Source: Bacilli bacterium
Lineage (GTDB): Bacteria > Bacillota_I > Bacilli_A > RF39 > UBA660
Direction of reading: 5' to 3'
Assembly: GCA_051872765.1 (NCBI GenBank)
Contig: JBJEED010000091.1
Coordinates: forward strand, 17,878 to 81,877
DNA length: 64,000 nucleotides
In this document: positions 1 through 64,000 of the stretch, piece after piece
Numbering within the stretch: position 1 is the stretch's first letter
How the letters are laid out: each line of letters starts with the position of its first letter
Program-made: the position numbers and the translations under genes
The notes under the pieces: generated by a model
What the model was told of the DNA's origin: nothing
The model's database searches: none
What the model saw: the letters and a program-made list of their open reading frames with translations, nothing else

Positions 1-238
1 TCATATCCACCTGAATTAATTTTCAAATTTTTACATTGTGGTAATTTATCATAGTCTACTAACAATTCACTTTTATTTTCAGAATAGATTTTTTGCAAAT
101 CTTCACTTTCAGGCTTACACAGTATATTAGAAACATAATTTTTCTTAGTTTCAGTTTCTTTATTTTCTAAAGTAAAACGCTTAGTACATCCACATAACAT
201 TAACAACGCTAATGTTATTATTAATATCTTTTTTTTCA
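1..238 (-). CDS. Partial ORF (N-terminal part) of a putative lipoprotein; starts at ATG 236-238 on the minus strand
   Basis: Translation MKKKILIITLALLMLCGC... gives a signal peptide plus an L-x-G-C lipobox. The ORF runs out of the window. Confidence 0.4.
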
Positions 239-598
239 TTAATTTTCTCCTTTTAAACACTTAATTATTTCATTATTTATTTCTTGATAAGAAATATCTA
301 ATATTGGTTTCCTTAATATTATAACATAATCATTAGAGGAATTAAAATTATTTTTCATTAGAATATCCTTAATTCTTCTTTTATATAGATTTCTTATATT
401 AGCTTTACCAATTTTTTTACTAACACTAATGCAATATCTATTATACTTCAAATTATTGTTAACTAAATAAATAATAAAATATTTGTTAACTATTTTTTTC
501 GAGTTTTTTATTATTTTTTGAATTTCTTCATTCTTTTTGATTATATACTTTTTATTCATTATAATCACATCCTTTAATATATACATTGTATATTTCAC
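239..598 (-). CDS. rnpA: Ribonuclease P protein component
   Basis: 119-aa basic protein immediately downstream of rpmH. This is the conserved rpmH-rnpA arrangement next to dnaA. Confidence 0.8.
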   Translation of the reverse strand: MKYTMYILKDVIIMNKKYIIKKNEEIQKIIKNSKKIVNKYFIIYLVNNNLKYNRYCISVSKKIGKANIRNLYKRRIKDILMKNNFNSSNDYVIILRKPILDISYQEINNEIIKCLKGEN

Positions 599-786
599 TT
601 GATGAAAATATTATATAAAAAAAATAATTTAAATTAAAGTGATTTATTTATTTTTATTAATTTATAATACTTTAAAATAAAAGAAGTAAGTTACTTATAA
701 AAGTAATCTTACTTCATATTAATAATTTGAAACTAAATATCTTTTAAGATTATTTTATCAAATTTGATTATTATAAATTTATAGAA

Positions 787-909
787 TTATTTAGACAATT
801 CTTTTCTTCCTTTTGCTCTTCTTGATTTTAATACGTTTGTACCTTTTCTAGCAAAAAATCCAGATGTTTTACTTTTTTTACGATTATTTGGTTGAAATGT
901 TCTTTTCAT
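787..909 (-). CDS. rpmH: 50S ribosomal protein L34 (40 aa; not in the ORF track because it is shorter than the cutoff)
   Basis: Manual translation gives [40 protein letters not shown], the canonical L34 sequence. Confidence 0.9.
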
Positions 910-1005
910 AATTAACCTCCGTTTCTCTTTGACTGAAATAGATTATATTATAAGTTTTTTTAAAAGTCAACTTATTTAGGTTTAAAAATATGCTGTTTAA
1001 ATAAA

Positions 1006-2451
1006 TTAATATTCAATTGAATCAACTAAATCATTAATTAATTCTAAATAACTATTATAGTTTGGAATATAATTATATATATTATTAATAAACTCTTTTC
1101 CAGTTATTTTATTACCATTTTTTAATTCTACTATACAGTTTTCTGGAATATTATCAATTATATTATTATCTAAAATATATTTCTTTATAGTTATACTAGT
1201 TCCATTTTTCAAGTTAACTATTTTATTAGCATATTCATCACTTATTATATATTCTGATATTATTTTATCTTTTTGATTAGTTTCTTTTTTTTCATAGTTA
1301 TCCATAATAGATAATAAATAATCCATTATTAATTTAATTTGTCTAAATGAAAAATTCATCTTTTTATATGCAAAATATAAACTTGACGATAATAATAATA
1401 TCTTATTTATCTTATCCATACTAGGATTTAATAAATCTAAAATATCTTCAATATTTTTATAATTATTAACTAATATGTTATCGAATGTATCATAAAATAA
1501 TTTATAATATTTATCACTTGTGTCCTTTTTTATTATATTCTCATAATACTTTGCATAAGCAATATTAAAAAAATCTTCACTTTCATATCTAATTTCAATA
1601 TTATTATCTTCTTTATCAATAAAATATATCATTTCATTTTCATCATACTTTATAATAAAATCATTTCCTTGAAAACTACTTAATTCCATTACTAAATTTT
1701 CTTCAAATAAATTAAATATATCATCATTATTATATATTATAAGTATATAATTATATAAAATATTTAACATTCTTTTTTTATTTATTTTTCTTTCATTTTT
1801 ATATAAAAATTCAATATATCTTAAAAATGATTCAATATTTATATCACTTTCATTCATATATTTAGAATAATAGTGGTACAAATACTTTATATAAATATTT
1901 TTAAAAGAATATGGGGATATCTCCGTATATACTCCTATTAAATTAATTTGATATAAAAAAGGTAATGTTCGAGATTTAACTAATTTAGATATTTCTTCTG
2001 ATTTTGTAAAATAATCTATTATTTTATTTGCATCGATTACTTTAAATACTCTCATTTGAAATATAGTATTTTTAAGTTTTTTATTTAATTTTATTGAAAA
2101 ATTAATATTATTTTCAAAACAATATTTAACTAAACTATTTGCAATAAATTCATAATTATCTTCAAATACAGGAATATCTAATAAAATATTATGTTTTTTA
2201 TTTTTTTTATCATCTATATTTTCAATATAAAAATAATTGTCATATTCATTATAAATAACATAATTTTTATTGAAATCTAGTTTTAACAAATCAGTAAATA
2301 TTTTTTTAGAAATAATTGAAATATCTTTTTTATATGATCCAATTGCTATATTATAACTTAATATTTTATTAACAAATGATTCAAAATTATTATCTTTATA
2401 ATATTCGAACATTGTTTTTAAATAATTTTCAAAATTAGTTTTTAGTTCCAT
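1006..2451 (-). CDS. Hypothetical N/K/Y-rich 481-aa protein, no recognisable family
   Basis: Long uninterrupted ORF in a genome where stop codons are very frequent. It sits between rpmH and dnaA. Confidence 0.5.
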   Translation of the reverse strand: MELKTNFENYLKTMFEYYKDNNFESFVNKILSYNIAIGSYKKDISIISKKIFTDLLKLDFNKNYVIYNEYDNYFYIENIDDKKNKKHNILLDIPVFEDNYEFIANSLVKYCFENNINFSIKLNKKLKNTIFQMRVFKVIDANKIIDYFTKSEEISKLVKSRTLPFLYQINLIGVYTEISPYSFKNIYIKYLYHYYSKYMNESDINIESFLRYIEFLYKNERKINKKRMLNILYNYILIIYNNDDIFNLFEENLVMELSSFQGNDFIIKYDENEMIYFIDKEDNNIEIRYESEDFFNIAYAKYYENIIKKDTSDKYYKLFYDTFDNILVNNYKNIEDILDLLNPSMDKINKILLLSSSLYFAYKKMNFSFRQIKLIMDYLLSIMDNYEKKETNQKDKIISEYIISDEYANKIVNLKNGTSITIKKYILDNNIIDNIPENCIVELKNGNKITGKEFINNIYNYIPNYNSYLELINDLVDSIEY

Positions 2452-2761
2452 ATTAACACCTAATTAATTTTATCATAAATTAAATGTTATGTTAATTTAT
2501 TTTTTTACACTTTATGTTAACTTATTAACAATATTTCAACATTTTATGTTAACTTATCAACAAGTTATTAACATAACACTATAAAGATATGTTAAAATTT
2601 GTTAATAATGTTAGTAACTCTTTTTAGGTTAATAAATAAAAGAAAAAAATGTTTACAAATTGTTTGGAACTTGTTAATATAAATGTTAATAAATTATTTT
2701 GTTTTGACATTAAAAAAAGATGATTTATAATAATTGTGTAAGTGTGAAGAAAGGAGAAATT
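2452..2761. promoter_or_regulatory. oriC-upstream region with DnaA-box-like 9-mers and the dnaA promoter
   Basis: A 22-bp direct repeat TTATGTTAACTTAT[T/C]AACAA occurs twice (about 2511-2532 and 2546-2566). It contains TTATCAACA and TTATTAACA, variants of the DnaA box TTATCCACA. TTGACA (2704-2709) and TATAAT (2726-2731) lie ahead of dnaA. Confidence 0.5.
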
Positions 2762-4147
2762 ATGACTACAGAAGAGTTATGGAAAGAATTTTTATCACGG
2801 ATAAGTAAACGAGTTTCTCCAATTACATATAATTGTCTTTTTAAAGATTTAAAATTGCATTCTTATAAAAACAGTAAATTTACTATAATAGTTCCTGATA
2901 GTAATAATAATGAATTGTATATACAAAATTTAAAAGATTCTTACAACATAATAGTTGAAGATATTGCTAATGATTTAACTAACGATACTTGTGAGATAGA
3001 ATATATACTACAAAAAGATATAAAAAAATTAGATGAAGAAGAAGAAAAACAAGAAAGTAATAATGATCAAATAGAAAATATTACTAATTATAAATATAAA
3101 AGTAATTTTAATCCTAAGTACACTTTTGATACTTTTGTAGTGGGTGAATCAAATAAATTAGCATATGGAACTGCTTTATCTGTTGCACAAAATCCAGGAA
3201 AATTATATAATCCATATTTTATTTATGCTAAAAGTGGTCTTGGAAAAACACATTTAATGCATGCAATAGGTAATTACATAGTTACACATTCAGATAAGAG
3301 AGTTTTATATATAAGTTCTGAACAATTCATTAACGACTATGTTTCTATAGTAAATACTAGAAATAAAAATAATAACAATATTACTTATTTAGAGGCTTTT
3401 AGAGAAAAATATAGAAATGTTGATGTACTAATGATTGATGATATACAATTTTTAGAAAAAGCTACCAAAACACAAATTGAATTTACAAATACTTTTAATA
3501 CATTATATGATAATGAAAAACAAATTATAATTGCATCAGATACTTCTATTAATGATTATAAATATTTAGAAGATAGATTAAAAACTAGATTTGGTTGGGG
3601 GTTAACGGAATCGATAAATCCTCCGGAATTTGAATTAAAAAAGAATATAATAAGAAAAAAAGTTATGCTTAATGATTTTCCACAACTAAATGAAGATGTA
3701 GTTGAATATATTGCTAATAATTGTGGAAGTGATATTAGAAATCTTGAAAATGCAGTAATTAGATTGGTTGCTTATAGAGTAACATTAAATATTAATGAAA
3801 TTACTTTAGAGGTAGCACAAAATGCTTTAAGAGAGTATGTAGGACAAGTAATATATAGAACTAATTCTGTTTCCAAAATTATTGATGTAGTAGCTAAATA
3901 TTATGGAATAGATTCTTCTATGATTAAAGGTAAAATGAGAAATAAAAATGTTGTTACAGCTAGATCTATTGCAATATACCTTAGTTGTTTAATGACTGAT
4001 GAAAGTCAAGAAAGAATAGGATTAGAAATGGGGGGAAGAGATCACTCGACAATAATTTATTCAAGGGATAAAATTACTGAAGAATTAAAAGTTAATTTAA
4101 AATTACAAGAAGAAATAAAAATTTTAAAAGAAAAAATTTGTGAATAA
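2762..4147 (+). CDS. dnaA: Chromosomal replication initiator DnaA (start taken at ATG 2762 after RBS AAAGGAG)
   Basis: Walker A GLGKTHL, conserved AAA+ core, C-terminal DnaA-box-binding domain. Position after rpmH. Confidence 0.95.
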   Translation: MTTEELWKEFLSRISKRVSPITYNCLFKDLKLHSYKNSKFTIIVPDSNNNELYIQNLKDSYNIIVEDIANDLTNDTCEIEYILQKDIKKLDEEEEKQESNNDQIENITNYKYKSNFNPKYTFDTFVVGESNKLAYGTALSVAQNPGKLYNPYFIYAKSGLGKTHLMHAIGNYIVTHSDKRVLYISSEQFINDYVSIVNTRNKNNNNITYLEAFREKYRNVDVLMIDDIQFLEKATKTQIEFTNTFNTLYDNEKQIIIASDTSINDYKYLEDRLKTRFGWGLTESINPPEFELKKNIIRKKVMLNDFPQLNEDVVEYIANNCGSDIRNLENAVIRLVAYRVTLNINEITLEVAQNALREYVGQVIYRTNSVSKIIDVVAKYYGIDSSMIKGKMRNKNVVTARSIAIYLSCLMTDESQERIGLEMGGRDHSTIIYSRDKITEELKVNLKLQEEIKILKEKICE

Positions 4148-4278
4148 ATCAACCAGTTATCAACAAACTAACAAATATAAAAAAATAGAAAACCCTGTTA
4201 ATAACTTAACATAAACTAGTTATCAACAATATCAACACTTAATAATAATATGATTTATATAAATAAGGAGGTAAAATT
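4148..4278. promoter_or_regulatory. dnaA-dnaN intergenic oriC segment with DnaA boxes
   Basis: TTATCAACA at about 4160-4168 and 4222-4230, plus TATCAACAC at 4232-4240, in AT-rich spacer. This is the typical Firmicute oriC/DUE location. Confidence 0.6.
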
Positions 4279-5397
4279 ATGAAATTAATAATTGAAAAAA
4301 ATATTTTAATGGAAGGATTAAATGCAGTAAGTAGAGCTTTATCTACAAGAAATATAATACCTGTATTAAATTGTATCAAATTTGATTTACAAAATAATGG
4401 ATTATATTTAACAGCAACAGATAATGATATAACAATTCAATATTATATTGATAAAAAAGATATAAAAAGTATTGAAGAAACAGGATGTTCTATTATTTAT
4501 GGAAAAACATTATTAGAGGTTATTAGAAAATTACCTGAAACAGATATTTTAATAGAAAATTTTGAAAATAACGAAGTATCTTTTAAAACAAATAATTCTA
4601 TATATAATTTTAATTGTTATATGGTTGAAGATTATCCAAACATTTCTTTAGAAGAAGGAAAAAATCCGATAAGTATATCAAGTAATAAATTTAAGGAAAT
4701 AATTAATAAAACAACATTTGCTTGTTCATTACAAGAAAGTAACCCTGTATTAACAGGTGTAAATGTAAAAATTCAAGGAGATTTATTTGAATGTATTGCT
4801 ACAGACTCATATAGAATTTCAAAGATTAATCTAAAATTAGATGAAATGTATATTGAAAATATAAATATCGTGATTCCAGCAAAAAATATAAATGAATTTG
4901 CAAAAATTATAAATTCTGATTCAAAAATGGAAATACATGTATTTAGTAATAAAGTTATATTTAAGTTAGATAATATTATTTTTCAATCATCATTATTGAA
5001 TGGAAATTATCCACAACTTGAAAATATTTTTCCAAATGAGTTTGAATATAAAATAAAAGTAAATTTAAAAGATTTCTACAATACTTTAGATAGGGCATCA
5101 TTATTAACTGGATCTAGTAAAAAATATATTATAGATGCAGAAATTAAAGATAATTATTTGAAATTAAAAGCATCAAGTGCAGAAATGGGTAAAGTAGAAG
5201 AAAAAATTAGTATAGAAAATTTAACTAATAATAATATATACATATCATTTAGTTCAAAATATGTGCTTGAATCATTGAAGATGTTTAGTAGTGAAGATAT
5301 ATATATATTATTAAATAGTGGTGTAAAACCATTTGTGTTAAAAGAAGTTGATAATGATAATTTTATTCAACTTGTATTTCCTATTCAAACTAATTAG
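4279..5397 (+). CDS. dnaN: DNA polymerase III beta sliding clamp
   Basis: 372 aa, beta-clamp three-domain pattern, directly after dnaA. Confidence 0.95.
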   Translation: MKLIIEKNILMEGLNAVSRALSTRNIIPVLNCIKFDLQNNGLYLTATDNDITIQYYIDKKDIKSIEETGCSIIYGKTLLEVIRKLPETDILIENFENNEVSFKTNNSIYNFNCYMVEDYPNISLEEGKNPISISSNKFKEIINKTTFACSLQESNPVLTGVNVKIQGDLFECIATDSYRISKINLKLDEMYIENINIVIPAKNINEFAKIINSDSKMEIHVFSNKVIFKLDNIIFQSSLLNGNYPQLENIFPNEFEYKIKVNLKDFYNTLDRASLLTGSSKKYIIDAEIKDNYLKLKASSAEMGKVEEKISIENLTNNNIYISFSSKYVLESLKMFSSEDIYILLNSGVKPFVLKEVDNDNFIQLVFPIQTN

Positions 5398-5505
5398 TAA
5401 TCATTTAGTAATATTTAAAAGAAAATGTAATAGTTTATTTAAAATAATTAATAAATTATTACATTTTTTATTGTGTAAAACAAATATATTGGAAAATTTT
5501 TCCTT

Positions 5506-5532
5506 TTCGACAAAAAATGACAAAATTCGACA
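5506..5532. promoter_or_regulatory. Two Spo0A-box matches (TTCGACA, which is TGTCGAA on the other strand) 20 bp apart
   Basis: Exact 7-mers at 5506-5512 and 5526-5532, about 50-80 bp upstream of the comK-like start. CG-containing 7-mers are rare in this AT-rich genome. Confidence 0.4.
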
Positions 5533-5584
5533 AACGTAATATGTTAGTATAGCAATCAATTTTAAAGAAAGGGGGTATTATACA

Positions 5585-6046
5585 ATGAAATATGAAATCA
5601 ACTCAGATACTCAAGTAATCTTACCAATTAGTAAAGAGTGTACAAAGGTCATAGAACAGGGAGACGAATATATATTAAATATAGCTTGTCATGAAATATT
5701 AGAACATAGTTGTGAATATTTTGGTAGTTCATATGAAGGTAGAAAAGAAGGAACAAAGAAAATTTTAGGTATTACACATAAGGCTCCAATAATAATTGAA
5801 GAAAGTAGACAAATAATATTTTTTCCAACAACTTCACCAGATAATATTAACTGCGTATGGATTAATTTAGAAAAAATTGAAAAGTATTTTAAAACAGATA
5901 CTAGAAAATCAGCAATTATTTTTAAAGACGGAACAACATTAGAATTTAATATATCTTATGGATCTTTAACAAATCAAATAATGAGAGCAACAAGATTAAA
6001 ATATGTTTTAAATGAAAGATTAATAAAAAAAGAAGATAATAAATAA
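5585..6046 (+). CDS. comK: ComK-family competence transcription factor homolog
   Basis: 153 aa; CEYFGSSYEGRKEGT...ITHKAPIII...QIIFFPT...ISYGSL aligns block by block with B. subtilis ComK (CRFFGSSYAGRKAGT...ISHKPPIMV...QIFLFPT...ISYNSF). Confidence 0.8.
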   Translation: MKYEINSDTQVILPISKECTKVIEQGDEYILNIACHEILEHSCEYFGSSYEGRKEGTKKILGITHKAPIIIEESRQIIFFPTTSPDNINCVWINLEKIEKYFKTDTRKSAIIFKDGTTLEFNISYGSLTNQIMRATRLKYVLNERLIKKEDNK

Positions 6047-6149
6047 AATTATCTTTTTTTATAAGGAAATTTGTGGTATAATCTTATTAGTGAGTAGGAG
6101 TACTATTTAAATAAAAAATTCAAAAATTGGGGGTTAAAGAGGTTTAAAA

Positions 6150-7229
6150 ATGAATATTACAAAAATTGAACTAAATAATTTTAGAAATTACAAGAAAAAA
6201 ATTTTTGATAATTTTTCAAATTTAAATATTATTATTGGTAAAAATGGTATAGGTAAAACATCTATACTTGAAGCAATTTATTTAGGTAGTTTAGCTAAGT
6301 CTTTTAAAACTACATCTGAATTGTCCATAATTAAAACAGGAACAGATTATTTTAGAATAAAAATATATTATTTTGATGATGGACAAAAAAAGAATTTAGA
6401 GTTGTATTTAGATAAAAATGGCAAAAAATCAAAAATAAATTCAAAATTACAAAATAAATTAAGTTCTTTTATTTCTCAATATAGAATAATTTTACTTTCT
6501 CCAGATGAATTAAAATTAATTAAATCATCACCTAATATTAGAAGAAATTATTTAAATATACAAATATCACAGTTACATAAAGAATATCTTTATTATTTAA
6601 ATAATTATAACGTGCTTATTAAAAATAAAAACGATTATTTGAAAAAACTATTAACTAATAGTACATTAGATACAAGATATTTAGATATATTAGATAAAAA
6701 AATAGTAGAAGAGGGAATAAAAATATATAATTATAGAAAAAAATATATAGATTCTATAAATAAATATATTAATTCAATTTTTAAAAACTATGTAAAAAAT
6801 AATGAAATTGAATTAAATTACATATCTGACTATGAAATAAATGATAAAGATAAATTATTAAAAGAACTTAAAAGAAATAGAAGAAAAGAGATTAATATTG
6901 GTATGACTTCTTTTGGTATTCATAGGGATAATTTTGAATTTATGCATAATGGAAATAATTCTAAAGAATATAGTTCTCAAGGATTACAAAAATTAATAGT
7001 TTTAGCTATGAAATTGTCTGAAATAAAAATATTTATGGATGATTATCAAATAACTCCTATTTTATTACTTGATGATTTATTTAGTGAACTTGATGAAAAA
7101 AATAGAAATAATATTTTTAAATCATTAAATAAAGATATACAAATATTTATAACAACTACAGATTTAAAAAATATTAATAAAAATATTATAAAAAAAGCCA
7201 AAATATATGATTTAAATGAGAGGGTGTGA
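6150..7229 (+). CDS. recF: DNA replication and repair protein RecF
   Basis: N-terminal Walker [18 protein letters not shown]-like ABC ATPase, C-terminal D-loop [11 protein letters not shown]. Position dnaN-recF-gyrB. Confidence 0.9.
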
Positions 7230-7233
7230 TATT

Positions 7234-9153
7234 ATGAATGAAGAATATGGCGTAAAAGATATACAAGTTTTAGAAGGATTAGAGGCAGTAAGAAAAAGAC
7301 CTGGTATGTATATAGGAACTACTGATGTAAAAGGGTTACATCATTTAGTCTGGGAAATTGTAGATAATTCTATTGATGAGGCCTTAGCAGGTTATTGTAA
7401 TAATATTGAAATAGTAATAAATAAAGATAATTCTATAACAGTAAAAGATAATGGTCGTGGTATTCCAGTTGGTATACATCCTCAAACCGGTATTTCTACA
7501 GTAGAAACAGTTTATACAGTGCTACATGCTGGTGGAAAATTTGGCGGTGGAGGATATAAAGTATCTGGTGGACTTCATGGTGTTGGTGCATCTGTTGTTA
7601 ATGCATTATCAAAATGGGTAACTGTAACAGTATATAAGGATAGTAAAATATATGAAACAAAATTTGAGAATGGTGGAAAAACTGTTCAAAAATTAACAGA
7701 GATTGGTGAATGCGAAAAAAATAGAACTGGAACAATAGTAACATTTAAGCCAGATGCAGATATATTTGATACTGATATTTATGATTATGAAACATTAAAA
7801 ACTAGAACAAGAGAATTAGCTTTTTTAAATAAAGGATTAAGACTTACATTAAGAGATGACAGAGATGAAGAAGATACACAAGGTGATATTTTCCTATATG
7901 AAGGTGGAATAAGTGAATATGTAAAATTTATTAATCAAGGAAAAACTGTTCTTCATGATAACGTAATACATTTAGAAGGAGAAAAAGATGGAATTCTGTT
8001 TGAGGTAGCACTTCAATATAATTCTGGGTATAATGAAAATATTTATTCTTTTGTAAATAACATTAATACTCATGATGGAGGAACTCATGAAGACGGAGTT
8101 AAAAGAGCTTTAGTAAGAGTAATAAATTCATATGCAAGAAAAAATAATATATTAAAAGATAAAGACGAAAATTTAAGAGAAGATGATGTTAAAGAAGGAA
8201 TTACTATGATAGTTTCTTGTAAACATCCAAACCCTCAATTTGAAGGTCAAACAAAAGGTAGACTAGGTAATTCAGAAGTTAAGAATCTTGCAGATAGTGT
8301 TTTTGCAGAAGGATTTGAACAATTTTTACTAGAAAATCCAGAAAATGCTAAAATTATTATAAATAAAGCTATATTAGCTAGAAATGCTAGAATGGCTGCT
8401 AAAAAAGCAAGAGAAGCTACAAGAAAAAGTGATCTTACTACAACAAATTTTTTTGGTAAATTATCTGATTGTAAAAGTAAAGATCCAACAGTATCTGAAA
8501 TATTTATTGTCGAGGGAGATTCTGCCGGTGGTTCAGCAAAAAAAGGTAGAGATTCAATGACACAAGCAATATTACCTTTAAGAGGTAAAATATTAAATGT
8601 TGAAAAAGCGAGACTTGATAGAGCACTTGGGAATGAAGAAATTAAAACTATTATAACCGCGTTTGGAACAGGAATTGGTGAATATTTTGATTTAAGTAAA
8701 CTAAGATATGACAAAATAATAATTATGACCGATGCTGATGTTGATGGTGCTCACATTAGAGTATTATTATTAACATTATTTTATAGATTTTTTAAACCTA
8801 TAGTACAAGCAGGACATATTTATGCCGCTCAACCACCATTATTTAGAATTATGCATGGTAAGACAAGAAAATATGCACTAGATGAAAAAGAAAAAGATGA
8901 ATATTTAGCTTCATTACCTGAAAATGTTAGAGCTAGGGCTGAAATTGCACGTATGAAAGGTTTAGGTGAAATGGATGCTGAAGAATTAAATGAGACTACA
9001 ATGGATATTAATAAAAGAGTTTTACGTAAAATAACAGTGGATGATTGTGTATTAGCTGACTCAATATTTGAAAAATTAATGGGCGATGAAGTAGAACCAA
9101 GACGTGCATTTATAGAAGAAAACGCAGAATTTGTTAAAAATTTAGATATATAG
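7234..9153 (+). CDS. gyrB: DNA gyrase subunit B
   Basis: GHKL ATPase, [25 protein letters not shown]; start at ATG 7234. Confidence 0.97.
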
Positions 9154-9160
9154 GAGGTTT

Positions 9161-11650
9161 ATGATGGAAGAAGAGATGAAACAAGAAAATGAATTTAGTG
9201 GAAGTTTTCATGAAAGAGATAGTCATGCTGTAAATAATATTGTAGATGAAGTAAAAAGTTCATTTTTAGATTATTCTATGAGTGTTATAACATCTAGAGC
9301 TATTCCTGATTTAAGAGATGGATTAAAACCTGTACACAGAAGAATTTTATGGTCAATGTATGAAGAGGGAAATACACCTGATAAACCTCATAGAAAATCT
9401 GCAACAACTGTAGGTAATGTTATGGGACATTATCATCCACATGGTGATAGTTCTATTTATGAGGCTATGGTTCGTTTAGCTCAAGATTTTAATCAAAGAT
9501 ATATGTTAGTAGATGGACATGGAAACTTTGGTAATATAGAAGGAGATGGAGCAGCAGCTTATCGTTATACAGAAGCAAGACTTGCTAAGATATCATTAGA
9601 ATTATTAAGAGATATTAATAAAGATACAGTTGATATGGACGATAACTTTGATGTTACTAGAAAAGAACCTAAAGTTTTACCATCTAGATTTCCAAATATA
9701 TTAGTAAATGGTTCTTTAGGTATAGCAGTTGGTATGGCAACAAACATACCACCTCATAATTTAGGTGAAGTAATTGATGGATGCATAGCATATATCGATA
9801 ATCCTGATATTGATACTTTAGGTTTAATGCAATATATAAAAGGTCCAGATTTTCCCACAGGAGGAATTATTCTTGGAAACTCCGGTATAAAGAAAGCATA
9901 TGACACGGGAAGAGGTAGTATTACTATTAGGAGCAAGGCTAGTATTGAAGAAATACATGGTCATAATTGTATAGTAATTACCGAAGTACCTTATGGTGTT
10001 AATACTTTAGAATTAAAAAATAAAGTAGCTGAATTAGTCCATAATAAAATAATAGATGGAATAACAGATTACCATACTGACTTAAAAGATGGAATTAAGA
10101 TTACAATTACTCTAAAAAAAGACGCAAATCCTCAAGTAGTATTAAATAATTTATATAAACATACATCTTTTCAAATTAATTATGGAATAATATTCTTAAT
10201 GTTAGATGGTCTTACTCCAAAAACATTAGGTTTAAAAGACATAATTTCTAAGTATATTGATCATCAAAAAGTGGTTATTATAAGAAGAACAAAATTCGAT
10301 TTAGCAAAAGATGAGAGAAGAGTACATATTTTAAATGGATATAAAATAGCTCAAGATAATATTGATGAGGTAATTAAAATTATTAAATCTGCTAAAACAG
10401 ATGAAATAGCTAAAACTAATTTAATGAATCGATTTGGTTTAGATACTATACAAGCTGAAGCAATATTGGAATTAAAACTAAGACGTTTAACTGGATTAGA
10501 AAGAGATAAAATAGAAGCAGAATTAGCAGAATTATTAAAAGAAATAGAAGAATTAAAATCTATTTTACAATCAGAACAAAAAGTTTTAGATATTATTAAA
10601 AAAGAAATGCTTGAAATTAGAAACAAATATAGTGATGATAGAAGAACTACAATAGATATGACAGCAGTAGAATACATAGAAGATGAAGCATTAATTCCTC
10701 AGGAAGAAGTAATGATTACTTTAACAAATAAAAATTATATTAAGAGAATTGCCAAAAATACTTATAAGTCTCAAAATCGTGGAGGTGTTGGCATAAAGGG
10801 TATAACAACAACAGAAGAGGATTTTGTTGAACATTTAATTTCTGTTAATACACATGATTATATTTTATTCTTCAGTAATAAAGGTAAAGTTTATAGACTA
10901 AAAGGTTATAATGTACCAGAATATTCAAGAGCAGGTAAAGGATTACCAATTATCAATCTATTACAATTAGAAAAAGATGAAAGAATTAATGCTATGGTTA
11001 AGGTAAATAACGAAGATATAAACAAATGTTTGCTTTTGAGTACTAAAAATGGTTTGGTTAAAAGAACAAAATATGAAGACTATATTAATATAAGACAAAC
11101 AGGTAAAATAGCAATTACATTAAAAGATGATGATGAATTAATTTCTGCTAAAGTAACTGAAGGAGATAGTCAAATTCTAATGTGTTCATCAAATGGTAGA
11201 ATGGTTAGATTTAATGAAAATGAAATTAGAATTATGGGTAGGACAGCTTCTGGAGTTAGAGGCATAAACTTGAATGGTGATATTTGTGTTGGTACAGAAA
11301 TATCTAAACCAGGAAATCTATTATTAGTAGTAACTGAAAATGGATATGGTAAAAAAACTGAAATAGAAGAATATAGAGAAACAAAGCGTGGCAGTAAAGG
11401 TGTAAAGACAATAAATTTATCTGAAAAAAATGGTAAAGTAGTAGGTTTCAAGTCAACTCAAAACGATAAAGACGTAATGATTATTACAAAGAATGGTATA
11501 ATAATTAGAATGGATGTTAATTCTATTTCACAAATGGGAAGAGTAACAAAAGGAGTTAAATTAATTAATCTTAAAGATAATAATAAAGTTGCTTCTATTT
11601 CAATTGTTGATAAAGAGATAGTAGAAGAAGTTGAAGAAAATGCAGAATAG
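9161..11650 (+). CDS. gyrA: DNA gyrase subunit A
   Basis: Active-site Tyr region AAYRYTEARL, QRDR HPHGDSSIYEAMV, C-terminal beta-pinwheel repeats. Confidence 0.97.
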   Translation: MMEEEMKQENEFSGSFHERDSHAVNNIVDEVKSSFLDYSMSVITSRAIPDLRDGLKPVHRRILWSMYEEGNTPDKPHRKSATTVGNVMGHYHPHGDSSIYEAMVRLAQDFNQRYMLVDGHGNFGNIEGDGAAAYRYTEARLAKISLELLRDINKDTVDMDDNFDVTRKEPKVLPSRFPNILVNGSLGIAVGMATNIPPHNLGEVIDGCIAYIDNPDIDTLGLMQYIKGPDFPTGGIILGNSGIKKAYDTGRGSITIRSKASIEEIHGHNCIVITEVPYGVNTLELKNKVAELVHNKIIDGITDYHTDLKDGIKITITLKKDANPQVVLNNLYKHTSFQINYGIIFLMLDGLTPKTLGLKDIISKYIDHQKVVIIRRTKFDLAKDERRVHILNGYKIAQDNIDEVIKIIKSAKTDEIAKTNLMNRFGLDTIQAEAILELKLRRLTGLERDKIEAELAELLKEIEELKSILQSEQKVLDIIKKEMLEIRNKYSDDRRTTIDMTAVEYIEDEALIPQEEVMITLTNKNYIKRIAKNTYKSQNRGGVGIKGITTTEEDFVEHLISVNTHDYILFFSNKGKVYRLKGYNVPEYSRAGKGLPIINLLQLEKDERINAMVKVNNEDINKCLLLSTKNGLVKRTKYEDYINIRQTGKIAITLKDDDELISAKVTEGDSQILMCSSNGRMVRFNENEIRIMGRTASGVRGINLNGDICVGTEISKPGNLLLVVTENGYGKKTEIEEYRETKRGSKGVKTINLSEKNGKVVGFKSTQNDKDVMIITKNGIIIRMDVNSISQMGRVTKGVKLINLKDNNKVASISIVDKEIVEEVEENAE

Positions 11651-11942
11651 CATTTTCTTTTTTATATCATAATGTTTTATAAAGATATTTATTATATATA
11701 TTTTATATATATTTGCAAATATATGGTGTAAAATAAACAATTATATAAATGAATCTATATATGTATATATTGGGTAGTTATTTTAGATATATTAATTTTC
11801 TAATTAAGCTACAATAATGATATTTAAATAATACAAGATTAATAATCAAATATAAATAATTATAGTATTGTATCAATGTATTGAGTATTATTAACTTAAC
11901 TAATTTTTAATAACACATATTTTAAAATTAATTAATAAATTG

Positions 11943-12398
11943 CAAAAATTATTTCCCGGGAAATAATTTTTGATAATATTTAGATAAAGTCTAAGCTATG
12001 TTTCACATGAAACATAGCTATTTTAATAATATTAAAATTAAATATGTGTTAGTATATATATTAATTTAAAATATTATAATAATATAATTTCATATTTTAA
12101 TGTTTCACATGAAACATTATATAAATTAACTTTTTTTAATAATTATATAAATTATTTCCCGGGAAATAATTTTTGCATAATATTTAAATAAAGTCTAAGA
12201 TATGTTTCACATGAAACATATATAAATATTTACTTAAATAACTATTAAAATATTAGTTATAAATAAAAATAAGTATGATTGAAAAGTAATATGTAATATT
12301 TTATAAATAAAATACATATTTAAGTTTCATGTGAAACATAAAACTTAAATAGAAAAAAATAAAATTGTTTATCAATTAATATGTTTCATGTGAAACAT
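11943..12398. repeat. Cluster of five parS-like 16-bp sites (TGTTTCACATGAAACA) and two CCCGGG-centred perfect palindromes
   Basis: 18-mer ATGTTTCACATGAAACAT at 11998-12015, 12100-12117 and 12202-12219; inverted copies at 12322-12339 and 12381-12398. Perfect palindromes CAAAAATTATTTCCCGGGAAATAATTTTTG (11943-11972) and AAATTATTTCCCGGGAAATAATTT (12149-12172). An approximately 75-bp unit spanning palindrome to parS is duplicated. Confidence 0.6.
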
Positions 12399-12452
12399 AT
12401 ATTTTAAAAAAAATAATGATTGATTTTTTTTAAAATATAGTGTAATATATAT

Positions 12453-12525
12453 GCGTGCAACGAAAATGGTTTGAACCAGGTCAGAATCGGAAGATAGCAG
12501 CCTTAAAAAGCAAATTCGTGTGCAC
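12453..12525 (+). ncRNA. ffs: Small SRP RNA (4.5S/ffs-like)
   Basis: Conserved domain IV ACCAGGTCAGAATCGGAAGATAGCAGCC (E. coli 4.5S has ACCAGGUCAGGUCCGGAAGGAAGCAGCC). The 5' and 3' ends pair (GTGCAACGAA / TTCGTGTGCAC). Followed by a T-run. Lies next to tadA and dnaX as in Bacillus. Confidence 0.6.
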
Positions 12526-12545
12526 TTTTTTTATTAGGAGATATT

Positions 12546-12953
12546 ATGAATGAAATATTTATAAATAAATTAATTAAATTAAATCAAAAGGCATTAAAAA
12601 ATAATGATGTTCCTGTATCTTGTTTAATAAGTAAAAATAATGAAATAGTTTCTTATGCATATAATAAAAAAATAAAAAATAATGATCCTTTTGCGCACGC
12701 AGAAATATTAGCTATAAGAAAAGCAGCAAAAAAATTAAAAACATATAATTTAAGTGATTGTGAAATATATGTATCTTTATATCCTTGTAAAATGTGTCAA
12801 GAAGTAATAAACGAAGCAAGAATAAAAAAAGTGTATTATGTTTTAAATAAAAATAAAGATATAGTAAACACTACAAAATATATTAAAATAAAAACAGATC
12901 AAGAAATAAAATTCAGTAAAGAGTTAAGTGAATTTTTTCATGATAAAAGATAG
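12546..12953 (+). CDS. tadA: tRNA-specific adenosine deaminase
   Basis: CDA zinc motifs HAE (HAEILAIRKA) and PCxxC (PCKMC); 135 aa. Confidence 0.85.
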   Translation: MNEIFINKLIKLNQKALKNNDVPVSCLISKNNEIVSYAYNKKIKNNDPFAHAEILAIRKAAKKLKTYNLSDCEIYVSLYPCKMCQEVINEARIKKVYYVLNKNKDIVNTTKYIKIKTDQEIKFSKELSEFFHDKR

Positions 12954-12995
12954 TTAATTTATTATTAATTTGGTATAATTAATTTGGAGGAAATT

Positions 12996-14612
12996 ATGAC
13001 ATATATATCACTTTATCGAAAATATAGACCAAAAAAGTTTTCAGAAGTAGTTGGTCAAGATGTAATAATTAAAATTATTAAAAATAGCATTAAAAATAAT
13101 AAAATAAATCATGCTTACATATTTAGTGGTCCAAGAGGTACTGGAAAGACAACAATCGCAAAAATATTTGCTCGAGCTGTAAATTGTTTGAATTTTAAAG
13201 ATGATATTTGTGAAAAATGTGATAATTGTAAAAATGAAAATAATAATGAAATAGATATAATTGAAATTGATGCTGCTAGTAATAATGGAGTTGATGAAAT
13301 AAGAGAAATAAGAAATAGTGTAAAATATTTACCATCAAGTCTAAAATATAAAGTATATATAGTTGATGAGGTACATATGTTATCTTCAAGTGCATTTAAT
13401 GCACTATTGAAAACTCTTGAGGAACCACCAAGCCATGTAATATTTATATTAGCAACAACTGAATTTAATAAGATTCCCGCCACTGTGGTTTCAAGGTGTC
13501 AAAAGTTTGATTTTAAAAAAATTAATAATAAAACAATTATAGAAAGATTAAAATATATTTTAAAAGAAGAACATAAAAATGTAAGTGAAGATGTATTAAA
13601 TTTAATAGCTAAATTAAGTGATGGAGGATTAAGAGATTCAATTAATTTATTAGATCAAATTCTTTCAATTAATGAAGAAAATGTTACTACTGATCAGGTA
13701 TATAATTTAATTGGAGAATTGAGTGATATAGAAATTTCTAAATTATTAGAAACAATAACAAATGGAAATGTTAAAGAACTTTTAAATAGTGTTAATAAAT
13801 ATATAGATGAAGGAAAAAATTTAATTAGTATTGTTAATAAATTAGAAATATTAATAAGAAATATATTAATATATAATTCAACAGATAATTATTTTGATGC
13901 TGAATATGAAAATATTTTATCTAAATTTAATAAAATTGATATAAATAAAATATTTGAATTATCTAAAAATTTATTTGAATTAAATAATGAGTTAAAAAAA
14001 ACCAATAATCAAAAGATATTAATTGAAATATATTTTATTAAAACTACTTTATTATTTACAAATCAGTCAAATTATAAAACAAATGTTTGCCAAAATAGTG
14101 AAAATTTCACTAAAGATACTAATAGTAATGATGAATCTAATAACTATTCTTTATCCGACAATGATAAAAAAATAAATATTAATAATGCTTTGTCTGGTGC
14201 AAGTAAAGAACTAAAAAAAGATTTTATTAGTAAATTTAAAATTGTTGAAGAATATGTATCAAGTAAAGATTATAATTCAATTAGTAATTTATTACTTAAA
14301 TCAACTCCAGAGGTAGTATCAGATAAAAATATATTATTTACTTTTAAAAATAATTTTGAGGTAGTATTATTTGATAAAAATATAGAAGATATTCAAAAAT
14401 TTATAAATATGTTGTATAATAAAAAATATGTAGTTGTTGCAGTTAGTTCTGAACAATGGATTGATATCAGAGATGAATATATTAAAAATATAAGATCAGG
14501 CGTTAAATATCAATATATTGAAGAACAACCTAAACAAAAAAAAACTACAAAAAACACAGTGTTACAAGATAGTGTAGAAGATATATTTGGGAATGATTAC
14601 ACTACAATTTAG
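12996..14612 (+). CDS. dnaX: DNA polymerase III subunit tau/gamma
   Basis: Walker A GPRGTGKTT, zinc module CEKCDNC, clamp-loader AAA+ domain. Start taken at ATG 12996 after RBS GGAGG. Confidence 0.9.
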   Translation: MTYISLYRKYRPKKFSEVVGQDVIIKIIKNSIKNNKINHAYIFSGPRGTGKTTIAKIFARAVNCLNFKDDICEKCDNCKNENNNEIDIIEIDAASNNGVDEIREIRNSVKYLPSSLKYKVYIVDEVHMLSSSAFNALLKTLEEPPSHVIFILATTEFNKIPATVVSRCQKFDFKKINNKTIIERLKYILKEEHKNVSEDVLNLIAKLSDGGLRDSINLLDQILSINEENVTTDQVYNLIGELSDIEISKLLETITNGNVKELLNSVNKYIDEGKNLISIVNKLEILIRNILIYNSTDNYFDAEYENILSKFNKIDINKIFELSKNLFELNNELKKTNNQKILIEIYFIKTTLLFTNQSNYKTNVCQNSENFTKDTNSNDESNNYSLSDNDKKININNALSGASKELKKDFISKFKIVEEYVSSKDYNSISNLLLKSTPEVVSDKNILFTFKNNFEVVLFDKNIEDIQKFINMLYNKKYVVVAVSSEQWIDIRDEYIKNIRSGVKYQYIEEQPKQKKTTKNTVLQDSVEDIFGNDYTTI

Positions 14613-14623
14613 GAGGAAAAAAT

Positions 14624-14917
14624 ATGAATATACAAGCAATGATGGCTCAAGCAAGAAAGTTACAAACACAATTAGAAAAAACTACAAAAGAAATAGATGA
14701 AACAATATACAAATATGAGAATGAAAATATATTGGTAGAAGCTTATGGTAGTAACAAAATTAAAAAAATAAATATTAAAAATAGTGATGTATTAGAAGAT
14801 TCCGAAATGTTAGAAGATATTTTATTAGTAGCTGTTAATGATGTTTTAAAGCAAATTATAGATGATAAAAATAAAAAATTAGGTAAATACACTAATGGTC
14901 TTGGAGGATTATTCTAA
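14624..14917 (+). CDS. ybaB: Nucleoid-associated protein YbaB/EbfC
   Basis: 97 aa; conserved dnaX-ybaB-recR position; typical MAQARKLQ N-terminus. Confidence 0.85.
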   Translation: MNIQAMMAQARKLQTQLEKTTKEIDETIYKYENENILVEAYGSNKIKKINIKNSDVLEDSEMLEDILLVAVNDVLKQIIDDKNKKLGKYTNGLGGLF

Positions 14918-14920
14918 AAA

Positions 14921-15517
14921 ATGCCATTACCAAAAAGTTTTACACAATTAATTAATAATTTATCAATATTACCTGGTGTTGGTGAAAAAACTGCAGAAAG
15001 GTATGCATATGCTTTATATCAAAAAGATAAAGATGAAGTGGAAAATTTAGCAGATTCTTTAATTAATTTTAAAAAAACAATTAGAAATTGTGAAATTTGT
15101 GGATGTTTGAGTGACGAAAATATATGTGATATATGTTCTGATGAAAGTAGAGATAGAACAACTATATGTATAGTTGAAGATTCTAAGAGTGTATTTTTTA
15201 TAGAAAAAACAAAAAAATATAATGGTTGTTTTCATGTACTTAATGGTTTGATATCTCCAATTGACGGTATTAATCCAGAAGATCTTAACATACATACATT
15301 GTTAAATAGAATAGAAAATGAAGTAAAAGAAGTAATTTTTGCTTTAAATCCTTCTATTGAAGGAGAAGTGACTTCTTTATATATACAAAAATTATTGGAA
15401 AAGTATAATTTGAAAATTTCAAGATTATCATATGGAATACCTATGGGTGGTGAGATAGAATATCTTGATCCATTAATGATTTCAAAAGCATTAGAAGATA
15501 GAAAAGTAATATCATAA
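14921..15517 (+). CDS. recR: Recombination protein RecR
   Basis: HhH region, C4 zinc finger CEICGC...CDIC, Toprim domain. Confidence 0.95.
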   Translation: MPLPKSFTQLINNLSILPGVGEKTAERYAYALYQKDKDEVENLADSLINFKKTIRNCEICGCLSDENICDICSDESRDRTTICIVEDSKSVFFIEKTKKYNGCFHVLNGLISPIDGINPEDLNIHTLLNRIENEVKEVIFALNPSIEGEVTSLYIQKLLEKYNLKISRLSYGIPMGGEIEYLDPLMISKALEDRKVIS

Positions 15518-15518
15518 A

Positions 15519-15550
15519 AAACTCTCTCATATTTTTTTATGAGGGAGTTT
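15519..15550 (+). terminator. Rho-independent terminator after recR
   Basis: Stem AACTCTCTCAT/ATGAGGGAGTT with a T-rich loop. Confidence 0.45.
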
Positions 15551-15551
15551 T

Positions 15552-15722
15552 ATGTATATAATAAAAAAATTAGTATGTACTTTATGTTTACTATATTCTT
15601 TAAATTTAATATTAAGTTCTGTTGGTAAGATAGTACCAATAAATATTTATACGATAATAATAGTATATCTTTTTGACTTTTTTGGAATATTGGCTATAAT
15701 ATATTTGAAATACTTTAATTAA
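15552..15722 (+). CDS. bofA: BofA-like small membrane protein (sigma-K processing regulator family); 56 aa, below the ORF-track cutoff
   Basis: Manual translation MYIIKKLVCTLCLLYSLNLILSSVGKIVPINIYTIIIVYLFDFFGILAIIYLKYFN. The VPIN...GI.AL.VIK.F region matches the B. subtilis BofA C-terminus (GIHVPINLVTTAISGILGIPGIAALVVIKQF). bofA follows recR in Bacillus. Confidence 0.5.
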   Translation: MYIIKKLVCTLCLLYSLNLILSSVGKIVPINIYTIIIVYLFDFFGILAIIYLKYFN

Positions 15723-15746
15723 TATTATTAATTATTTGGAGGAATT

Positions 15747-16535
15747 GTGAATAATTTATACCACTATTTTGAAAAAATATATGAAAAAGGAAAACTATCA
15801 CATGCATTTCTAATAGGAAATGTATCTTTAAGTGAAATAAAGCCAGTACTATTAAAAATATTTAATGATTTTATATTAAAAAGTAAAAATAATGTAGATA
15901 GTAATCCTAATATATACTTTTTAGAAGAAAAAAATGGTATAATAAAAAAAGATGATATAAGGAATTTATTAAAAAATTTAACAACTACGTCACAATTTGA
16001 TGGATCAAAAATCTATGTAATAGATAAATGTGAAAATTTGAATGATTTTTCATATAATGCCTTATTAAAAACATTAGAAGAACCTGCTGAAAATATTTAT
16101 GCATTTTTATTAACAACAAATATAGATGCGGTTAAAACCACTATTGCTAGCAGATGTCAAAAAATATTTATTTCTTCTTATATTGATATTAAATATGAAG
16201 ATAGTTGCATAGATATTGCAAATTCTTTAATTGAAAGTATAGAAAAAATTGGAGTAGACTCTATAACGTCGTCTTCTAAAATATATAAGTTAATTGAAGA
16301 TAGAGATTCACTAGTTAATATTTTAAAATATATGTTAAATAAATATATGGAAGCATTAAATGATATAGTTAATAGTGATTCTATAAGTAATTATTTACTA
16401 GAAAATAATGATATTAATAGTTTAATAAGCAAAATATTAGTTATTAATGATAGTATAAATAGAATAGAGTTTAATTTAAATAAAAATATGTGTATAGATA
16501 GATTAATTATAGAAATGGGAAGATGTAATATATGA
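15747..16535 (+). CDS. holB: DNA polymerase III delta' subunit (GTG start)
   Basis: AAA+ clamp-loader-like with degenerate Walker A (HAFLIGN); position upstream of yaaT. Confidence 0.75.
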   Translation: MNNLYHYFEKIYEKGKLSHAFLIGNVSLSEIKPVLLKIFNDFILKSKNNVDSNPNIYFLEEKNGIIKKDDIRNLLKNLTTTSQFDGSKIYVIDKCENLNDFSYNALLKTLEEPAENIYAFLLTTNIDAVKTTIASRCQKIFISSYIDIKYEDSCIDIANSLIESIEKIGVDSITSSSKIYKLIEDRDSLVNILKYMLNKYMEALNDIVNSDSISNYLLENNDINSLISKILVINDSINRIEFNLNKNMCIDRLIIEMGRCNI

Positions 16536-17338
16536 AAACAATTGGAGTAGAATTTAAAAAAGGTGGAAAACAATATACATTTTATGATAATGATTTAGAA
16601 TTATCCATAAGTGATAATGTTATAGTAGAAACTGAAAGAGGATTACAGTTTGGTACAGTAGCATCTATATATGTCAAGGATGATAATAAAGAACACAGTA
16701 AAGTGGTTAAAAAAGCTGATAGTGATGATGAAAAGCAGCATTTAAATAACATTAAGAGTGCTTTAAAAGCAATAGATAAAGCACAATCTTTAGCAAACAA
16801 ATTAGAACTTGATATGAAATTTTTAGATGCATATTATACTTTTGATAAGAAACAATTGGTATTTCAATTTTTAGCTGATAATAGAATTGATTTTAGAGAA
16901 TTAGCAAAATCATTAGCTTCAATATATAAAACAAGAATAGAGTTAAGACAAGTAGGTGTAAGAGATAAAGCAAAGGAAATATCTGGAATAGGCCCATGTG
17001 GAAGAAAATTATGTTGTTCATCATTCTTGAATGATTTAGATTCAGTTGGAATAGCACAAGTAAAGAATCAAAATATAGCATTAAATCCACAAAAGATAAA
17101 TGGTTTGTGTGGTAGACTTCTTTGTTGTTTAAAATATGAGGATGATTTATATACAGAGTATAGAAAATATTTACCAGAAGTTGGAGATAAAGTTAAAGTA
17201 AATGGAGAAGATGCTACAGTTATATCTTTAGATATTCCTAGAAGAAAATATATAGCATTGATGGAAAACGATAATACGAAAGTAGAAGTGGATGTATCAA
17301 AAAAGAATGAAAAACGAGAAAAAAGAAGTAATAAATGA
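16532..17338 (+). CDS. ricT: PSP1-domain stage 0 sporulation protein YaaT/RicT
   Basis: PSP1 C-terminal domain with conserved Cys pairs (CGRKLCC...CGRLLCC); follows holB as in Bacillus. Confidence 0.85.
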   Translation: MKTIGVEFKKGGKQYTFYDNDLELSISDNVIVETERGLQFGTVASIYVKDDNKEHSKVVKKADSDDEKQHLNNIKSALKAIDKAQSLANKLELDMKFLDAYYTFDKKQLVFQFLADNRIDFRELAKSLASIYKTRIELRQVGVRDKAKEISGIGPCGRKLCCSSFLNDLDSVGIAQVKNQNIALNPQKINGLCGRLLCCLKYEDDLYTEYRKYLPEVGDKVKVNGEDATVISLDIPRRKYIALMENDNTKVEVDVSKKNEKREKRSNK

Positions 17339-18044
17339 TTTAGTATACTATGATAATTTAAAAATAATACAAAACTCTGATTATTTTAATTTTAGTTTAG
17401 ATAGTGTATTATTACCAAATTTTGCCATAATTACTCCAAATACCAGAAATATTTTAGATTTATGTACTGGAAATGCACCTATACCCTTAATTTTTTCAAA
17501 AAAAACAAAGGCTAATATAATAGGTATAGAATTACAAAAAGAAATATATGATCTTGCTATTAGGTCAGTGTCTATAAATAATTTAGAAAGCCAAATTAGA
17601 ATAATAAATATGGATGCAAATGAAGTAATAAATAAATATGAGACTGATACTTTCGATTTAATAACATGTAATCCTCCATATTTTAAATATAATAAAAATA
17701 GTATAATAAATGATAATTATATAAAAACATTAGCAAGACATGAGGTTTCATTTAAATTAGATGATTTATTTAAAATATCTAAAAAATTATTAAAAAATGG
17801 TGGTTCAGTTTGTTTAATTCATAGAACAGATCGATTAATGGATATAATTATTAGTATGAAAAAAAATAACATTGAACCAAAAAGAATTAGATTTATATAT
17901 CCAAAAGTTGGTGCTGAATCTAATTTAGTATTAATAGACGGACATAAAAATGGTAAAAGTGGATTAAAAATATTACCACCATTATATGTACATAATGACA
18001 ATAGTGAATATACAGAAGAAATACTTAAAATGTTTGGAAAATAA
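17292..18044 (+). CDS. SAM-dependent methyltransferase, YabB/TrmN6 family (tRNA m6A37); the true start may be ATG 17307
   Basis: NPPY motif (ITCNPPYF), Rossmann fold. Overlaps the yaaT 3' end by 32-47 nt. Confidence 0.7.
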   Translation: MYQKRMKNEKKEVINDLVYYDNLKIIQNSDYFNFSLDSVLLPNFAIITPNTRNILDLCTGNAPIPLIFSKKTKANIIGIELQKEIYDLAIRSVSINNLESQIRIINMDANEVINKYETDTFDLITCNPPYFKYNKNSIINDNYIKTLARHEVSFKLDDLFKISKKLLKNGGSVCLIHRTDRLMDIIISMKKNNIEPKRIRFIYPKVGAESNLVLIDGHKNGKSGLKILPPLYVHNDNSEYTEEILKMFGK

Positions 18045-18077
18045 AGAAAGGATATAAAAATATATTGTGGGTAAAAT

Positions 18078-18908
18078 ATGATACAAAGAAGTTATGAAAA
18101 AAGTAAATTTGGAAATTTATATTTAGTTCCAACTCCTATTGGTAATTTAGATGATATCACAATAAGGGCAAAAAATATCTTAAATGAATGCGATATAGTA
18201 TATGCTGAGGATAGTAGAGAAACATTAAAATTATTAAAAATGTTAAATATAAATAAGAAAGTAGAAAGTTGTCACAAATATAGTGAGATGACTCATAAAG
18301 ATAAAATAATTTCTATATTAAAAGATGGAAAAAATATAGCATATGTTACAGATAGAGGAACACCATTAATTAGTGATCCTGGAAATGTTATAGTAGACTA
18401 TGCTATTGAAAATAATATTAATGTTATTGCTTTACCTGGCCCAAATGCTTTATTACCTGCAATTAATATGTCTGGAATAAGTAATCAAAGATTCTTATTT
18501 TATGGTTTTTTGAACAAGAAAAAAACATATGCAAAAAAAGAATTAATTGATTTAAAAGAAATCAAACATACATTAATTTTTTATGAGGCTCCTCATAGAA
18601 TTAAAGATACTCTATCTTTGATGTTAGAAGTATTAGGTAATAGAAAAATAGCCTTAGTTAGAGAAATATCTAAATTATATGAAGAAGTAATAAGAGATAA
18701 TATAGAAAATGTTATTAAATTGTGTGATAATATAAAAGGAGAAATTGTTATTATTGTTCAAGGGTCAACAAATAGTGAAGATAATAATAATTATGAAGAA
18801 ATGATAAATAACTTAATTTCTTCTGGTTATACAAAAAGAGATGCTATTAGGGAAATAGCTGAAAGATATAATATTAGTAAAAATAAATTATATAATGAAT
18901 TTAAATAG
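18078..18908 (+). CDS. rsmI: 16S rRNA (cytidine1402-2'-O)-methyltransferase
   Basis: Tetrapyrrole-methylase fold, YabC position. Confidence 0.9.
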   Translation: MIQRSYEKSKFGNLYLVPTPIGNLDDITIRAKNILNECDIVYAEDSRETLKLLKMLNINKKVESCHKYSEMTHKDKIISILKDGKNIAYVTDRGTPLISDPGNVIVDYAIENNINVIALPGPNALLPAINMSGISNQRFLFYGFLNKKKTYAKKELIDLKEIKHTLIFYEAPHRIKDTLSLMLEVLGNRKIALVREISKLYEEVIRDNIENVIKLCDNIKGEIVIIVQGSTNSEDNNNYEEMINNLISSGYTKRDAIREIAERYNISKNKLYNEFK

Positions 18909-18941
18909 TGATAAGAATATAAAGGAAAAAGGGTGTATTAT

Positions 18942-19508
18942 ATGAAGTTAATAGTAGGTTTGGGTAATCCTGGTAATAATTATACTAATACTAGACATAA
19001 TTGTGGATTTAGAGCAATTGATTTTTATGCTAAAAAGAATTCATTAACTTTTAAAAATAAATATAATGGTGAATATTGTGAAAATATTATTAATGGTGAA
19101 AAAATAATACTATTAAAGCCTCAAACTTTTATGAATTTATCTGGTGAATGTGTTGTTAAATTTTTTAATTATTATAATTTGGAACTTAAGGATGTACTAA
19201 TAATATATGATGAAGTAGATTTAGAAGTAGGTAGTTTTAAAATTAAAAGAGGTGGTAGAGATAATGGCCACAATGGAATAAAAAATATAATTAATCAATT
19301 AAAAAGTGAAGATGTTTATAGATTAAAAATAGGTATATCTAAAAATAAAAATATACCTAGGATGGATTATGTGCTTGGAAAATTTAGTGATGAAGATAAT
19401 AAAAAATTAAATAAATTATTTGATATAACTTCAAAAATAATTGAAGATTTTTCTTACATGACAATAGACGAACTTATGCAAAAATATAATGGTAATTCAA
19501 ATGAATAA
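18942..19508 (+). CDS. pth: Peptidyl-tRNA hydrolase
   Basis: MKLIVGLGNPG...TRHNCGF...GHNG motifs; start taken at ATG 18942. Confidence 0.9.
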   Translation: MKLIVGLGNPGNNYTNTRHNCGFRAIDFYAKKNSLTFKNKYNGEYCENIINGEKIILLKPQTFMNLSGECVVKFFNYYNLELKDVLIIYDEVDLEVGSFKIKRGGRDNGHNGIKNIINQLKSEDVYRLKIGISKNKNIPRMDYVLGKFSDEDNKKLNKLFDITSKIIEDFSYMTIDELMQKYNGNSNE

Positions 19509-22500
19509 ATATTTATGTTTAGAATTATTTGATTTTGATATTTATAAATATAAAAAAATATCAATAAATAAAAATGAAATATATAATCAATTATTGTTAT
19601 ATATCTTTTTTAAATCTAATAAAGATATGTTATTAGTTATACCAACTTTAAATGAGGCTACTGATGTATATAATTCATTAAAAAATTATATTGATAATGT
19701 ATATTTATTTCCTGAAGATGATATTATAACTAAAAAAGCAATAGCATCTTCTCCTGAACTTTTATTTATGAGAGCAAATCTTTTAAATAGGCTGAATGAT
19801 GAAAATAATAAAATAATAATAGTTCACTTAAATAGTTTCATTAAAAAATTACCTAGTAAGAGTGTATTTAAAAATAATAAAATAAAATTAAATATTGGTG
19901 ATAAGATAAATAGAGATGAATTAATCAATAAACTAAATATGAATGGTTATAAAAGAGAAAGTGCTGTATATGATGTATCAGATTACGCAGTCAGAGGTTT
20001 TGTAATTGATGTATTTCCAATAGAAGAAAAAAATCCAATACGAATAGAATTTTTTGATAATGAGATAGAAAATATAAGATATTTTGATCCTTTAACTCAA
20101 AAATCAATTGAAAATATAAATAGTATTGATATAGGTATTATAAAAGATGATTTTGCAGATAACACTTCATCTATTAGAGAGTATTTAAATGATAGTATTA
20201 CTATATTTAGTGATTATAATCAACTTATTGAACAAGAAAAAATGAATTTACCGCAAATTAAATATTTGAATCTTGAGAAAGAATTATTTAAAGTTAAGGA
20301 TTTAATAAATGAAGATGATATTTTTATTGATACAATTAATAATAAAAATTTTGATTTAAATATAGAGGCAAAAAGTATTGATAAATATGATTATAATAAA
20401 GAAAAATTTGTTATGGATATTAAAAATAATAATGGTTTTTTATGTACTACAAATAAATTGTTAATTAATGAAATTAAAAATATTGATAAATCTATCAAAA
20501 TATTAGATTATACACTTAATAATGGATTTGTGTATAAAAATTCTTATTATTTTTCAGAATTTGATTTATATAATGGATATTCAAATAAAAATAAAGTAAA
20601 AGAAACGACATATGGAAATAAAATAATGTCAATAGATAGTATAAATATTGGAGATTATGTTGTACACAGAAAGTCAGGAATAGGAATATATAAGGGTATT
20701 ACTACTATTGAAAAAAATGGTATGAAAATGGATTATTTATTAATTCAATATAAAGGTAATGATAAACTATATTTACCAGTAGAAGATATATCTAAATTAT
20801 ATAAGTATTCTTCTAAAGAAGGAGTAAAGCCTACAATTAATAAATTAAATAGTGTTGAATGGACAAAAACTAAACTTAGAATAAAAGATCGTATTAAGAA
20901 TATAACAGGAGAATTACTTAAAATATATAAAGAAAGAAATAAAGCAACAATTAAACCTTTTGAAAAAGATGATGAAAGTCAAATGATATTTGAATCTGAA
21001 TTTGAATATGATGAAACTGTTGATCAATTAAAAGCAATAGAAGAGATTAAAAGAGATCTTGAAAAACCAAGGCCAATGGAAAGATTACTATGTGGTGATG
21101 TTGGCTATGGAAAAACTGAAGTTGTATTTAGAGCAATGTATAAAGCAGTAATTAATGGTAAACAAGTAGCATATCTATGTCCGACAACTCTTTTGTCACA
21201 TCAACAATATGATTCTGCTATAAAAAGATTTAAGAATTATGGTATAAATATAGATTTGATAAATAGACATTTTACTAACAAACAAATTCAATTAAAATTA
21301 AATAGGTTAAAAGAAGGTAAGATAGATATAATATTTGGTACTCATAGACTTTTAAGTAATGATGTTGAGTTTAAAGATTTAGGACTTTTAGTAATTGACG
21401 AAGAACATAGATTTGGAGTTGAGCAAAAAGAGAAAATGAAAAAAATTAAGTCTAATGTCCATGTATTATCAATTTCTGCAACTCCTATACCAAGATCTTT
21501 ACAAATGTCTTTAGTGGGCATTAGAGATTTATCGTTGATTGAAAGTGCACCTAAAAATAGATTTCCAGTTCAAACATATGTTATAGAATATAATGAAATG
21601 CTATTAAGAGAAGTAATATTAAAAGAAATGTCTAGAAATGGTCAATCATTTATTTTATATAACAATATCACTAATATGGAAAATCTTGTAAATAAATATA
21701 AAAAACTTATACCAGAAGCTAGAATCTGTTATGCACATGGAAAAATGACTAAAAACCAAATGCAAGATATTATATATGATTTTACTAATAAGAAATACGA
21801 TGTTCTTGTAAGTACAACTATTATTGAAAATGGTATTGATATACCAAATGCAAATACTATTGTTGTAATTGATAGTGATAGATTTGGTTTAAGTCAATTA
21901 TATCAAATTAGGGGTCGTGTAGGTAGGAGTGATAAGATTGCTTATGCTTATTTAATGTATAAAAAAGTTCTTACAGGTACTGCTTTAAAGAGGCTTGAAG
22001 CAATCAAAGAATTTACTGAACTTGGAAGTGGTTATAAAATATCTATGCGTGATTTAGCAATAAGGGGTGCTGGTGATATTCTTGGTAAAGAACAGGCTGG
22101 GTTTATTGATTCAGTTGGAGTAAATATGTATTTAGATTTAATCAATGAAGAGGTAAATGGTATAGATTTAGATAGTGAGGAAGATAAAGAAGCAATTCCA
22201 ATTAATGTAGAAACTCATATTGGTAGTGAGTATACAGATGAGAGTAACATAGTTATAGAATTACATAAAAAAATTAATGGTATAACTAATAAAAAAGAAC
22301 TAAATGAAGTTTTATCTGAAATAAGAGATAGATTTGGAATGACAAATCATTCTCTAGAAATATACGCTCATGAAAAATATCTAGAAAAATTAATTATGAT
22401 TACTATGGTAAAAGTATTAATTAATGATAATTTAAAAGTTGTATTAAAATTAAAAAGAGAAGTATATGAACAATTAAATATAGAAAATTTATTTTATGAA

Positions 22501-22647
22501 ACAACTAAAATAAGTAATAAGTTTAATTTTCAGTATAAAAATGATTCAATATTAATTACTTTACTTAAGGCTAGTTTACAAAAAAATTATATATATTATT
22601 TAGAAGAATTATTAGAACTTATTTATAATATGAAATTTAAAGTATAA
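19489..22647 (+). CDS. mfd: Transcription-repair coupling factor
   Basis: SF2 helicase motifs GDVGYGKTEV and DEEHRFG, TRG motif, pth-mfd-spoVT order. Confidence 0.9.
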   Translation: MVIQMNKYLCLELFDFDIYKYKKISINKNEIYNQLLLYIFFKSNKDMLLVIPTLNEATDVYNSLKNYIDNVYLFPEDDIITKKAIASSPELLFMRANLLNRLNDENNKIIIVHLNSFIKKLPSKSVFKNNKIKLNIGDKINRDELINKLNMNGYKRESAVYDVSDYAVRGFVIDVFPIEEKNPIRIEFFDNEIENIRYFDPLTQKSIENINSIDIGIIKDDFADNTSSIREYLNDSITIFSDYNQLIEQEKMNLPQIKYLNLEKELFKVKDLINEDDIFIDTINNKNFDLNIEAKSIDKYDYNKEKFVMDIKNNNGFLCTTNKLLINEIKNIDKSIKILDYTLNNGFVYKNSYYFSEFDLYNGYSNKNKVKETTYGNKIMSIDSINIGDYVVHRKSGIGIYKGITTIEKNGMKMDYLLIQYKGNDKLYLPVEDISKLYKYSSKEGVKPTINKLNSVEWTKTKLRIKDRIKNITGELLKIYKERNKATIKPFEKDDESQMIFESEFEYDETVDQLKAIEEIKRDLEKPRPMERLLCGDVGYGKTEVVFRAMYKAVINGKQVAYLCPTTLLSHQQYDSAIKRFKNYGINIDLINRHFTNKQIQLKLNRLKEGKIDIIFGTHRLLSNDVEFKDLGLLVIDEEHRFGVEQKEKMKKIKSNVHVLSISATPIPRSLQMSLVGIRDLSLIESAPKNRFPVQTYVIEYNEMLLREVILKEMSRNGQSFILYNNITNMENLVNKYKKLIPEARICYAHGKMTKNQMQDIIYDFTNKKYDVLVSTTIIENGIDIPNANTIVVIDSDRFGLSQLYQIRGRVGRSDKIAYAYLMYKKVLTGTALKRLEAIKEFTELGSGYKISMRDLAIRGAGDILGKEQAGFIDSVGVNMYLDLINEEVNGIDLDSEEDKEAIPINVETHIGSEYTDESNIVIELHKKINGITNKKELNEVLSEIRDRFGMTNHSLEIYAHEKYLEKLIMITMVKVLINDNLKVVLKLKREVYEQLNIENLFYETTKISNKFNFQYKNDSILITLLKASLQKNYIYYLEELLELIYNMKFKV

Positions 22648-22686
22648 AAAATAATAAAATATTCACACTATAAATAGGGTGAATAA

Positions 22687-23184
22687 ATGAAGAATACTGG
22701 TATAGTAAGAAAGATAGATGAGCTTGGAAGAATTGTACTTCCAAAAGAATTAAGAAAAAGCTTAAATATTGCGACTGGAGATGACTTTCAAATCACATTG
22801 GATGATGAAAAAATAATTTTAGAGCGATACTCTAAATTAAAAAACTACAATGATGAGTTAATTAAAATAACTAATTGTTTCTCATCTATACTTAATTATA
22901 AAATATATATAGTTGTAAACAATAAAGCACTTGGAATTAATGATGAAGTAAACTCTGGTGTTATGAAAATTATACAAGAGAGAAAGTTTTTTGTAAATGA
23001 TCATGAAGAAAGATTAAACATTTTAATGAATACAATTGATGAAGGAAAGTCAGTTATACAACCTATTGTTATAGATAGTGATTTACTTGGAGCAATAATA
23101 ATAGTTGGAAAAGATAAAATAGAGAACATAGTTAATACTTCTAAAATTATTAATAATATAATAAAATCAAATATATTAAATTAG
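22687..23184 (+). CDS. spoVT: Stage V sporulation protein T (AbrB-family regulator with GAF-like C-terminus)
   Basis: N-terminus MKNTGIVRKIDELGRIVLPKELRKSLNI is a SpoVT/AbrB swapped-hairpin; it follows mfd. Confidence 0.85.
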   Translation: MKNTGIVRKIDELGRIVLPKELRKSLNIATGDDFQITLDDEKIILERYSKLKNYNDELIKITNCFSSILNYKIYIVVNNKALGINDEVNSGVMKIIQERKFFVNDHEERLNILMNTIDEGKSVIQPIVIDSDLLGAIIIVGKDKIENIVNTSKIINNIIKSNILN

Positions 23185-23285
23185 AATAACATTCGTTTAT
23201 TCTTTTTTATTATCAAAATAAATAATTGAAAAAAATATTAGATTAATGTATATTATAAAAAGATTGCTTAAAAGGAGGTATATGA

Positions 23286-24029
23286 ATGATAGATAGTCAT
23301 GCACATATATTAAGTGAATATTATGAAGATATAGATTCATTAATTAAAGAACTTAAAAGTAAAAAAATATCAAAAGTTATTAATTGCGCTAGTGGTTTTA
23401 AAGATATAGATGAAATATTAAATTTATCAAAAAAATATAATGGATTTTTATATCCAGCGATAGGAATTCATCCAGAAAATGTAAATGATTTAGATAATAT
23501 AGAAAAATTAGAAGATTTAATTAAAAATAATGAAATAATAGCAATAGGGGAAATTGGTCTTGATTATTATTGGACTAAAGATAATAAAGAATTACAAAAA
23601 GAATTATTTATCAAGCAACTAGATTTAGCAGAAAAGTATAATTTACCTATAATTGTTCATATTAGAGATAGTATAGGTGATTGTTATGATATATTAAAGA
23701 CAAGAAAGTTAAAAGGAATCATTCATTGTTATAGTGGAAGTTATGAAATGGCAATTAATTTTATAAAGTTAGGATATAAATTAGGCATTGGTGGTGTATT
23801 AACATTTAAAAATTCCAAGTTAGGAGAATTAATAGAAAAAATAGGGATAAATGATTTAGTATTAGAAACTGATAGTCCATACTTATCTCCAGAACCTTTT
23901 AGAGGTAAACAAAATAATCCTTATAATGTCTATTATGTTTTAAATAAGCTTTCTCTAATAACTGGGATTGATAATAAAAAAATATTAGAAGTGACTAATA
24001 ATAATATTACTTCAATTTTTGACATTTAA
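23286..24029 (+). CDS. tatD: TatD-family metal-dependent DNase
   Basis: MIDSHAHI start, TIM-barrel hydrolase motifs (GEIGLDY, HCYSG). Confidence 0.9.
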   Translation: MIDSHAHILSEYYEDIDSLIKELKSKKISKVINCASGFKDIDEILNLSKKYNGFLYPAIGIHPENVNDLDNIEKLEDLIKNNEIIAIGEIGLDYYWTKDNKELQKELFIKQLDLAEKYNLPIIVHIRDSIGDCYDILKTRKLKGIIHCYSGSYEMAINFIKLGYKLGIGGVLTFKNSKLGELIEKIGINDLVLETDSPYLSPEPFRGKQNNPYNVYYVLNKLSLITGIDNKKILEVTNNNITSIFDI

Positions 24030-24068
24030 AAGTACTTATTATATAATCTCATTAGGAGATGTATTGTA

Positions 24069-24626
24069 GTGAAGGAATATATAAGAACAAAAATATTTCA
24101 AACTGTTCAAACAATTGTCGTTATAGTGATTGTTTTTTTTACTTTTACAACTTCATCTATTGATACAACTAGTTTAGCTGTTGCATTTAATTTTAACTTA
24201 TCTAATTATGTAGATAAAGATAAAATTGAGAAAACTCAATTAGAGTTATATAAAGAAGGGCTTTATAATCCATTATTCTCTTTTACCGGAGATTTAACTG
24301 GTTATGTAGGAGACTGTCCATTATGTTCTGGATATCTTGCTTGTCCTCCTAATACAAATGTATTAAAAGAAGGGATATATTATAATGATGCAACATATGG
24401 AAATGTAAGAATAGTTGCTAGTAGTAAAAATTATCCTTGTGGAACTATATTAGAATTTGAAGTTGGAAAAATATCTAACGAACCAATTATAGCAATAGTG
24501 TTAGATAGAGGTGTTGGTGGTAATGATATAGACTTATTAACGGATTCACAAGATTATGCAATTAAAACAATAGGGAGAGTAAAAAATCAGGAATTTAAAG
24601 TACTTAGAGAAGGATGGAAGAGATGA
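24069..24626 (+). CDS. YabE-like membrane-anchored 3D-domain protein (GTG start)
   Basis: N-terminal TM; C-terminal 3D domain with conserved Asp residues (GNVRIVASS...LDRGVGGNDIDLLT); lies between tatD and ksgA as yabE does in Bacillus. Confidence 0.7.
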   Translation: MKEYIRTKIFQTVQTIVVIVIVFFTFTTSSIDTTSLAVAFNFNLSNYVDKDKIEKTQLELYKEGLYNPLFSFTGDLTGYVGDCPLCSGYLACPPNTNVLKEGIYYNDATYGNVRIVASSKNYPCGTILEFEVGKISNEPIIAIVLDRGVGGNDIDLLTDSQDYAIKTIGRVKNQEFKVLREGWKR

Positions 24627-25402
24627 AGAGTTTTAATTATAAAAAATCATTAGGACAAAATTTCTTAAAAGATAAAAATATTATTAAAAAAATATCTGAT
24701 AATATTAATCCTAATGAGAATGATTTAATTGTTGAAATTGGTCCAGGAGCAGGTGCATTAACGAAAGAACTTGTAAAAAAGGATTGTGATATCATATGTT
24801 TTGAAATAGATGAACGTTTAAAAGAAATATTAGAATCAATTGATTCAGATAGAATTAATATATTCTTTAAAGATTTTTTGAAAGTAAATTTAAGTGAATA
24901 TGTAGATACAAAAAAATACAATCATATTTATTTTGTAGGAAACTTACCTTATTATATAACAACGGCAATTATAAATAAGATAATTAGTGAATCTGATCCT
25001 TATGAAATAATTATAATGGTTCAAAAAGAAGTAGGAGAAAGATTTTCTTCAAGTCCAAATTCAAAAAACTATAACTCATTGTCAGTTTTCTTACAATATA
25101 ATTTTGATATAAAAAAAATAGTAAATGTTCCTAAGCAAAGTTTTACACCGGTACCTAAAGTAGATAGCATGGTTATAAAATTAAAAAAGAATAAAAAGTA
25201 TATAGTTAATGATGAAGAATATTTTTATAAATTTGTAAAGGATGCATTTACTCAAAAAAGAAAAAATTTAAGAAATAATCTCAAGAATTATGATTTAAAT
25301 AAGCTGGATATTATATTAAAATCTATTGGTAAAGATTTATCATATAGAGCAGAGGCTATATCTGTTGATGAGTTTGTTAAAATAGTAAATGAATTGAAAT
25401 AA
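24614..25402 (+). CDS. rsmA: 16S rRNA (adenine1518/1519-N6) dimethyltransferase
   Basis: GQNFL, EIGPGAG SAM motif, NLPY. Confidence 0.9.
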   Translation: MEEMKSFNYKKSLGQNFLKDKNIIKKISDNINPNENDLIVEIGPGAGALTKELVKKDCDIICFEIDERLKEILESIDSDRINIFFKDFLKVNLSEYVDTKKYNHIYFVGNLPYYITTAIINKIISESDPYEIIIMVQKEVGERFSSSPNSKNYNSLSVFLQYNFDIKKIVNVPKQSFTPVPKVDSMVIKLKKNKKYIVNDEEYFYKFVKDAFTQKRKNLRNNLKNYDLNKLDIILKSIGKDLSYRAEAISVDEFVKIVNELK

Positions 25403-25527
25403 ATCAATTCTTTTTTTATGTAAATGCATAAAAAATCTAATAATAAAAAAGTAAATGATTTTAAAATTCAATATTGTATTTTAATTTAAAATTTTGTATA
25501 CTAATATAGAGAATACTATAAAGGGAA

Positions 25528-27423
25528 GTGGTTTATGTGATAGACTCATATTTTGCAAGTATTGGATTTACATTAAGTGGTTTATTATTTATGCTTACAG
25601 TATTTGTAATGTTTGTATCAAAAAAGAAAGAAAATAATGAAGAAAGTCGAATATTTTTTTATCTATTAATAATTACAATATTACTATTATTTTTAGAGTT
25701 TGCAACTAGTTATACAATTTCCAAAATAGATGAGTTAACATTATTAAATACTATTTTAGGCAGATTATATATCGTTCTTATATATCTTTGGGCAGGAGGA
25801 TTTTTATTATATATTACAACCTTACTACTTAATAATGAAGAAAAATATAAAAATAAAAATAAGAAAAAGTTTTTTACTATTTATATAATCGTATCTATTA
25901 TTGTAGCAATTCTTATGTCTATTATATTTAAAGTAGAGTATTCTAATGGTATGAATGGAACACCTTATGTTATAGGTGGAACAGCTATCACTATATTAAA
26001 TATATTAATTATTTTTGGAGGATTTTTATTAATAACAATTTTATCAAGTTATAAAAATATTATAAAGAATATTTGGATGACTCCTATTTATATAATAATA
26101 TTGGCTTTTATATTGATTACTTTACTTCAAACATTCTTTAATTATCAAATAAATGATACAGTATTATTTTTCTCGCTAATAATTGAAACTTTATATTTTA
26201 CAATTGAAAGTCAAGATAATAAATTATTAGAAGAATATAAAAAATCAAAAGAAGATGCAGAAATAGCTAATAAAGCAAAAACAGAGTTTTTGATTAATAT
26301 GTCACATGAAATCAGAACCCCAATGAATACAATTTTAGGATTTAGTGAATCTTTATTAAAAGATCCTGTACTTGTTGAAGAGACAGTTAAGAATGATTTA
26401 AAAAGTATTAATTCTGCAAGTTCAACTTTAATGGACTTAATTAACAATATATTAGATATATCAAGACTTGAAGCTGGTGAAGAAGTATTAAATGATTCTG
26501 AGTATAATTTAGAGACATTAATATTTGAAATTAATAGTTTAATTCCAGCAAAGATAGAAAAAGAAGAATTAAAATTTACTATTGAAATTAATGAAAGTAT
26601 ACCTAAAGGTTATTATGGTGATGCTTACAAATTAATTAAGATTTTATGCTATGTATTAAGAAATGCAATTGATTATACCAATTATGGAGAAATTAAACTT
26701 AATGTTGATGGTAAAAAAGTAGATGCACAAAACTTTGAATTTTGTTTCTTAGTTTCAAATACAGGTCATGCAATGACTCAAGAAAGTTTCAATATGGATT
26801 TTGCGGATTATGTAAAAATTGAAAATGCATCACAAAAAAATAATGTAAAAACTATTAATCTTGGGTTAATTATAGCAAAACAATTAACTGAGTTAATGGG
26901 CGGTGAAATTGAATTTGTTAATGAAAGAGGACATGGAACTAGATACTTTATTAGAATAAAGCAAAAAATAACTAATGAAGAAAAAATAGGAAATATATTT
27001 GAAAGTAATGCTGGACATGTTTCTAGTAGTAGAGATATATTAAATTGTGAAGGTAAGAAAGTTTTAATAGTTGATGATAGTGAAATAAATTTAAAACTAG
27101 CATCAAGGTATATGAGTCAATTTAATTTTACTGTTACTACTGCGACAAATGGAAAAGATTGTGTTGAATATATTAAAAATAATAATTATGATATAGTATT
27201 TATAGATCATATGATGCCAGATATGGATGGTGTTCAAACTGTTAAAGCTATGGAAGCAACTGGTAAAAAATTGCCACCAATAATTGCTCTAACAGCAAAT
27301 GGATATAAAGGTCTAAAAGAAAGATTTGTTTCAGAAGGTTTCACAGATTATCTTCAAAAACCACTTAATTTTAGAGATTTAAATAAATTAATCAATAGAA
27401 TATTTGGTCAAAATGGTAATTAG
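25528..27423 (+). CDS. Orphan hybrid sensor histidine kinase (polytopic N-term, HisKA, HATPase_c, C-terminal receiver)
   Basis: H-box [16 protein letters not shown]-box GLGLIIAKQ, receiver [12 protein letters not shown]...[14 protein letters not shown]. Confidence 0.8.
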
Positions 27424-27441
27424 GAAGGGAGTGAAATTAAG

Positions 27442-29283
27442 ATGACATTTGAATTAATATTAACTGAAGGTACAGTTGCATTTATACTATTATTATTAAT
27501 GATGTATTTTAAAAAACAAACCTTCAAAAACTTAAAGACATTTATGTTTAAATTATTATTAATATTTAGTTTATCCTTTTCTGCTTTTGAAATAATATCT
27601 GTATTATTGTTAGATGTAATAGATTCTAATTTAATAAATACTATTATATGGAAATTTCACTTTGTGATTAGCATGTTATTTAATTTAGTATTCTGCTATT
27701 ACATATTAAGTGCTTTATCTGAAGAAGAGAAAAAATCTTTTAAAGAACTTTTTACAGCTAGTTTAATATCTAAAATTGTATCTGTAATAATATTTATTAT
27801 CATAATAGGATATATTGTTTTGCCAATAGATAATATAAATCCAGAAACATTAAATTTTATTCCAAACTATAGTATATATTTTTATATAGCATGTGTATTA
27901 ATCGCATTAATTGTAACAATGATTACTTTGTCAAAAACAAAGAAAAAGATTTCTAAAAATAAAAAGCCTTATTATATTTATGCTACTATTATTCCTTTAG
28001 TTTTTATACCATTGCAAATAATATTTACTCAGGTTTCATTTTTACCTTTTGCATTAATATTACAATTATATGATTTATATTTCTTCATTGAAAATCCAGA
28101 TTTAGAAATCTTAGAAGAAATAACAACAGCACAAGGAGATATTGAACAATCTAATCAAACAAAAACAGATTTCTTATCTAATATGACATCTGAAATAAAA
28201 GTTCCAATGAATCTAATTGTTAGTTTATGTGATGAATTGACTAGTATGCCAGTATTTAATGAGAAACTTGTTAGAGAAGATATTTCACAAATATATACAT
28301 CAGGTAATAGTTTATTAGACATAGTAAATAATATATTAGATATATCTAAAATTGAAACAGGTAAAGGAACGCTTCAAGAAAGAGATTATAAAGTTAATAA
28401 TTTGTTAACTGATGTAATTAATATTGCTAAATCAAAAATTGGTGCTAAACAAGTAAAATTAATGGTCAATGTTGATCAAAATATATCATCTGTATTAAAT
28501 GGTGACTATTCTAAACTTTATCAGGCTTTGACAAATATAGTCACAAATGCTGCTAAATTCACGGATGTTGGTAAAATTACTTTTACATTAACTAGTACAA
28601 AAGCATCAAATGTCGAGAATCTATTATTTAAAATCAGTGATACTGGTTCAGGTATTAAAGAAGAAGAACAGGCAATGTTATTTCAAAAAGGTGTTAGACT
28701 TGCAAATGCTAAGCAAAGTGAGATTGAAGGTAGTGGTTTAGGACTAGCTATAACAAAAGAATATATTGAACTTTTGGGTGGTAAAATATGGTTTGATAGT
28801 CAATACAGAGTTGGTACTACTTTTTATATTGAAGTTCCACAAAAAATAGTTGATTCAACACCAGTAGGTGCAGCAAAAGAGAAAAAACAAACTACTGAAA
28901 AGCTTGATTGTTCTAAGTATACAGTGCTTATTGTAGATGATAATAACTTAAATATTAAAGTTGCAAAAAGACTTCTTGAAACTTACAAGTTTAAAGTTGA
29001 AAGTGTTACTTCTGGTAAAGATTGTGTTTATAAAATAAAGGAAGGAACACATTACGATGCAATATTCATGGATCATATGATGCCTGAGATGGATGGTATT
29101 GAAACATTACATGTACTTAAGAAATTAAATGGTTATGAATTACCTCCTATTATTGCATTAACTGCAAATGCAGTTGCAGGTATGAGAGAAATGTATCTAA
29201 GTGAAGGGTTTGATGAATATTTATCAAAACCAATAAATACTACTGACTTAGATAGAATAATTAATGAATTATTTAACAAATAA
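27442..29283 (+). CDS. Second orphan hybrid sensor histidine kinase, paralogous to the upstream gene
   Basis: Same architecture; receiver VLIVDDNNLNIKVA...AIFMDHMMPEMDG. Confidence 0.8.
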   Translation: MTFELILTEGTVAFILLLLMMYFKKQTFKNLKTFMFKLLLIFSLSFSAFEIISVLLLDVIDSNLINTIIWKFHFVISMLFNLVFCYYILSALSEEEKKSFKELFTASLISKIVSVIIFIIIIGYIVLPIDNINPETLNFIPNYSIYFYIACVLIALIVTMITLSKTKKKISKNKKPYYIYATIIPLVFIPLQIIFTQVSFLPFALILQLYDLYFFIENPDLEILEEITTAQGDIEQSNQTKTDFLSNMTSEIKVPMNLIVSLCDELTSMPVFNEKLVREDISQIYTSGNSLLDIVNNILDISKIETGKGTLQERDYKVNNLLTDVINIAKSKIGAKQVKLMVNVDQNISSVLNGDYSKLYQALTNIVTNAAKFTDVGKITFTLTSTKASNVENLLFKISDTGSGIKEEEQAMLFQKGVRLANAKQSEIEGSGLGLAITKEYIELLGGKIWFDSQYRVGTTFYIEVPQKIVDSTPVGAAKEKKQTTEKLDCSKYTVLIVDDNNLNIKVAKRLLETYKFKVESVTSGKDCVYKIKEGTHYDAIFMDHMMPEMDGIETLHVLKKLNGYELPPIIALTANAVAGMREMYLSEGFDEYLSKPINTTDLDRIINELFNK

Positions 29284-29285
29284 TA

Positions 29286-29330
29286 TATACCTTTAGAGTA
29301 TTAAATTATACTTTAAAGGTATTTTTATTT
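29286..29330 (+). terminator. Rho-independent terminator after the histidine-kinase pair
   Basis: ATACCTTTAGAGTAT / ATACTTTAAAGGTAT stem followed by a T-run. Confidence 0.55.
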
Positions 29331-29392
29331 ATTAATTACGATATTTAAAATAATTATAGTATTATTTTAAATTTTGATAAATATATTTTAAT

Positions 29393-30142
29393 ATGAATAG
29401 TAAATTTAAAGTTGGTGACTATGTCACAAGAAAAAAATATAATAATGATATCGTATTCAAAATTAAAAGCATAAATAGAGATGTGATTATTTTAAGTGGC
29501 GTAGATGTTAGATTATATGCAGATGCATATGCTAATGATTTAGTATTAACATCAATTAGTAAAAAAAAAGAAGAGATAAGCACACTTAGAAGTTTAGATG
29601 TGGATAAATATTTTTATATTCCTGGTAAAGTACTTCATATAGATGCAGATAAGAATTATTTGGAAAAATGTAAAGAATATTATGAAACACAAAAAGTAAA
29701 GTATTATGGTTATATATTTAAAGAAAAAGATTTTAAAGAAAAAGTAAATAATCTTATTCAAAAACATAAGCCTGAAATTGTTGTTATAACTGGTCATGAT
29801 GCATATTATAAAAATAATAAATATAAGAATAGTAAATATTTTATTGATGCTGTTAAACAAATTCGAGATAAATATCCAAATGTAATTATAATAGCGGGAG
29901 CTTGTCAAAGTGATTATGAGGGACTTATAAAAGCAGGTTCAACATTCGCATCAAGTCCATCACATATTAATATTCATGCTTTAGATCCAGCTATAATTGC
30001 TTCATATATAGCACTAACTAGTAAAGATAAAACTATTGATTTAATAGAAATGTTATCAAAGACAAAGTATGGTAGTGAGGGAATAGGTGGATTTGTGATT
30101 AATGGTACTATGAAGATGGGATATCCAAGAAAAAAGGAATAA
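29393..30142 (+). CDS. yabG: Sporulation-specific protease YabG
   Basis: N-terminus MNSKFKVGDYVTRKKYNNDIVFKIKSI resembles YabG; yabG-veg order. Confidence 0.8.
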   Translation: MNSKFKVGDYVTRKKYNNDIVFKIKSINRDVIILSGVDVRLYADAYANDLVLTSISKKKEEISTLRSLDVDKYFYIPGKVLHIDADKNYLEKCKEYYETQKVKYYGYIFKEKDFKEKVNNLIQKHKPEIVVITGHDAYYKNNKYKNSKYFIDAVKQIRDKYPNVIIIAGACQSDYEGLIKAGSTFASSPSHINIHALDPAIIASYIALTSKDKTIDLIEMLSKTKYGSEGIGGFVINGTMKMGYPRKKE

Positions 30143-30180
30143 AATAATAAAAAAATAATATTCTTAAATAAGGTGATAAA

Positions 30181-30396
30181 TTGAATATTGAACAAATAAA
30201 AAATAAGTTAAAAAATTTTGGTAAATCTAAAATTAAAATAAAAGTAAATCTAGGTCGTAATAAGTATGAGTATTATGAGGGATATATAAATAAGATGCAT
30301 CCTAATATTTTTGTTGTTGAAACTAATAAAGGAATAAAATCTTTTTCTTATTCTGATGTAGTTATTAAAAATGTAATATTAACTAAATTTAATTAA
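30181..30396 (+). CDS. veg: Veg (biofilm-stimulating small protein), TTG start
   Basis: 71 aa; NLGRNKYEYYEGYINKMHPNIFVVE...FSYSDVV matches the Veg consensus. Confidence 0.85.
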   Translation: MNIEQIKNKLKNFGKSKIKIKVNLGRNKYEYYEGYINKMHPNIFVVETNKGIKSFSYSDVVIKNVILTKFN

Positions 30397-30668
30397 AATC
30401 AGTTTAAGATATTATTTACTTTATATATAAATATAATGTATTAATATTTGTATGCTTAGAAATAAAACTTAAAATAATAGTAAAACTAATTAGTAATTGT
30501 TGTTAATAATCTTATAATTATTTTTATATTGTCTTTGATTAATAAGATAAAAAATGCTTAAACTTCAATATTTAAATCGTTGACTGCTGATATATTATGA
30601 TGTATAATTTATGTATAGTAGTCTATATTTATAAGTTATTATAAATTTAAATAGAAAGGATCGAAGAA

Positions 30669-31232
30669 ATGAAAAAGCAAAGAAACACACAAATGCTGGT
30701 TATTGCAGTCTTAGCAATTGCGGTATTGACAATGTCAGTAGGTTTTGCGGCATTTACTCAAAGATTAGATATTAATAGTAATACTACAGTTGGTGTGTCA
30801 ACTTGGAATGTTAAATTTTTAACTGATAGTTTCACAGTAACTGATGGAAGCGTTAATGTAGATAGTGGTAACATAGTAATTACAGGTACATCTGTCACAT
30901 ATGAGGTTAAGTTATCTAAGCCTGGAGATTTTTATGAATTTACTATTAATGTTAAAAATTCAGGTACATTTAATGCTAACTTAGTTGGAATTACTTTAAG
31001 TTCTTTAACTGAGGCACAATCTAAATATTTAACTCACAAATTAACATATGATGGTGTAGAGTATACTCAAACAACATCTGGATTATCAAAAACATTAAAT
31101 GCAACTGATGGTGTTGCTAGTGTTAAAGTTCGTGTGGAATATGTTGCACCAGAAGATCCAAATGATTTACCACAGGAAGAAGTTCGTATACCTTTAACTG
31201 CATCTCTTTCATATGAACAAAAACCTGATTAG
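30669..31232 (+). CDS. TasA/camelysin-like secreted protein with SipW-cognate signal peptide
   Basis: N-terminus ...LTMSVGFAAFTQ matches the SipW-cognate class (TasA ...GGGTWAAFND); KLSKPGDFYEFTINVKNSG parallels TasA NLKPGD...FQFENNGS. A TTGACT-17-TATAAT promoter lies at about 30580-30608. Confidence 0.6.
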   Translation: MKKQRNTQMLVIAVLAIAVLTMSVGFAAFTQRLDINSNTTVGVSTWNVKFLTDSFTVTDGSVNVDSGNIVITGTSVTYEVKLSKPGDFYEFTINVKNSGTFNANLVGITLSSLTEAQSKYLTHKLTYDGVEYTQTTSGLSKTLNATDGVASVKVRVEYVAPEDPNDLPQEEVRIPLTASLSYEQKPD

Positions 31233-31286
31233 AATAATTTATAAAAATTATGTTTGTTAAATTGATAAATAACAAATATATAATTA

Positions 31287-32414
31287 GTGGGTAAAAATAT
31301 GAAAAAAAATATATTGACATTTTATATATGTAATATAATAATTATAGCCTTAATTGTATTATTTAATAATAAGAATTATAGTATTCTATTATGGATTTTA
31401 TTAACTATCTTTTTATTTTTTAAGTGTGGTTTTCCTAAAGATAAAAATTATTTAAAATATAATACAATTCAAATTGTAATAATTAGTATATTCTCATATT
31501 TTTTAATTACTTATAGTCTTGGTTTAATTACGGGATTTAGTAAAAATTTTTTTGATTTAAATATTAAATCGATTATTATGAATATGCTATATCCTTTTAC
31601 TTTGATTACTTGTCAAGAACTTATTCGATATATTTATGCTAAAAATTGTGTAGATGATATAAAGCCATATATTATGCTTACTTTAGTATATATTTTTTTA
31701 GAAATTTTTACTCAAGTTAATGGATATAATTTTTACAATTTTGAAATATTGTTTAAGTTTATATGTTTAGTAGTATTAAAAAGTATTTCTCATGAAATTC
31801 TATATAGTTATATTACTTATAAGATTAGTTTTATACCTACATTAATTATGAAACTAACATTTGGTTTATATATATACATTATACCTATATTTCCAAATTT
31901 AGGAGAATATTTAATGTCTCTTTTTGGAATATTATATCCGGCTTTGGTTTATGTAATGATATATAAAACTATTCAATCTTATGATAAAAGTAGTAAATAT
32001 GTGACTTCAATAAAGAAAAAATATTTGCTATATCCTGTAATTTTATTTTTATGCATAATTGCAGTACTTACATCAGGTATTGGAAAATATCAAATGATTG
32101 CAATTGGATCTGGTAGTATGGAACCAATATATAAGCGTGGTGATGCGGTAATCTTTACTAAGATAAAATCACTTGAAGAAGTGAAAATTGGTTCCATTAT
32201 AGCATTTACTAAAAATAATATACTAATAACACACAGAGTGGTAAATATTGAATATAAAAATGGTGATTATCAATTTATCACAAAAGGGGATAATAATAAA
32301 GATATTGACATTGGAACTGTTAGTGGCAGTAATGTTAAAGGAATTGTGATACATAAGATTCCTTATATTGGATATCCAACAATATGGATTAATGAAAAAC
32401 TAGGTAATATATAA
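31287..32414 (+). CDS. sipW: SipW-type (ER/archaeal-type) signal peptidase I fused to an approximately 250-aa N-terminal polytopic membrane domain
   Basis: C-terminal catalytic domain has IGSGSMEP (catalytic Ser), ITHRV (His) and KGDNN. The N-terminal half has about 7 predicted TM helices. Confidence 0.7.
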   Translation: MGKNMKKNILTFYICNIIIIALIVLFNNKNYSILLWILLTIFLFFKCGFPKDKNYLKYNTIQIVIISIFSYFLITYSLGLITGFSKNFFDLNIKSIIMNMLYPFTLITCQELIRYIYAKNCVDDIKPYIMLTLVYIFLEIFTQVNGYNFYNFEILFKFICLVVLKSISHEILYSYITYKISFIPTLIMKLTFGLYIYIIPIFPNLGEYLMSLFGILYPALVYVMIYKTIQSYDKSSKYVTSIKKKYLLYPVILFLCIIAVLTSGIGKYQMIAIGSGSMEPIYKRGDAVIFTKIKSLEEVKIGSIIAFTKNNILITHRVVNIEYKNGDYQFITKGDNNKDIDIGTVSGSNVKGIVIHKIPYIGYPTIWINEKLGNI

Positions 32415-32436
32415 AAAGAATAAGTGTGGTGATAAT

Positions 32437-33522
32437 ATGAAAAATGATGATAATTCTTTGTTTATGAGAAAAATTTATTATTTACTCATTGTTTTTTCAA
32501 TTATCATTTTAAGTATATGCTCTTATTTTTATATAAGAATGGGATTAGATAATAAGGTAAAAAATGTTTTAGATTACGAAAGTAGTAGTGATATAAATTA
32601 TAAAGTATATTTAAAGAAAAATAACTTTTTTAATGAAGAATATTTAACTATGAATAAAACTTATATTGCAAGTTTAATTGATCATTTAGATGTTATTTTT
32701 ACATATAATCTTAAATATAGTGAACTTGTATCTGGAAAGTATAATTATTATGTAAAAGCTACTATTTTAGCTGATAAAGATGCATCTAGTAATACAAATT
32801 ATTGGTCTAAATCTTATATTTTAACAGAACCAGAAACTATTGAATTTAGTAAAATTAATAATTATAATATCACCACTAGCGTAATAGTTGATTATCAGAA
32901 ATATAGTGATTTGCTTAAAGAATTTAGAAAAGAATATGGATTATCTATCACTGGTTTATTAAAATTAGAACTTATTGTTGAAAGTGAGACAAAAAGTGAG
33001 TCTATTGAAAATGTTGCTAATATAAATTCTTCTTCTGAATTAACTATTCCTCTTACTGAGCAAGCAATTGAATTATCTATTAATGCTGAAAATGATAGTA
33101 ATTCTGGAAGCATAGTAGAAGAGGTTGTATTAGATAATATTAAATATAAAATATTTTTAGTGCTTGGTACTATTTTAGGAATTTTAGCAATCATATTACT
33201 TGGAATATTTATTTACGAATTAATAATGTTATATCAAAGTAAAAGTAAATATTCGATAGAACTTAAAAAAATAATGTCTTCATATGATAGTATAATTGTA
33301 AATGTTAGTAGTATGCCTAATTTTACTAAATATAAAGTTATTAACGTACTTTCATTTGATGAGTTAATTGATGCTCATAGTGAAGTAAGAATGCCAATTA
33401 ATTATTATGAAGAGAAGCCTGGATGTAAAAGTGTTTTTGTACTTATTAATGGTGATATTGTCTGGATGTATACATTGTTAGATGAAAATTATAGAAAAAG
33501 AATTTTAAAAAAGAAGTCATAA
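32437..33522 (+). CDS. Hypothetical bitopic membrane protein in the matrix operon
   Basis: TM at the N-terminus and near residue 235; no family recognised. Confidence 0.45.
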   Translation: MKNDDNSLFMRKIYYLLIVFSIIILSICSYFYIRMGLDNKVKNVLDYESSSDINYKVYLKKNNFFNEEYLTMNKTYIASLIDHLDVIFTYNLKYSELVSGKYNYYVKATILADKDASSNTNYWSKSYILTEPETIEFSKINNYNITTSVIVDYQKYSDLLKEFRKEYGLSITGLLKLELIVESETKSESIENVANINSSSELTIPLTEQAIELSINAENDSNSGSIVEEVVLDNIKYKIFLVLGTILGILAIILLGIFIYELIMLYQSKSKYSIELKKIMSSYDSIIVNVSSMPNFTKYKVINVLSFDELIDAHSEVRMPINYYEEKPGCKSVFVLINGDIVWMYTLLDENYRKRILKKKS

Positions 33523-33560
33523 TTATTTATAATATAATAGAAAAGGAAAAGGAAAATCAA

Positions 33561-35900
33561 ATGTTAAAAAATCGAAATGTTATTATATATATATTTGTTT
33601 TACTAATTATTTCTTTTATGAGTGTAGGGTATGCATACTATGGACAATTGCTAGAGTTTTCTGGAAATATTAATTTAAAGCCAGATGGTAAATTTCGTAT
33701 AGATAATATAATACTTACGGATACTTCTAATGTTATAAGTAGTGTTCCACCAATTATTACAGATAATACAATTGAGTTTAATATAAGCTTTGGTGGTACT
33801 GAAAATGAGTATTATGCAATATATACAGCTGACTTCATAAATGAAAGTAGCTATAGTTATACATATAATTCTTTTAATTTTACGCCAATTGTTACCGCGA
33901 GTGGTGATGGAAGTGGACAATTATCTTTTGAAGTTAGTAATATTAATGATGGAGATGTAATTTCTCCTGGAGAGATTTTAACGATTACGTTAAAATTGAT
34001 TTTAGATGTAAGTGATTCTGAACAAACATATGATATAAATGCCAAGAGTGATGTTATATTGAATTATAATGAAAAAGGTTCTATTTTTACTAGTGTATCA
34101 CCATTATCTGTAGATTTAACTGGTACTAATGAATTAGCTTTAATTAATTTAGAGGTTATGAACACATATGGTAGAAATATTACTTTTAATATGAAATCTA
34201 GTAATAATAATTTTTCTTTAGTAAATAGTGATGGAACAGATTTAGGAAGTTTTACTATTTTAGCAAATAGTGTAGATGATTATCAAATATATTTGAAAAA
34301 GACAGATAATAGCGTGTTTTATGATTCTTCTGAGACTACAATATTAATATTACAATGTGGTACTTTAGGAAACTATAATACTAGTAAGATAACAGTTTCT
34401 GTTGATAAGTCAGAGTTAAGTGATACTAGTATTCCTGAAATTGGTGAAATTAGTTTTACTATAAATAATAATGAAGGACAGGCTGATCTTAATTGGAGTA
34501 GATTAGATAGTGGGGGCACTAGTATTATTGGTTATACAATATTACTTTATAATTCTACGAATGATACCTTAGTAAATACTTATAATACTAATAGTGACTT
34601 GACAAGTTATAGTATTACAGGTCTTGAAGAAGGAAGTTATTATGTTAAAATATATGGAACAGATCAAGCTGGAAATAATGGAAGTGGATATGTAAATGAT
34701 GCTACAACTAGTACAATTTATTGTCGTCAATCTTCTACTGTTGCTTTAAAATGGATATTTAATGTTACTAATAATTTAACTTATTTGACTTCTTCAGGTG
34801 CTAGTACTGCTTCATTAGGAAGTACATATACTGCAACATTATCGGTTTCAGGAAATGTAAGTTTGCCAACTTCTATTACAGTTACTATGAATGGTGTTAC
34901 ACTAGTAAATGGTACAGATTATACATATAGTAGTAGTACAGGACAAATATCTATTCCTAATGTAAATGGAGATATTACCATTACAGCTAGAGGAAGTGGC
35001 GTATGTTTAATTGAAGGAACAAAGATTAGTTTAGCTGATGGAAGTACTAAAAACATTGAAAATATAAGATATGATGATTTACTTCTTGTTTGGAGTTATG
35101 AAGAGGGGCGTATGGTATATGAATATCCTATTTGGATAGAAAAAGAACATAAAGCGCAATCTTATCAATTAACAAAATTCTCATCAGGAGATGAGTTAAA
35201 AACAATAGGATATCATGGCATATATAATATGGACCTTAATAGATTTGTTTCAGTTGATAATAGAGAAGAATTTGATGTTGGTACTAATGTTGCTATTATG
35301 AATGATGATAAAACAGGTTTTATATCTACTAGTGTAGTTAGTATAGAATATGTGTATGAAGAAGTAAATTATTATCATGTGGTTTCAACTAGATATTATA
35401 ATATAATTGCTAATAATATTTTAACAACTGATGGAACAGTAATATTATCTAATTTATATGGATTTGATGATAACATTATGTGGTTAAATAGAAATCAAGT
35501 AATTAATGATAAAAATAATCTTTATGATTATATAGAATTTAATGATATAATGCCATATTATATGTTTTCTGGCCTTAGAGCTAGTGAAGGTAAGTATTTA
35601 GCTAATTTAGGTTTTTTGAGTAAAGAAACATTTAAATATTATTTACTTCAAAATCAAATGAATAAAGAAATGTTGTTACCGCCAACTGTAAATAAAAATG
35701 GTATAAGACAATGGGTTGTAAAAACAAGTTTAGGATATGAAAGATTAATAGATGAGGGAAGTTATTTTTATTTAGATAATTCAAATACTTTAGGTAAAAA
35801 GATTTTATATTGGTATGATATGTCTACAGGAGTAAAATACAAACCTAATGAAAGAGTTAAAATATGGTATGGTACTTATTTTGAGGCTATATATGAATAA
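33561..35900 (+). CDS. Large secreted protein: SipW-cognate signal/TasA-like N-terminus, Fn3 domain, internal Hint (intein-like) domain
   Basis: N-terminus ...FMSVGYAYYGQ...NLKPDG; Fn3-like LNWSRLDSGGTSIIGYTILLYN...YYVKIYGTD; Hint block A CLIEGTKISLADGSTKNIENI...DLLLV at residue 482 and block F-like YYNIIANNILTTDG (about nt 35004-35435). Confidence 0.6.
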   Translation: MLKNRNVIIYIFVLLIISFMSVGYAYYGQLLEFSGNINLKPDGKFRIDNIILTDTSNVISSVPPIITDNTIEFNISFGGTENEYYAIYTADFINESSYSYTYNSFNFTPIVTASGDGSGQLSFEVSNINDGDVISPGEILTITLKLILDVSDSEQTYDINAKSDVILNYNEKGSIFTSVSPLSVDLTGTNELALINLEVMNTYGRNITFNMKSSNNNFSLVNSDGTDLGSFTILANSVDDYQIYLKKTDNSVFYDSSETTILILQCGTLGNYNTSKITVSVDKSELSDTSIPEIGEISFTINNNEGQADLNWSRLDSGGTSIIGYTILLYNSTNDTLVNTYNTNSDLTSYSITGLEEGSYYVKIYGTDQAGNNGSGYVNDATTSTIYCRQSSTVALKWIFNVTNNLTYLTSSGASTASLGSTYTATLSVSGNVSLPTSITVTMNGVTLVNGTDYTYSSSTGQISIPNVNGDITITARGSGVCLIEGTKISLADGSTKNIENIRYDDLLLVWSYEEGRMVYEYPIWIEKEHKAQSYQLTKFSSGDELKTIGYHGIYNMDLNRFVSVDNREEFDVGTNVAIMNDDKTGFISTSVVSIEYVYEEVNYYHVVSTRYYNIIANNILTTDGTVILSNLYGFDDNIMWLNRNQVINDKNNLYDYIEFNDIMPYYMFSGLRASEGKYLANLGFLSKETFKYYLLQNQMNKEMLLPPTVNKNGIRQWVVKTSLGYERLIDEGSYFYLDNSNTLGKKILYWYDMSTGVKYKPNERVKIWYGTYFEAIYE

Positions 35901-36034
35901 AAAGAGTATAAAAGTATTATATTCTATTGTGATTTAATCTAATAAAAAGTCTTATATTAATTAAATTTAATTAAAAATATTGATATTGAAAAATATTTGT
36001 ATTATAATTAATATAGCAAATTAAGGAGGTACTT

Positions 36035-36313
36035 ATGAAAATTACATCAGTAAAAATTCGTAAAGTTGAGAGAGAAGGATCTCGTATGAAAGGTATTGCT
36101 TCTGTAGTAGTTGATGATGCAATTGCTATTCATGATATTAGAATTATTGAAGGCGATAATGGATTATTTATTGCTATGCCTAGTCGTAAAACACCAGTAG
36201 GTGAATATAAGGATATAGCTCATCCAATTAACCAAGAAGTAAGAACTATGTTTGAAAAAGAAATACTTGATGCATATAACAAATCAGACGAAGTTCAAGA
36301 AAACGAGGAATAA
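36035..36313 (+). CDS. spoVG: Septation protein SpoVG
   Basis: MKITSVKIRKVEREGSRMKGIASVVVDDAIAIHDIRIIEG is canonical SpoVG. Confidence 0.92.
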   Translation: MKITSVKIRKVEREGSRMKGIASVVVDDAIAIHDIRIIEGDNGLFIAMPSRKTPVGEYKDIAHPINQEVRTMFEKEILDAYNKSDEVQENEE

Positions 36314-36364
36314 TAAAAATATATATAGACTAATAATAATGAGTTTATAAGTTGTTTTTAATAT

Positions 36365-36401
36365 AGAATTGTATTTTAATATAAAACAATTCTTTTTTTA
36401 T
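36365..36401 (+). terminator. Rho-independent terminator after spoVG
   Basis: AGAATTGT / ACAATTCT stem plus T7. Confidence 0.5.
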
Positions 36402-36447
36402 GTAGTCTTTTTTTAAAAATATTTCATATTTTTAATTAGGAGGAAAT

Positions 36448-36732
36448 ATGGAAAATAAAACAGATGATTCATATAATCATATAATTAATATTACTGATAG
36501 AAAGGCAATATCATTATCAGGTATAAAAAAAATAAATAATTTTGATGATACAGAATTTTTTGTTGATACTATTATGGGACAGTTGATTATTAAAGGTGAA
36601 AATTTAGAATTATTAAAAATGGATACTTTTCAGGGTAATTTAACTATTAAAGGAAAAATAGTACTAATAAATTATTTAGAAGATAGTAAAAAATTTAAAG
36701 CTGATAATATTATGGCAAGGTTATTTAAATGA
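36448..36732 (+). CDS. yabP: Sporulation protein YabP
   Basis: 94 aa; the ITDRKAISLSGIKKINNFDD...LIIKGENLEL pattern is typical of YabP; followed by yabQ. Confidence 0.8.
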   Translation: MENKTDDSYNHIINITDRKAISLSGIKKINNFDDTEFFVDTIMGQLIIKGENLELLKMDTFQGNLTIKGKIVLINYLEDSKKFKADNIMARLFK

Positions 36733-36992
36733 TTAGTCTTAAAGAACAAATAATATCATTTGTTTTTTCATTTGTATATGGATTTATAATTTATTTTTTT
36801 TATAAAAAAAGTTATAAATATTTATATCATTCAAAAAAAATATATTGTATTTTAAATTCATTTTTATTTATTATAGATGTAATATTAATATATTTTAAAA
36901 TATTTTATTTTATTAGTGATGGTTATATAAGTATATATTTTATATTGATAACACTTATTGTTTTTCTATGTTTAAATAAAAAGTATAATTAA
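36729..36992 (+). CDS. yabQ: Spore cortex biosynthesis membrane protein YabQ
   Basis: Small multi-TM protein translationally coupled to yabP. Confidence 0.6.
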   Translation: MISLKEQIISFVFSFVYGFIIYFFYKKSYKYLYHSKKIYCILNSFLFIIDVILIYFKIFYFISDGYISIYFILITLIVFLCLNKKYN

Positions 36993-37082
36993 TTTTTTAC
37001 ATTATTTAATGTAAATATTTGTCGTTTTGCTTGTTAATAGGTATTAATAAGAATATAATTATATTATGGGAATATAAGGGTT

Positions 37083-37382
37083 GTGGATAATATGAATAAA
37101 ATAGGACAAAAAACAAAATTTAGAGTGACTTTTTTATTACTTGGTCTTATAATATCAAGTGTGTTTTTTGTATCCCAGTTTTTTTCTTATATTACTCAAA
37201 TTATGAAAACTAAACAAGAAATATATGATTTAGAACTTACATACAATGATAAACTTCATGAAGAAGAAGTATTAAATGATGAAATAAGTAAATTGGAAGA
37301 TCCTGAGTATTTGGCAAAATATGCTCGCGAAAAATATTTGTATTCGAAAAAAGATGAGATTATTATTAAAATTGAAGAATAA
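37083..37382 (+). CDS. divIC: Septum formation initiator DivIC/FtsB family
   Basis: N-terminal TM, coiled coil, C-terminal LEDPEYLAKYAREKYLY motif; yabQ-divIC order. Confidence 0.7.
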   Translation: MDNMNKIGQKTKFRVTFLLLGLIISSVFFVSQFFSYITQIMKTKQEIYDLELTYNDKLHEEEVLNDEISKLEDPEYLAKYAREKYLYSKKDEIIIKIEE

Positions 37383-37397
37383 TTAGAAAGGCTTGAT

Positions 37398-38723
37398 ATG
37401 GAAGAAGTATATGATTATATAAGAACTAAGATTGGTTTAATGCCTAATGATACAGTTGTGATTGGTGTATCTGGGGGGCCAGATTCAATGGCTCTTTTAC
37501 ATATTATGAAAGAATTTAAGAAGACATTTGGACTAAGAATAGTGTGTGCACATGTAAATCATAATGTAAGAATCGAAAGTGAGCAAGAAAGAATTGATTT
37601 AGAAAACTATTGTAAAATAAATAATATTATTTTTGAATATATTAAGATAGATAAATGGTCTATGGATAATTTTCATAATGAAGCAAGAACAATTAGATAT
37701 AATTTTTTTGAAGAATTAATTGAAAATTATGGAGCAAAATTTTTAATGACAGCTCATCATGGTGATGATTTAATTGAGACTATATTAATGAGAATAGTTA
37801 GAGGTTCTACATTAAAGGGATATAGTGGTTTTAGTAGAATTGTTAATAAAAATAATTATAAAATAGTAAGGCCACTATTAACATTAACTAAAGATGAAAT
37901 ATTAGATTTCGTTATTAAAAATAATATTAAATTTGCAATAGATAGTTCAAATAATGAAGATCATTATACTAGAAACAGATATAGGCATGTTGTTTTACCA
38001 TTTTTAAAAAATGAAGAAGCTAATGTTCATAAGAAATTTTTAAAATTTAGTGAAACATTATTGGAAAGTAGCAATTACATTGATATAGAAACTGATAAAG
38101 TTATAAATAAAGTATTTCAAAATGGACAATTAAATTTGAATAAATTTTTAGAATTAAATCATGTGATTCAAACTAAAATAATCTATAATATATTAGAAAA
38201 AATATATGGTGATGATTTATTGATTATTGGCGATGTACATGTAGAATTAATATTTAATTTAATTAAATCTAAAAAATCAAATAGTTGTGTATATCTTCCA
38301 AATGGTGTAGTAGTAATAAAGTCTTATAATGAAATTAGTTTTGACTATATTGACAATGAATATGAAGATTATTGTTATAAAATTGATAATTTAGTAAATT
38401 TACCTAATGGTAAAATAATTGAAGTAGTATCTTCAAGTAATGATACTACAAATAATACGATTAGATTAAATAGCAAAGATATAAAATTACCTTTATATGT
38501 GAGAAATAGACATAATGGTGATAAAATGGTAGTGAAAGGTTTAAATGGCTCTAAGAAAATAAATGATATATTTATTGATGAAAAAATAAAAAAATCATTA
38601 AGAGATATATGGCCAATTGTGTTAGATAATGAAGACAATGTTGTATGGTTACCTGGTCTAAAAAAATCTAGCCTTGACAAGGAAATAACAGAAGAGTATG
38701 ATATTATATTGAGATATTATTAG
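37398..38723 (+). CDS. tilS: tRNA(Ile)-lysidine synthetase
   Basis: PP-loop GVSGGPDSMALLH; about 440 aa; upstream of ftsH. Confidence 0.9.
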   Translation: MEEVYDYIRTKIGLMPNDTVVIGVSGGPDSMALLHIMKEFKKTFGLRIVCAHVNHNVRIESEQERIDLENYCKINNIIFEYIKIDKWSMDNFHNEARTIRYNFFEELIENYGAKFLMTAHHGDDLIETILMRIVRGSTLKGYSGFSRIVNKNNYKIVRPLLTLTKDEILDFVIKNNIKFAIDSSNNEDHYTRNRYRHVVLPFLKNEEANVHKKFLKFSETLLESSNYIDIETDKVINKVFQNGQLNLNKFLELNHVIQTKIIYNILEKIYGDDLLIIGDVHVELIFNLIKSKKSNSCVYLPNGVVVIKSYNEISFDYIDNEYEDYCYKIDNLVNLPNGKIIEVVSSSNDTTNNTIRLNSKDIKLPLYVRNRHNGDKMVVKGLNGSKKINDIFIDEKIKKSLRDIWPIVLDNEDNVVWLPGLKKSSLDKEITEEYDIILRYY

Positions 38724-38738
38724 AGAAAGGAAAACGCA

Positions 38739-40649
38739 ATGAATATTAAAAAAACAAAAAATAGTATGAATTTTATGCCATATATATTATTGGCAATGGT
38801 AGTAATAGGATCTTATTTATTTTTAAACACAATGGGTACAAAAATAAATGAGTTAAATTATACTGAATTAACTACACAAATAAATGAGGGAAATGTTACT
38901 GAAATATCAGTCACACCAAAAAGCGCATCAGGAGTATATATTATTACTGGTAAACTTGAAGGTTATGGGAAAGGAGAAACTTTTAGTGTTACTGTACCAT
39001 ACACTGACACAGTTATATCTTCTTTATATGAAGCAGCTGACAATAAAAATTTAACAATAAAGACAAATACTAATCCAGAAAATAGTACTTGGTTAAATGT
39101 ATTAATTAATGTTGTGCCAATTGTTATATTTGGAATATTAATATATATAATGTTTGTTAAACTTGGAAATAATGGTAAGAGTTCTTTTGATTTTGGAAAG
39201 AGTAGAGCTAAATTAGCTGAAGAGGGAGGAACTAAAACATTTAAAGATGTTGCTGGTTTAAAAGAAGAAAAGGAAGAAGTTCAGGAGTTAATTGATTTTC
39301 TTAAAAATCCAAAGAAATTTACTAAAATGGGAGCAAGAATTCCAAAAGGAGTTTTATTGGTTGGTCCTCCTGGTACAGGTAAAACATTATTAGCTAAAGC
39401 TGTTGCAGGTGAAGCAAAAGTACCATTCTTTTATATTAGTGGTTCTGATTTTGTAGAATTATTTGTAGGTGTTGGTGCTAGTCGTGTAAGAGATATGTTT
39501 AAACAAGCAAAACAAACAGCACCTTGTTTAATATTTATAGATGAAATAGATGCTGTAGGTCGTCAAAGAGGTACTGGGCTTGGCGGAGGTCATGATGAAA
39601 GAGAACAAACTTTAAATCAACTTTTAACCGAAATGGATGGATTTGGAGAGAATGAGGGTATTATCATTATGGCAGCAACGAATAGACCTGATGTATTAGA
39701 TCCTGCTTTATTAAGACCTGGAAGATTTGATAGACAAGTTACTGTAAGTAGACCAGATGTCAAAGAAAGAGAAGAAATATTAAAAGTTCATGCTAAAAAT
39801 AAGATATTAGCAAGTTCTGTTAAATTAAAACATATTGCTGAGAGAACACCTGGCTTTTCAGGAGCAGATTTAGAAAACTTATTAAATGAAGCAGCTTTAT
39901 TAGCAGTTAGACGTAATAAGACTGAAATAACTATGGATGAGATAGATGAAGCAGGAGATAGAGTATTAATGGGTCCTGCTAAAACTAGTAGAAAAGTAAC
40001 AGACTATGAGAAAGAAATAGTGGCATATCATGAAGCAGGTCATGCTGTATCTGGTATAGTTCTTCCAAATGGTGAAGAAGTTCATAAAATAACAATTATT
40101 CCTCGTGGTATGGCAGGTGGATATACACAAATGTTACCAAAAGAGGAAAGAACATTAGTATATACTAAAAAAGAATTAGAAGAGCAAATTATAACATTAT
40201 TATCTGGTCGTGCAAGTGAAGAAACTTATATGAGTGAAATATCAACAGGTGCTAGTGATGACTTAAAAAGAGCAACTAAAATTGCTAGAAGTATGGTTAC
40301 TGAATATGGTATGAGCTCACTTGGTCCAATGCAATTTGAGCATAGAAATGAAAGTGTCTTTTTAGGAAGAGACTACAATCAAACTAAAAATTTCTCAGAT
40401 CAAGTTGCACTACAAATAGATCAAGAAGTTAAAAAAATAATAGATGAATGTTATAGTCAAGCTAAAAAAATAGTTGTTAAAGAGAAAAAACTTATTAAAG
40501 TACTTGCTGATACATTAATTACAAAAGAAACTTTAACTAAAGAAGAGATTGAAGAAATTGTTGAAGCAAATAGTAATTATACTTTTGATAAAGACGAGAA
40601 AGAAGAAAAGACTTCTAAAAAAGAAAAAAAGCAAATTGATGAAGAATAA
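38739..40649 (+). CDS. ftsH: ATP-dependent zinc metalloprotease FtsH
   Basis: Walker [12 protein letters not shown], zinc HEAGH motif. Confidence 0.97.
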
Positions 40650-40666
40650 AATTTAAAATAAATTTT

Positions 40667-40702
40667 GTATACCCATATTTTTATAAATATGGGTATTTTT
40701 AT
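40667..40702 (+). terminator. Rho-independent terminator after ftsH
   Basis: ATACCCATATTT / AAATATGGGTAT stem plus T-run. Confidence 0.6.
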
Positions 40703-40805
40703 AATAAAATATAAAATAATTTTTACACAAATGTCTGCTAAATTACAATTAATATTAACCATGCATTTATAATTGTGCTATAATACACATGAAAAGAGGT
40801 GCAGT

Positions 40806-41351
40806 ATGATTTTATTTATTGATACTCATGCAGATTTAATTACAATCGCATTAAAAAATAATGATAATTTATATATTAAAACTCAAGAAAGTGAATATAG
40901 TCATTCAATATATACTATGCCAATGATAGAAAGCATATTTAAGGAAAATAATTTGGATGTTCATGATTTAAATAAAATAATAGTAGTTAATGGTCCTGGA
41001 AGTTTTACTGGTATTAGAATAGGTTTATCTATCGCTAAAACATTAGCATATGCTCTTAAAATTGATATTAATACTATATCTAGTTTAACAGCTTATTTAA
41101 TTAGTAGTAATATAAAGGGTACTAAAAAGGCCGTTATTGAAGATAATAAAGGATTTTATATTAGTGTATTTGATGAGAATAATAACCCTGTTACTGATGA
41201 ATTTTATAGTGATGAGGATACTTTAGAATATCCACTTGTAGATAAAAAAATAGATGTTAATAAAGTAATAGACTATTGTAGTAACATGAAAAGTGAAAAT
41301 CCACATCATATAAAAGCTAACTATATAAAGAAAATTGAGGTGGAAAAATAA
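40806..41351 (+). CDS. tsaB: tRNA t6A37 biosynthesis protein TsaB (YeaZ); start taken at ATG 40806
   Basis: MILFIDTHADL...NGPGSFTGIRIG matches the YeaZ N-terminal domain. Confidence 0.8.
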   Translation: MILFIDTHADLITIALKNNDNLYIKTQESEYSHSIYTMPMIESIFKENNLDVHDLNKIIVVNGPGSFTGIRIGLSIAKTLAYALKIDINTISSLTAYLISSNIKGTKKAVIEDNKGFYISVFDENNNPVTDEFYSDEDTLEYPLVDKKIDVNKVIDYCSNMKSENPHHIKANYIKKIEVEK

Positions 41352-41683
41352 TGATTCAAAAGGAAATAATAAGTGATACAGATAGCGTGTATAACTATAT
41401 GCAAGGACAAACTGTTCTTGGGTATTTAGAAATAAGATTAGTGGATGGCGTTATAGATATTATGAATTTATATGTGAGTGAAGATGAAAGAAAAAAAGGA
41501 ATAGCAACCTCACTTATGAATGAAATGATTGAAAAAGAAGACTATAATAGAATAATGCTTGAAGTAAATGAAAATAATAATGAGGCTATTAGATTATATA
41601 CTAAACTTGGATTTAAAGAGATAAGTTTAAGAGAACGTTACTATAATGAAGATACAGCAATAATAATGGAGAAGGTGAAGTAA
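41351..41683 (+). CDS. rimI: GNAT acetyltransferase (RimI-like), short
   Basis: Motif A RKKGIATSLM; lies between tsaB and tsaD as rimI does in Firmicutes. Confidence 0.65.
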   Translation: MIQKEIISDTDSVYNYMQGQTVLGYLEIRLVDGVIDIMNLYVSEDERKKGIATSLMNEMIEKEDYNRIMLEVNENNNEAIRLYTKLGFKEISLRERYYNEDTAIIMEKVK

Positions 41684-42684
41684 TGAAAGATGTATATATT
41701 TTAGCAGTTGAATCTTCGTGTGATGAGACTAGCGTTAGTATAATCAAAAATGGTTTTGAAGATATTGCTACTATAATCAATTCTCAAATAGACGTTCATA
41801 CTAAATATGGTGGAGTTGTTCCAGAAGTAGCAAGTAGGCTTCACCTTGAGAATATTACTATGGTGATTGATGAGTGTCTAAATAAAGCAAACATGAAATT
41901 AGAGGATATTGATGCATTTGCCTGTACTTATGCTCCGGGATTACTTGGAAGCTTACTCGTAGGAGTTGAAGCAACTAAAGCATTAGCTTTTGTATATAAA
42001 AAACCTTTTATTGCAACTAATCATATGATGGGACATATATATGCTAATATGATTGGTAATAAATTAGAATATCCATTACTTTCGTTAATTGTATCTGGAG
42101 GACACACTGATTTAATTTTAATGCAAAGTGAAAATGAATTTAAATATTTAGGTCAAACATTAGACGATGCGATTGGGGAAGCTTATGATAAAGTTGCAAG
42201 AATATTAAATCTTCCATATCCAGGTGGCCCAAATGTAGAAAAATATGCTTTAGAGGGACAACCTACATATAAAATGCCACAAATACTTAATGATGAATCT
42301 TTTAATTTTAGTTTTAGTGGTATTAAAAGTCATGTTAATAATTTAGTTCATAATGAAAAACAAAGAGGAAATGAAATAAGACAATATGATATTGCTAGAT
42401 CTTTTCAAGATTGTGTAACATCACATTTAGTTGATAAAACTAAAAAAGCACTTCTTAAATATAATTTAAAAACATTTTTAATTAGTGGTGGAGTTGCAGC
42501 TAATAATCATATTAGAGAGGCTTTAAAAGAAATGTGTGATAGTATTGGAGTAACTATGCATATGCCTCCTAAAAAGTATTGTACTGATAATGCTGCAATG
42601 ATAGGCGCAGCTGCTTATGTACTTTATAAAAATAAACAATTTGCTCCTTTGTCAACAAATGCTCAAAGTCATGTTAATTTATAA
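41683..42684 (+). CDS. tsaD: tRNA N6-adenosine threonylcarbamoyltransferase TsaD (Gcp/Kae1)
   Basis: ILAVESSCDETSV and HMMGH metal-binding motifs. Confidence 0.95.
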   Translation: MKDVYILAVESSCDETSVSIIKNGFEDIATIINSQIDVHTKYGGVVPEVASRLHLENITMVIDECLNKANMKLEDIDAFACTYAPGLLGSLLVGVEATKALAFVYKKPFIATNHMMGHIYANMIGNKLEYPLLSLIVSGGHTDLILMQSENEFKYLGQTLDDAIGEAYDKVARILNLPYPGGPNVEKYALEGQPTYKMPQILNDESFNFSFSGIKSHVNNLVHNEKQRGNEIRQYDIARSFQDCVTSHLVDKTKKALLKYNLKTFLISGGVAANNHIREALKEMCDSIGVTMHMPPKKYCTDNAAMIGAAAYVLYKNKQFAPLSTNAQSHVNL

Positions 42685-42688
42685 TAAA

Positions 42689-42713
42689 AAAATTATGATT
42701 TTAACTCATAATT
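42689..42713. terminator. Bidirectional hairpin terminator between the convergent tsaD and GT2 genes
   Basis: AAATTATGA / TCATAATTT stem with T/A runs on either side. Confidence 0.5.
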
Positions 42714-42717
42714 TTTT

Positions 42718-43572
42718 TTATAGCATATCTTCATCAAATCCATATTTATCTTTTATTATATAATTTGGTTCACTTCGATTAATATTTATTATTACATTTC
42801 TATTTAAAATTGCTGTGTAAGTTAAATTAACTCCACTTAATAGTAATAGTAAGAAAATTAATATTATTGTAAAAGTAGTCTTAGTAGCAATAATTGTAGT
42901 TATTAGAAAAATTATAGAAACTATAATTAGTGATATACCAATTAACATACAAATCAATATTGATTTTAAATTATTAGGTATTTCTATTTCATATTTATTT
43001 ACAGTATTAGTTTTAATTTTTTCATAATATACATTAAATCCTAATTTATTAAAAGTGTCATTACAAATAGCATTTTCTTTTGAAAAATTAATTATTGCTT
43101 TAATCATCTTTTTATTAAATATTCTACAATTAGTTTTATCATTAATGACATCAACTTTTAATAATTTTTTTAAAATATTAGTCCATATCTTTTGAAAAAT
43201 GTTTGGCTCTTTCATTTTTTTACATAAACAAATACTATCGTATTCTTCTTCATTCATACACATTATTAATTTTTTTATATAATTTGTTGAATATGTAAAA
43301 TCATAAACGCAGGCATAATCACATTGTGAATAGTTTAATGCAGCAACAATAGCGTTGTTATCATTGTATTTTTTAGATAATGATATTACCTTAATATTAT
43401 CTTCATCTTTCATTTGTATTTTTTTTAGTTCTTCAAATGTATTATCAGTAGAACCATTATCAACTAATATAATTTTATATTTTAAACCTTTTAATTCAAC
43501 TAATAGTTTTTCATAACATGCATTTATATTATTTTCTTTATTGTGTGCGAGTATAATTATATCTGTTTTCAT
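42718..43572 (-). CDS. Family-2 glycosyltransferase with two C-terminal TM helices (GtrB/CsbB-like polyprenyl-phosphate glycosyltransferase)
   Basis: GT-A N-terminus IILAHNKENNI...IILVDNGSTDNT; hydrophobic C-terminal 60 aa. Confidence 0.7.
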   Translation of the reverse strand: MKTDIIILAHNKENNINACYEKLLVELKGLKYKIILVDNGSTDNTFEELKKIQMKDEDNIKVISLSKKYNDNNAIVAALNYSQCDYACVYDFTYSTNYIKKLIMCMNEEEYDSICLCKKMKEPNIFQKIWTNILKKLLKVDVINDKTNCRIFNKKMIKAIINFSKENAICNDTFNKLGFNVYYEKIKTNTVNKYEIEIPNNLKSILICMLIGISLIIVSIIFLITTIIATKTTFTIILIFLLLLLSGVNLTYTAILNRNVIININRSEPNYIIKDKYGFDEDML

Positions 43573-43580
43573 GTAATCTC

Positions 43581-44069
43581 CTAGTATCCAAAAGTACCAT
43601 TTAAACTATCATCATTGTCAATTAGTTCTTGTACCATTATTGTTCTATATTTGTCTTTAGTATCTCTAAATACCATTTTAGTAATTCCACTATTAATTAT
43701 TGCTCTTTTGCACATTGCACATGGCATAGAGTTTTTTACATATTCATTTGTTTTAGCATCAACGCCTACTTCATATAAAGTTGCACCAATCATATCTTTT
43801 CTTGATGCTGATATAATTGCGTTTTGTTCAGCATGAACACTTCTACAAAGCTCATATCTTTCTCCTCTTGGAACATTTAGTTCTTCTCTAATACATTTTC
43901 CAAGATCAATACAATTCTTTCTACCCCTTGGAGCACCATTATATCCAGTTGATATTATTTCATCATCCTTAACTATAACTGCTCCCCATTTTCTTCTAAT
44001 ACATGTAGATCTTTCTAATGCTGCTTCTGCTATATCTAAATAATAATTATCTTTATCCACTCTTATCAT
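43581..44069 (-). CDS. comEB: dCMP deaminase (ComEB-like)
   Basis: Zinc motifs HAEQNAI and PCAMCKRAI; 162 aa. Confidence 0.8.
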   Translation of the reverse strand: MIRVDKDNYYLDIAEAALERSTCIRRKWGAVIVKDDEIISTGYNGAPRGRKNCIDLGKCIREELNVPRGERYELCRSVHAEQNAIISASRKDMIGATLYEVGVDAKTNEYVKNSMPCAMCKRAIINSGITKMVFRDTKDKYRTIMVQELIDNDDSLNGTFGY

Positions 44070-44163
44070 ACTTCATAACCTCTATTTTTTTAATTTTATC
44101 ATAATATATTAAATAATAAAACATTTTTGTCATTAAAAAAGTATTTAAGTAATAAAATTTTAT

Positions 44164-46692
44164 ATGAATACTAATAAGATAAATGGTTTAAATGAAGAAG
44201 AAGTTATTAAAAATAGAAAAGCTTTTGGTGATAATAAATTAACTAATAAAAAAAAAGTAACTATTTTTAGTTTGATATTAGAATCATTAAATGATCCGAT
44301 TGTTAAAATATTATTAATTGCTCTTGCAGTTAAAGTATTGCTTATATTTAATAAAAATGATTTATTTGAGACTCTAGGTATTGCAATAGCTGTATTTTTA
44401 GCATCTTTTATATCAGTTATATCAGAATATGGTAGTGAAAAGGCATTTGAAAGACTAAATGAAGAGAATAATATGATAGATGTAAAAGTAATAAGAAATA
44501 ACAAAAGGAAAATAATAAGTATTGATGATGTTGTAGTAGGTGATATAGTATTAATAGAAAGTGGAGATAAAATACCTGCTGATGGAATAATAATTGATGG
44601 AGAATTATATGTAGATGAGAGTAGTTTAACAGGTGAGTCAAAAGAAAAATATAAAGCATATAATGATGTTGTGTATAGAGGAAGCGTAGTTACTTCTAAG
44701 CATGCAATTATTAAAATAAATAATGTAGGAGATAAAACTTTTTATGGTAAAGTGGCATCAGAAATACAAGAAGAAAAAATTGAAAGTCCACTTAAATTAA
44801 GACTTAGAAATTTGGCAAAAATAATTAGTATATTTGGTTATATTTCAGCAATATTGGTATTTGTTTCTTACTTATTAAATGCAGTTATAATACCTAATGA
44901 TTATAGCAATATTTTATCTCATATATTATATGCACTTACTCTTAGTGTAGCTGTAGTTGTAATGGCAGTACCTGAGGGGTTACCTATGATGATTACACTA
45001 GTATTGTCATCTAATATGAAAAGGCTTTTAAAGAGAAATGTATTAGTTAGAAAATTAGTTGGTATAGAAACATCAGGTTCATTAAATATTTTATTTACAG
45101 ATAAAACAGGTACTCTTACTGAAGGTAAATTAAAAGTAATAGAATTTCTAGATGCATCACTAAATAAAGTTAATTATTTGAATGATATATATTATCAGTC
45201 ATTAGTTTATAATAATGATTCTTTTTATATTAATAACGAAGTAACAGGTAGTAATACTACAGATAGAGCTATTTTAGAATATTGTAAAACTGATAGTAAA
45301 GATAAATACAAAATACTTAAAAAAGAAGAATTTAGTAGTGAAATTAAATATTCTAGTGTAACCACTAATTATAATAATAAGACTACTTTTTATAAAGGTG
45401 CATATGAACTCATAGTTGATAAGTGTAGCATGTATTTGAATTCTAATATGGAAGAAAAAGTATTACTTGAAAAAGAAAAAATTTTAGAATTTATAAAATC
45501 TAGAACATCTAATGGTCAAAGAGTTATTGCTCTTGCATATTCAAACAGTAATAAGTTTGATAAATTAGTTTTAACAGGTTTTATATTTTTAAAGGATAAC
45601 ATCAGAAAAGAAGCATATGATGCGATTAATGATATAAAATCTTCTGGTATTAATGTTGTTATGATTACTGGTGATGCGAAAGATACTGCATGTAGTATTG
45701 CTAAAGAGTTAAAAATAATAAATAATAAAAATGATATTGTTATTACTAGTGAAGAATTTAATAAAATGAGTGATAATGAAGTATTAAGTAAACTTAATAA
45801 TATAAAAGTGTTATGTAGAAGTCTTCCACAGGATAAAAATAGACTAGTTAAATTAGCTCAAATGAAAGGATTAATTGTTGGTATGACAGGAGATGGAATA
45901 AACGATGCTCCTGCGCTTAGACATGCTGATGTAGGTTTCGCTATGGGAAGCGGTAGTGAAGTTGCAAAAGAAACAAGTGATATAATAATATTAGATAATA
46001 ATATTTCTTCTATTTCATGGGCTATATTATATGGAAGAACAATATTTAAAAATATAAGAAAATTTGTTACATTTCAATTGAGTGTAAATTTGTGTGCTGT
46101 TTTATTAAGTATAATAGGACCATTTATAGGAGTATTATCTCCAATAACTGTTATACAAGTATTATGGGTTAATATGGTAATGGACACATTCTCTGGACTT
46201 GCATTTTCATTTGAACCAGCATTAAAAGAATATATGAAAGAACCTCCAAAACCAAAAGATGAAAAGATAATAAATTCATATATGTTAAATCAAATAATTG
46301 TAGATGGTATCTATGGCACATTTCTTTGTATTTTCTTTTTGAAATCAACTTTTACTAAGGCTATATATAGTTTTGATGTAACTGATAAGTATTTGCTTAC
46401 TGCTTTTTTTGGACTATTTATATTTCTTGATATATTTTTAGCTTTTAATTCAAGAACTCATAGATTAAATATATTATCAAATTTATTAAAAAATAAAATA
46501 TTTTTAATCATGTTTACTTTTATTACAATAGTACAAATAATACTTATATATTATGGAGGGGAATTATTTAGAACTACAGGTCTTACATTGATAGAATTTG
46601 AAATAATGATATTATTTGCTTTTTCTATAGTTATTGTAGATATAATAAGAAAAATTGTATTGAAAAAAAAGAACATAGAAAGAAGCTTTTAA
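44164..46692 (+). CDS. P-type ATPase, calcium-transporting (P2A/YloB-like)
   Basis: DKTGTLT phosphorylation motif, TGDGINDAPAL, PEGLP in TM4, about 10 TM. Confidence 0.9.
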   Translation: MNTNKINGLNEEEVIKNRKAFGDNKLTNKKKVTIFSLILESLNDPIVKILLIALAVKVLLIFNKNDLFETLGIAIAVFLASFISVISEYGSEKAFERLNEENNMIDVKVIRNNKRKIISIDDVVVGDIVLIESGDKIPADGIIIDGELYVDESSLTGESKEKYKAYNDVVYRGSVVTSKHAIIKINNVGDKTFYGKVASEIQEEKIESPLKLRLRNLAKIISIFGYISAILVFVSYLLNAVIIPNDYSNILSHILYALTLSVAVVVMAVPEGLPMMITLVLSSNMKRLLKRNVLVRKLVGIETSGSLNILFTDKTGTLTEGKLKVIEFLDASLNKVNYLNDIYYQSLVYNNDSFYINNEVTGSNTTDRAILEYCKTDSKDKYKILKKEEFSSEIKYSSVTTNYNNKTTFYKGAYELIVDKCSMYLNSNMEEKVLLEKEKILEFIKSRTSNGQRVIALAYSNSNKFDKLVLTGFIFLKDNIRKEAYDAINDIKSSGINVVMITGDAKDTACSIAKELKIINNKNDIVITSEEFNKMSDNEVLSKLNNIKVLCRSLPQDKNRLVKLAQMKGLIVGMTGDGINDAPALRHADVGFAMGSGSEVAKETSDIIILDNNISSISWAILYGRTIFKNIRKFVTFQLSVNLCAVLLSIIGPFIGVLSPITVIQVLWVNMVMDTFSGLAFSFEPALKEYMKEPPKPKDEKIINSYMLNQIIVDGIYGTFLCIFFLKSTFTKAIYSFDVTDKYLLTAFFGLFIFLDIFLAFNSRTHRLNILSNLLKNKIFLIMFTFITIVQIILIYYGGELFRTTGLTLIEFEIMILFAFSIVIVDIIRKIVLKKKNIERSF

Positions 46693-46696
46693 TATA

Positions 46697-48448
46697 TTAA
46701 TTTCTATTATATTTTAATGCTCTTTTATATTCATCTCTCATAAGTAGAAGTTCCATACTTCTTAAATTAAAATATTCTACTAGTCTTTCAAATTGTTCAA
46801 AATCAAAATCAAAATCTTTATCTTTGAATATAAATTTATGTGCTAAATATTGTTCATATAAATCAGGATATTTTCTAAGTGGGTCGCAAGATTGCGTATA
46901 TGTGTAAATTCCCATACCACTATGGTATAAAGGAGAAGTTGAGTATCTACTATCTAAATATAATTCACTTACTATATCTTTAATATATTGATAGTTTCCA
47001 ATACCACATTCATCTAATAATTCACTTATATATTCACCATCTTGATATCTATAAATATATGGAATATTATTTTCATTACAATATTTACCGAATAAAGTAT
47101 TATATAAAACCATAAATTCTCTTATAATCATATCGCCTTTAAAACTAATATTTTTGTAGTTTACACTTTTTGATTTTTCTTTTTTATCCCAGTATCTACT
47201 TTTTTTAATATCATTATATTCAAGTGCTTTAGATAGCATAAATAATTCTTCTAGTTGTCTTTTTAGTTCACTTTTATCACTACTATTCATAATTTCTTCG
47301 TTTTGTAAATATGAAAGGTTTCTACTAACTATAATAGTGTTCTTTTTAATATAATAATCTAATATCTCACCACTATCATTCATTACTACATATAATGATA
47401 TTGTATCTCTAGATTTACCTTTATCAAGTGATAGTGCATTTTCATATTCATGTGGTAGTATTCTCGTATTACCATATCTATATATACATTTAAAGTTATT
47501 TTTAGCATTAAGATCAACATCACTAAAAGGATCAATGTGTTTTCCTGCATCAGCAATATGTATGCCCACTATATATTTATTTCCATCTTTTTTAATGCTC
47601 AAGCCATCGTCTCTTAGTTTAGTATTATCACCATCTATAGTAAATATCTTCTCGTTTATACCTTTAGCTTTAGGTTCTAGTATAATTCCACTTTCAGGTA
47701 TCTTTTTTATTAAATTGTATTTATCTAGTATTTCACTTGGGGTTAAAGAAAATTTATTTCCATTTAATAAAGATACTATTTCTTTTGCAAATGGATTATC
47801 TTCTAAACCAATTAAATAGCTTTTATATTTATCATGTTCTATATCAGGATTATCTAATATTCTAAGTAATGTTAAGTAGTAGTATATATTCTCATTATTA
47901 TTATTTATAGATGAGATAGTTTTTTTAAAAACAAAATCAAATAAATCTGTTTTTTCTATTGATATAACATTTTTATATTCATTTATAAATTTTTTAATAA
48001 TATTAGGATTTTCATTTTTATTTATAAGAATTTTTATAAATTTAACAAAACCTTCTGTATACATTTGTTTATCTAAAATTATACTTTCTAATCTTTCCAC
48101 ATTATCTATAAGAGATTGATTATTATATTTATTTGCATAAGACATTATGGATAATTTAGCTTTTTTAATTCGTTCCTTATTAACTATTATTTCTTTTTCG
48201 GTAAATGTTCTATTATTGCATAGTACATAAATCATATTAACACATTTAGTAATGCATTCATCTATATATTCATCTTCACCATTTGATAATTTATATATGT
48301 AATCATTTAAAATATCAAATGATATTTTAATAATTTTATTGATTGTAATATTTTTATGTTCATTAAGCTTTCCAAAAAGTTTATCTACACTTTTTGAATC
48401 AATTTTATCATGTAATATAAATCTTTTAATAACTGCTTTAGTGTCCAT
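46697..48448 (-). CDS. Divergent RNB-domain (RNase II/R family) protein without cold-shock or S1 domains
   Basis: IDGDNTKLRDDGLS resembles RNB motif I (IDGEDARDFDDA); YTYTQSCDPLRKYPDLYEQYLAHKF resembles RNase R YTHFTSPIRRYPDL...H. The N-terminal 270 aa match no known family. Confidence 0.6.
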   Translation of the reverse strand: MDTKAVIKRFILHDKIDSKSVDKLFGKLNEHKNITINKIIKISFDILNDYIYKLSNGEDEYIDECITKCVNMIYVLCNNRTFTEKEIIVNKERIKKAKLSIMSYANKYNNQSLIDNVERLESIILDKQMYTEGFVKFIKILINKNENPNIIKKFINEYKNVISIEKTDLFDFVFKKTISSINNNNENIYYYLTLLRILDNPDIEHDKYKSYLIGLEDNPFAKEIVSLLNGNKFSLTPSEILDKYNLIKKIPESGIILEPKAKGINEKIFTIDGDNTKLRDDGLSIKKDGNKYIVGIHIADAGKHIDPFSDVDLNAKNNFKCIYRYGNTRILPHEYENALSLDKGKSRDTISLYVVMNDSGEILDYYIKKNTIIVSRNLSYLQNEEIMNSSDKSELKRQLEELFMLSKALEYNDIKKSRYWDKKEKSKSVNYKNISFKGDMIIREFMVLYNTLFGKYCNENNIPYIYRYQDGEYISELLDECGIGNYQYIKDIVSELYLDSRYSTSPLYHSGMGIYTYTQSCDPLRKYPDLYEQYLAHKFIFKDKDFDFDFEQFERLVEYFNLRSMELLLMRDEYKRALKYNRN

Positions 48449-48530
48449 AATAATCTCCAGACTTATGTTATCATATTACAATTTAATTTTACAAGTAAAT
48501 ATGATATAATTTTTTTATAAAGGAGCAGTT

Positions 48531-49019
48531 ATGTATAAATATAAAAAGAATATTATAAGAGTTTTAACTTGTATTTATGTAATTTTATCAATAATAGAAT
48601 TTATTAAATATTTTTTTGTGAATAGTAATTTATTTGGTTTAATATATTTAATTATAAATATATTTATTATATTTTTATTAGTACCGGTAGCTTATAATTA
48701 CAATAAATACTATTCTATACCTAGAATTAGTAAGTTAATAATGGTAATAATATTGGGTATATTTAGTAGTTATATATTGAATAATATTGTAATTAATAAT
48801 ATGAGCTATACTGATGCTTCTATTATATATAATAATAAAATTTTTATAACAAAAAATATATTAAAAGTGATAGTTTACTTTGCACTAACTATATTTACAA
48901 TATTTGAATTTAAACTAGATAAATTAATAAAGAATATAACGGATAATAACAAAACGATTAATAAAAGTACTAAACGAAAAAAAATCAAACATAGACAAAA
49001 TAAAAAGAAAATGGTATAA
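48531..49019 (+). CDS. Hypothetical small polytopic membrane protein
   Basis: Four hydrophobic segments, basic C-terminal tail. Confidence 0.4.
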   Translation: MYKYKKNIIRVLTCIYVILSIIEFIKYFFVNSNLFGLIYLIINIFIIFLLVPVAYNYNKYYSIPRISKLIMVIILGIFSSYILNNIVINNMSYTDASIIYNNKIFITKNILKVIVYFALTIFTIFEFKLDKLIKNITDNNKTINKSTKRKKIKHRQNKKKMV

Positions 49020-49035
49020 TATGAAAAAATTTAAG

Positions 49036-49052
49036 TTTTTTTTTGGGGGGGG
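49036..49052 (+). repeat. Homopolymeric tract T9 followed by G8 at the start of an ORFan gene
   Basis: T-run 49036-49044 and G-run 49045-49052. A G8 run is highly atypical for this genome. The tract sits 4 nt upstream of ATG 49057 and inside the frame opened by ATG 49021. Confidence 0.8.
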
Positions 49053-49056
49053 TAAA

Positions 49057-49713
49057 ATGAAAATTGTTGTAATTGAAAGCAAAAAAGATTTAGACAGTAT
49101 AAGAAATATTGATGATGATAGAATATTATTATTTTTTGTAAAAGATATTAAATTTGATGGGGAATTTGAACCTATTAATAAAGAAAATTGTGAGATAATT
49201 ATATTTGGAAATAATTGTACTTTAGAAAATATTGTTATAAATAAACCTAATACTAATGATATTGGTTTGTTTTCAAAAGTTAAAAGTATGAATGTTAGAG
49301 ATCTAAAAATATTAAATTCACATATTAAATCTGGTGAGGTTTGTGGTTCATTAGTAGGAAGAGTAGATAATTCAATTAAGGCAAAAAATGTTACTGTTTA
49401 TGCTAATATTGATTCTGATAGTATCATTGGAGGAATTGTAGGTTCTACAAGAACAGCGAATATTTCAAATTGTAGTATTAGTGGTAATTTTTCAGCAAGA
49501 GGTATAATAGGGGGGTTAATTGGTATATGTAATTCTTTTGAAGGAAATAAAAATAACATAGATTCATTTTCTTTTAATACTGATCCAAACTATACCACAT
49601 GTACTATACATTTGGATGTAGGTTATTTAAGTGAAAGAGAAGAAAAAAATCTAACAATGAAATTAATACCTTTAATGAAAGATACAACTTTATCGGAGTA
49701 TTACATAAAGTAA
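49057..49713 (+). CDS. Hypothetical protein with Gly-rich GGIVG/GGLIG repeats; the alternative start ATG 49021 reads through the T9G8 tract
   Basis: ORF of 218-230 aa; an internal G6 run lies at 49510-49515. Confidence 0.5.
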   Translation: MKIVVIESKKDLDSIRNIDDDRILLFFVKDIKFDGEFEPINKENCEIIIFGNNCTLENIVINKPNTNDIGLFSKVKSMNVRDLKILNSHIKSGEVCGSLVGRVDNSIKAKNVTVYANIDSDSIIGGIVGSTRTANISNCSISGNFSARGIIGGLIGICNSFEGNKNNIDSFSFNTDPNYTTCTIHLDVGYLSEREEKNLTMKLIPLMKDTTLSEYYIK

Positions 49714-49885
49714 TACTCTCTTTTAATTGGCTATAAAATATTAGTATTTTTTATAAAAGTATTGATTCTTTATAAAAAAAATGTATAATAATATCTCGAA
49801 ATATCAATTAAAATAATAGGTTAGTTGACAAAAGGCATATTTTATGGTATAATATGCACAATTAACAAAAGGGGGAAAGGTTGTT

Positions 49886-51145
49886 ATGAATGAAAGTTTA
49901 TTATTAAATATGAGAAAGTTCAAAAATGAACTAAAAAATGAAAGATTAATTTTAGTTGAGCAATATAATCAAGCTACTACTGTTGCTGAGAAGAATGAGA
50001 TTGTTGATAGAGTAGAAGTACTAGATGCTATTTTTAGAGAAGTGGTTGCTGCTATTGTTGCTAAAGATGAAAGTAAATTAGAAGAATTAGCTGAAAAATA
50101 TGGTGTTAAATACGATAAAGACGAAAAAGAAACTAATTCTAAATTACCAGAAGAAAAGGTAAATGATAAAAAATCATTTTTTAAACAATTACCAATATGT
50201 TTACTAGCTGGTATTGCAGGTGGATTACTTGGACGTTGCGCTTATGACTTATTAAATGCTAATACTGCTATTGAAGAAGATATGGATGAAGATTTAACTT
50301 CTGATAAAAAAGTTAGTAAAAATGAAAAACCATTTGAAGTATATGGTGAGTTTAATGATTCTTCAAATGAAAAACAAATTCAAAATAGAGCAGTTTGGTT
50401 CTATGATAATTATGTTTCTAAAAATTCAGGTGTTAATCAAATCAGTACAAATGATCTTATGAATGTAATTAGAATGACAAATGGAGAATTTAAATTAGAT
50501 GATAGTGGAAATATTACTTATAATGCCATGGATATTATAGATGCTGCAAATGATATTCACACTATTGCAAATTATGCTTCATTTTCTCAAAATAAAAATA
50601 ATTTAACATTTGTGCCATATGCTCCATTATTTGAAGATGGGTCATTAGCACAACAAGGCGCTACTATATTGGATGATGCATATAAAAAAGTAGTAGATGC
50701 AATTAAAGCTGATGATGTAGAAGCATTTAAAGAAGCAGCAAAGCAATGGGGAATTGCAGTTGTAAATATTTTTGAACAAAATGATTTTACTGGTAAATAT
50801 CCAAGTGTATTTCAAATGGAGCCAGCTCAAGCATATCAATTATATCAAGTGATGTATGCTACATATGGAACAACAATTTTTGAATATGGACAATCAAGAA
50901 ATGTAAATATTTGTATTCCATATTGTACTGATTATAATAGTTCAGAATTAGTAGAAACTCCATTATCTGAAATTATTTATCAGTTAAATGAAGTTCCAAC
51001 AGATTGGGTTGCTAAGAGAAGTGGACATGAAAGTGAATATGCAGAAAATAACTTGTCATTACCAGAAGAGTTGTATTTAGCATCTAAGAATTATTATGAT
51101 AGTAAATATGAGTTAGAGATTGGTAAAAGTAGAGTTTTAAAATAA
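49886..51145 (+). CDS. Hypothetical protein with a central TM segment; composition richer in Ala/Val/Gly than its neighbours
   Basis: Preceded by a perfect sigma-A promoter, TTGACA-17-TATAAT (about 49826-49854), and a strong RBS AAAGGGGGAAAGG. Confidence 0.5.
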   Translation: MNESLLLNMRKFKNELKNERLILVEQYNQATTVAEKNEIVDRVEVLDAIFREVVAAIVAKDESKLEELAEKYGVKYDKDEKETNSKLPEEKVNDKKSFFKQLPICLLAGIAGGLLGRCAYDLLNANTAIEEDMDEDLTSDKKVSKNEKPFEVYGEFNDSSNEKQIQNRAVWFYDNYVSKNSGVNQISTNDLMNVIRMTNGEFKLDDSGNITYNAMDIIDAANDIHTIANYASFSQNKNNLTFVPYAPLFEDGSLAQQGATILDDAYKKVVDAIKADDVEAFKEAAKQWGIAVVNIFEQNDFTGKYPSVFQMEPAQAYQLYQVMYATYGTTIFEYGQSRNVNICIPYCTDYNSSELVETPLSEIIYQLNEVPTDWVAKRSGHESEYAENNLSLPEELYLASKNYYDSKYELEIGKSRVLK

Positions 51146-51167
51146 TATATTAAAGGGGGATATTAAA

Positions 51168-52562
51168 ATGTATAGTAATAAAAGAAATGGTTTTAGTATT
51201 TTAGATATTCTTGTTAAAATTATATTCATTGCGTTGTTTATATTTATTCTAATATGGTTATTTAAAAAGAATGTGCCAAATATGACTGCATTTTATAGTA
51301 ATGTGTTTAGAGAAAATATAAAGTATATGCAAGAAGCAGGTGAAAGTTATTTTACTGATGATAAAATGCCTCAAAATGTTGGTGATACAGTTAAAATTAC
51401 TTTAGCTGAAATGTTTGAAAAGAAATTAATATTACCATTTGTAGATGAAGATGGAAATTCTTGTAATCAATATGAATCTTATGTAAGTATTACTAAAGAA
51501 GTTGATGAAAGTTATTCTTTAAAAACAAACTTAGTATGTAATAAAGAACAGGATTATACAATTAAAGTACTTGGATGCCATAACTATTGTAAAGATAGTG
51601 AATGCTCTAAAACTTGTAGTATTGAAAAAATAACATCTTATCAATATAAAAAATTAGCAACTTCAACTAAGACTGTATATAGTTGTCCAAGTGGCTATAA
51701 ATTAGATGGTAAGTATTGTATTAAAACAATACTTGCTGATACAACATCAGCGAAAGTAACAACTGTTTCTACAACTAAAGTAGAAGTGCCTGCTATTGTA
51801 AAAAAAGTTGAGGGAGAAAAGACACTTTTAAATACTATTAAGACTAGTGTTCGTGAGTATGTAGATAGAATTGAAACAACAACACCAGGTCAAACTACTA
51901 CAACAACTATTCCATATACTTGTACAAAAGAACAAACTACTAGACAATGTTCAACAACTTATACACAAAATGCATATTCTTGTAATTGTACTACTCATGT
52001 AGGTCCAACAGGAAAACCAAGTACTACTTGTAGCACATGTTATGAAACTGTACCAGTTGAAACTTGTAAGGATGTAACTTCTACATATCAAGATACATGC
52101 TATAAGAGTGTGACATCTACTACTCCAGATGTAACTACTTATTCTTGTCCAGTTGATACAATTGAAGAAGGATCTGGAGAAAACTTAAAATGTTATAAGG
52201 TTGTTAAAAAATATAGTTGTCCAGCAGAAGCAAATTTAAAAGAGGGAAGTGGATCTAGTCTTAAATGTTATAAAGTCAAGGAAGGATCAGTTACATATAC
52301 TTGTCCTGATAGTACTTATACATTAAGTGCAGATAAGTGTTATAAGTATATTAATGAAGAAAGTACACAATATATTTGTAAAGATGGTTATAAATTAGAA
52401 GGAACTTTATGTAAGAAATATACTACTGAAAAAATTAAAGCAAATTCCAAGAAAGTAACTACTAAATATTATAAATATCAATGGAGTACTAAGACATCAA
52501 TTCCAGGATGGACTAAGACTGGTAAAACTAAAACTATAAATGGAAAAGAGATTTGTAAATAA
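51168..52562 (+). CDS. Cys-rich secreted/surface protein with a type IV pilin-like N-terminus
   Basis: N-terminus MYSNKRNGFSILDILVKIIFIALFIF resembles a class III (prepilin) signal, with Asp at +5. More than 30 Cys occur in recurring C-x(10-14)-C-Y-K units (CPSGYKLDGKYC, CPVDTIEEGSGENLKCYKV, CPAEANLKEGSGSSLKCYKV, and others). Confidence 0.5.
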   Translation: MYSNKRNGFSILDILVKIIFIALFIFILIWLFKKNVPNMTAFYSNVFRENIKYMQEAGESYFTDDKMPQNVGDTVKITLAEMFEKKLILPFVDEDGNSCNQYESYVSITKEVDESYSLKTNLVCNKEQDYTIKVLGCHNYCKDSECSKTCSIEKITSYQYKKLATSTKTVYSCPSGYKLDGKYCIKTILADTTSAKVTTVSTTKVEVPAIVKKVEGEKTLLNTIKTSVREYVDRIETTTPGQTTTTTIPYTCTKEQTTRQCSTTYTQNAYSCNCTTHVGPTGKPSTTCSTCYETVPVETCKDVTSTYQDTCYKSVTSTTPDVTTYSCPVDTIEEGSGENLKCYKVVKKYSCPAEANLKEGSGSSLKCYKVKEGSVTYTCPDSTYTLSADKCYKYINEESTQYICKDGYKLEGTLCKKYTTEKIKANSKKVTTKYYKYQWSTKTSIPGWTKTGKTKTINGKEICK

Positions 52563-52624
52563 ATCTCTCTTTTTTTTTCATTTTGTTGTATAATATTAAG
52601 TAGATTTTTAAATTGAGGTGTATT

Positions 52625-53071
52625 ATGAAAAAAAATAAAAATATAATTATTATTATTAGTATACTATTTGGATTTGTATTATTTTTTATATTGTCATTTA
52701 TGATATCTGGTAATACTAGTGAACCACTAAAAGAAAATGTAAATATTGATGAATGGTATAGTGAAACTCAAAAGGATGAATATGTCATTACTGTAATCGG
52801 ACAAACTACTTGTCCAAACTGTAAAGCTTATAAACCTATTATTTCAAGTTTATCTACTAAATATAAACTTAACTTATATTTCTTTGAAAGTGATATGTTA
52901 GAAGAAGAAGAATATAATAAATTAATTAGTTCATATGAGGAATTTGACCATGAATATGTTCCATTTACGGCTATTACTAAAAATGGTAAAGTATTAACTA
53001 CGACTGTTGGGAAAAAAGAGAAAAATGAACTAATTGAATTTTTAAAAGAATATGGAGTTATTAAAAACTAG
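52625..53071 (+). CDS. Membrane-anchored thioredoxin-fold thiol-disulfide oxidoreductase (CPNC active site)
   Basis: N-terminal TM, then VITVIGQTTCPNCKAY, a Trx-like CxxC context. Start taken at ATG 52625. Confidence 0.6.
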   Translation: MKKNKNIIIIISILFGFVLFFILSFMISGNTSEPLKENVNIDEWYSETQKDEYVITVIGQTTCPNCKAYKPIISSLSTKYKLNLYFFESDMLEEEEYNKLISSYEEFDHEYVPFTAITKNGKVLTTTVGKKEKNELIEFLKEYGVIKN

Positions 53072-53157
53072 TAATCTAGTTTTTTTTAATGTATAATTTA
53101 AGTTGTAAGTAATTATTTTTATTACTTAGGAAAGCGAGGTATTAAAAATCGTATATT

Positions 53158-54261
53158 ATGAAAAAATTATTATCGTATTCAATAATTATTTGTTTTATAT
53201 TAATATTTGTTAAATACAGATATAGTGATTATGATATTAAATATGAAATTGGTGATTATAAAATAAGAACTAGTTATAGTGATAAAAGATTATATTATGA
53301 AATTACTGATGGTAATAAAACATATAATTTTGATGTATATATGAGAAGAAGTCTAAGTAAAAAAAATATTACAAATATTAAAACTATTGAGGGAGATAAT
53401 TTTAATTGTATATATCCTGTAGTAAAAGATATAGAAACTTATCCTTTATGTTATATAGGGGATGAGTTTACTGATTATAATTTAATTGATTCAGAATTAC
53501 TTGAGTCGTATAAAAAAGAAACAATTAACATTGAAAAATCCGAAAAAGATTTTATTTATTATAATAATTTAGATAATAGTGAGTATATTGCTTTATGGAA
53601 TTATAAAGGTTATATAGTAATGAATGGAAAAACTTATAATAATATTGATTTATTCAAAAAAGATAAATATGATAATACTCTTTCTTATTTAATAAAAGAT
53701 ACTTTGTATATAGCTGATTATGATCAAGAGCATGAATATAATAAATTAATAACTTTGAATTTAAAAACACTTAAAAAATCAGAAATTATTCTTAATAAAA
53801 AGATAGATTTTGATTCATATTTTGTGGGTCATATTAATAAAAAATTATACATATATGATAATAAAAATAGTATATTATATGAAATAGATATTAGAAATGG
53901 AGAAACTGAAATAAAAGGAAATAATGAAATTGGTTTTGTGAAATATAATAATGGTAAGTTTATTGTATGTAGTAAATCTGAATATAAAATAAACAAAATA
54001 AAATATGATATAAATGAATCAATATACATATATACGAACAATAATGGTTTATTTAAAACAATAAAAGAAAATAGTAAGTTAATACAGAAAATTACAAATG
54101 ATGATGTAAAACTTATTAAAGAAAATAATAATAAAATATATTATTTAGATGTAGATAGTTTTTATATGTATACTCCTAATAATGGAAATGAATTAATATT
54201 TTATAATTATGAATTATCTTTTAATAATGAAAATACAATATTCGTATATTTAAATAACTAA
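53158..54261 (+). CDS. Hypothetical N-terminally anchored, beta-rich N/Y/K-rich protein
   Basis: Signal/TM at the N-terminus; no family recognised. Confidence 0.4.
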   Translation: MKKLLSYSIIICFILIFVKYRYSDYDIKYEIGDYKIRTSYSDKRLYYEITDGNKTYNFDVYMRRSLSKKNITNIKTIEGDNFNCIYPVVKDIETYPLCYIGDEFTDYNLIDSELLESYKKETINIEKSEKDFIYYNNLDNSEYIALWNYKGYIVMNGKTYNNIDLFKKDKYDNTLSYLIKDTLYIADYDQEHEYNKLITLNLKTLKKSEIILNKKIDFDSYFVGHINKKLYIYDNKNSILYEIDIRNGETEIKGNNEIGFVKYNNGKFIVCSKSEYKINKIKYDINESIYIYTNNNGLFKTIKENSKLIQKITNDDVKLIKENNNKIYYLDVDSFYMYTPNNGNELIFYNYELSFNNENTIFVYLNN

Positions 54262-54289
54262 ATTTAAAAAAATACATATAATACTTTAG

Positions 54290-54547
54290 GTGATTAAAGT
54301 GTTAGATTATGAAATTAAAAATAGTATAGAAAGTCCTTTTTATAGTATATATGAAATTAAAAAAGGAGATACATTATATAAGATATCTAAAGAATATAAT
54401 GTAAATACTAAGTTACTTGCTGAATTAAATGGTCTTGATTTAGATGATTATATTTATCCAGGTCAAGGTCTATTGGTTCCTAAAAAAGATGTAAGTTATT
54501 ATATTACTAAAGATGGGGATACGATTTTTGTGGGGAATAATGAGTAA
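54290..54547 (+). pseudogene. 5' portion of a split tandem-LysM gene: intact LysM1, with LysM2 interrupted after ...YYITKDGDT by the recombinase element
   Basis: LysM1 is YEIKKGDTLYKISKEYNVNTKLLAELNGLDLDDYIYPGQGLLVP. The ORF then reaches the start of a second LysM (VSYYITKDGDT) and diverges into element sequence (IFVGNNE*). Confidence 0.6.
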
Positions 54548-54599
54548 AATTATTGATTTATTTAGAAAAAAGTTTATAATATAAAGCAAGATAGGGGAT

Positions 54600-54980
54600 T
54601 TGCTAATGGAAGAGGATGAAAAAATTAGTCTTGAAATGTCTAATAACTTGAACTATGCTTTATCAAATTTAAAACAAGCTATAGAAGAGATAAATGTTTT
54701 AGAAGATAAGACATACTTTGAATTGACTAAACAACAAATAATTGATTATTTAAATTATGTTTATGCAAACATAAAGGACTGGAAAAAGAGTTATGAAACA
54801 AAAAATTATAAAATAATTACAGATAAATATAAAGAAATAGAATCTATTATTTCACAATTAGAATTTTGTTTAGTTGAATTTGATAATAAGTTTCATATAG
54901 AAGGCATATCATATTCTATATTCCAAATTGGCAAAATTATATCTAATTTAGAGAAAGAGAGTGATAAAAATGGCAGATGA
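54600..54980 (+). CDS. Hypothetical helical protein (cargo of the element)
   Basis: 126-aa ORF, no family recognised. Confidence 0.4.
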   Translation: MLMEEDEKISLEMSNNLNYALSNLKQAIEEINVLEDKTYFELTKQQIIDYLNYVYANIKDWKKSYETKNYKIITDKYKEIESIISQLEFCLVEFDNKFHIEGISYSIFQIGKIISNLEKESDKNGR

Positions 54981-55521
54981 TAAACCAATAATAAAAGCAA
55001 CTACTCCAAATAGTAGTAAATATGATGCTAAAATAGATGTGTACACATCAGATCCTAAAGGTCCTCATGAATCAATTCATATAGCAGTCGATAGCGATTC
55101 AAAGTCAGCACATATTATAGACACAACAAATGGCGGTACAGAACATACTGATGTTAAATGTTATTTAACTTCGGCTTGTATGAAATATTTTCAAGAAAAA
55201 TTTGATGATAATTGTTATGAATTAACAATACTAAGATGGTTTAGAGATAATTTTGTTTCAAAGGAAGATATACAACATTACTATGAAGTAGCACCAATTA
55301 TTGTTGAAACAATTAATAAAGAAGAAAAATCTGATATTATTTATGATTATATTTACGATAATATAGTAGATTATTGTGTTGAACAAATTGAACAAGGAAA
55401 CTATGAGGCAGCATATAACAGATATAAAAATAGTGTTTTAGTATTAGAAGAACAATTTGCAAAACCAGCATTAACAGATAGATTTATAAAAACTTTAAAA
55501 TTAAAAACTAATAATCAGTAA
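54961..55521 (+). CDS. Hypothetical protein (cargo of the element)
   Basis: 186-aa ORF, followed by the hairpin AATCATCCT...AGGATGATT. Confidence 0.4.
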   Translation: MIKMADDKPIIKATTPNSSKYDAKIDVYTSDPKGPHESIHIAVDSDSKSAHIIDTTNGGTEHTDVKCYLTSACMKYFQEKFDDNCYELTILRWFRDNFVSKEDIQHYYEVAPIIVETINKEEKSDIIYDYIYDNIVDYCVEQIEQGNYEAAYNRYKNSVLVLEEQFAKPALTDRFIKTLKLKTNNQ

Positions 55522-55946
55522 AAATTAATCATCCTATAAAATTTAGTGAAAACTAGAAATTAGGATGATTTTTTGTGCTATAAATTATAGTTAATATTAG
55601 ACTTATCCTATATAGCATCCTACTTTGTAGGATGAATTTCGTAAGTACGAAATAAGCATGGTGCATATACAAGCCCTTATTTCATAAGGAAAAGTGAGTA
55701 TATATGCACCATTTTCTTATCCTGCTATTCGATATTTTAATAGATTCTTAACTATTTTAGAATGATAGACAAAACTTTCCATTGTAAATGACTTGATTCT
55801 TATATTTTAAGAGAGGTATCATACATGCAAAAGGAGATGATGTTTATGAATATGAAGGAGGACTATGATATTAAGTAATATTATTAGGTATGTCTATAAC
55901 ACACCTAATAATATTACTAAAACAAAATTTAAAGCCATAGAATTTA

Positions 55947-56144
55947 TTGGGGGTATTAAACTCTATGGTTAAATACAAAGTTAATTTGAAATTTAAAGAA
56001 AATGGAAAATCTTTAAATGAAACAATAACTAATGTATTAAAAATTGAACTAGAAAAAAGAACAAATACGACTTGTAATATTTTAAAAAAGGAGTTACCAT
56101 TCAAGCATACTCATTATTCCCAAATGGAAGGGAGTAGGAATTGA
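55947..56144 (+). CDS. Small ORF immediately upstream of, and overlapping, the recombinase start; possible ribbon-helix-helix-like or recombination directionality factor
   Basis: KYKVNLKF...SLNETITNVLKIELEKR has a beta-strand then helix pattern; speculative. Confidence 0.2.
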   Translation: MGVLNSMVKYKVNLKFKENGKSLNETITNVLKIELEKRTNTTCNILKKELPFKHTHYSQMEGSRN

Positions 56145-57709
56145 TGATAGGGAATAGTAGTTTTAAAGCAGGAATATATATAAGATTATCAAGAGATGAT
56201 GGAAATATTGAATCTGATAGTATTGTTAGTCAAAGAAGTTTACTTAATCAGTATGTTAAAGAAAATAACTACAATATAATAGATGAATATGTTGATGATG
56301 GATTTACTGGAACTAATTTTGAAAGACCATCATTTAAAAGAATGATTAGTGACATTGAAATTGGCAAAATTAATATGATTATTACTAAAGATATGTCTAG
56401 ATTAGGTAGAGATTATATAGGTACAGGAGAACTCATTGAAAAGTATTTTCCAAATAAAAATGTTAGGTATATTGCTATTAACGATGGTATTGATACATTT
56501 ATAGATAATACAAATAATGATATAGCACCTTTTAAAGCTATAATGAATGATATGTATGCTAAAGATATTTCTAAAAAAGTTAAAACAAGTTTGCATTCTA
56601 GAATGAAAGAAGGATTGTATGTATCTGGTAGATGCCCATTTGGTTATATGAAAGATCCAAATAATAAAAATCATTTAGTCATAAATGAAGAACAAGCAGA
56701 AGTAGTTAAATTAATATTTGATTTGGCGCTTAAAGGTAATACTTACCACTATATTGCTCAAGAATTAACTAAAAGAAAAATTAAAACACCAGCATCCTAT
56801 TATAACTATGTTTGGAATACTAAGTGTATAAATACAAATTGTATTTCACAAGAATATGGTGTATGGGTTGATACAACAATTAAATCAATTTTAACTAATA
56901 GAATTTATGTAGGTGATGTAGTGCAAGGTAAAACTAAAAAGATTAATTATAAACTTAAAAAGACGGTTAAAAATAATCCAAATGATTACATTGTAGTTGA
57001 AAATATACATGAACCAATAATTGATAGAGATACATTTAATTATGTTCAAACTTTATTACCTAAAAATGTTAAAAGACCAGAAAAGAAACGATTTTATTTA
57101 TTAGATGGACTTTTATATTGCGGAGATTGTAAACATCGTATAACTATTAGATATCAAACTAAAACTGACAGAAGTTATACAACTTGTGATTATTATAGAA
57201 CATATTCAAAATATCATGTTTGTACAACTCATACAAATAATTATGAAGTATTAGAAAGTGTAATTTTAGAAAACATAAAAGAAATATGTAAAAGGTATTT
57301 AGATAAAAATAAAATAAAAGATTCTATTGGCAATATAAAATTTGAAGATAATACTTTAAAAATAAAAAAACAAATAGAAAGTTTAGAAATAGCTAATAAT
57401 AAATTAATAGAAAGTCTAGATAAGACTTATATGGATAGGTTAAAAGGAATTATTGATGAGGAACAATACATAAGAATAAGTGAAAATCTAAAACAAGAAA
57501 TAGCTAATAATAAATTAAGTATTGATAGTCTTAAAAATGAACAAATAAATGAAAATAAAGTAGATAATAAACAAATAGAAAAATATATAAATGAATTTTT
57601 ATCATTAGAAAATTCAACTAGAGAATTAATAATTAATTTAGTAGAAAAGATTTATATCTATCAAGATAAAACGATAGATATTATATTTACATTTAAAAAT
57701 GTTACATAA
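56141..57709 (+). CDS. Large serine recombinase (resolvase/invertase catalytic domain, recombinase domain, zinc-ribbon domain, coiled-coil)
   Basis: N-terminus GIYIRLSRDD...SIVSQRSLL (catalytic Ser), ...DDGFTGTNFERP...ITKDMSRLGRD; Cys cluster CGDC...C...C in the C-terminal half; 522 aa. Confidence 0.9.
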   Translation: MMIGNSSFKAGIYIRLSRDDGNIESDSIVSQRSLLNQYVKENNYNIIDEYVDDGFTGTNFERPSFKRMISDIEIGKINMIITKDMSRLGRDYIGTGELIEKYFPNKNVRYIAINDGIDTFIDNTNNDIAPFKAIMNDMYAKDISKKVKTSLHSRMKEGLYVSGRCPFGYMKDPNNKNHLVINEEQAEVVKLIFDLALKGNTYHYIAQELTKRKIKTPASYYNYVWNTKCINTNCISQEYGVWVDTTIKSILTNRIYVGDVVQGKTKKINYKLKKTVKNNPNDYIVVENIHEPIIDRDTFNYVQTLLPKNVKRPEKKRFYLLDGLLYCGDCKHRITIRYQTKTDRSYTTCDYYRTYSKYHVCTTHTNNYEVLESVILENIKEICKRYLDKNKIKDSIGNIKFEDNTLKIKKQIESLEIANNKLIESLDKTYMDRLKGIIDEEQYIRISENLKQEIANNKLSIDSLKNEQINENKVDNKQIEKYINEFLSLENSTRELIINLVEKIYIYQDKTIDIIFTFKNVT

Positions 57710-57837
57710 AAAATGTATCTGGGGATACATTATATAATGTTAGTAAGACATTTGGTATTAATCAGGAAGATTTAGTAAGGCAAAATAAAACAATATATTT
57801 ACTTCCAGAACAAATGATTTTTTATAAAAGAGATTAG
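57697..57837 (+). pseudogene. 3' portion of the split LysM gene (remainder of LysM2)
   Basis: The frame overlapping the last recombinase codons encodes KCYIKNVSGDTLYNVSKTFGINQEDLVRQNKTIYLLPEQMIFYKRD*. This is a LysM domain parallel to LysM1 of ORF 54290; it begins at the second TGGGGATAC copy. Confidence 0.6.
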
Positions 57838-57894
57838 AATATCTAGTCTTTTTTTTTTATAAATGATATAATTACTATAATAGGAGTTGGTTAG

Positions 57895-59502
57895 ATGATA
57901 ATAAAAAAGCCATATGCTTTTTTAATTAAGAATTTTAGGGTCATTCATGGACTTATTTTTGCTATGCTTCTTTATTTGACTTTTAAATTATTTTCTATAT
58001 ATTCTTTTTTTAGTGAATATGTATCTAACCATTATTATATAAACACTGGAACATTAGAAAGTGAATATATTAATTTTATAATGTTTATAGTAGCAAGTTT
58101 AGTTATTATAGTATCTATTATAATATTTTATCTATTATCTGTGAAAAGAAAAGAAAATAAATCTTACATGATAATAGTAATATACAATGTATTACTTATA
58201 ATTTATTTTTTTGTGATGTTTAGAGTATTTCAAGATTTAAATATAAATTCCTTGGATACTGAAACTGTCAGATTTTATAGAGATATTTCAATGATTGCAC
58301 TAATACCAGAGGCTATATTTATGTTAATTATGCTTGGTAGAACACTTGGATTTAATATAAAACAATTTGATTTTAAAAAAGATTTAGAAGAAATAAATAT
58401 AGATAGTAGTGACAATGAGGAAATAGAGCTATCTCTTGGTAATGATACATATAAATTTAAAAGATATATAAGAAAGTTATTTAGACTAGGTAAATATTTT
58501 GTTTTAGAAAATAGATTATTTGTTATATGTGTTAGCTCAGCAATAGTTTTAATACTATGCGTTACAATATTCATGAATATAAACGTTTATGGTACAAATT
58601 ATGAAGAAAATACTCAAATAGTGGCTAATACAGTATGGTATAAAGTTAATTCTAGTTATTTAACGACAACTGATATTAATAATAAAGTAATTAATAAAGG
58701 AAAAACTTATTTGATTGTAAAAGTAGAGGCTGAAAATAAATTATCAAAAACATATACTCTCTCAAGAGAAACATTTAGATTAGAATTTGAAAATGATATA
58801 TTATTTCCAATATTTACATTAAGTAACAGTTTTATTGATTTTGGTGAACTTTTTGTACCAAGAGAATTAAAGGCTAATGAAAATAGGGAATTTGTTGTAG
58901 TATATGAATTAGATACAAAAAAAATATCATCATCTTCATTTACCTTTAAAATTAAAAATTATAATGAAAAGGCATTAGGAGATATACAAGCTCCTTATAA
59001 GGATATTATATTAAAACCAAAAAATATAAATGATATACAAATAGAAGAAGAATATAATATACCATCTTCCTTAGATTTTAAGAAAACTATTTTAAATAAT
59101 TCTAAATTGGAAATAAGTGAATATAATATTAATGATACTTATATTGAAACATATGAACAATGTGAAAATGAAATATGTAAAAATATTAAGTATATAGTTG
59201 CTCCAAATAATATTGGTAAAGGAGAATTAACTATATTAAAATTAAAATCAGATCTGCAGTTAGATGATAATCTATATTTAAAAAAGTATATAAGTATTCC
59301 ATCTGAATTTTTAGAAAAATATGCATATTTAGAATATAATTATTTAGGAACGAAATATATTTCTTATTTAGAAGCAATACCAGTTAAATATAATAAAGAT
59401 AAATATTCTTATTTACAAGTGACAAAAAATATCAAATATTCAAATGATATTAAATTAATTATATTAATTAGAGGAATAAAATACACAATTAACTTGAAAT
59501 AA
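57895..59502 (+). CDS. Hypothetical membrane protein (four N-terminal TM helices plus large extracytoplasmic domain)
   Basis: 535-aa ORF; no family recognised. Confidence 0.45.
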   Translation: MIIKKPYAFLIKNFRVIHGLIFAMLLYLTFKLFSIYSFFSEYVSNHYYINTGTLESEYINFIMFIVASLVIIVSIIIFYLLSVKRKENKSYMIIVIYNVLLIIYFFVMFRVFQDLNINSLDTETVRFYRDISMIALIPEAIFMLIMLGRTLGFNIKQFDFKKDLEEINIDSSDNEEIELSLGNDTYKFKRYIRKLFRLGKYFVLENRLFVICVSSAIVLILCVTIFMNINVYGTNYEENTQIVANTVWYKVNSSYLTTTDINNKVINKGKTYLIVKVEAENKLSKTYTLSRETFRLEFENDILFPIFTLSNSFIDFGELFVPRELKANENREFVVVYELDTKKISSSSFTFKIKNYNEKALGDIQAPYKDIILKPKNINDIQIEEEYNIPSSLDFKKTILNNSKLEISEYNINDTYIETYEQCENEICKNIKYIVAPNNIGKGELTILKLKSDLQLDDNLYLKKYISIPSEFLEKYAYLEYNYLGTKYISYLEAIPVKYNKDKYSYLQVTKNIKYSNDIKLIILIRGIKYTINLK

Positions 59503-59533
59503 AGCATATAATTTGTTATAATTATATGCGTAT

Positions 59534-59607
59534 GGAGCCATAGCCAAGTGGTAAGGCACAGGTCTGCAACACCTTCATCGTCGGTTCAAATCCGACTGGC
59601 TCCTCCA
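59534..59607 (+). tRNA. tRNA-Cys (anticodon GCA)
   Basis: Acceptor stem GGAGCC/GGCTCC, D-arm AGCCAAGTGGTAAGGC, anticodon loop CTGCAAC, T-arm GGTTCAAATCC, encoded CCA. Preceded by the hairpin 59504-59529 and followed by a terminator at about 59626-59656. Confidence 0.85.
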
Positions 59608-59728
59608 ATTAATGTAATATTATATCCAATTTTATGAGTTGAATTGGTTTTTTTTTACTATAAAAAATATTTATAAATATAGACCTAAATTGCTATATAA
59701 AAGATAATAATACACAAAAAAATCATGA

Positions 59729-60643
59729 CTAACAATCATGATTTTTACATTTTTCAGAATTATATTCTATTTCTAAAGTGACATGTTCAATATCATTATC
59801 CTTTAATACTTTTTTAATATCATTTTTTAAAGTTATTATTTCTTTTTGAGTGACATCTTTATTAAGAGATACATGGGCAGTCATACAATTATTAATAGCA
59901 TCAACTGACCATACATGTATATGATGAATATCTTTAACATTATCAAATTTATCTTTTATTATCTTTTTTAAATTATCAATGTTAATATTTTTAGGAACTT
60001 TTTCCATAAATATATCAAATATTTCTTTTAAGTTTTTATAAACATGTAATAGTATAAATAATGCAATAAGTATTGATAGTATTGGATCGATAATTAATAG
60101 TCCAGTTATTTTTATTACTACACTTCCTAATAATACAGCTAACCAACCAAATACATCTTCAAGCATATGCAAATTAATTGCTTTTTCATTATGTTTAATA
60201 CCTTTAGAAGTTTTATAAGCGGCATAACCATTTATCATAACACCAAATATTGCAAATATAATCATCGCATCATGATTAACTTCTTCTGGTTGAAATAACC
60301 TAGGTATTGCATTTATTATAACAAATCCTGAACCAATTAATAGAACAACTGATGCAAGTAAAGCTCCCACTAATGAGTATCTTAAGTATCCATATGTATA
60401 TGTTTCATCTGGATTCTTTTTACTTTTTCTTTCTAATAAATACGATATTCCAATTGAAAAGGAATCTCCTAAATCGTGTATTGCATCTGAAAATATAGAA
60501 ATGCTATTTGTTAAAATTCCGCCAAAGAACTCAAGTATTGAAAATATTAAATTAAGAAAAAAAGCTGCTTTAATATTTTCTGATGCTTTATTTGCTAGTT
60601 CTTTAATATGATCATGATTTTCTTTTTTATTTTTCTTTGCCAT
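59729..60643 (-). CDS. Cation diffusion facilitator family transporter (CzcD-like)
   Basis: Six TM helices, metal-binding HD/DxxxD pairs (FSDAIHDLGDSFS), C-terminal His/Cys-rich tail. Confidence 0.85.
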   Translation of the reverse strand: MAKKNKKENHDHIKELANKASENIKAAFFLNLIFSILEFFGGILTNSISIFSDAIHDLGDSFSIGISYLLERKSKKNPDETYTYGYLRYSLVGALLASVVLLIGSGFVIINAIPRLFQPEEVNHDAMIIFAIFGVMINGYAAYKTSKGIKHNEKAINLHMLEDVFGWLAVLLGSVVIKITGLLIIDPILSILIALFILLHVYKNLKEIFDIFMEKVPKNINIDNLKKIIKDKFDNVKDIHHIHVWSVDAINNCMTAHVSLNKDVTQKEIITLKNDIKKVLKDNDIEHVTLEIEYNSEKCKNHDC

Positions 60644-60731
60644 ATTTACCTCCAGGTCAATTATATCATATATTTTGCAATATATTGAAAGAATTATATA
60701 TTTTTGATAAAATTATTTATGGTGGTTAGTA

Positions 60732-60860
60732 ATGAATATTTATGATTTATTGTTATTATGCAATATTAGAACTGAAGTAGCTTTATTAGCTTTAGTAGGT
60801 ATATGTATTATTTTTTTAATAATTATTTTAACTATTATTAAAAAAAAGAAAGAAAAGTAG
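60732..60860 (+). CDS. Possible 42-aa single-TM micro-protein upstream of the LtaS-like gene
   Basis: MNIYDLLLLCNIRTEVALLALVGICIIFLIIILTIIKKKKEK; found by manual translation, so low confidence. Confidence 0.2.
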   Translation: MNIYDLLLLCNIRTEVALLALVGICIIFLIIILTIIKKKKEK

Positions 60861-60861
60861 T

Positions 60862-62829
60862 ATGAATAAAAAAGTAGTAGTACCTATATGGTGGTTATTT
60901 TGGATTATATATTTAGAATTTATCTATAGAATATTTATAGTAGGTAATTTTTTTACAATGAATACTTTATCTGTAGTACTTTTTAGTTTTTTATGGATAA
61001 TATTTTTTTCTTTGATAACTACCTTATTTAAGGAAAGAGTAAATAGAATAATTACAATTTTAATATTATCGTTTATAATTTTAATAACATTAGCACAGAT
61101 TGTGTATTTTAATTTTTATAATTCAATATTTTCATTTTTTTCATTAACAACTGGTACTGGACAAGTAATGCAATTTTGGCAGATGATTATAGATGTTATA
61201 CTTAGAATTTGGTATATATTTGTTCTTATATTAGTTCCATATATTTTGTTTTTAATATTTAATAAAAAAATTGTATCATATAGAAGACTTAAATTATCAG
61301 GATATATTATAACATTATTAATTGGAGTTATTTCGTTAGTAGGAACGACTATTTATATAAAAATGGACAATAAGGGAATTTATTCATTAAATAGATTAAT
61401 ATATTCTACACATGCGCCAATGTTAACTATAGATAAAACTGGTTTATTTACTATGCAAGCAATAGATATATATAGATATTTATTTGGTTTTGATGAAGAA
61501 TATATCTTTCCTGTTGAAAAAGAAGAAACTGAAAAGGAAGATGTTGAAGAAGAGGTTAAAAAAATAGAATATAATAAATATGATATAGATTTTGATTTGT
61601 TAATAAGCAATGAAAAAAATGCTAAAGTAAAAAAAATACATGAGTATATGAAAAATGTAGAGCCTACTCAAAAAAATAAATATACTGGGATGTTTAAAGA
61701 TAAAAACTTAATATTTATTACAGCAGAAGCTTTTGATTCTATTGCTATTGATGAAAATATTACTCCAACGTTATATAAAATGGCAACTGAAGGAGCTAAG
61801 TTTGATAATTATTATCAACCATTATATCCTGTATCGACTTCAGATGGTGAATATTTAAATGTTATGTCACTAATTCCAAAAGAAGGTGTTTGGAGTTTTG
61901 CAAAAACAGGATCATTAGATATGAAATTTGCAATTGGAAATATGTTTAAAAATAACAATTATTTAACATTAGGTTATCATAATCATCATTATAAATATTA
62001 TGATAGGCATAAATCTCATCCTAATATAGGTCTTAAATATATGGGATGTAAGAATGGTCTTGAAAAGATTATGAATTGTAACAGATGGCCAAATAGTGAC
62101 AATGAGATGTTACAAGCAACATTACCTAGTTATATAAATAGTACAAATCCTTTTATGGTCTACTATATGACAGTTAGTGGGCATTTGAATTATAATTTTT
62201 ATGGTAATAATATGGCAAGTAGACATAAAAATGAAGTTAAAAATTTAAAATATAGTGATGCAGTTAAAGCCTATTATGCTACCCAAATAGAGTTAGATCT
62301 TGCAATGAAATATTTAATAGATGAGCTTACTGAAAAAGGTATATTGGAAGATACAGTTATAATAATTGCACCTGATCATTATCCATATGGTTTAAGTACA
62401 AAAGAGTTAAATGAGGTTAGTCTAACTGATAGAGGTGATAAATTTGAAAAATTTCATACATCTTTATTAATGTATAACCCTAAATTAAATGGAACATATA
62501 TAAATGATACAATAAGTGGATTAGATATACTTCCCACAATTTATAATTTATTTGGTATAGAATATGATTCTAGATTTTATATGGGTAAAGACATATTTAG
62601 TGAAGATGAACATATAGTGATACTTTCTGATAGAAGTTGGATTACTAGTAAGGGTAAATATAATAGTGTAACAAAAGAATTTATTAAGACTGTTGATGAA
62701 GATGTTCCAGATGATTATATTGATAATATTAACATGATGGTATCTTCAAAATTTTCGGTATCAGCATCCATATTAGATGTAAATTATTTTTCTAAGGTGA
62801 GTTTAAATGTTGAAAGTCCAAGTGTGTAA
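60862..62829 (+). CDS. LtaS-family polyglycerolphosphate/lipoteichoic acid synthase-like sulfatase-fold membrane protein
   Basis: Five N-terminal TM helices plus extracellular alkaline-phosphatase/sulfatase domain (about 655 aa). Confidence 0.75.
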   Translation: MNKKVVVPIWWLFWIIYLEFIYRIFIVGNFFTMNTLSVVLFSFLWIIFFSLITTLFKERVNRIITILILSFIILITLAQIVYFNFYNSIFSFFSLTTGTGQVMQFWQMIIDVILRIWYIFVLILVPYILFLIFNKKIVSYRRLKLSGYIITLLIGVISLVGTTIYIKMDNKGIYSLNRLIYSTHAPMLTIDKTGLFTMQAIDIYRYLFGFDEEYIFPVEKEETEKEDVEEEVKKIEYNKYDIDFDLLISNEKNAKVKKIHEYMKNVEPTQKNKYTGMFKDKNLIFITAEAFDSIAIDENITPTLYKMATEGAKFDNYYQPLYPVSTSDGEYLNVMSLIPKEGVWSFAKTGSLDMKFAIGNMFKNNNYLTLGYHNHHYKYYDRHKSHPNIGLKYMGCKNGLEKIMNCNRWPNSDNEMLQATLPSYINSTNPFMVYYMTVSGHLNYNFYGNNMASRHKNEVKNLKYSDAVKAYYATQIELDLAMKYLIDELTEKGILEDTVIIIAPDHYPYGLSTKELNEVSLTDRGDKFEKFHTSLLMYNPKLNGTYINDTISGLDILPTIYNLFGIEYDSRFYMGKDIFSEDEHIVILSDRSWITSKGKYNSVTKEFIKTVDEDVPDDYIDNINMMVSSKFSVSASILDVNYFSKVSLNVESPSV

Positions 62830-63628
62830 TTTAGATGTTAATAGCATATTAACTAGTGGAGCTTGTTTTAGATATATTATTGAAGATGATAATAGTATTA
62901 CCAATATATTAAAAGATAGAGTAATTAATATAAAACAAGATAAAGATATACTATATATTAAATCATCTAATTATGATAATTTAAAAGAAGTTATATTTGA
63001 TTATTTTGATTTAAATAGAGATTATGATGTAATAAACAAAGAATTAATTACTAATAATGATAATTTAAAAGATATAATTAATAGATGTAGTAATTATAGA
63101 ATATTAAATCAAGATTCTTTTGAGATGTGTATTAGTTATATTATAAGCCAAAATAATAATGTTAAAAGAATTAGTAAAACAATTAATGATTTAAGTAAAG
63201 AATATGGAACAAAAGTTGTATTTGAAAATAAAGAGTATTATTTATTTCCAAATTATGAGCAAATAAAAAATATTACTAATGAAGAACTAAAGCTATTTGG
63301 CGTTGGTTTTAGAGATAAGTATATTAAAAATTTTATAGATTTTTATCCTAGTATGAAAGATTTAAACAATTTATCAACAAAAGATGCTTTAGATGAACTT
63401 ATGAAAGTCAAAGGAATAGGATTAAAAGTAGCTTCATGTATATTATTATTTGGATATAAAAGATTAGATGTTTTTCCAATTGATACATGGGTAAAACAAT
63501 TTATATCTAATAATTACAATATAAAGAATAATCAAAAAGAAATAGAAAAGTTTGCTAAAGAAAATTTTGGAAAATATTCAGGTTTAGTTATACAATATAT
63601 GTTTCATAGTCAAAGGAATATTAAATAA
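62807..63628 (+). CDS. HhH-GPD DNA glycosylase (Ogg/AlkA family)
   Basis: HhH motif LMKVKGIGLKVASCILLFG and a following catalytic Asp (DVFPIDTW). Confidence 0.7.
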   Translation: MLKVQVCNLDVNSILTSGACFRYIIEDDNSITNILKDRVINIKQDKDILYIKSSNYDNLKEVIFDYFDLNRDYDVINKELITNNDNLKDIINRCSNYRILNQDSFEMCISYIISQNNNVKRISKTINDLSKEYGTKVVFENKEYYLFPNYEQIKNITNEELKLFGVGFRDKYIKNFIDFYPSMKDLNNLSTKDALDELMKVKGIGLKVASCILLFGYKRLDVFPIDTWVKQFISNNYNIKNNQKEIEKFAKENFGKYSGLVIQYMFHSQRNIK

Positions 63629-63865
63629 GTTGTAATTTTAAATAATATGTGCTATTATTTTTTATAAGAGGAATAAGTATGATAAAGAATAATATTTTTA
63701 ATTCTATTACTGGTTTTAATTATTTAATTTCTTTATCATTATTTTCCTTTTTTATTTTTAATATCATCTTATGATGATATTTTTTTATATAAAATTATTA
63801 TGAAAGGAGTTGTATATAAAAAAAGAAAATTTTGTTTAATAATTAAATATTTAAGGAGGAAATAT

Positions 63866-64000
63866 ATGAAAGAGATTATTTTAAATCATCCTATGATTAC
63901 ACATAAATTATCAATATTAAGAGATAAAAATACAGGTACAAAAAAATTTAAAGAATTAATTAGTGAAATATCAATGATCCTTTGTTATGAGGCAACAAAA
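63866..64000 (+). CDS. upp: Uracil phosphoribosyltransferase, N-terminal part (runs off the window)
   Basis: [35 protein letters not shown] matches the Upp N-terminus. Confidence 0.85.

Follow-up and report, generated by a model that had tools for sequence, protein, structure and literature searches.

The window analysed here, a stretch of 64 kb with a G+C content of 22%, begins with rnpA (− strand), an unknown 481-aa ORF (−), dnaA, dnaN, an ORF of the comK type, recF, gyrB and gyrA. The comK ORF (5585–6046, + strand; 153 aa, ATG start) is flanked upstream by dnaN (4279–5397, +), whose product carries the three beta-clamp Pfam domains of DNA polymerase III, and downstream by recF (6150–7229, +), identified by an SMC_N/RecF Pfam match; no S4-domain gene was found between the two. 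The GC skew changes sign at ~2.0–2.7 kb of the window and three near-consensus DnaA boxes lie at 4139–4228 in the dnaA–dnaN spacer, which bears out the proposal of an earlier, sequence-only reading of this DNA that a comK-type gene occupies the dnaN–recF slot beside the origin. A DnaA-box reading of the dnaN–comK spacer (5398–5584) was dropped because no TTATCCACA-like DnaA box was detected there at one mismatch or fewer. The 481-aa ORF (1006–2451, −), which adjoins rpmH between rnpA and dnaA, has no Pfam match and is found at 29–87% identity in ~20 related loci.

The Pfam profile PF06338 matched the product of ORF 5585–6046 with 161.1 bits (cut-off 22.3; E = 2e-47), and the match runs end to end, residues 2–145 of the ORF corresponding to positions 3–150 of the 152 in the model. 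BLASTP against B. subtilis ComK gave 37% identity and 59% positives over 147 aa (E = 2e-36), and this score together with the Pfam match upholds the original assignment of the protein to the ComK family. More than 1000 homologs, ~68–70% identical, were found in many species; public gene calls list the same product as a 153-aa PF06338 protein, and the JGI annotation of cluster members is ComK. Pfam returned nothing besides ComK for this ORF at E values up to 1, the S4 RNA-binding domain being absent, and NCBIfam returned no match. Because the alignment with B. subtilis ComK stops at residue 158 of its 192, with only seven residues of the window protein lying beyond, the latter corresponds to the core domain without the C-terminal tail. 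The C-terminal extension past the core domain that is a trait of control by MecA/ClpCP/ComS is absent, and the ~34 residues missing relative to B. subtilis are presumably the MecA-targeting region. No solved structure for the ComK family was found by sequence search. An AlphaFold2 model (m5a15045bba40; pLDDT 81, pTM 0.78) is rich in beta structure and shows a long helix at the C-terminus (residues 125–151) and a low-confidence loop (residues 47–64); a search of the PDB with this model gave no significant match, the weak best ones including LytTR DNA-binding domains (3d6w; ComE 4cbv). Judged by its sequence, the protein is a genuine transcription factor of the ComK family, cut down to the core domain.

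Several features suggest that comK is transcribed on its own. An AT-rich, terminator-like hairpin with a 20-bp stem ending in a U-run lies 3′ of dnaN (5420–5469, +; −16.3 kcal/mol, z = −5.6); none of 200 shuffled sequences was equally stable, and a hairpin with a T-run is found at the same place in related loci. A second terminator-like hairpin, flanked by A- and U-runs, spans the comK stop codon (6028–6060, +; −9.4 kcal/mol, z = −3.3), and downstream of it recF appears to have a separate promoter-like extended −10 element, TGTG-G-TATAAT (6072–6082, +), read by eye from the letters. The two hairpins and the separate recF element therefore point to comK forming its own small transcription unit. 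Terminators were judged here by RNA folding, and the comK promoter by comparison across loci, in place of a consensus promoter/terminator scan, whose promoter hits were at chance level and which is blind to AT-rich terminators; it misses the hairpin after dnaN because it requires three G–C pairs. Counts of K-boxes (AAAA-N5-TTTT) carry no information at 22% GC.

The promoter region of comK contains an array that reads TTCGACA-aaa-AATGACA-aaa-TTCGACA, with a period of 10 bp, TTCGACA being the reverse complement of the Spo0A box (0A box) TGTCGAA. Box 1 (5506–5512, +; ~−51 to −45) is exact and corresponds to the first box of the array in related loci. Box 2 (5516–5522, +; ~−41 to −35) is degenerate, AATGACA having three mismatches, although it keeps the GACA core and stands in 10-bp phase with boxes 1 and 3. 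Box 3 (5526–5532, +; ~−31 to −25) is again exact and ends 12 nt upstream of the −10 hexamer. The exact heptamers span 79–53 nt upstream of the comK ATG. An extended −10 (5540–5550, +) was read as TATG (5540–5543), one base and TAGTAT (5545–5550), and no −35 hexamer was found 17 bp upstream of TAGTAT. We infer a transcription start near 5557; a ribosome binding site, GAAAGGGGG (5567–5575, +), comes ~20 nt after the −10 element and is followed by the ATG at 5585. Boxes that cover the −35 region where a sigma-A promoter has no properly spaced −35 form an arrangement resembling that of spoIIG and spoIIE.

The exact heptamers are unlikely to stand side by side by chance. Only two exact copies of TTCGACA occur on both strands of the 64-kb window (1.17 expected), both of them upstream of comK; a similar density of such heptamers in other non-coding DNA would have weakened the case. 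Copies with one mismatch are about as frequent as chance predicts (82 found versus 93 expected). Given one exact copy, we estimate the chance of a second within 30 nt on the same strand at ~5e-4, and the pattern GACA-N6-GACA-N6-GACA occurs once in the window, upstream of comK. Spo0A~P binds as a dimer to a site of two boxes of consensus TGTCGAA, 3 bp apart (PMC2731898), and its specificity is common to B. subtilis and C. difficile (PMC3485338); the predicted sites upstream of comK show the 7-bp consensus in tandem, same-orientation boxes at 3 bp, above chance. The sequence-only reading had described two Spo0A boxes here: that they are consensus sites and far from random stands, but they are part of three boxes at the canonical Spo0A spacing of 7+3 bp rather than two isolated ones.

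One genome per species was scanned, giving 80 loci with ComK relatives, all retrieved through their ComK. All but one (79/80) come from AT-rich MAGs of uncultured bacteria from gut, rumen or caecum that carry the labels Bacilli, Mollicutes, Tenericutes or Clostridium sp. CAG; L001 (MAG SUG1194, JAQXHG01) represents the species of the window. The order dnaN–comK–recF is found in 69/80 loci, and another three, truncated at contig ends, are consistent with it; counted separately, dnaN lies upstream of comK in 71/80 and recF downstream in 70/80. This synteny is kept down to 41% ComK identity. The sequence-only reading had called an origin-linked comK unexpected; the layout is no oddity of one genome but is conserved throughout the lineage. 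Seven loci from another AT-rich lineage (L048, L065, L066, L071, L073, L075, L079) have comK between pcrA/ligA and gatCAB, a second home that likewise adjoins replication or repair genes, and in the one locus from a true Bacillaceae comK is at yet another place. The median identity to the window proteins is 58.9% for ComK, 55.9% for DnaA, 54.0% for DnaN and 59.4% for RecF; by this measure ComK is conserved to the same degree as the neighbouring replication proteins.

The array is conserved upstream of comK. Among the 71 dnaN-linked loci, exact TTCGACA boxes number three, with 3-bp spacers, in 28, two in 6, one in 15 and none in 22, and because the last group lacks any exact box the Spo0A wiring of comK would not be universal. 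The middle box that is degenerate in the window is an exact TTCGACA in 28 related loci. Of the 141 exact heptamers in 859 kb of related loci, 111 fall in the 250 nt that precede comK, all 57 TTCGACA-N3-TTCGACA pairs are confined to this upstream region, and a second array was not found elsewhere in the window or in the related loci. Box 3 and the −10 hexamer are separated by 12 nt in 36 loci and by 11 nt in another 10, and TGTG/TATG-n-TAnnnT is present at the same promoter position in nearly all related loci. Metagenome loci whose ComK is only 32–46% identical combine dnaN–comK–recF with three perfect boxes.

Phased TTCGnnA repeats of degenerate sequence are likewise found before comK where it lies beside ligA/gatCAB, which argues that the motif follows comK rather than the origin. 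In more distant lineages a conserved hairpin, in some cases with a T-run, lies between the box region and the ribosome binding site (L042–L046, L055, L057, L059, L068, L077; for example GGGGAAATTATAATTTTTTAGAGAAAATTATAATTAGAAGGAGG), and one is also present at ligA/gatCAB-linked comK genes (L066, L071, L073, L075). This hairpin may act as a leader attenuator or in translational control, replacing or supplementing the 0A boxes. In two loci from which the 0A boxes have been lost (L052, L058), the extended −10 of comK is overlapped by a perfect DnaA box, TGTGGATAA, ~40–50 nt upstream of the gene.

Metagenome contigs were then scanned for the triple array by exact pattern, and at least 120 contigs contained it. 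Among the matches listed, nine are comK promoters and 55 have identical spacers; most of the latter are probably plain 10-bp tandem repeats, and the class was left out of a Pfam survey of flanking genes, one of its members (L118) being examined separately. Among the matches listed, the array lies upstream of spo0A itself on two contigs of 60–64% G+C (L085, L194) and upstream of four histidine kinases. On one contig (L112) it stands 5′ of an abrB homolog with TGTCGAA pointing at the gene, the orientation also seen at B. subtilis abrB, and in L118 it stands 5′ of spoVS in the TTCGACA orientation, 12 nt from the −10. A perfect array is also found ~134 nt upstream of soj/parA on a contig of 26% G+C that carries rnpA, dnaA and dnaN without comK (L088). 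These genes (spo0A, abrB, spoVS, soj and histidine kinases) are classic or plausible Spo0A targets and not competence genes; no competence gene was seen among the recognisable genes flanking arrays with non-identical spacers, among the matches listed. Because the triple array is also found upstream of spo0A, an abrB homolog and spoVS in metagenomes, it would appear to be a Spo0A operator.

Five further contigs of low G+C (0.20–0.29; L098, L148, L167, L179, L186) have three exact boxes, a distance of 11–12 nt and a TG-extended −10 before unrelated genes, a layout of which no example was found on the control side. The array-preceded genes of L098, L148 and L186 have no Pfam match. All five may be members of the Spo0A regulon in AT-rich Bacilli, and we conclude from these promoter sequences that the triple-array promoter type probably recurs in that group.

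The sequence-only reading had called the host a clostridial-type sporeformer. Its clostridial part fell away, since the relatives are RF39-type gut Bacilli, among them a locus labelled Clostridium sp. CAG:1000 (L034), and the family CAG-1000 is placed in the GTDB order RF39 (PMC8035907); the host is an RF39-type member of class Bacilli. Its status as a sporeformer is plausible because the window contains yabG (29393–30142), yabP (36448–36732) and a spoVT-like gene (22687–23184) and because RF39 is predicted to form spores (PMC10868615). A spoVG gene is also present in the window. The spo0A gene is treated in that survey as indispensable for sporulation and is not among the genes listed as lacking in RF39; it has been lost in some RFN20 families (PMC10868615). 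The families CAG-826 and CAG-288 have no spo0A. Among most ORFs of at least 90 aa annotated up to ~55 kb of the window, neither spo0A nor a late competence gene was found. Contigs of this species retrieved through RnpA, all of 9 kb or less and ending at jag/trmE, likewise yielded no spo0A. A scan of IMG/VR with a Spo0A alignment retrieved full-length Spo0A on contigs not assignable to this lineage and phage-borne proteins with Spo0A_C only, none attributable to RF39. The Spo0A_C-only proteins come from dozens of viral contigs (L213–L280), match the Spo0A C-terminal DNA-binding domain alone (residues ~145–265) and, from their sequences, look like phage-borne Spo0A effector domains.

Two other groups of genes in the window were noted. 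Just 5′ of yabG lie two adjacent, paralogous hybrid histidine kinases (25528–29283, +; HisKA–HATPase_c–receiver), which are candidate phosphorelay inputs, and a cluster at 31287–35900 (+) encodes a weakly S26 signal-peptidase-like protein, a DUF5305 protein and a 779-aa ORF without Pfam match.

We propose that comK is monocistronic and under direct control of Spo0A~P through the array, a reading that we consider reasonably probable. According to this model, comK would be transcribed on its own, bounded upstream by the dnaN terminator and downstream by a terminator of its own, from a sigma-A-type promoter consisting of a TRTG-extended −10 and no −35. Three tandem 0A boxes (7 bp plus a 3-bp spacer) at ~−51, −41 and −31, with TTCGACA reading towards comK, would stand where the −35 would be. 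Spo0A~P would bind this array, most likely cooperatively, and control comK transcription directly, and ComK would then turn on a competence or K-state-like programme at the onset of the Spo0A-governed transition. We infer Spo0A to be the protein that binds the array in this host, and likewise the regulon of ComK. What ComK does in turn is the least certain part of the model: its family membership predicts activation of genes for DNA uptake and recombination, yet its conservation at housekeeping level and its two homes adjoining replication or repair genes would also be compatible with another regulon. Counting against Spo0A control are the degenerate middle box in the window and the 22/71 related loci without an exact box, while the degenerate boxes at ligA/gatCAB-linked comK fit Spo0A control and fit ComK autoregulation as well.

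The direction of this control would be slightly more probably activation than repression. Activation is favoured because there is no −35, because the distance from the array to the −10 is fixed at 11–12 nt across deep divergence and because the geometry recurs on unrelated genes including spoVS. The geometry also seems to us reminiscent of Spo0A-activated sigma-A promoters such as spoIIG. On the other side, a box centred near −28 and reaching ~−25 would more usually repress, and box R1 of B. subtilis, lying across the −35, acts as a repressing site (PMC3297582). At B. subtilis PcomK, Spo0A~P acts directly, activating through upstream boxes and repressing through boxes in the core promoter, in agreement with the earlier statement that this promoter is directly gated by Spo0A~P (PMC3297582).

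Among the alternative explanations, the TTCGACA repeats could be the lineage's own ComK operator, bound by ComK at 10-bp phasing to autoactivate its gene as at the K-boxes of B. subtilis, where ComK autoregulation is established (PMC3297582). The TTCGnnA repeats that accompany ligA/gatCAB-linked comK as well, and the finding of no further triple array in the 64 kb of the window and 859 kb of origin-proximal sequence, would suit such an operator. However, the motif is the exact Spo0A consensus at the exact Spo0A spacing, and not AAAA-N5-TTTT; arrays are found at spo0A (on the contigs of 60–64% GC), abrB and spoVS, which are Spo0A targets rather than competence genes; and no array with non-identical spacers preceded a recognisable competence gene among the matches listed. 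An autoregulatory ComK operator is accordingly improbable in our estimation. The array might instead be bound by another regulator, such as a lineage-specific response regulator, its likeness to 0A boxes being a coincidence of specificity. In several response-regulator families direct repeats at 10–11 bp typically replace a −35, the window contains two hybrid histidine kinase/receiver genes and its annotated part contains no spo0A, but all seven box positions stay at the Spo0A consensus over loci whose ComK is 32–46% identical and the arrays elsewhere go with spo0A, abrB and spoVS. We regard a different regulator as quite improbable.

The position of the array, ~1.3 kb from the dnaA–dnaN spacer with its near-consensus DnaA boxes, raised the further question of whether it serves mainly in origin control, Spo0A or DnaA restraining initiation as the 0A boxes do in B. 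subtilis oriC and comK being secondary. Spo0A~P does block initiation through 0A boxes at origins (PMC2731898), and 0A and DnaA boxes look alike. Against this, the dnaN–comK spacer has no DnaA-box match, the fixed 11–12 nt to the −10 is what would be expected of a promoter element, the identical geometry is found on genes unrelated to origins and boxes also accompany comK at the ligA/gatCAB location, so that a primary role at the origin is highly improbable. Both this explanation and that of another regulator are less likely. A final alternative concerns the protein and not its promoter, and is doubtful but deserves more weight: ComK here may regulate DNA metabolism or stationary phase in general, having been retained because of its neighbours (dnaA, dnaN, recF and gyrBA, or ligA and pcrA), and may not be a competence master regulator. 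Its median identity of 58.9% compared with 55.9% for DnaA and 54.0% for DnaN, the replication or repair genes that adjoin both of its conserved locations, the missing C-terminal tail of the B. subtilis protein and the lack of a competence gene in the annotated ORFs of the window all speak for such a role. Set against it, the characterised ComK-family proteins act in competence (PMC1524751), and synteny by itself is no proof of a functional link.

The ComK family, the 0A boxes and Spo0A control of comK were already known, and the literature searched contained no description of a comK linked to the origin, nor of ComK from RF39 or Mollicutes-type lineages. What is new is a comK in the dnaN–recF slot throughout a lineage, a near-perfect triple operator replacing the −35 and a tail-less ComK, and with them the range of the family is extended well outside Bacillales. 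ComK and Spo0A are textbook regulators, but nearly all work on the link between them concerns B. subtilis, where controls by Rok, CodY, AbrB, DegU and MecA/ComS obscure it. In this uncultured gut lineage of reduced genome it would be found stripped down and strongly conserved, as one gene with one promoter and three consensus boxes in a fixed geometry, and the promoter would offer a simple natural case for Spo0A action without a −35. Direct control of comK by Spo0A~P makes the testable prediction that sporulation signalling is coupled with DNA uptake or recombination in organisms that cannot yet be grown, and the combination of dnaN–comK–recF with the array could be used as a genomic marker to trace where Spo0A signalling has been kept or lost in RF39, RFN20 and ML615J-28.

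A more far-reaching picture can be drawn, although we offer it tentatively and think it rather unlikely to hold as a whole. In RF39-type gut Bacilli, ComK would be a core, origin-linked developmental regulator that is activated directly by Spo0A~P through a triple operator replacing the −35, and a competence or K-state-like programme would branch off early and obligatorily from a reduced sporulation pathway. The Spo0A–ComK link, indirect and degenerate in B. subtilis, would then be ancestral to class Bacilli and seen here in its simplest form, and with its gene at the origin the dosage of ComK would be linked to replication status.

Compared with known systems, the gene occupies the slot held in Bacillus, Staphylococcus and Listeria by the S4-domain protein YaaA/RlbA, in the identical order dnaA–dnaN–X–recF–gyrB–gyrA, but the two proteins have no sequence relationship, ComK being the sole Pfam match of the window protein. 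It resembles B. subtilis ComK in matching the family across the whole domain, and in both organisms comK is monocistronic with its own regulated promoter; it differs in length, 153 aa here versus 192 aa with the last ~34 residues missing, and in location, since comK is at a distal locus in B. subtilis and here at the origin between dnaN and recF. The family was once called exclusive to Bacillales (PMC1524751), whereas the present members belong to RF39-type Bacilli. With the Spo0A operators of abrB, spo0A, phage phi29/Nf, spoIIG and spoIIE the array shares TGTCGAA and the 3-bp spacer (PMC2731898, PMC3485338). Most Spo0A targets of B. subtilis have degenerate boxes (PMC3485338, PMC3297582), and three consensus boxes in a row, the third reaching ~−25, are unusually strong by comparison with known operators. 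B. subtilis PcomK also has Spo0A boxes, with one set overlapping the −35 region (PMC3297582); there, five degenerate boxes are scattered over the promoter, whereas here three near-perfect tandem boxes replace the −35.

Follow-up and report, generated by a model that had tools for sequence, protein, structure and literature searches.

Background

In Corynebacterium glutamicum, Caulobacter crescentus, Pseudomonas aeruginosa and Streptomyces, several parS sites lie near oriC in clusters that run through genes over distances of kilobases up to tens of kilobases, and some plasmid centromeres, e.g., sopC of F, are built of tandem repeats. In Bacillus subtilis, parS sites are dispersed around the origin region (PMC7614844). 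ParB-parS-SMC systems devoid of ParA are documented in S. pneumoniae and S. aureus, and the reasons for the clustering of parS and for its variable copy number (1 to about 23) are still being asked in the field (PMC7333895). In Firmicutes, noc belongs to the ancestral origin cluster (PMC8136486). Half-sites of the Noc-binding site (NBS) and of parS are distinguished by just two positions (PMC7383237, PMC7333895), and the residues that set specificity (positions 173, 179, 184 and 201) are R-T-A-G in ParB and Q-K-K-R in Noc, Q173 reading A1 and R201 reading C6 while one lysine at 179 or 184 suffices (PMC7383237). R173 was invariable among parS binders in a published mutational scan, in which Q173 preferred A at position 1 (PMC7383237). 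Noc from B. subtilis showed no response to parS DNA and no loading on it, and its nucleoid occlusion activity needs a 10-aa N-terminal amphipathic membrane-targeting helix (PMC8429893).

The locus described here belongs to the window, i.e., the whole stretch of 64,000 nucleotides that was analyzed, and shares traits with each of these systems. Its sites follow the same 16-bp palindrome as those of B. subtilis Spo0J (ParB), TGTTNCACGTGAAACA, and are origin-proximal, with a presumed CTP-dependent loading of ParB clamps; unlike in B. subtilis, all sites detected here sat in one spacer of 0.06-1.5 kb, and no soj-spo0J operon was found beside rsmG. As in S. pneumoniae and S. aureus, no ParA was encoded at the origin locus, but the systems of these two species have an identified ParB while none was located here, and our literature searches found no report of a tight tandem parS array or of interleaved NBS in either of them. 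Several parS near oriC are a trait in common with the C. glutamicum, C. crescentus, P. aeruginosa and Streptomyces clusters, from which the locus differs by its head-to-tail array in a single spacer, by periods down to 36-39 bp in relatives and by its two site types. The exact NBS core, a reader with Q173, K179 and R201 and additional scattered NBS recall the Noc-NBS systems of B. subtilis and S. aureus; unlike Noc, however, the protein of this clade has no membrane helix, carries GERRYKA where Noc has GERRWRA, has an N at 184 and scores below the family cut-off, and the NBS of the clade were concentrated in the parS array. A short ParB-family site repeated head-to-tail within a few hundred bp is also found in F sopC, although the present array is chromosomal, stands in a housekeeping context, has the chromosomal parS sequence and is not adjacent to a parAB operon. 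Literature searches turned up engineered tandem arrays and chromosomal clusters of a looser kind, and no description of a composite natural parS/NBS array. The locus departs from the textbook picture by its combination of a tight, re-amplified Firmicute parS array, constant mixing with NBS, a predicted Noc-type clamp without the helix and a natural two-residue switch of specificity.

A candidate centromere array between gyrA and ffs

The spacer between the gyrA stop codon (11650) and ffs (12444) was 793 bp long. Its upstream boundary was gyrA (9161-11650, plus strand; NCBIfam NF004043, 1129 bits), which ended in a terminator-like hairpin at 11633-11660 according to a terminator scan, and its downstream boundary was ffs with its putative promoter (12420-12540, plus strand), the small SRP RNA itself covering 12444-12540 (Rfam RF00169, 52 bits). 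The putative promoter of ffs, read by eye on the plus strand (-35 TTGATT at 12420-12425, -10 TAATAT at 12443-12448), lay in a stretch that was invariant between the window and L011, a locus of the same species. Further downstream, tadA (12546-12953) and dnaX (12984-14612) followed on the plus strand.

Exact copies of the 16-mer TGTTTCACATGAAACA were found on the plus strand at 11999-12014 (parS1), 12101-12116 (parS2) and 12203-12218 (parS3), and on the minus strand at 12382-12397 (parS5, TGTTTCATGTGAAACA on the plus strand), the latter ending 22 bp short of the putative ffs -35 element. The remaining copy (parS4, 12323-12338) read AGTTTCATGTGAAACA on the plus strand, with a TG centre and a single mismatch at an outer base (A), so that four rather than five of the copies were identical, as opposed to the original prediction. 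The exact 102-bp spacing predicted for the first three copies was recovered. Compared with the Firmicute consensus TGTTNCACGTGAAACA, four copies had one mismatch, at the centre, as had been claimed for all of them, and the fifth had two, since parS4 also differed at its outer base. Three copies in one orientation and two inverted ones had likewise been described, which is correct for the centres (CA and TG, respectively), but the rest of the site is palindromic and orientation here amounts to the central dinucleotide alone. Allowing up to two mismatches, 0.12 matches to TGTTTCACATGAAACA were expected by chance in the window, no shuffle equalled the observed number, and no further copy was found beyond the array in the 64-kb window.

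The gap had been regarded as otherwise featureless, yet it also contained two exact copies of the NBS core ATTTCCCGGGAAAT (11951-11964 and 12154-12167; 0.10 expected), both within the palindrome TATTTCCCGGGAAATA (NBS1, 11950-11965; NBS2, 12153-12168). Each NBS preceded a parS by about 35 bp within a 100-nt direct repeat, and the two repeats (11917-12016 and 12121-12220), sharing 76% identity over their length and 100% within either core according to the repeat search, together formed a duplicated array unit (11917-12220, plus strand) in which each half consisted of one NBS, a spacer of about 35 bp and one parS. No credible ORF was found in the gap, where a permissive Rfam scan recovered the SRP RNA alone and no other family at threshold. 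Promoter-like matches were not enriched there (17 vs 16.1 in shuffles).

The window had a GC content of about 23%. Its GC skew switched near 2 kb, and DnaA-box-like sites clustered at 4139-4347, in the dnaA-dnaN spacer, which delimited an oriC region (2452-4347) around dnaA (2720-4147). The gene order was rnpA (minus strand), then dnaA-dnaN-comK-recF-gyrB-gyrA, the array, and ffs-tadA-dnaX-ybaB-recR, continuing in the order of the B. subtilis right arm (spoVG-yabP-divIC-tilS-ftsH). Because of the skew flip, the DnaA boxes and this gene order, the array was placed on the right side of oriC, at a distance of about 8 kb, in agreement with the proximity to the origin originally proposed.

Conservation and concentration of the array among relatives

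Relatives were collected by a GyrA scan keeping one genome per species, which yielded 80 loci. All were uncultured, AT-rich gut MAGs labeled as Bacilli, Tenericutes or Erysipelotrichaceae, and included Clostridium sp. CAG:302 and Ca. (Allo)scybalousia (Bacilli incertae sedis at NCBI). Their GyrA shared 71 to 99% identity with that of the window, L011 (99%) representing the same species. Synteny of the array was maintained: nearly every relative had a parS array straight after gyrA, mostly with a CACGTG core and often with exact NBS in between, while a few lineages had it between tadA and dnaX. At the position equivalent to that of the window, the sites of relatives mostly had no mismatch to TGTTNCACGTGAAACA.

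The gyrA-dnaX gap contained 313 of the 315 parS-type sites detected at 77 loci, for which 1.35 Mb of flanking DNA were scanned, and both sites counted as outside lay at the gyrA stop codon. Density of parS-type sites reached 3.74 per kb in the gap against 0.0015 per kb outside, a difference of about 2,500-fold over the same 77 loci. Among the 60 species with a complete gyrA-dnaX gap, 55 had at least two parS in it (maximum 11, spanning 62-1458 bp) and 46 had both NBS and parS. NBS were enriched 33-fold in the gap and were also scattered outside, at about one per 26 kb. In a metagenome scan for parS located within 2-32 nt of an NBS, 118 of 120 among the matches listed belonged to the same low-GC gyrA/tadA/dnaX locus.

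Unit periods differed by lineage (36, 39, 53, 105, 117 and about 156 bp), as did the order of parS and NBS units, which alternated, formed blocks or, in a few lineages, were replaced by pure parS tandems; both differences indicate that arrays were amplified independently. Spacing between parS sites showed no helical phasing (Rayleigh R = 0.02), and that between parS and NBS gave a weak phasing signal (R = 0.24) confounded by the duplicated units. The clade provides dozens of natural replicates of extreme parS clustering for the question of why these sites are clustered and why their number differs (PMC7333895).

Sites of the clade fell into two clean classes, with 330 pure parS-type and 159 pure NBS-type sites against 9 odd ones. 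Positions 1 and 6 were strictly coupled within and between half-sites, and no heterodimeric parS/NBS site occurred among these approximately 500 sites.

Selection on the sites and origin of the altered centre

Comparison of the window with L011 revealed 96% identity in motif columns and 62% in spacers (Fisher p = 2e-13; decayed L011 site excluded). NBS1, NBS2, parS1 and parS3 were each identical at 16/16 positions in L011, while the position of parS2 was decayed (9/16 identical), which points to a turnover of copies within the species. Strain L004 was short of one of the pair parS4/parS5, owing to a deletion of 59 bp between them. Outside the centre, the window sites were kept while spacers drifted to this extent, 14/16 positions being perfect in four copies and 13/16 in parS4. 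Retention under drift, the perfect arrays of relatives and the near-absence of such sites from 1.35 Mb of flanks all support the initial identification of the sites as putative parS.

The central CG of the consensus was changed to CA in parS1, and the counterpart of parS4 in L011 was AGTTTCACGTGAAACT, with the ancestral CG centre. At site 5, L011 carried the transition (CACATG) on the strand opposite to that changed in the window. Across the clade, the centre of parS-type sites was CG in 308 of 330 cases and CA or TG in the other 22, and NBS centres varied likewise. Since relatives mostly carry the canonical CACGTG, CACATG would be a derived local variant; judged from these alignments, it is the outcome of recurrent CpG-to-TpG/CpA transitions, on either strand, at a tolerated position, and not a distinct class of site. 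The evidence for a tolerance of CACATG by ParB consists of the 22 clade sites with CA or TG.

The genome was strongly depleted in CpG (0.37), and ACGT was observed 20 times against 33 expected while CCGG was not under-represented. Depletion of ACGT, a weak signal, may account for parS centres being changed and NBS centres being unchanged. Restriction-site avoidance was considered as a cause of the CACATG centre and was not retained, the deficit in ACGT being suggestive at most.

ParB-family proteins of the origin region

No ParB or ParA homolog was detected in the 64-kb window, nor within 10 kb on either side of gyrA in the 80 relatives, by motif and phmmer searches with approximate Spo0J and Soj probes. 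The ychF-rpsF-ssb-rpsR block, the place of spo0J in B. subtilis, was looked for and was absent from the window. Contigs of the window species retrieved by exact look-up of rnpA and of a 481-aa ORF were all at most 9 kb long and ended about 360 bp into mnmE, and the resulting 122-aa MnmE fragment, used as a query, retrieved only truncated proteins at contig ends. The opposite side of oriC was reached through the MnmE of close relatives, with the nearly full MnmE of L017 as query. In the six lineages obtained, mnmE-mnmG-rsmG was followed by a lone ParB-family gene (332-366 aa), without parA or a second parB within 10 kb on either side of mnmE. The parAB pair expected across oriC in the original prediction was not there: every relative examined on that side (six lineages) had just one ParB paralog, of the Noc type, and lacked ParA. 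A parA-parB operon near oriC, the arrangement of ParABS systems, was thus found neither in these six lineages nor in the window nor in the 10 kb around gyrA.

A search of 764 kb of metagenome loci for genes of a parS-reading ParB gave none outside the outgroup L187 (49% GC), where four parS and one NBS lay between a noc with Q..R and a spo0J with R..G. Over about 2.7 Mb, all origin-proximal, no ParB with R173 and a small residue at 201 was found, one Noc-type ortholog having R-K-N-G.

The protein encoded downstream of rsmG, a position equivalent to that of noc, which directly adjoins rsmG in B. subtilis, had Noc as its best family (TIGR04285, 267 bits, below the cut-off of 315) and scored 202 bits with Noc chains of the PDB vs 158 with Spo0J. 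It matched both PF02195 and PF17762, and contained a long low-complexity linker. The CTP box was GERRYKA in 117/120 homologs, a form that retains the two arginines and has K for the final R, and ENLQR was invariant. The presence of ParB_N, CTP box, ENLQR and HTH_ParB places it in the ParB/Noc clamp superfamily, with CTP binding as a prediction.

Specificity positions 173/179/184/201 were Q-K-N-R in 4/4 species (e.g., L097:14024-15124). Among close homologs of the Noc-type protein, 119/120 had Q-[K/R]-x-R, and the best 150 cluster representatives of the family all had Q..R; N184 was unusually well conserved, vs the K of classical Noc. Relatives therefore possessed a reader with the residues required for NBS (Q173, R201 and K/R at 179 or 184). 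The published residue rules and the inactivity of Noc on parS predict that NBS, but not parS, is read by the Q-K-N-R protein. We infer that the window species itself carries such a gene. Logan source and amino-acid bias were used to look for the window species' own copy, and the protein considered, P0279, was rejected as it came from a different sample series.

The start of the Noc-type protein lay about 20 residues downstream of the position of the Noc membrane helix, with in-frame stops 4-11 codons upstream and an RBS present, and only 4-11 residues preceded the first conserved strand in all 120 homologs. With its start fixed by these stops and the RBS, the protein has no membrane helix and cannot be a classical Noc. 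Having NBS-reading residues but no helix, it separates the two properties that define Noc, and homology alone is insufficient to call such proteins 'ParB' or 'Noc' in annotations.

The sole exception among the 120 homologs, P0358, had R-K-N-G and was present in three independent assemblies. It was nested in the Noc-type tree, its nearest neighbours (88-89% identical over the N-terminal and DNA-binding regions) all having Q-K-N-R. Both P0358 and its sister P0349 (Q-K-N-R) were encoded downstream of rsmG, and in the DNA-reading segment they differed exactly by Q173R and R201G, the pair of residues whose exchange was found in experiments to switch specificity. No close R..G family was found around P0358, the best 150 representatives all being of the Q..R type. 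A link through MnmE between the R-K-N-G lineage (L222) and a gyrA array was sought and not obtained, the best match reaching only 65-70%.

Proposed function and alternative explanations

Our favoured interpretation, which we hold to be probable, is that the 793-bp gyrA-ffs spacer is a compact chromosomal centromere with five parS for a ParB-type clamp and two NBS for a Noc-type one. A compact clustered centromere, unusual for Firmicutes, was the original proposal and still appears to be the best reading of these sequences. Binding of ParB at the window palindromes would be expected, and the site statistics favour one homodimeric reader for parS and another for NBS. Because of these statistics, of the co-occurrence of both readers in L187 and of the known ParA-less systems, we infer that the genomes of the clade encode, at some other place, a canonical ParB (R173/G201) that reads parS. 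By analogy with described members of the superfamily, each palindrome would nucleate dimers, which would bind CTP and close into clamps able to slide onto the adjacent DNA, so that a dense nucleoprotein complex would form on the array, some 8 kb from oriC. As in S. pneumoniae and S. aureus, the parS complex would most likely recruit SMC to the origin region rather than drive transport by ParA, since no ParA occupies the canonical position. The Noc-type protein would load at the array and at scattered NBS and, lacking the membrane helix, would probably not act as a classical membrane-tethering nucleoid-occlusion factor. The clade makes three questions accessible, namely the sharing of one loading zone by two CTP clamps, the role of a Noc devoid of its helix and whether specificity switches naturally.

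Alternatively, there may be no canonical ParB and a single reader, the Q-K-N-R protein with its short N-terminus, loading at both NBS and parS, which we deem unlikely. Only one ParB-family gene was present in every origin region examined, its family is very large and uniform, and the conserved N184 departs from the K of classical Noc. An ortholog in which exactly both specificity residues have changed also suggests that a Noc-type scaffold can turn into a parS reader and that reading parS is worth gaining. However, R173 is a constant of parS binders, Q173 favours A at position 1 and B. subtilis Noc is unresponsive on parS DNA (PMC8429893); moreover, a tolerant protein should permit hybrid or heterodimeric sites, whereas odd sites were few and heterodimeric ones absent in the clade. 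Still somewhat less likely is a clade with neither canonical ParB nor ParA, in which the array would be the point centromere of a helix-less Noc-derived clamp and lineages would toggle between NBS and parS through Q173R + R201G, the change that occurs naturally in P0358. If true, a partition system would have arisen from a Noc descendant, replaying in reverse, in nature, the path of specificity from ParB to Noc that was mapped by experiment.

There is little chance that the array is a relic, i.e., that ParB was lost in a lineage with a reduced genome and that the parS copies are decaying without a current reader. Such a loss would fit the failure to find a ParB gene in the origin-proximal DNA searched, the mutation of all five window centres from CG, the decayed site in L011 and the deleted one in L004. 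It is at odds with the near-perfect cores of four of the five copies next to diverged spacers, with a density 2,500-fold above background and with arrays kept or expanded (up to 11 copies) in 55/60 species at GyrA identities of 71-99%, a divergence that unselected 16-mers would not outlast.

A similarly slight probability is given to an operator, where a bound ParB-family protein would repress or insulate ffs/tadA-dnaX or gyrBA in a KorB-like manner, with segregation secondary or absent. The array always lies between strongly expressed housekeeping units and parS5 closely precedes the putative ffs promoter, but promoter-like matches in the gap are as frequent as in shuffles, and species differ freely in copy number (2-11), in spacing and in the gene that flanks the array (before or after tadA), as would be expected of a loading platform more than of an operator with a set position.

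Least credible of all is a selfish or structural repeat (MITE/REP-like, hairpins or terminators) resembling parS by chance: although the sites lie inside tandemly duplicated units and parS1, taken with its flanks, resembles a terminator hairpin by score and weakly matches an Rfam miRNA hairpin, no Rfam family reaches threshold, absence of the sites elsewhere in the window and in the 1.35 Mb of relatives shows that they are not dispersed, and conservation is limited to 16-18-bp cores that match two independently defined protein-binding consensus sequences exactly.

Predicted specificity of the ParB/Noc-family proteins next to the origin

Directly downstream of rsmG, on the left side of oriC, one lineage of relatives encoded a ParB/Noc-family protein, P0358 (L222:4681-5679, also found in the contigs L223 and L224), displaying the residues R-K-N-G at positions 173, 179, 184 and 201, a combination of the predicted parS type, while its neighbours at the same locus, 88-89% identical, displayed Q-K-N-R, the type predicted to read the Noc-binding site (NBS). 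The differences between them at these positions were exactly Q173R and R201G, both experimentally defined as specificity-switching residues. Judged by these residues, P0358 would be a natural switch between orthologs of the ParB/Noc family. A sister protein of P0358, P0349, was encoded on a further contig (L225:182-1204). The P0358 lineage also harbored an N-terminal GNAT acetyltransferase domain fused to mnmG (L222:1563-3926; L223:1509-3872), giving a product of 787 aa compared to about 620 aa for mnmG elsewhere.

Among the nearer relatives of the window, a gene coding for a Band_7_1 protein (SPFH, PF13421) always came next after the helix-less Noc-type gene (L097:15214-16410; L099:15122-16321; L100:15161-16351; L101:15308-16534). 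The Band_7_1 protein could be, as pure speculation, a membrane partner in place of Noc's own helix. The L222/L225 lineage had no Band_7_1 gene after its ParB-family gene.

Binding sites and gene order in the origin region

In an outgroup, a Firmicute metagenome contig of 49% GC (L187), the spacer between noc and soj-spo0J (1443-2380) harbored four parS and one NBS, so that such mixed clusters occur within a canonical par locus too. A lone NBS outside the array recurred about 6.5-7 kb downstream of gyrA in several lineages (for example L026:19424, L028:19245, L035:19039, L041:19068, L044:18988, L051:19204 and L072:19141), a recurrence in position which suggests conservation of single NBS among the scattered ones as well.

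In some relatives with a rearranged origin (L057:148-9926, L047, L050), dnaN-dnaA was inverted and mnmE lay directly upstream of recF, with no comK between the two; their gyrA was nevertheless still followed by the parS array. Across the clade, a ComK-family gene was kept in the slot between dnaN and recF (window 5585-6046, + strand; PF06338, 161 bits), a slot occupied in B. subtilis by a small S4-like gene. A 481-aa ORF directly adjoining oriC, between rpmH and dnaA (1006-2451, - strand), matched no Pfam or NCBIfam family, and its homologues were found in a subset of relatives only (L011-L013, L019, L021, L069, L073).

Just left of window position 1, contigs of the window species ended about 360 bp into mnmE in all short-read assemblies (L007:8690-9055; L010:5504-5866; L091:1949-2308), a break for which strain variation, an insertion or a repeat are candidate causes. 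The nearest database matches to the MnmE N-terminus were all truncated proteins at contig ends.

ORFs without a Pfam match and composition of the window

Two ORFs of 779 aa (33561-35900, + strand) and 187 aa (30669-31232, + strand), both lying within an otherwise well-annotated housekeeping region, had no Pfam match. Over the whole window, the most depleted 4-bp palindromes were GATC (observed/expected 0.58) and ACGT (0.60), CpG stood at 0.37 and CCGG was over-represented (2.2), biases that may reflect species-specific restriction-modification or methylation pressures.

Follow-up and report, generated by a model that had tools for sequence, protein, structure and literature searches.

The DNA analyzed here, a stretch of 64,000 nucleotides referred to as the window, comes from an uncultured member of the Bacilli and covers the origin region of its genome. 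The G+C content is ~23%, a value slightly below the ~25% quoted in a preliminary description of the sequence. Its genes run in the order rnpA, rpmH, a 481-aa ORFan, dnaA (2720-4147, + strand), dnaN, a ComK-family ORF, recF, gyrB, and gyrA (9161-11650, + strand), followed by an intergenic spacer and then by ffs, tadA, dnaX, ybaB, recR, and onward. The spacer measures ~790 bp (11651-12443, no strand assigned), is bounded on its left by gyrA and on its right by ffs, which encodes the small SRP RNA (12444-12540, + strand; RF00169, 52.1 bits), and contains the entire array of sites described below. The GC skew flips its sign between the bins 1-2000 and 2001-4000, just upstream of dnaA, which puts the array on the right side of the origin, some 8-9 kb away. 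Because the DnaA boxes (32 vs 26 expected) and the promoter-like matches (19 vs 16.4 expected) both occur at chance level, oriC was placed by gene order and GC skew only.

The ORFan (1006-2451, − strand) has a G+C content of ~18% and occupies the interval between rpmH and dnaA, which is usually the origin spacer. It belongs to no Pfam or NCBIfam family, it is present in the window species only (L001-L004, L011, and L182), and a scan of genome contigs with the 481-aa sequence as the query returned no relative. The ORF between dnaN and recF (5585-6046, + strand) is of the ComK family, with a Pfam ComK match of 2e-47 on its L011 orthologue. Sporulation-type genes are also found in the lineage, namely those for a YabG peptidase, a SpoVT-like protein, a BofA-like protein, and SpoIIR (window 29393-30142 and 22687-23184; L005:3689-3859; L182:16945-17481). 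Deposited metagenome-assembled genomes of this 23% G+C lineage are variously labelled Bacilli, Clostridium sp. CAG:1000, Mollicutes, and even Muribaculaceae, and an exact look-up of the window GyrA gave no match.

Two perfect palindromes centred on CCCGGG, both recognized in the preliminary description, lie in the gyrA-ffs spacer. The first, CAAAAATTATTTCCCGGGAAATAATTTTTG at 11943-11972, is 30 bp long and is broken by the next outer pair (G/A); the second, AAATTATTTCCCGGGAAATAATTT at 12149-12172, is 24 bp long and is broken by the next pair (T/T). CCCGGG occurs twice in the 64-kb window (0.14 expected), both times within the palindromes, and TTTCCCGGGAAA, with up to one mismatch allowed, likewise gives two matches (0.02 expected) that are the palindromes themselves. 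The core of each palindrome is an exact copy of the 16-mer TATTTCCCGGGAAATA, at 11950-11965 (NBS-1) and 12153-12168 (NBS-2), neither having an assigned strand. With up to three mismatches allowed, this 16-mer is found at only these two places in the 64-kb window, which thus holds no degenerate version of the site. The 24-bp form around NBS-2, AAAWTATTTCCCGGGAAATAWTTT, corresponds to the extended consensus across the clade.

Both NBS are embedded in an array of parS-like sites, as had been described. Five sites with up to two mismatches to the parS consensus TGTTTCACGTGAAACA lie within 400 bp (11999-12397), and none is found elsewhere in the window; at up to three mismatches, for which 0.34 matches are expected in the whole window, the sole extra match (39401, three mismatches) is at chance level. 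These five sites, again without strand, are (i) TGTTTCACATGAAACA at 11999-12014, with one mismatch to the consensus and 49 bp from NBS-1; (ii) a site at 12101-12116, with one mismatch and no partner NBS; (iii) a site at 12203-12218, with one mismatch and 50 bp from NBS-2; (iv) AGTTTCATGTGAAACA at 12323-12338, with two mismatches; and (v) TGTTTCATGTGAAACA at 12382-12397, with one mismatch. The distances of 49 and 50 bp are the same whether counted from start to start or from centre to centre of the 16-bp cores, and correspond to a gap of 25-30 bp from the end of the palindrome to the start of the 18-bp parS-like site ATGTTTCACATGAAACAT, in agreement with the ~25 bp reported earlier. Each pair forms part of a repeat unit of an NBS and a parS module: unit 1 (11917-12016, + strand; repeat family D1) could be aligned with units from L011, L008, and L012, and unit 2 (12121-12220, + strand), at an offset of 204 bp, shows 76% identity to unit 1. 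The duplication proposed in the preliminary description is thus present, and the size of the duplicated unit is about 80-100 nt instead of the ~75 bp given there.

The composition of the array varies by strain, with two NBS and five parS in the window and two NBS and four parS in each of L011 and L008. All of the parS copies in the window species carry a central CA/TG in place of CG, as in TGTTTCACATGAAACA (window 11999-12397; L011:19174-19520; L008:776-1110). Each NBS is followed directly on its right by the short sequence TTT(T)TG(C)ATAAT (window 11966-11980 and 12169-12184), which the repeat units of L011 and L008 share with those of the window and which the L012 unit retains in part; this sequence might represent an extended −10-like element or a piece of a protein footprint.

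The motif itself is already known: judged by sequence, both palindromes are consensus Noc-binding sites (NBS), to which they match at 16 of 16 positions, and this match establishes the identity of the site. The original description of the NBS is reportedly that of Wu in 2009. The consensus NBS is the 16-mer TATTTCCCGGGAAATA, composed of the half-sites TATTTCCC and GGGAAATA, and it differs from the consensus parS, TGTTTCACGTGAAACA, by two bases per half-site, which switch the reader from ParB to Noc (Jalal 2020, PMC7383237). On the protein side, four residues, which read R/T/A/G in the ParB of Caulobacter and Q/K/K/R in Noc, discriminate between the two sites; Q173 together with R201 switches the specificity, and a K or R at position 179 or 184 is permissive (Jalal 2020, PMC7383237). 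In the window, NBS with the half-site TATTTCCC and parS with the half-site TGTTTCAC occur within the same 450 bp, and the parS copies have retained their parS-specific bases.

To evaluate the conservation of the site, we compared 43 loci from a DnaA scan of species-representative genomes. Perfect 16-bp NBS recur in over 30 independent clade genomes, whose DnaA identity ranges between 98% and 45%, and six loci outside the clade contain no perfect NBS. In most of the relatives, it is again the gyrA-ffs spacer that contains NBS together with parS. A restriction of the 16-mer to the window species, which we had considered, is refuted by its conservation outside that species. Among 55 perfect NBS, 39 reside in the gyrA-tadA spacer and nine more in the parS arrays of L043, L045, and L047, where the arrays are found downstream of a tadA-like match and not in the gyrA-ffs spacer. 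Most NBS in the clade genomes are 18-91 bp from a parS, the majority of them within 60 bp, and the NBS-parS spacing, although fixed in each genome, varies from one genome to another: it is 49/50 bp in the window, 24-25 bp in both L043 and L045, and 59-60 bp in L047. L036 and L041 each have a single perfect NBS, which lies in dnaX. A perfect NBS is found inside dnaX at a conserved position, ~1.1-1.2 kb into the gene, in five loci (L035:15030, L036:20508, L038:19685, L041:20582, and L042:20575); no such site is present in the dnaX of the window. Neither NBS nor parS occurs in the 20 kb left of the origin in the sister clade.

The spacer that surrounds the NBS is not alignable between distant members of the clade. 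The outer arms of the palindrome also change: in L008, one outer arm is mutated from CAAAAATT to CAAAGATT with no compensating change, and the core is unchanged. Immediately beyond the 16-mer, AAA(W)/(W)TTT is present in 50-54 of the 55 sites on one side and in 41-47 of the 55 on the other, which yields the 24-bp extended consensus. Moreover, 729 kb of clade DNA contain 55 copies of CCCGGG (~3 expected from base composition), comprising 53 in perfect NBS, one in an NBS with one mismatch, and one elsewhere. These comparisons establish that both the site and its location next to parS are conserved and, at the level of sequence, demonstrate that the NBS and its pairing with parS are under selection.

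We further scanned metagenome contigs for the 24-bp extended consensus and examined 80 loci among the matches listed, with G+C contents of 19-46% (all but one ≤35%). Among the matches listed, these 80 loci hold 148 perfect NBS, with 65 of them located within 100 bp of a parS, 54 intergenic with no parS nearby, and 29 inside ORFs of at least 150 aa. At least 26 loci, among the matches listed, carry composite arrays of NBS and parS. In some arrays the two sites strictly alternate, as in L088 (2468-3076), where six NBS and six parS follow each other with a period of 105 bp; further strictly alternating arrays are found in L097 (6012-6642), L064 (2838-3329), and L109 (23-1301), with periods of ~123, 119, and 260 bp. 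Composite NBS-parS arrays are therefore a recurrent architecture, being present in several relatives and in metagenome loci, and isolated NBS also exist. A search of a limited body of literature for interspersed NBS and parS found nothing relevant.

The 64-kb window itself contains no ORF of the ParB family. A close relative, L011, which matches the window at 95.2% of nucleotides over 11.7 kb, has a ParB-family gene encoding 404 aa directly after rsmG (L011:673-1887, − strand), of which other copies are P0126 and L180:1431-2645. P0126, which is 96% identical to the L011 protein, is found on contigs from SRR30616829 and SRR30616832, a sample series that also carries window-identical proteins; judging from these sequences, P0126 is very probably the window strain's own gene, with its start ~5.4 kb past the left end of the window. 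The Noc-type gene would then be located about 12 kb to the left of the NBS pair in the same lineage. It lies immediately after rsmG (gidB), near oriC, in L011, in L182, and in every clade locus that reaches this position.

Among solved structures, the best homologues of the encoded protein are Noc proteins (7nfu, 2e-59; 7ol9, 6.5e-55), with Spo0J (1vz0, 1e-45) behind them. Its four specificity positions are Q, K, N, and R (SQSAIANKLRLLNLP...SERHAR) in both L011 and P0126, so that it has both switching residues and one permissive lysine, with N replacing K at the other permissive position. In all of the 22 clade loci extending into the gene, the four positions are occupied by Q, by K or R (R being confined to L022 and L023), by a variable residue, and by R, and the 120 closest database homologues comprise 111 with QKNR, six with QRNR, and three with QKKR. 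These residues establish a protein of the cognate type in the lineage. Pfam recognizes the ParB_N (2e-32) and HTH_ParB (9e-34) domains, and an AF2 model is confident at residues 5-210 and in the C-terminal domain (355-400). The N-domain motifs PNRFQPR, GERRY, and ENLQR, which we take to be the conserved CTP-binding boxes of ParB/Noc, are invariant.

The protein departs from characterized Noc proteins in two regions. First, it has no N-terminal amphipathic helix: in the PDB alignments, its residues 2-3 align to Noc residues 21-24. A stop codon lies six codons upstream of the ATG, all of the 120 closest homologues are equally short at the N-terminus, and the first element in the AlphaFold model is a β-strand at residue 9. 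A hydrophobic-moment scan for an alternative amphipathic helix was uninformative, as it did not rank even the B. subtilis Noc helix; it is on the PDB alignments that we base the assignment of the N-terminus. The N-terminal amphipathic helix (about residues 1-15) is reported to be conserved in all Noc homologues examined and to be needed for Noc function in B. subtilis (Adams 2015). Second, a linker of ~130 residues (221-349), acidic and N-rich, is predicted to be disordered (pLDDT <50) and carries two short motifs, ϕ-P-E/D-V-V and (I)INPF, in 119 of the 120 homologues; these two conserved peptide motifs presumably serve a partner. With TIGR04285, the NCBIfam model for Noc, the protein scores 274.6 bits, below the cut-off of 315 (the sister-clade canonical ParB scores 247), and NCBI names it only a "ParB/RepB/Spo0J family partition protein." Thus, to judge from its sequence, the proposition that the protein works like Noc at the DNA is well supported. 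That it acts as a nucleoid occlusion factor is not well supported, because it falls below the TIGR04285 cut-off, has N for K at one permissive position, and lacks the helix.

Taken together with the site, these features make it highly probable, on sequence grounds, that the palindromes are NBS read by the Noc-type ParB paralogue encoded after rsmG. The suggestion in the preliminary description that they are dimeric sites for a second centromere-binding factor is therefore borne out in essence, in that the sites are NBS of Noc, a ParB paralogue of the Firmicutes, and a Noc-type gene is present in the same lineage; that description had not identified the motif as an NBS.

The window's subclade has no soj-spo0J downstream of noc (L182:10001-19190; first 4 kb in L021, L028, L029, and L031-L042), where a Band_7/SPFH plus zinc-ribbon gene and/or a convergent PBP1A gene come next after noc, ahead of prfA, prmC, spoIIR, and murA. 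The arrangement rsmG-noc-soj-spo0J is kept only in the most distant members and in the large sister clade. A search with the sister-clade Spo0J for the ParB of the clade returned top matches that, wherever their context was inspected, all belonged to the sister clade, with noc-soj-spo0J intact. In the window species, we found neither a canonical ParB nor a Soj in the interval that extends from about −17 to +60 kb relative to dnaA. The sister-clade canonical ParB has S, not G, at the equivalent of Caulobacter G201 in 115 of 116 parsed sequences (P0001-P0120; L043:426-1301, − strand). G201 is absolutely conserved in ParB orthologues, and S or T at this position is frequent in dual-specificity variants (Jalal 2020, PMC7383237).

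These observations bear on the strongest of the alternatives, according to which one reader serves both sites, either a dual-specificity canonical ParB or a Noc-type protein that binds NBS and parS alike, and the array is one centromere. The lack of a canonical ParB and a Soj in that interval around dnaA, the serine in the sister-clade ParB, and the constant co-location of NBS and parS would all fit such a reader. We nevertheless consider it unlikely, as the Q and R of the Noc-type protein are the combination that made an engineered ParB NBS-specific, and the occurrence of both site types, perfect and sharply distinct, in the same array argues for two readers; moreover, S201 with R173 is also permitted in parS-specific variants (Jalal 2020).

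A regulatory role had also been suggested, with the palindromes serving as an operator through which a transcription factor would regulate ffs, tadA, or dnaX. The sites are indeed upstream of ffs-tadA-dnaX, and the short TG(C)ATAAT that follows the NBS is conserved in close relatives, but NBS-2 and NBS-1 lie ~275 and ~480 bp upstream of ffs, respectively, and promoter-like matches in the spacer do not exceed chance. The identical 16-mer is, moreover, present inside the dnaX coding sequence of five relatives, in other spacers, and elsewhere, and, among the metagenome matches listed, the NBS within long ORFs likewise speak against an operator, which makes this reading very improbable.

Still harder to sustain is the idea, raised in the same description, that the palindromes are targets of a CCCGGG-specific (SmaI/XmaI-like) restriction-modification system, which would accord with the near absence of the CCCGGG core elsewhere. 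A hexamer-specific enzyme needs no flanking sequence, yet 53 of the 55 CCCGGG copies in the clade DNA carry the full 16-bp palindrome, sharing 10 flanking bases (5 bp on each side), and conserved A/T flanks (AAA/TTT) beyond it. It is thus a site of 16-24 bp that is enriched, and not a hexamer that is avoided, and it is conserved at one syntenic spot in genomes with 45-98% DnaA identity. Among 10 mid-size window ORFs scanned with Pfam, none encodes a cytosine DNA methyltransferase; the methyltransferases among those 10 are of the MTS/N6 type (17292-18044), the TP_methylase family (18078-18908), and the KsgA-type rRNA dimethylase family (24614-25402). We regard a restriction-modification target as scarcely credible.

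The chance that the palindromes are accidental or structural (cruciform or hairpin) elements copied by local duplication is negligible, for although both window copies lie in one duplicated unit and imperfect inverted repeats abound in A-T-rich DNA (35 pairs within 900 bp), a perfect 16-mer, expected at an estimated 1e-6 to 1e-5 per locus from base composition, is seen in more than 30 independent genomes, its outer arms drift uncompensated around an invariant core, and the palindromes are not called as terminators. We therefore rejected the restriction-site, operator, and chance readings on the basis of the recurrence of NBS at the gyrA-ffs spacer of relatives and of the share of CCCGGG copies that fall within NBS.

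For the preferred reading, that of NBS recognized by the Noc-type paralogue, we propose a mechanism by analogy with characterized Noc and ParB proteins. A dimer of the Noc-type ParB paralogue would nucleate and load at the NBS, with the helix-turn-helix of each subunit reading one TATTTCCC half-site. The glutamine would contact the A at half-site position 1, and the arginine would contact the G opposite the C at position 6; these are the two bases per half-site that set NBS apart from parS. Binding to the site would stimulate CTP binding, the N-terminal domains would close to form a clamp, and the clamp would slide onto the flanking DNA, as in the CTP-gated clamp and sliding biochemistry of Noc/ParB (Jalal 2020, PMC7383237; Jalal 2021). 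Because each NBS is ~50 bp from a parS, two clamp families would be loaded on the same few hundred bp, so that ParB-type and Noc-type clamps on this short stretch by oriC might build a composite nucleoprotein complex on an origin-proximal centromere. We infer the binding itself and the CTP-dependent sliding from this analogy; the physiological output might be division control, origin control, or segregation.

As the protein has no N-terminal helix, it is unlikely to be tethered to the membrane in the way known from Bacillus, which depends on that helix. In S. aureus, the spreading of Noc reaches 8-10 kb from its sites, and Noc restrains the initiation of replication (PMC5540599); an origin-linked role for the Noc-type protein is, as speculation from this parallel, therefore conceivable. 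It is possible, though doubtful, that the Noc-type paralogue is a second centromere protein and that the array is a composite centromere of two paralogues, as opposed to a device for ordinary nucleoid occlusion. In the window's subclade, the protein may also have come to perform some of the functions of soj-spo0J.

The closest known system is the Noc-NBS system of B. subtilis and S. aureus (Wu 2009; Adams 2015; Pang 2017; Jalal 2020, 2021), which has the same 16-bp consensus site. Like Noc, the protein described here is a paralogue encoded directly after rsmG (gidB), with Q and R at the switching positions, the N-domain motifs, a helix-turn-helix, and a C-terminal dimerization domain. Unlike Noc, the window-lineage protein has no N-terminal membrane helix and starts at the equivalent of Noc residue 21-24, contains a disordered acidic linker of ~130 residues with two motifs, has N for a permissive K, and scores below the TIGR04285 cut-off. 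In addition, the NBS sampled here are concentrated in parS arrays, often alternating with the parS sites, and are not only scattered. With ParB-parS, the system shares a 16-bp palindrome, a dimeric helix-turn-helix clamp as the reader, clustering of the sites a few kb from oriC, and growth by local duplication (PMC7333895), but the half-sites are distinct (TATTTCCC in NBS vs TGTTTCAC in parS), and the window's parS are separate, neighbouring elements. The SlmA-SBS system of Escherichia coli also pairs a palindromic chromosomal site with a spreading division-control protein that it nucleates (PMC5540599), although the resemblance is one of role only, since SlmA has a TetR fold, an unrelated motif, and no link to parS. 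A SmaI/XmaI site has the same central CCCGGG, whereas the unit conserved here is 16-24 bp long and enriched. What is new is thus the system around the NBS, namely a helix-less, long-linker Noc-type protein, NBS placed in parS arrays by oriC, and the absence of soj-spo0J from its usual place.

The arrangement raises the question of what follows when distinct CTP-gated clamps of two kinds are loaded onto one DNA at sites 25-60 bp apart, a question that we did not find addressed in the literature searched. It also bears on origin-linked roles of Noc beyond membrane tethering, as have been suggested for S. aureus, and on how Noc arose from ParB, that is, whether the switch in DNA specificity or the membrane helix came first. 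The Noc-type protein would be either a natural intermediate in the evolution of Noc, in which the specificity was switched and the helix never grafted, or a re-purposed Noc. Both of these questions about Noc can be tested by simple binding, CTP-clamp, and liposome assays. The lineage, made up of uncultured gut and rumen Bacilli with very A+T-rich DNA, offers hundreds of natural Noc-type proteins for that purpose, which have the specificity switch and no helix, and whose sites are hard-wired beside parS and oriC.

Follow-up and report, generated by a model that had tools for sequence, protein, structure and literature searches.

A probable donor-strand fibre operon inserted between veg and spoVG, with a putatively autoprocessed minor subunit

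Between veg and spoVG, the window (the whole 64,000-nucleotide stretch of DNA analysed, from an uncultured gut Bacilli bacterium) carries a four-gene cassette that most likely builds a TasA-like surface fibre with its own unusual signal peptidase. We consider it probable that the 5.54-kb block of genes A to D was acquired horizontally and is an operon for a surface fibre of the donor-strand type within the TasA superfamily, of the AbpX/Tafi kind, and the best reading of its largest gene is that D, the minor subunit of this mobile fibre system, is autoprocessed. A sequence-only reading of the region had proposed a fibre or matrix function, which stands as the best interpretation and would be served by a dedicated signal peptidase.

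A four-gene cassette inserted between veg and spoVG

As that reading had described, four co-directional ORFs lie on the forward strand between veg and spoVG, in the following arrangement:

30181-30396: veg (PF06257, 4.6e-15)
30364-30398, + strand: left direct-repeat copy, 35 nt, the genuine last 10 codons of veg plus its stop (repeat search, alignment with relatives)
30399-35941, + strand: inserted cassette, 5.54 kb, promoter region and genes A-D (synteny by tblastn)
30580-30608, + strand: sigma-A-type promoter-like site TTGACT-17-TATAAT, 60 nt upstream of A, putative in function
30669-31232, + strand: gene A, 187 aa, putative major fibre subunit
31299-32414, + strand: gene B, 371 aa (a GTG start at 31287 is also possible, giving 375 aa), dedicated signal peptidase I
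32437-33522, + strand: gene C, 361 aa, DUF5305 protein
33561-35900, + strand: gene D, 779 aa
35942-35976, + strand: right direct-repeat copy, a degenerate remnant of the end of veg (3' side), just before the spoVG promoter
35980-36008: spoVG promoter, directly after the right repeat copy
36035-36313: spoVG (PF04026, 8e-35)

All four genes of the cassette are real, since conserved homologues are numerous for each (A 125, B 452 and D 63), and the A-B-C-D order is found again on unrelated contigs. The genes are spaced 22-66 nt apart, and no terminator-like site was found on the forward strand inside the block. The site previously read as a sigma-A promoter ahead of the operon is present, but the motif by itself proves nothing, since promoter-like matches are equally common in shuffled sequences (68 in the window's 24% G+C DNA vs 61 +/- 8 in shuffles). 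The site is, on the other hand, conserved with the cassette: both hexamers, with some 120 nt of surrounding sequence, are near-identical in the cassette of a sister-lineage genome (L089), although the proteins of that cassette are only 76-80% identical, and the DNA farther upstream of the promoter region is unrelated. The operon would be transcribed from this conserved sigma-A-like promoter of its own.

That the operon is an accessory insertion, which comparative synteny had been suggested as a means of checking, was confirmed when we compared 80 related species (L006-L085) by tblastn. The cassette occupies the veg-spoVG site in 1 of the 80, the near-identical L006, and is absent from this site in the rest; in all others with both genes on the contig, at least 70 species, veg adjoins spoVG, with a distance in cassette-free relatives of mostly ~70-150 bp. 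The insertion is also flanked by a duplicate of the veg 3' end, the right copy occupying the position of the veg end in relatives by alignment, and the 23-nt core of the repeat was found at two places in the window, where 0.00 are expected. Similarity of the window to the L089 cassette runs from ~120 nt upstream of A to ~45 nt past the D stop codon.

Gene D begins like gene A and ends in a Hint module

Gene D had been recognised as a multi-domain protein of 779 aa, which it is, but its most unusual part, the C-terminal Hint module, had been missed. Its parts are as follows:

33561-34070, + strand: aa 1-170, homologous to A: signal peptide (…MSVGYA|YY…), a segment resembling a donor strand, and the first of the beta-sandwiches
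34083-34994, + strand: aa 175-478, three further Ig/FN3-like beta-sandwiches, the middle one FN3 (aa ~290-375), as modelled by AF2
35004-35435, + strand: aa 482-625, Hint (Hedgehog/intein) domain, by Foldseek and profile comparison with the PDB
35436-35897, + strand: aa 626-779, conserved tail, a helical part with a P-x-Y-x-F-x-G-L-R motif followed by a small beta domain, as modelled by AF2

The homology between A and the N-terminus of D takes in both signal and strand (BLASTP E 3e-6; hhalign between the A family and D aa 1-185, E 2e-13 at 98% probability across 106 columns). The FN3 domain retrieved the FN3 domains of fibronectin and titin in a phmmer search of the PDB, and fn3 is found in 14 of 49 relatives. 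With Foldseek, the Hint domain matched the PhoCDC21 intein (E 3e-8), Tetrahymena BIL2 (TM 0.77-0.81), the DnaB mini-intein (TM 0.81) and Hedgehog HhC (TM 0.78, rmsd 2.8), and its best sequence match in the profile comparison with the PDB was BIL2 (E 2e-10). Cys482 is Hint position 1 and is invariant (49 of 49), and His552 is conserved as the block-B His, although block B has no strict T-x-x-H. The domain has no terminal His-Asn, Asp624 standing in the alignment where BIL2 has its C-terminal Asn, and it is therefore neither an intein nor an A-type BIL domain. Hint-family HMMs match most members weakly, and the window's gene D stays below the cut-off of every curated Hint-family model; the Hint fold alone is no proof of activity. 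The domain shares with BIL and Hedgehog "Hog" domains the fold, the Cys at position 1, the block-B His and an occurrence in secreted, variable host proteins, and N-terminal (thio)ester chemistry would be expected of it. Unlike those of the known BIL/Hog domains, the hosts of the D-type Hint are pilin-like proteins.

We read D as a proprotein in which the Hint domain would perform an N-to-S acyl shift at 481|Cys482, the thioester then being resolved by what may be either hydrolysis or transfer. Hint-plus-tail would thereby be released, and the mature product would equal the naturally short D orthologues (521 and 530 aa), which end at or just before the Cys482 position.

It is possible, if only tentatively so, that Hint-plus-tail serves fibrous proteins as an intramolecular chaperone or assembly domain that removes itself, leaving by plain thioester hydrolysis. 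Its counterparts in action would be the auto-cleaving chaperone domains at the C-termini of phage tail fibres and endosialidases, the fold of which differs from Hint. The module is always C-terminal (2576 proteins), and the elongated proteins that carry it are very diverse; it also forms the end of type IV pilin-like and canonical TasA-like proteins. The short orthologues do without it. Its relatives occur on IMG/VR viral contigs beside large repeat-rich proteins, and a search of BFVD was topped by viral Hint proteins and minor-tail/FN3 proteins. Against this, PHROGs assigns no function to the viral neighbours, a Hint-module search of GenBank phages gave no match, and no result points to a chaperone role.

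More doubtful is a covalent attachment device, in which a defined nucleophile (an amine of peptidoglycan, a lipid or a further subunit) would attack the Cys482 thioester and fix the C-terminus of mature D in a Hedgehog- or BUBL-like manner, making a sortase/LPXTG or SLH anchor unnecessary. Among solved structures, the nearest in sequence is a BIL domain from the Tetrahymena BUBL locus, and the BIL domains of that locus are associated with BUBL conjugation chemistry. The module takes the C-terminal place that the LPXTG or SLH anchor has in the large accessory protein of bacterial AbpX loci (bioRxiv 10.64898/2026.01.04.697558), and its presence at the end of pilin-like and TasA-like proteins also agrees with attachment. 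The conserved 150-aa tail that follows it may be compared in position with the sterol-recognition region of Hedgehog, but it is unrelated to that region, has no recognisable binding fold and matched neither a sequence in the PDB at E<=10 nor any Pfam family. Similarly, Glu527 stands at the Hedgehog Asp46 position within the D family, but its conservation does not extend to the module family at large. The short orthologues, moreover, have no anchor of any kind, and no result indicates a nucleophile.

Genes A to C resemble AbpX/Tafi loci more than canonical TasA/SipW

Gene A comprises a signal peptide (aa 1-27, …MSVGFA|AF…), an extended amphipathic segment (aa 28-47) that by analogy is a putative donor strand, and a beta-sandwich (aa 48-184), with G25, A27, L33 and W46 invariant in the family alignment. 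Its 125 homologues are unnamed and without a Pfam family. The AF2 model (pLDDT 90) shows a beta-sandwich with an unstructured stretch of 20 residues ahead of it, and the best PDB matches in Foldseek, though low in TM-score (0.35), are donor-strand filament subunits: the top one is the TasA fibre 8aur (E 3e-4), and the others include the Sulfolobus thread 7pnb and the chaperone-usher pilins CfaB, FimG and PapE. In contrast, A did not match the TasA/camelysin HMM PF12389, hhalign with a canonical TasA/camelysin member gave 2% probability and no detectable sequence homology, and only 1 of 36 relatives touched PF12389 (E 0.016); generic beta-sandwich HMMs also touch A weakly. Gene A is TasA-like by predicted fold only and does not belong to the TasA/camelysin family. 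The SipW-cognate signal peptides ascribed to A and D had to be given up: TIGR04088, the model for such signals, is silent on both, though it does match the canonical neighbour protein in another genome, L003 (1e-7). Both subunits do have an aromatic P2' residue (AF in A, YY in D), and in TasA this residue is reported to require the dedicated SipW (PMC10269814).

Gene B matches TIGR02228 (4.4e-26; 91.6 bits vs a cut-off of 51.85) through a C-terminal catalytic domain of the ER/archaeal Ser-His type, in which S277, H316, D335 and D341 are invariant. Ahead of it lies a domain of ~245 aa with ~9 membrane helices by hydropathy, for which no Pfam match was found and in which G79, G83, E111, R114, P200, P203 and Y208 are invariant; 452 homologues have the same ~375-aa architecture. 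Placement in the SipW class holds for the catalytic domain, which is of the SipW/archaeal type, but the protein as a whole is about twice the size of SipW, with the additional polytopic domain, and scores 66.7 bits on the SipW equivalog against a cut-off of 190. Gene C, previously taken for a plain bitopic protein, is a DUF5305 protein (PF17231, 4.8e-17; 62.6 bits vs a cut-off of 29) in which hydropathy marks two hydrophobic stretches (aa 13-31 and aa 239-257). We propose that it is an accessory subunit of the peptidase, by analogy with the role proposed for DUF5305 elsewhere (PMC11821415, PMC12337348, bioRxiv 10.64898/2026.01.04.697558).

A canonical TasA/SipW biofilm-matrix operon, in which A would be a camelysin/TasA with a SipW-cognate signal and B would be SipW, is distinctly unlikely. 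A small secreted protein beside a dedicated peptidase is the TasA layout, and the top structural match of A and the catalytic type of B agree with it, but A fails the TasA HMM, profile and signal-model tests and B the equivalog cut-off. L003, in addition, holds a separate canonical M73 plus short-SPase cassette besides its A-B-C-D cassette. The window's cassette also has no TapA and contains DUF5305, which is not known from tapA-sipW-tasA of Bacillus. What it has in common with the Bacillus subtilis operon is the dedicated ER-type signal peptidase and the aromatic P2' residue. By analogy we propose two further likenesses, strand donation from the N-terminus and an accessory subunit by which the fibre is initiated or anchored, both of which are described for tapA-sipW-tasA (PMC9674648, PMC10151520).

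A closer match to the locus is the AbpX/Tafi-type branch of the TasA superfamily. AbpX loci are reported to be marked by the pairing of DUF5305 with an SPase I of many helices (bioRxiv 10.64898/2026.01.04.697558). Compared with the published description of those loci, rather than directly with AbpX sequence, the cassette has the same small acidic secreted subunit (mature A, pI 4.6), whose amphipathic strand at the N-terminus has an aromatic residue in position 2, the dedicated SPase I with many membrane helices, the DUF5305 accessory protein, AbpX-like minor subunits, a large accessory/anchor protein and an occurrence in Bacillota; histidine kinases are often nearby. AbpX homologues have a conserved acidic residue at strand position 4, whereas the mature strand of A has Gln there, and no link from A to AbpX or TasA was found by sequence. 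Gene D ends in the Hint module instead of an LPXTG or SLH anchor, and the AbpX paper mentions neither Hint nor intein (bioRxiv 10.64898/2026.01.04.697558). Haloarchaeal Tafi comprises TafA/C/E, the peptidase TafD and the DUF5305 protein TafG (PMC11821415, PMC12337348). The TafD gene adjoins the DUF5305 gene, and its deletion blocks TafA processing and fimbriae (PMC11821415); the need of the major subunit for the locus-encoded multi-helix signal peptidase was demonstrated by deletion and complementation (PMC11821415, PMC12337348). The window likewise encodes a putative donor-strand fibre, such a peptidase and a DUF5305 neighbour. In contrast to Tafi subunits, which use Tat, A and D have Sec-type signals that lack twin arginine; B carries its peptidase domain at the C-terminus, TafD at the N-terminus.

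The mechanism that we propose for this AbpX/Tafi-type system builds on the gene content, conservation, insertion, folds, catalytic residues, A/D N-terminal homology and short-form end point set out above. The major subunit A and the large minor subunit D would be exported with a common unusual signal peptide, which B, together with C, would cut after G-[FY]-A. By analogy with known donor-strand fibres, cleavage would free the amphipathic N-terminal strand to insert into the beta-sandwich of a neighbouring subunit and so form the fibre. Since D starts with an A-like domain, it could join this fibre, where it would present its three Ig/FN3-like domains.

The cassette in other genomes

The A-D cassette is found in other genomic contexts in L001, L003, L004, L086 and L091, its neighbours elsewhere being recA, a GH25 gene, lgt or a sigma-70 gene, and L086 has four A paralogues in tandem. 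In the sister lineage (L089 and L090), the cassette and two large serine recombinase genes interrupt yabG, a mother-cell sporulation gene, as a block of only ~9.4 kb; in the window itself, yabG is intact and the recombinases are absent. The cassette is probably mobile; in the sister lineage it is the cargo of a recombinase-bearing mobile element.

That it encodes spore-surface appendages instead of a vegetative fibre is very improbable. The surroundings do contain sporulation genes (yabG, spoVG, yabP, yabQ), the L089 cassette is on an element within yabG, and a BclA_C protein is encoded nearby in L086. However, the conserved promoter has sigma-A-type -35 and -10 elements, the neighbours elsewhere are those just listed, and the position among sporulation genes is accounted for by integration rather than function. 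Least credible of all is the reading of D as an effector or polymorphic toxin, with a Hint of the pretoxin type that frees a C-terminal toxin (aa 626-779): Hint domains do precede toxin tips in polymorphic toxin systems (e.g., MafB, CDI) and 2 of 30 members touch PT-HINT weakly, but the tail is conserved, not polymorphic, and matches no toxin family, the canonical C-terminal Asn for C-terminal release is missing, and D is followed by spoVG, tRNA_edit, recA or a recombinase, with no small immunity-like gene.

Intervening elements of sporulation genes include skin in sigK and SPbeta in spsM. Like these, the L089/L090 block ends in large serine recombinase genes and interrupts a sporulation gene; unlike them, it has two recombinases, its excision is putative, and its cargo is a fibre operon instead of phage genes.

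The cassette and its insertion site

The window, with a G+C content of ~24%, is an origin-proximal region of a sporulating Firmicute in which dnaA, dnaN and gyrBA are followed farther along by ksgA, yabG, veg, spoVG, yabP, yabQ, divIC, tilS and ftsH. Between veg and spoVG, four ORFs were found on the + strand (A to D, listed below), separated by gaps of 22-66 nt and with no terminator-like site found on the + strand within the block. An NCBI MAG labelled Bacilli bacterium contains the product of D, with no sequence difference, as 'hypothetical protein ACI33S_06750'.

Features of the cassette and its borders
30364-30398: left copy of a 35-nt direct repeat, the genuine end of veg
30580-30608: promoter-like site TTGACT-17-TATAAT, upstream of A
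30669-31232, + strand: A, 187 aa
31287/31299-32414, + strand: B, 371-375 aa (alternative starts)
32437-33522, + strand: C
33561-35900, + strand: D, 779 aa
35942-35976: right copy of the repeat, a decayed duplicate of the final ten veg codons and stop

The sequence-only reading had placed four co-directional genes behind a sigma-A promoter. A promoter scan of the window found 68 such sites against 61 +/- 8 in shuffled sequence, which is not significant alone. The site and ~120 nt around it are, in addition, almost identical in a related cassette whose proteins are just 76-80% identical; farther upstream, the two sequences are unrelated. The promoter-like site and its surroundings are thus conserved together with the cassette, and the observation of a four-gene block behind a sigma-A-type promoter-like site is therefore confirmed.

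That the block is an accessory insertion, also claimed by that reading, was borne out by a synteny comparison of one genome per species with YabG, i.e., 80 loci from gut and rumen MAGs labelled Bacilli, Erysipelotrichaceae, Tenericutes or Clostridium sp. CAG:628/710/762. Per tblastn with the window proteins, the gene order in these relatives is yabG-veg-spoVG-yabP-(yabQ)-divIC-tilS-ftsH, with veg and spoVG usually ~70-150 bp apart. Among loci with both genes, the sole exception to the veg-spoVG order is L006, a near-identical relative with a YabG identity of 94%; the next relatives (YabG 58-62%, FtsH 81-84%) are without the cassette at this site. The 35-nt direct repeat brackets the insert in the window, its 23-nt core occurring twice vs 0.00 expected, and the right copy lies immediately upstream of the spoVG promoter, at the spot where veg ends in relatives. 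Smaller insertions in the same spaces of several relatives suggest that the surroundings of veg and spoVG are a hotspot of repeated insertion: five loci (L026, L035, L037, L058 and L059) have a 0.8-1.6 kb gap between veg and spoVG, or between yabG and spoVG where veg gave no match, and two others (L027 and L064) have a spoVG-yabP gap of ~1.7 kb.

In 53 of 72 relatives, ksgA and yabG are neighbours (<200 bp apart); in the window, two tandem hybrid sensor histidine kinases of 631 and 613 aa (25528-29283) separate them. The kinase pair is confined to the window and L006, which makes it a second insertion specific to this lineage, at a distance of 1.4 kb from the cassette. A hybrid kinase 31-33% identical to those of the window is encoded 2 kb from the cassette of another genome (L004), and kinases are reported near AbpX loci (bioRxiv 10.64898/2026.01.04.697558). 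The pair may regulate the cassette.

A predicted Hint domain in D

We consider the two most interesting features of this system to be a putative Hint autoprocessing module in D and serine-recombinase carriage of the cassette, both of which the sequence-only reading missed. The first ~110 residues of D (signal, strand and first beta-strands) are homologous to A (BLASTP E 3e-6), and the alignment of the D N-terminus to the A family by hhalign reaches 98% probability (E 2e-13). In the AF2 model of D (pLDDT 86), this region continues into the rest of an A-like sandwich. After it come three further beta-sandwiches, of which one is FN3, then a compact domain (aa 482-625) and lastly a helical-plus-beta tail.

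The top Foldseek match overall is an intein (E 3e-8), and aa 482-625 give target-normalised TM-scores of 0.77-0.81 to Tetrahymena BIL2, the DnaB mini-intein and Hedgehog HhC. BIL2 is also matched by a profile of this region (E 2e-10), viral Hint proteins rank first in the BFVD search, and most members carrying the module match Hint-family HMMs below threshold. Cys482 is invariant and His552 at least 90% conserved. With the fold, the position-1 nucleophile and the block-B His all present, aa 482-625 of D belong to the Hint superfamily. The C-terminal His-Asn of inteins and A-type BIL domains is absent; the profile alignment puts Asp624 of D at the C-terminal Asn position of BIL2, and across the module family this position varies (D/E/S/L/F/C). 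Since there is no equivalent of the C-terminal Asn, the available chemistry would be the N-terminal acyl shift only, as in Hog and B-type BIL domains. Compared with these at the level of definitions, the motif pattern of D fits, with the N-terminal motifs present and the C-terminal motif absent.

Three residue or motif assignments were tried, of which one was weakened and two were set aside. Glu527, which we take to be Hint position 46 by counting against the Drosophila HhC sequence, is at least 90% conserved in the D family and variable in the wider module family, which weakens its standing as a universal analogue of Hedgehog Asp46. The near-invariant Asn631 was considered as an intein-like terminal Asn, a role that the profile alignment gives to the position of Asp624, seven residues earlier. 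The end of the tail, suspected by eye of being Flg_new (the Listeria-Bacteroides repeat), matched it weakly in 1 of 49 and 1 of 17 members (E 0.004-0.01). The tail as a whole gave no match in the PDB or Pfam.

The Hint-plus-tail module in other proteins

A phmmer search with the module (D aa 482-779) against 1.84 billion representative proteins retrieved 2576 matches at E<=1e-3, 121 of them at E<=1e-30. Among the matches listed, the module is C-terminal in every carrier with a complete C-terminus, and carriers reach 2470 aa. Two classes of Cys-to-end length occur, ~205-230 aa and ~275-330 aa, with a P-x-Y-x-F-x-G-L-R helix common to both. Of the 123 listed carriers whose junction was recognisable, 69 have a D-type signal, 12 a type IV prepilin-type N-terminus (K-G-F-T-L-I-E-L) and 3 the canonical TasA-type A-Y-F-[ST]-D; 2 are lipoproteins, and the others are unclear or incomplete. 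With the module found on pilin-like proteins of several filament classes and >2,500 representative proteins matched, it could represent a general maturation or attachment step, of which we found no description in the literature searched. The link between Hint autoprocessing chemistry and filament subunits is new. In the literature searched, Hint or intein-like domains are mentioned nowhere alongside TasA or SipW, and the co-mention found for 'Hint domain' and 'pilin' has a subject other than filament subunits.

Proteins on IMG/VR viral contigs (L092, at 5080-6552, and L093-L124) end in the same Hint subfamily with a short tail, at 35-42% identity, and adjoin large repeat-rich proteins. PHROGs gave no annotation for these viral neighbours, and tblastn of the module against GenBank phages gave no match. 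A phage origin of the module was set aside on these two results, the IMG/VR matches notwithstanding.

Proposed maturation of the fibre and of D

In the pathway that we propose, the operon would be expressed from its own promoter, and cleavage after G-[FY]-A in both A and D would be carried out by B together with C. The N-terminal strand exposed in this way would drive donor-strand polymerisation, D would enter the fibre via its A-like domain and display its Ig/FN3 domains, and the Hint domain would detach itself and the tail between residues 481 and 482. The mature product of a long D would then be the part before Cys482. The strongest indirect sign of this comes from the orthologues in two other cassette-bearing loci (L001, 521 aa, and L004, 530 aa), which end exactly at the Hint junction (…SGGGCGG and …TTANNENN, each followed by the stop) and whose next gene leaves no space for a Hint-plus-tail.

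Were the thioester hydrolysed, the Hint-plus-tail could be a self-removing assembly domain, a reading that we offer tentatively and with some doubt. Were it transferred to a wall, lipid or protein nucleophile, the module would be a Hedgehog/BUBL-like anchor, which we hold to be unlikely; Hedgehog Hog has an adduct-activating Asp/His and, after its Hint domain, a sterol/adduct-recognition region, and D has its conserved tail there. A thioester that is transferred, not hydrolysed, would make the system the bacterial equivalent of Hedgehog lipidation, with potential use in protein ligation. Equally unlikely, in our estimate, is the wider proposal of a sortase-independent ligation device of Gram-positive gut Bacilli, in which a Hedgehog-like thioester would fix the C-terminus of a filament subunit to the wall, a lipid or another subunit. 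Its hosts would come from at least three filament classes (A/D-type, canonical TasA-like and type IV pilin-like), and it would travel with the fibre operon, both carried by a small element with serine recombinases for which yabG is one possible site.

Relationship of the cassette to TasA, AbpX and Tafi loci

The A family (125 matches) groups unnamed proteins of ~185 aa in which Pfam recognises no domain, with a conserved N-terminus, M-[ST]-[VI]-G-[FY]-A-x-[FY]-x-x-x-L-x-I-x-G. In the AF2 model of A (pLDDT 90), a signal helix is followed by an unstructured stretch (aa 28-47) and then by a beta-sandwich. Foldseek of A against the PDB returns the TasA fibre first (E 3e-4), then the Sulfolobus thread protein and three chaperone-usher pilins (CfaB, FimG and PapE), with low TM-scores throughout. 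At fold level, the TasA superfamily is expected to have a jelly-roll or beta-sandwich core with a free N-terminal donor strand, for which aa 28-47 of A are a candidate, and to polymerise by donor-strand complementation. The sequence-only reading had described a TasA/SipW-type operon, with a TasA/camelysin-like A, SipW-cognate signals on A and D and a SipW-class peptidase; that the cassette is a canonical TasA/SipW operon we now think quite improbable. For A, membership at sequence level is ruled out by Pfam, NCBIfam, hhalign and the TIGR04088 signal model: the TasA/camelysin HMMs (PF12389 Peptidase_M73; NCBIfam NF046066 and TIGR04090) give no match at E<=0.1, with 1 of 36 relatives touching PF12389 (E 0.016), and hhalign of the A family to a canonical member (L003 4422-5003) gives just 2% probability. 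TIGR04088, the model of the SipW-cognate signal, matches neither the A nor the D N-terminus even at E<=10, and in the same search it matched the canonical L003 protein at 1e-7.

B contains an ER/archaeal-type signal peptidase domain (SipW class; TIGR02228, 91.6 bits vs a cut-off of 51.85) whose catalytic Ser277, His316, Asp335 and Asp341 are invariant in 26 of 26 sequences. Ahead of it lies a conserved ~245-aa region of ~9 hydrophobic helices (aa 1-245, 31287-32020) with its own invariant residues (Gly79, Gly83, Glu111, Arg114, Pro200, Pro203 and Tyr208). This architecture is constant across 452 homologues. With 66.7 bits against the SipW equivalog NF046067 (cut-off 190) and a conserved extra domain in 371-375 aa vs the ~190-aa SipW architecture, B does not fit the SipW of Bacillus. 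The N-terminal membrane domain has no family match in Pfam or NCBIfam. Within it, Glu111 and Arg114 sit in a weakly hydrophobic helix, and a P-x-x-P-x-x-G-x-Y motif is also present. An E-E-x-x-R motif prompted the consideration of CPBP/Abi and exosortase, both rejected for want of a Pfam or NCBIfam match and of a conserved His, and for a motif spacing unlike that of EExxxR.

C has two hydrophobic segments and is a DUF5305 protein (PF17231, 62.6 bits vs a cut-off of 29), as is a product of the cassettes of L001, L003, L004, L086, L089 and L091. All of the literature that we found on DUF5305 concerns donor-strand fibres. In Haloarcula, TafG (DUF5305) and the multi-helix peptidase TafD share a gene cluster, and deletion of TafD blocks TafA processing and fimbria formation (PMC11821415). 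AbpX loci of archaea and Bacillota are reported to encode an SPase I that crosses the membrane with ten helices, a DUF5305 protein termed 'SPase accessory' and AbpX-like minor subunits; the bacterial ones have, in addition, a large protein with an LPXTG or SLH anchor, for which incorporation into the fibre via strand complementation is predicted (bioRxiv 10.64898/2026.01.04.697558).

Compared by description only, the cassette and the AbpX-type loci have in common a dedicated, many-helix SPase I (~9 helices in B vs ~ten) and, in C, a DUF5305 protein. If cut after GFA, mature A starts A-F-T-Q. Its aromatic P2' (PMC10269814) and its acidity (pI 4.64) agree with this class, whereas Gln at position 4, where an acidic residue is expected, disagrees; in the alignment this position is Q/E/A and not consistently acidic. 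We regard the cassette as a probable member of the AbpX/Tafi-like branch of the TasA superfamily, with AbpX compared by locus description. An accessory fibre operon with a dedicated peptidase is what stands of the earlier reading, its TasA/SipW family label giving way to an AbpX/Tafi-like one. In bacteria, this branch is known just from bioinformatics. TasA-like donor-strand fibres are emerging as a cross-domain route to biofilm matrices, and the locus offers a compact, self-contained four-gene example in uncultured low-G+C gut and rumen Bacilli.

The cassette elsewhere and its carriage by a serine-recombinase element

The same four genes adjoin a GH25 gene and lgt in L001 and L002. The cassette has lgt downstream in L004, adjoins a sigma-70 gene and a tRNA-editing gene in L003, and lies between a CDP-alcohol phosphatidyltransferase gene and recA in L091; that of L086 has four tandem A paralogues. 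In L089 and L090, A and D are 76% and 80% identical to those of the window. Downstream of the cassette come a 42-aa ORF and a pair of large serine recombinases, of 528 and 520 aa. The ~9.4-kb block as a whole splits yabG near codon 85 (region 5136-15343 of L089; L090 likewise), with veg after the C-terminal yabG fragment. With recombinases at one end and a split target, the block has the features of a serine-recombinase element, which makes the cassette the cargo of an integrative element in this sister lineage. The block looks like an intervening element of the skin/SPbeta type, with the mother-cell sporulation gene yabG as the split gene and a fibre operon as cargo. In the window copy, yabG is intact, the D-spoVG gap is just 134 nt, and no recombinase is present. 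This shows horizontal transfer of systems of this kind, carried by a small recombinase element.

Carriage within a sporulation gene could bring to mind a spore appendage, a role that we consider very unlikely for the cassette. That D is a polymorphic toxin released by a pretoxin-type Hint domain is hardly credible, with PF07591 (PT-HINT) matched in just 2 of 30 members (1.3e-3), a tail that is conserved, not variable, and housekeeping or recombinase genes downstream.

The window also encodes a 521-aa large serine recombinase at 56144-57709, which shares 37% identity with the first of the two L089 recombinases and probably indicates a further integrated element, ~20 kb downstream of the cassette. 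In L003, the contig with the A-B-C-D cassette also has, ~2 kb upstream of it, a TasA-like gene of the canonical Peptidase_M73 family together with genes for a signal peptidase of 157 aa and a Flg_new protein of 771 aa (4422-7827); the two systems therefore occur side by side and do not duplicate each other. A cluster at 4346-8600 of L016, a relative, would be a third kind of peptidase-dependent pilin-like locus in the clade, one absent from the window. It encodes three or four small proteins with …ISFAAY / VSFAMY / ISFAVF… signals and a 212-aa SipW-type peptidase upstream of ksgA-yabG, and similar SPase matches lie 1-8 kb upstream of yabG in ~30 relatives.
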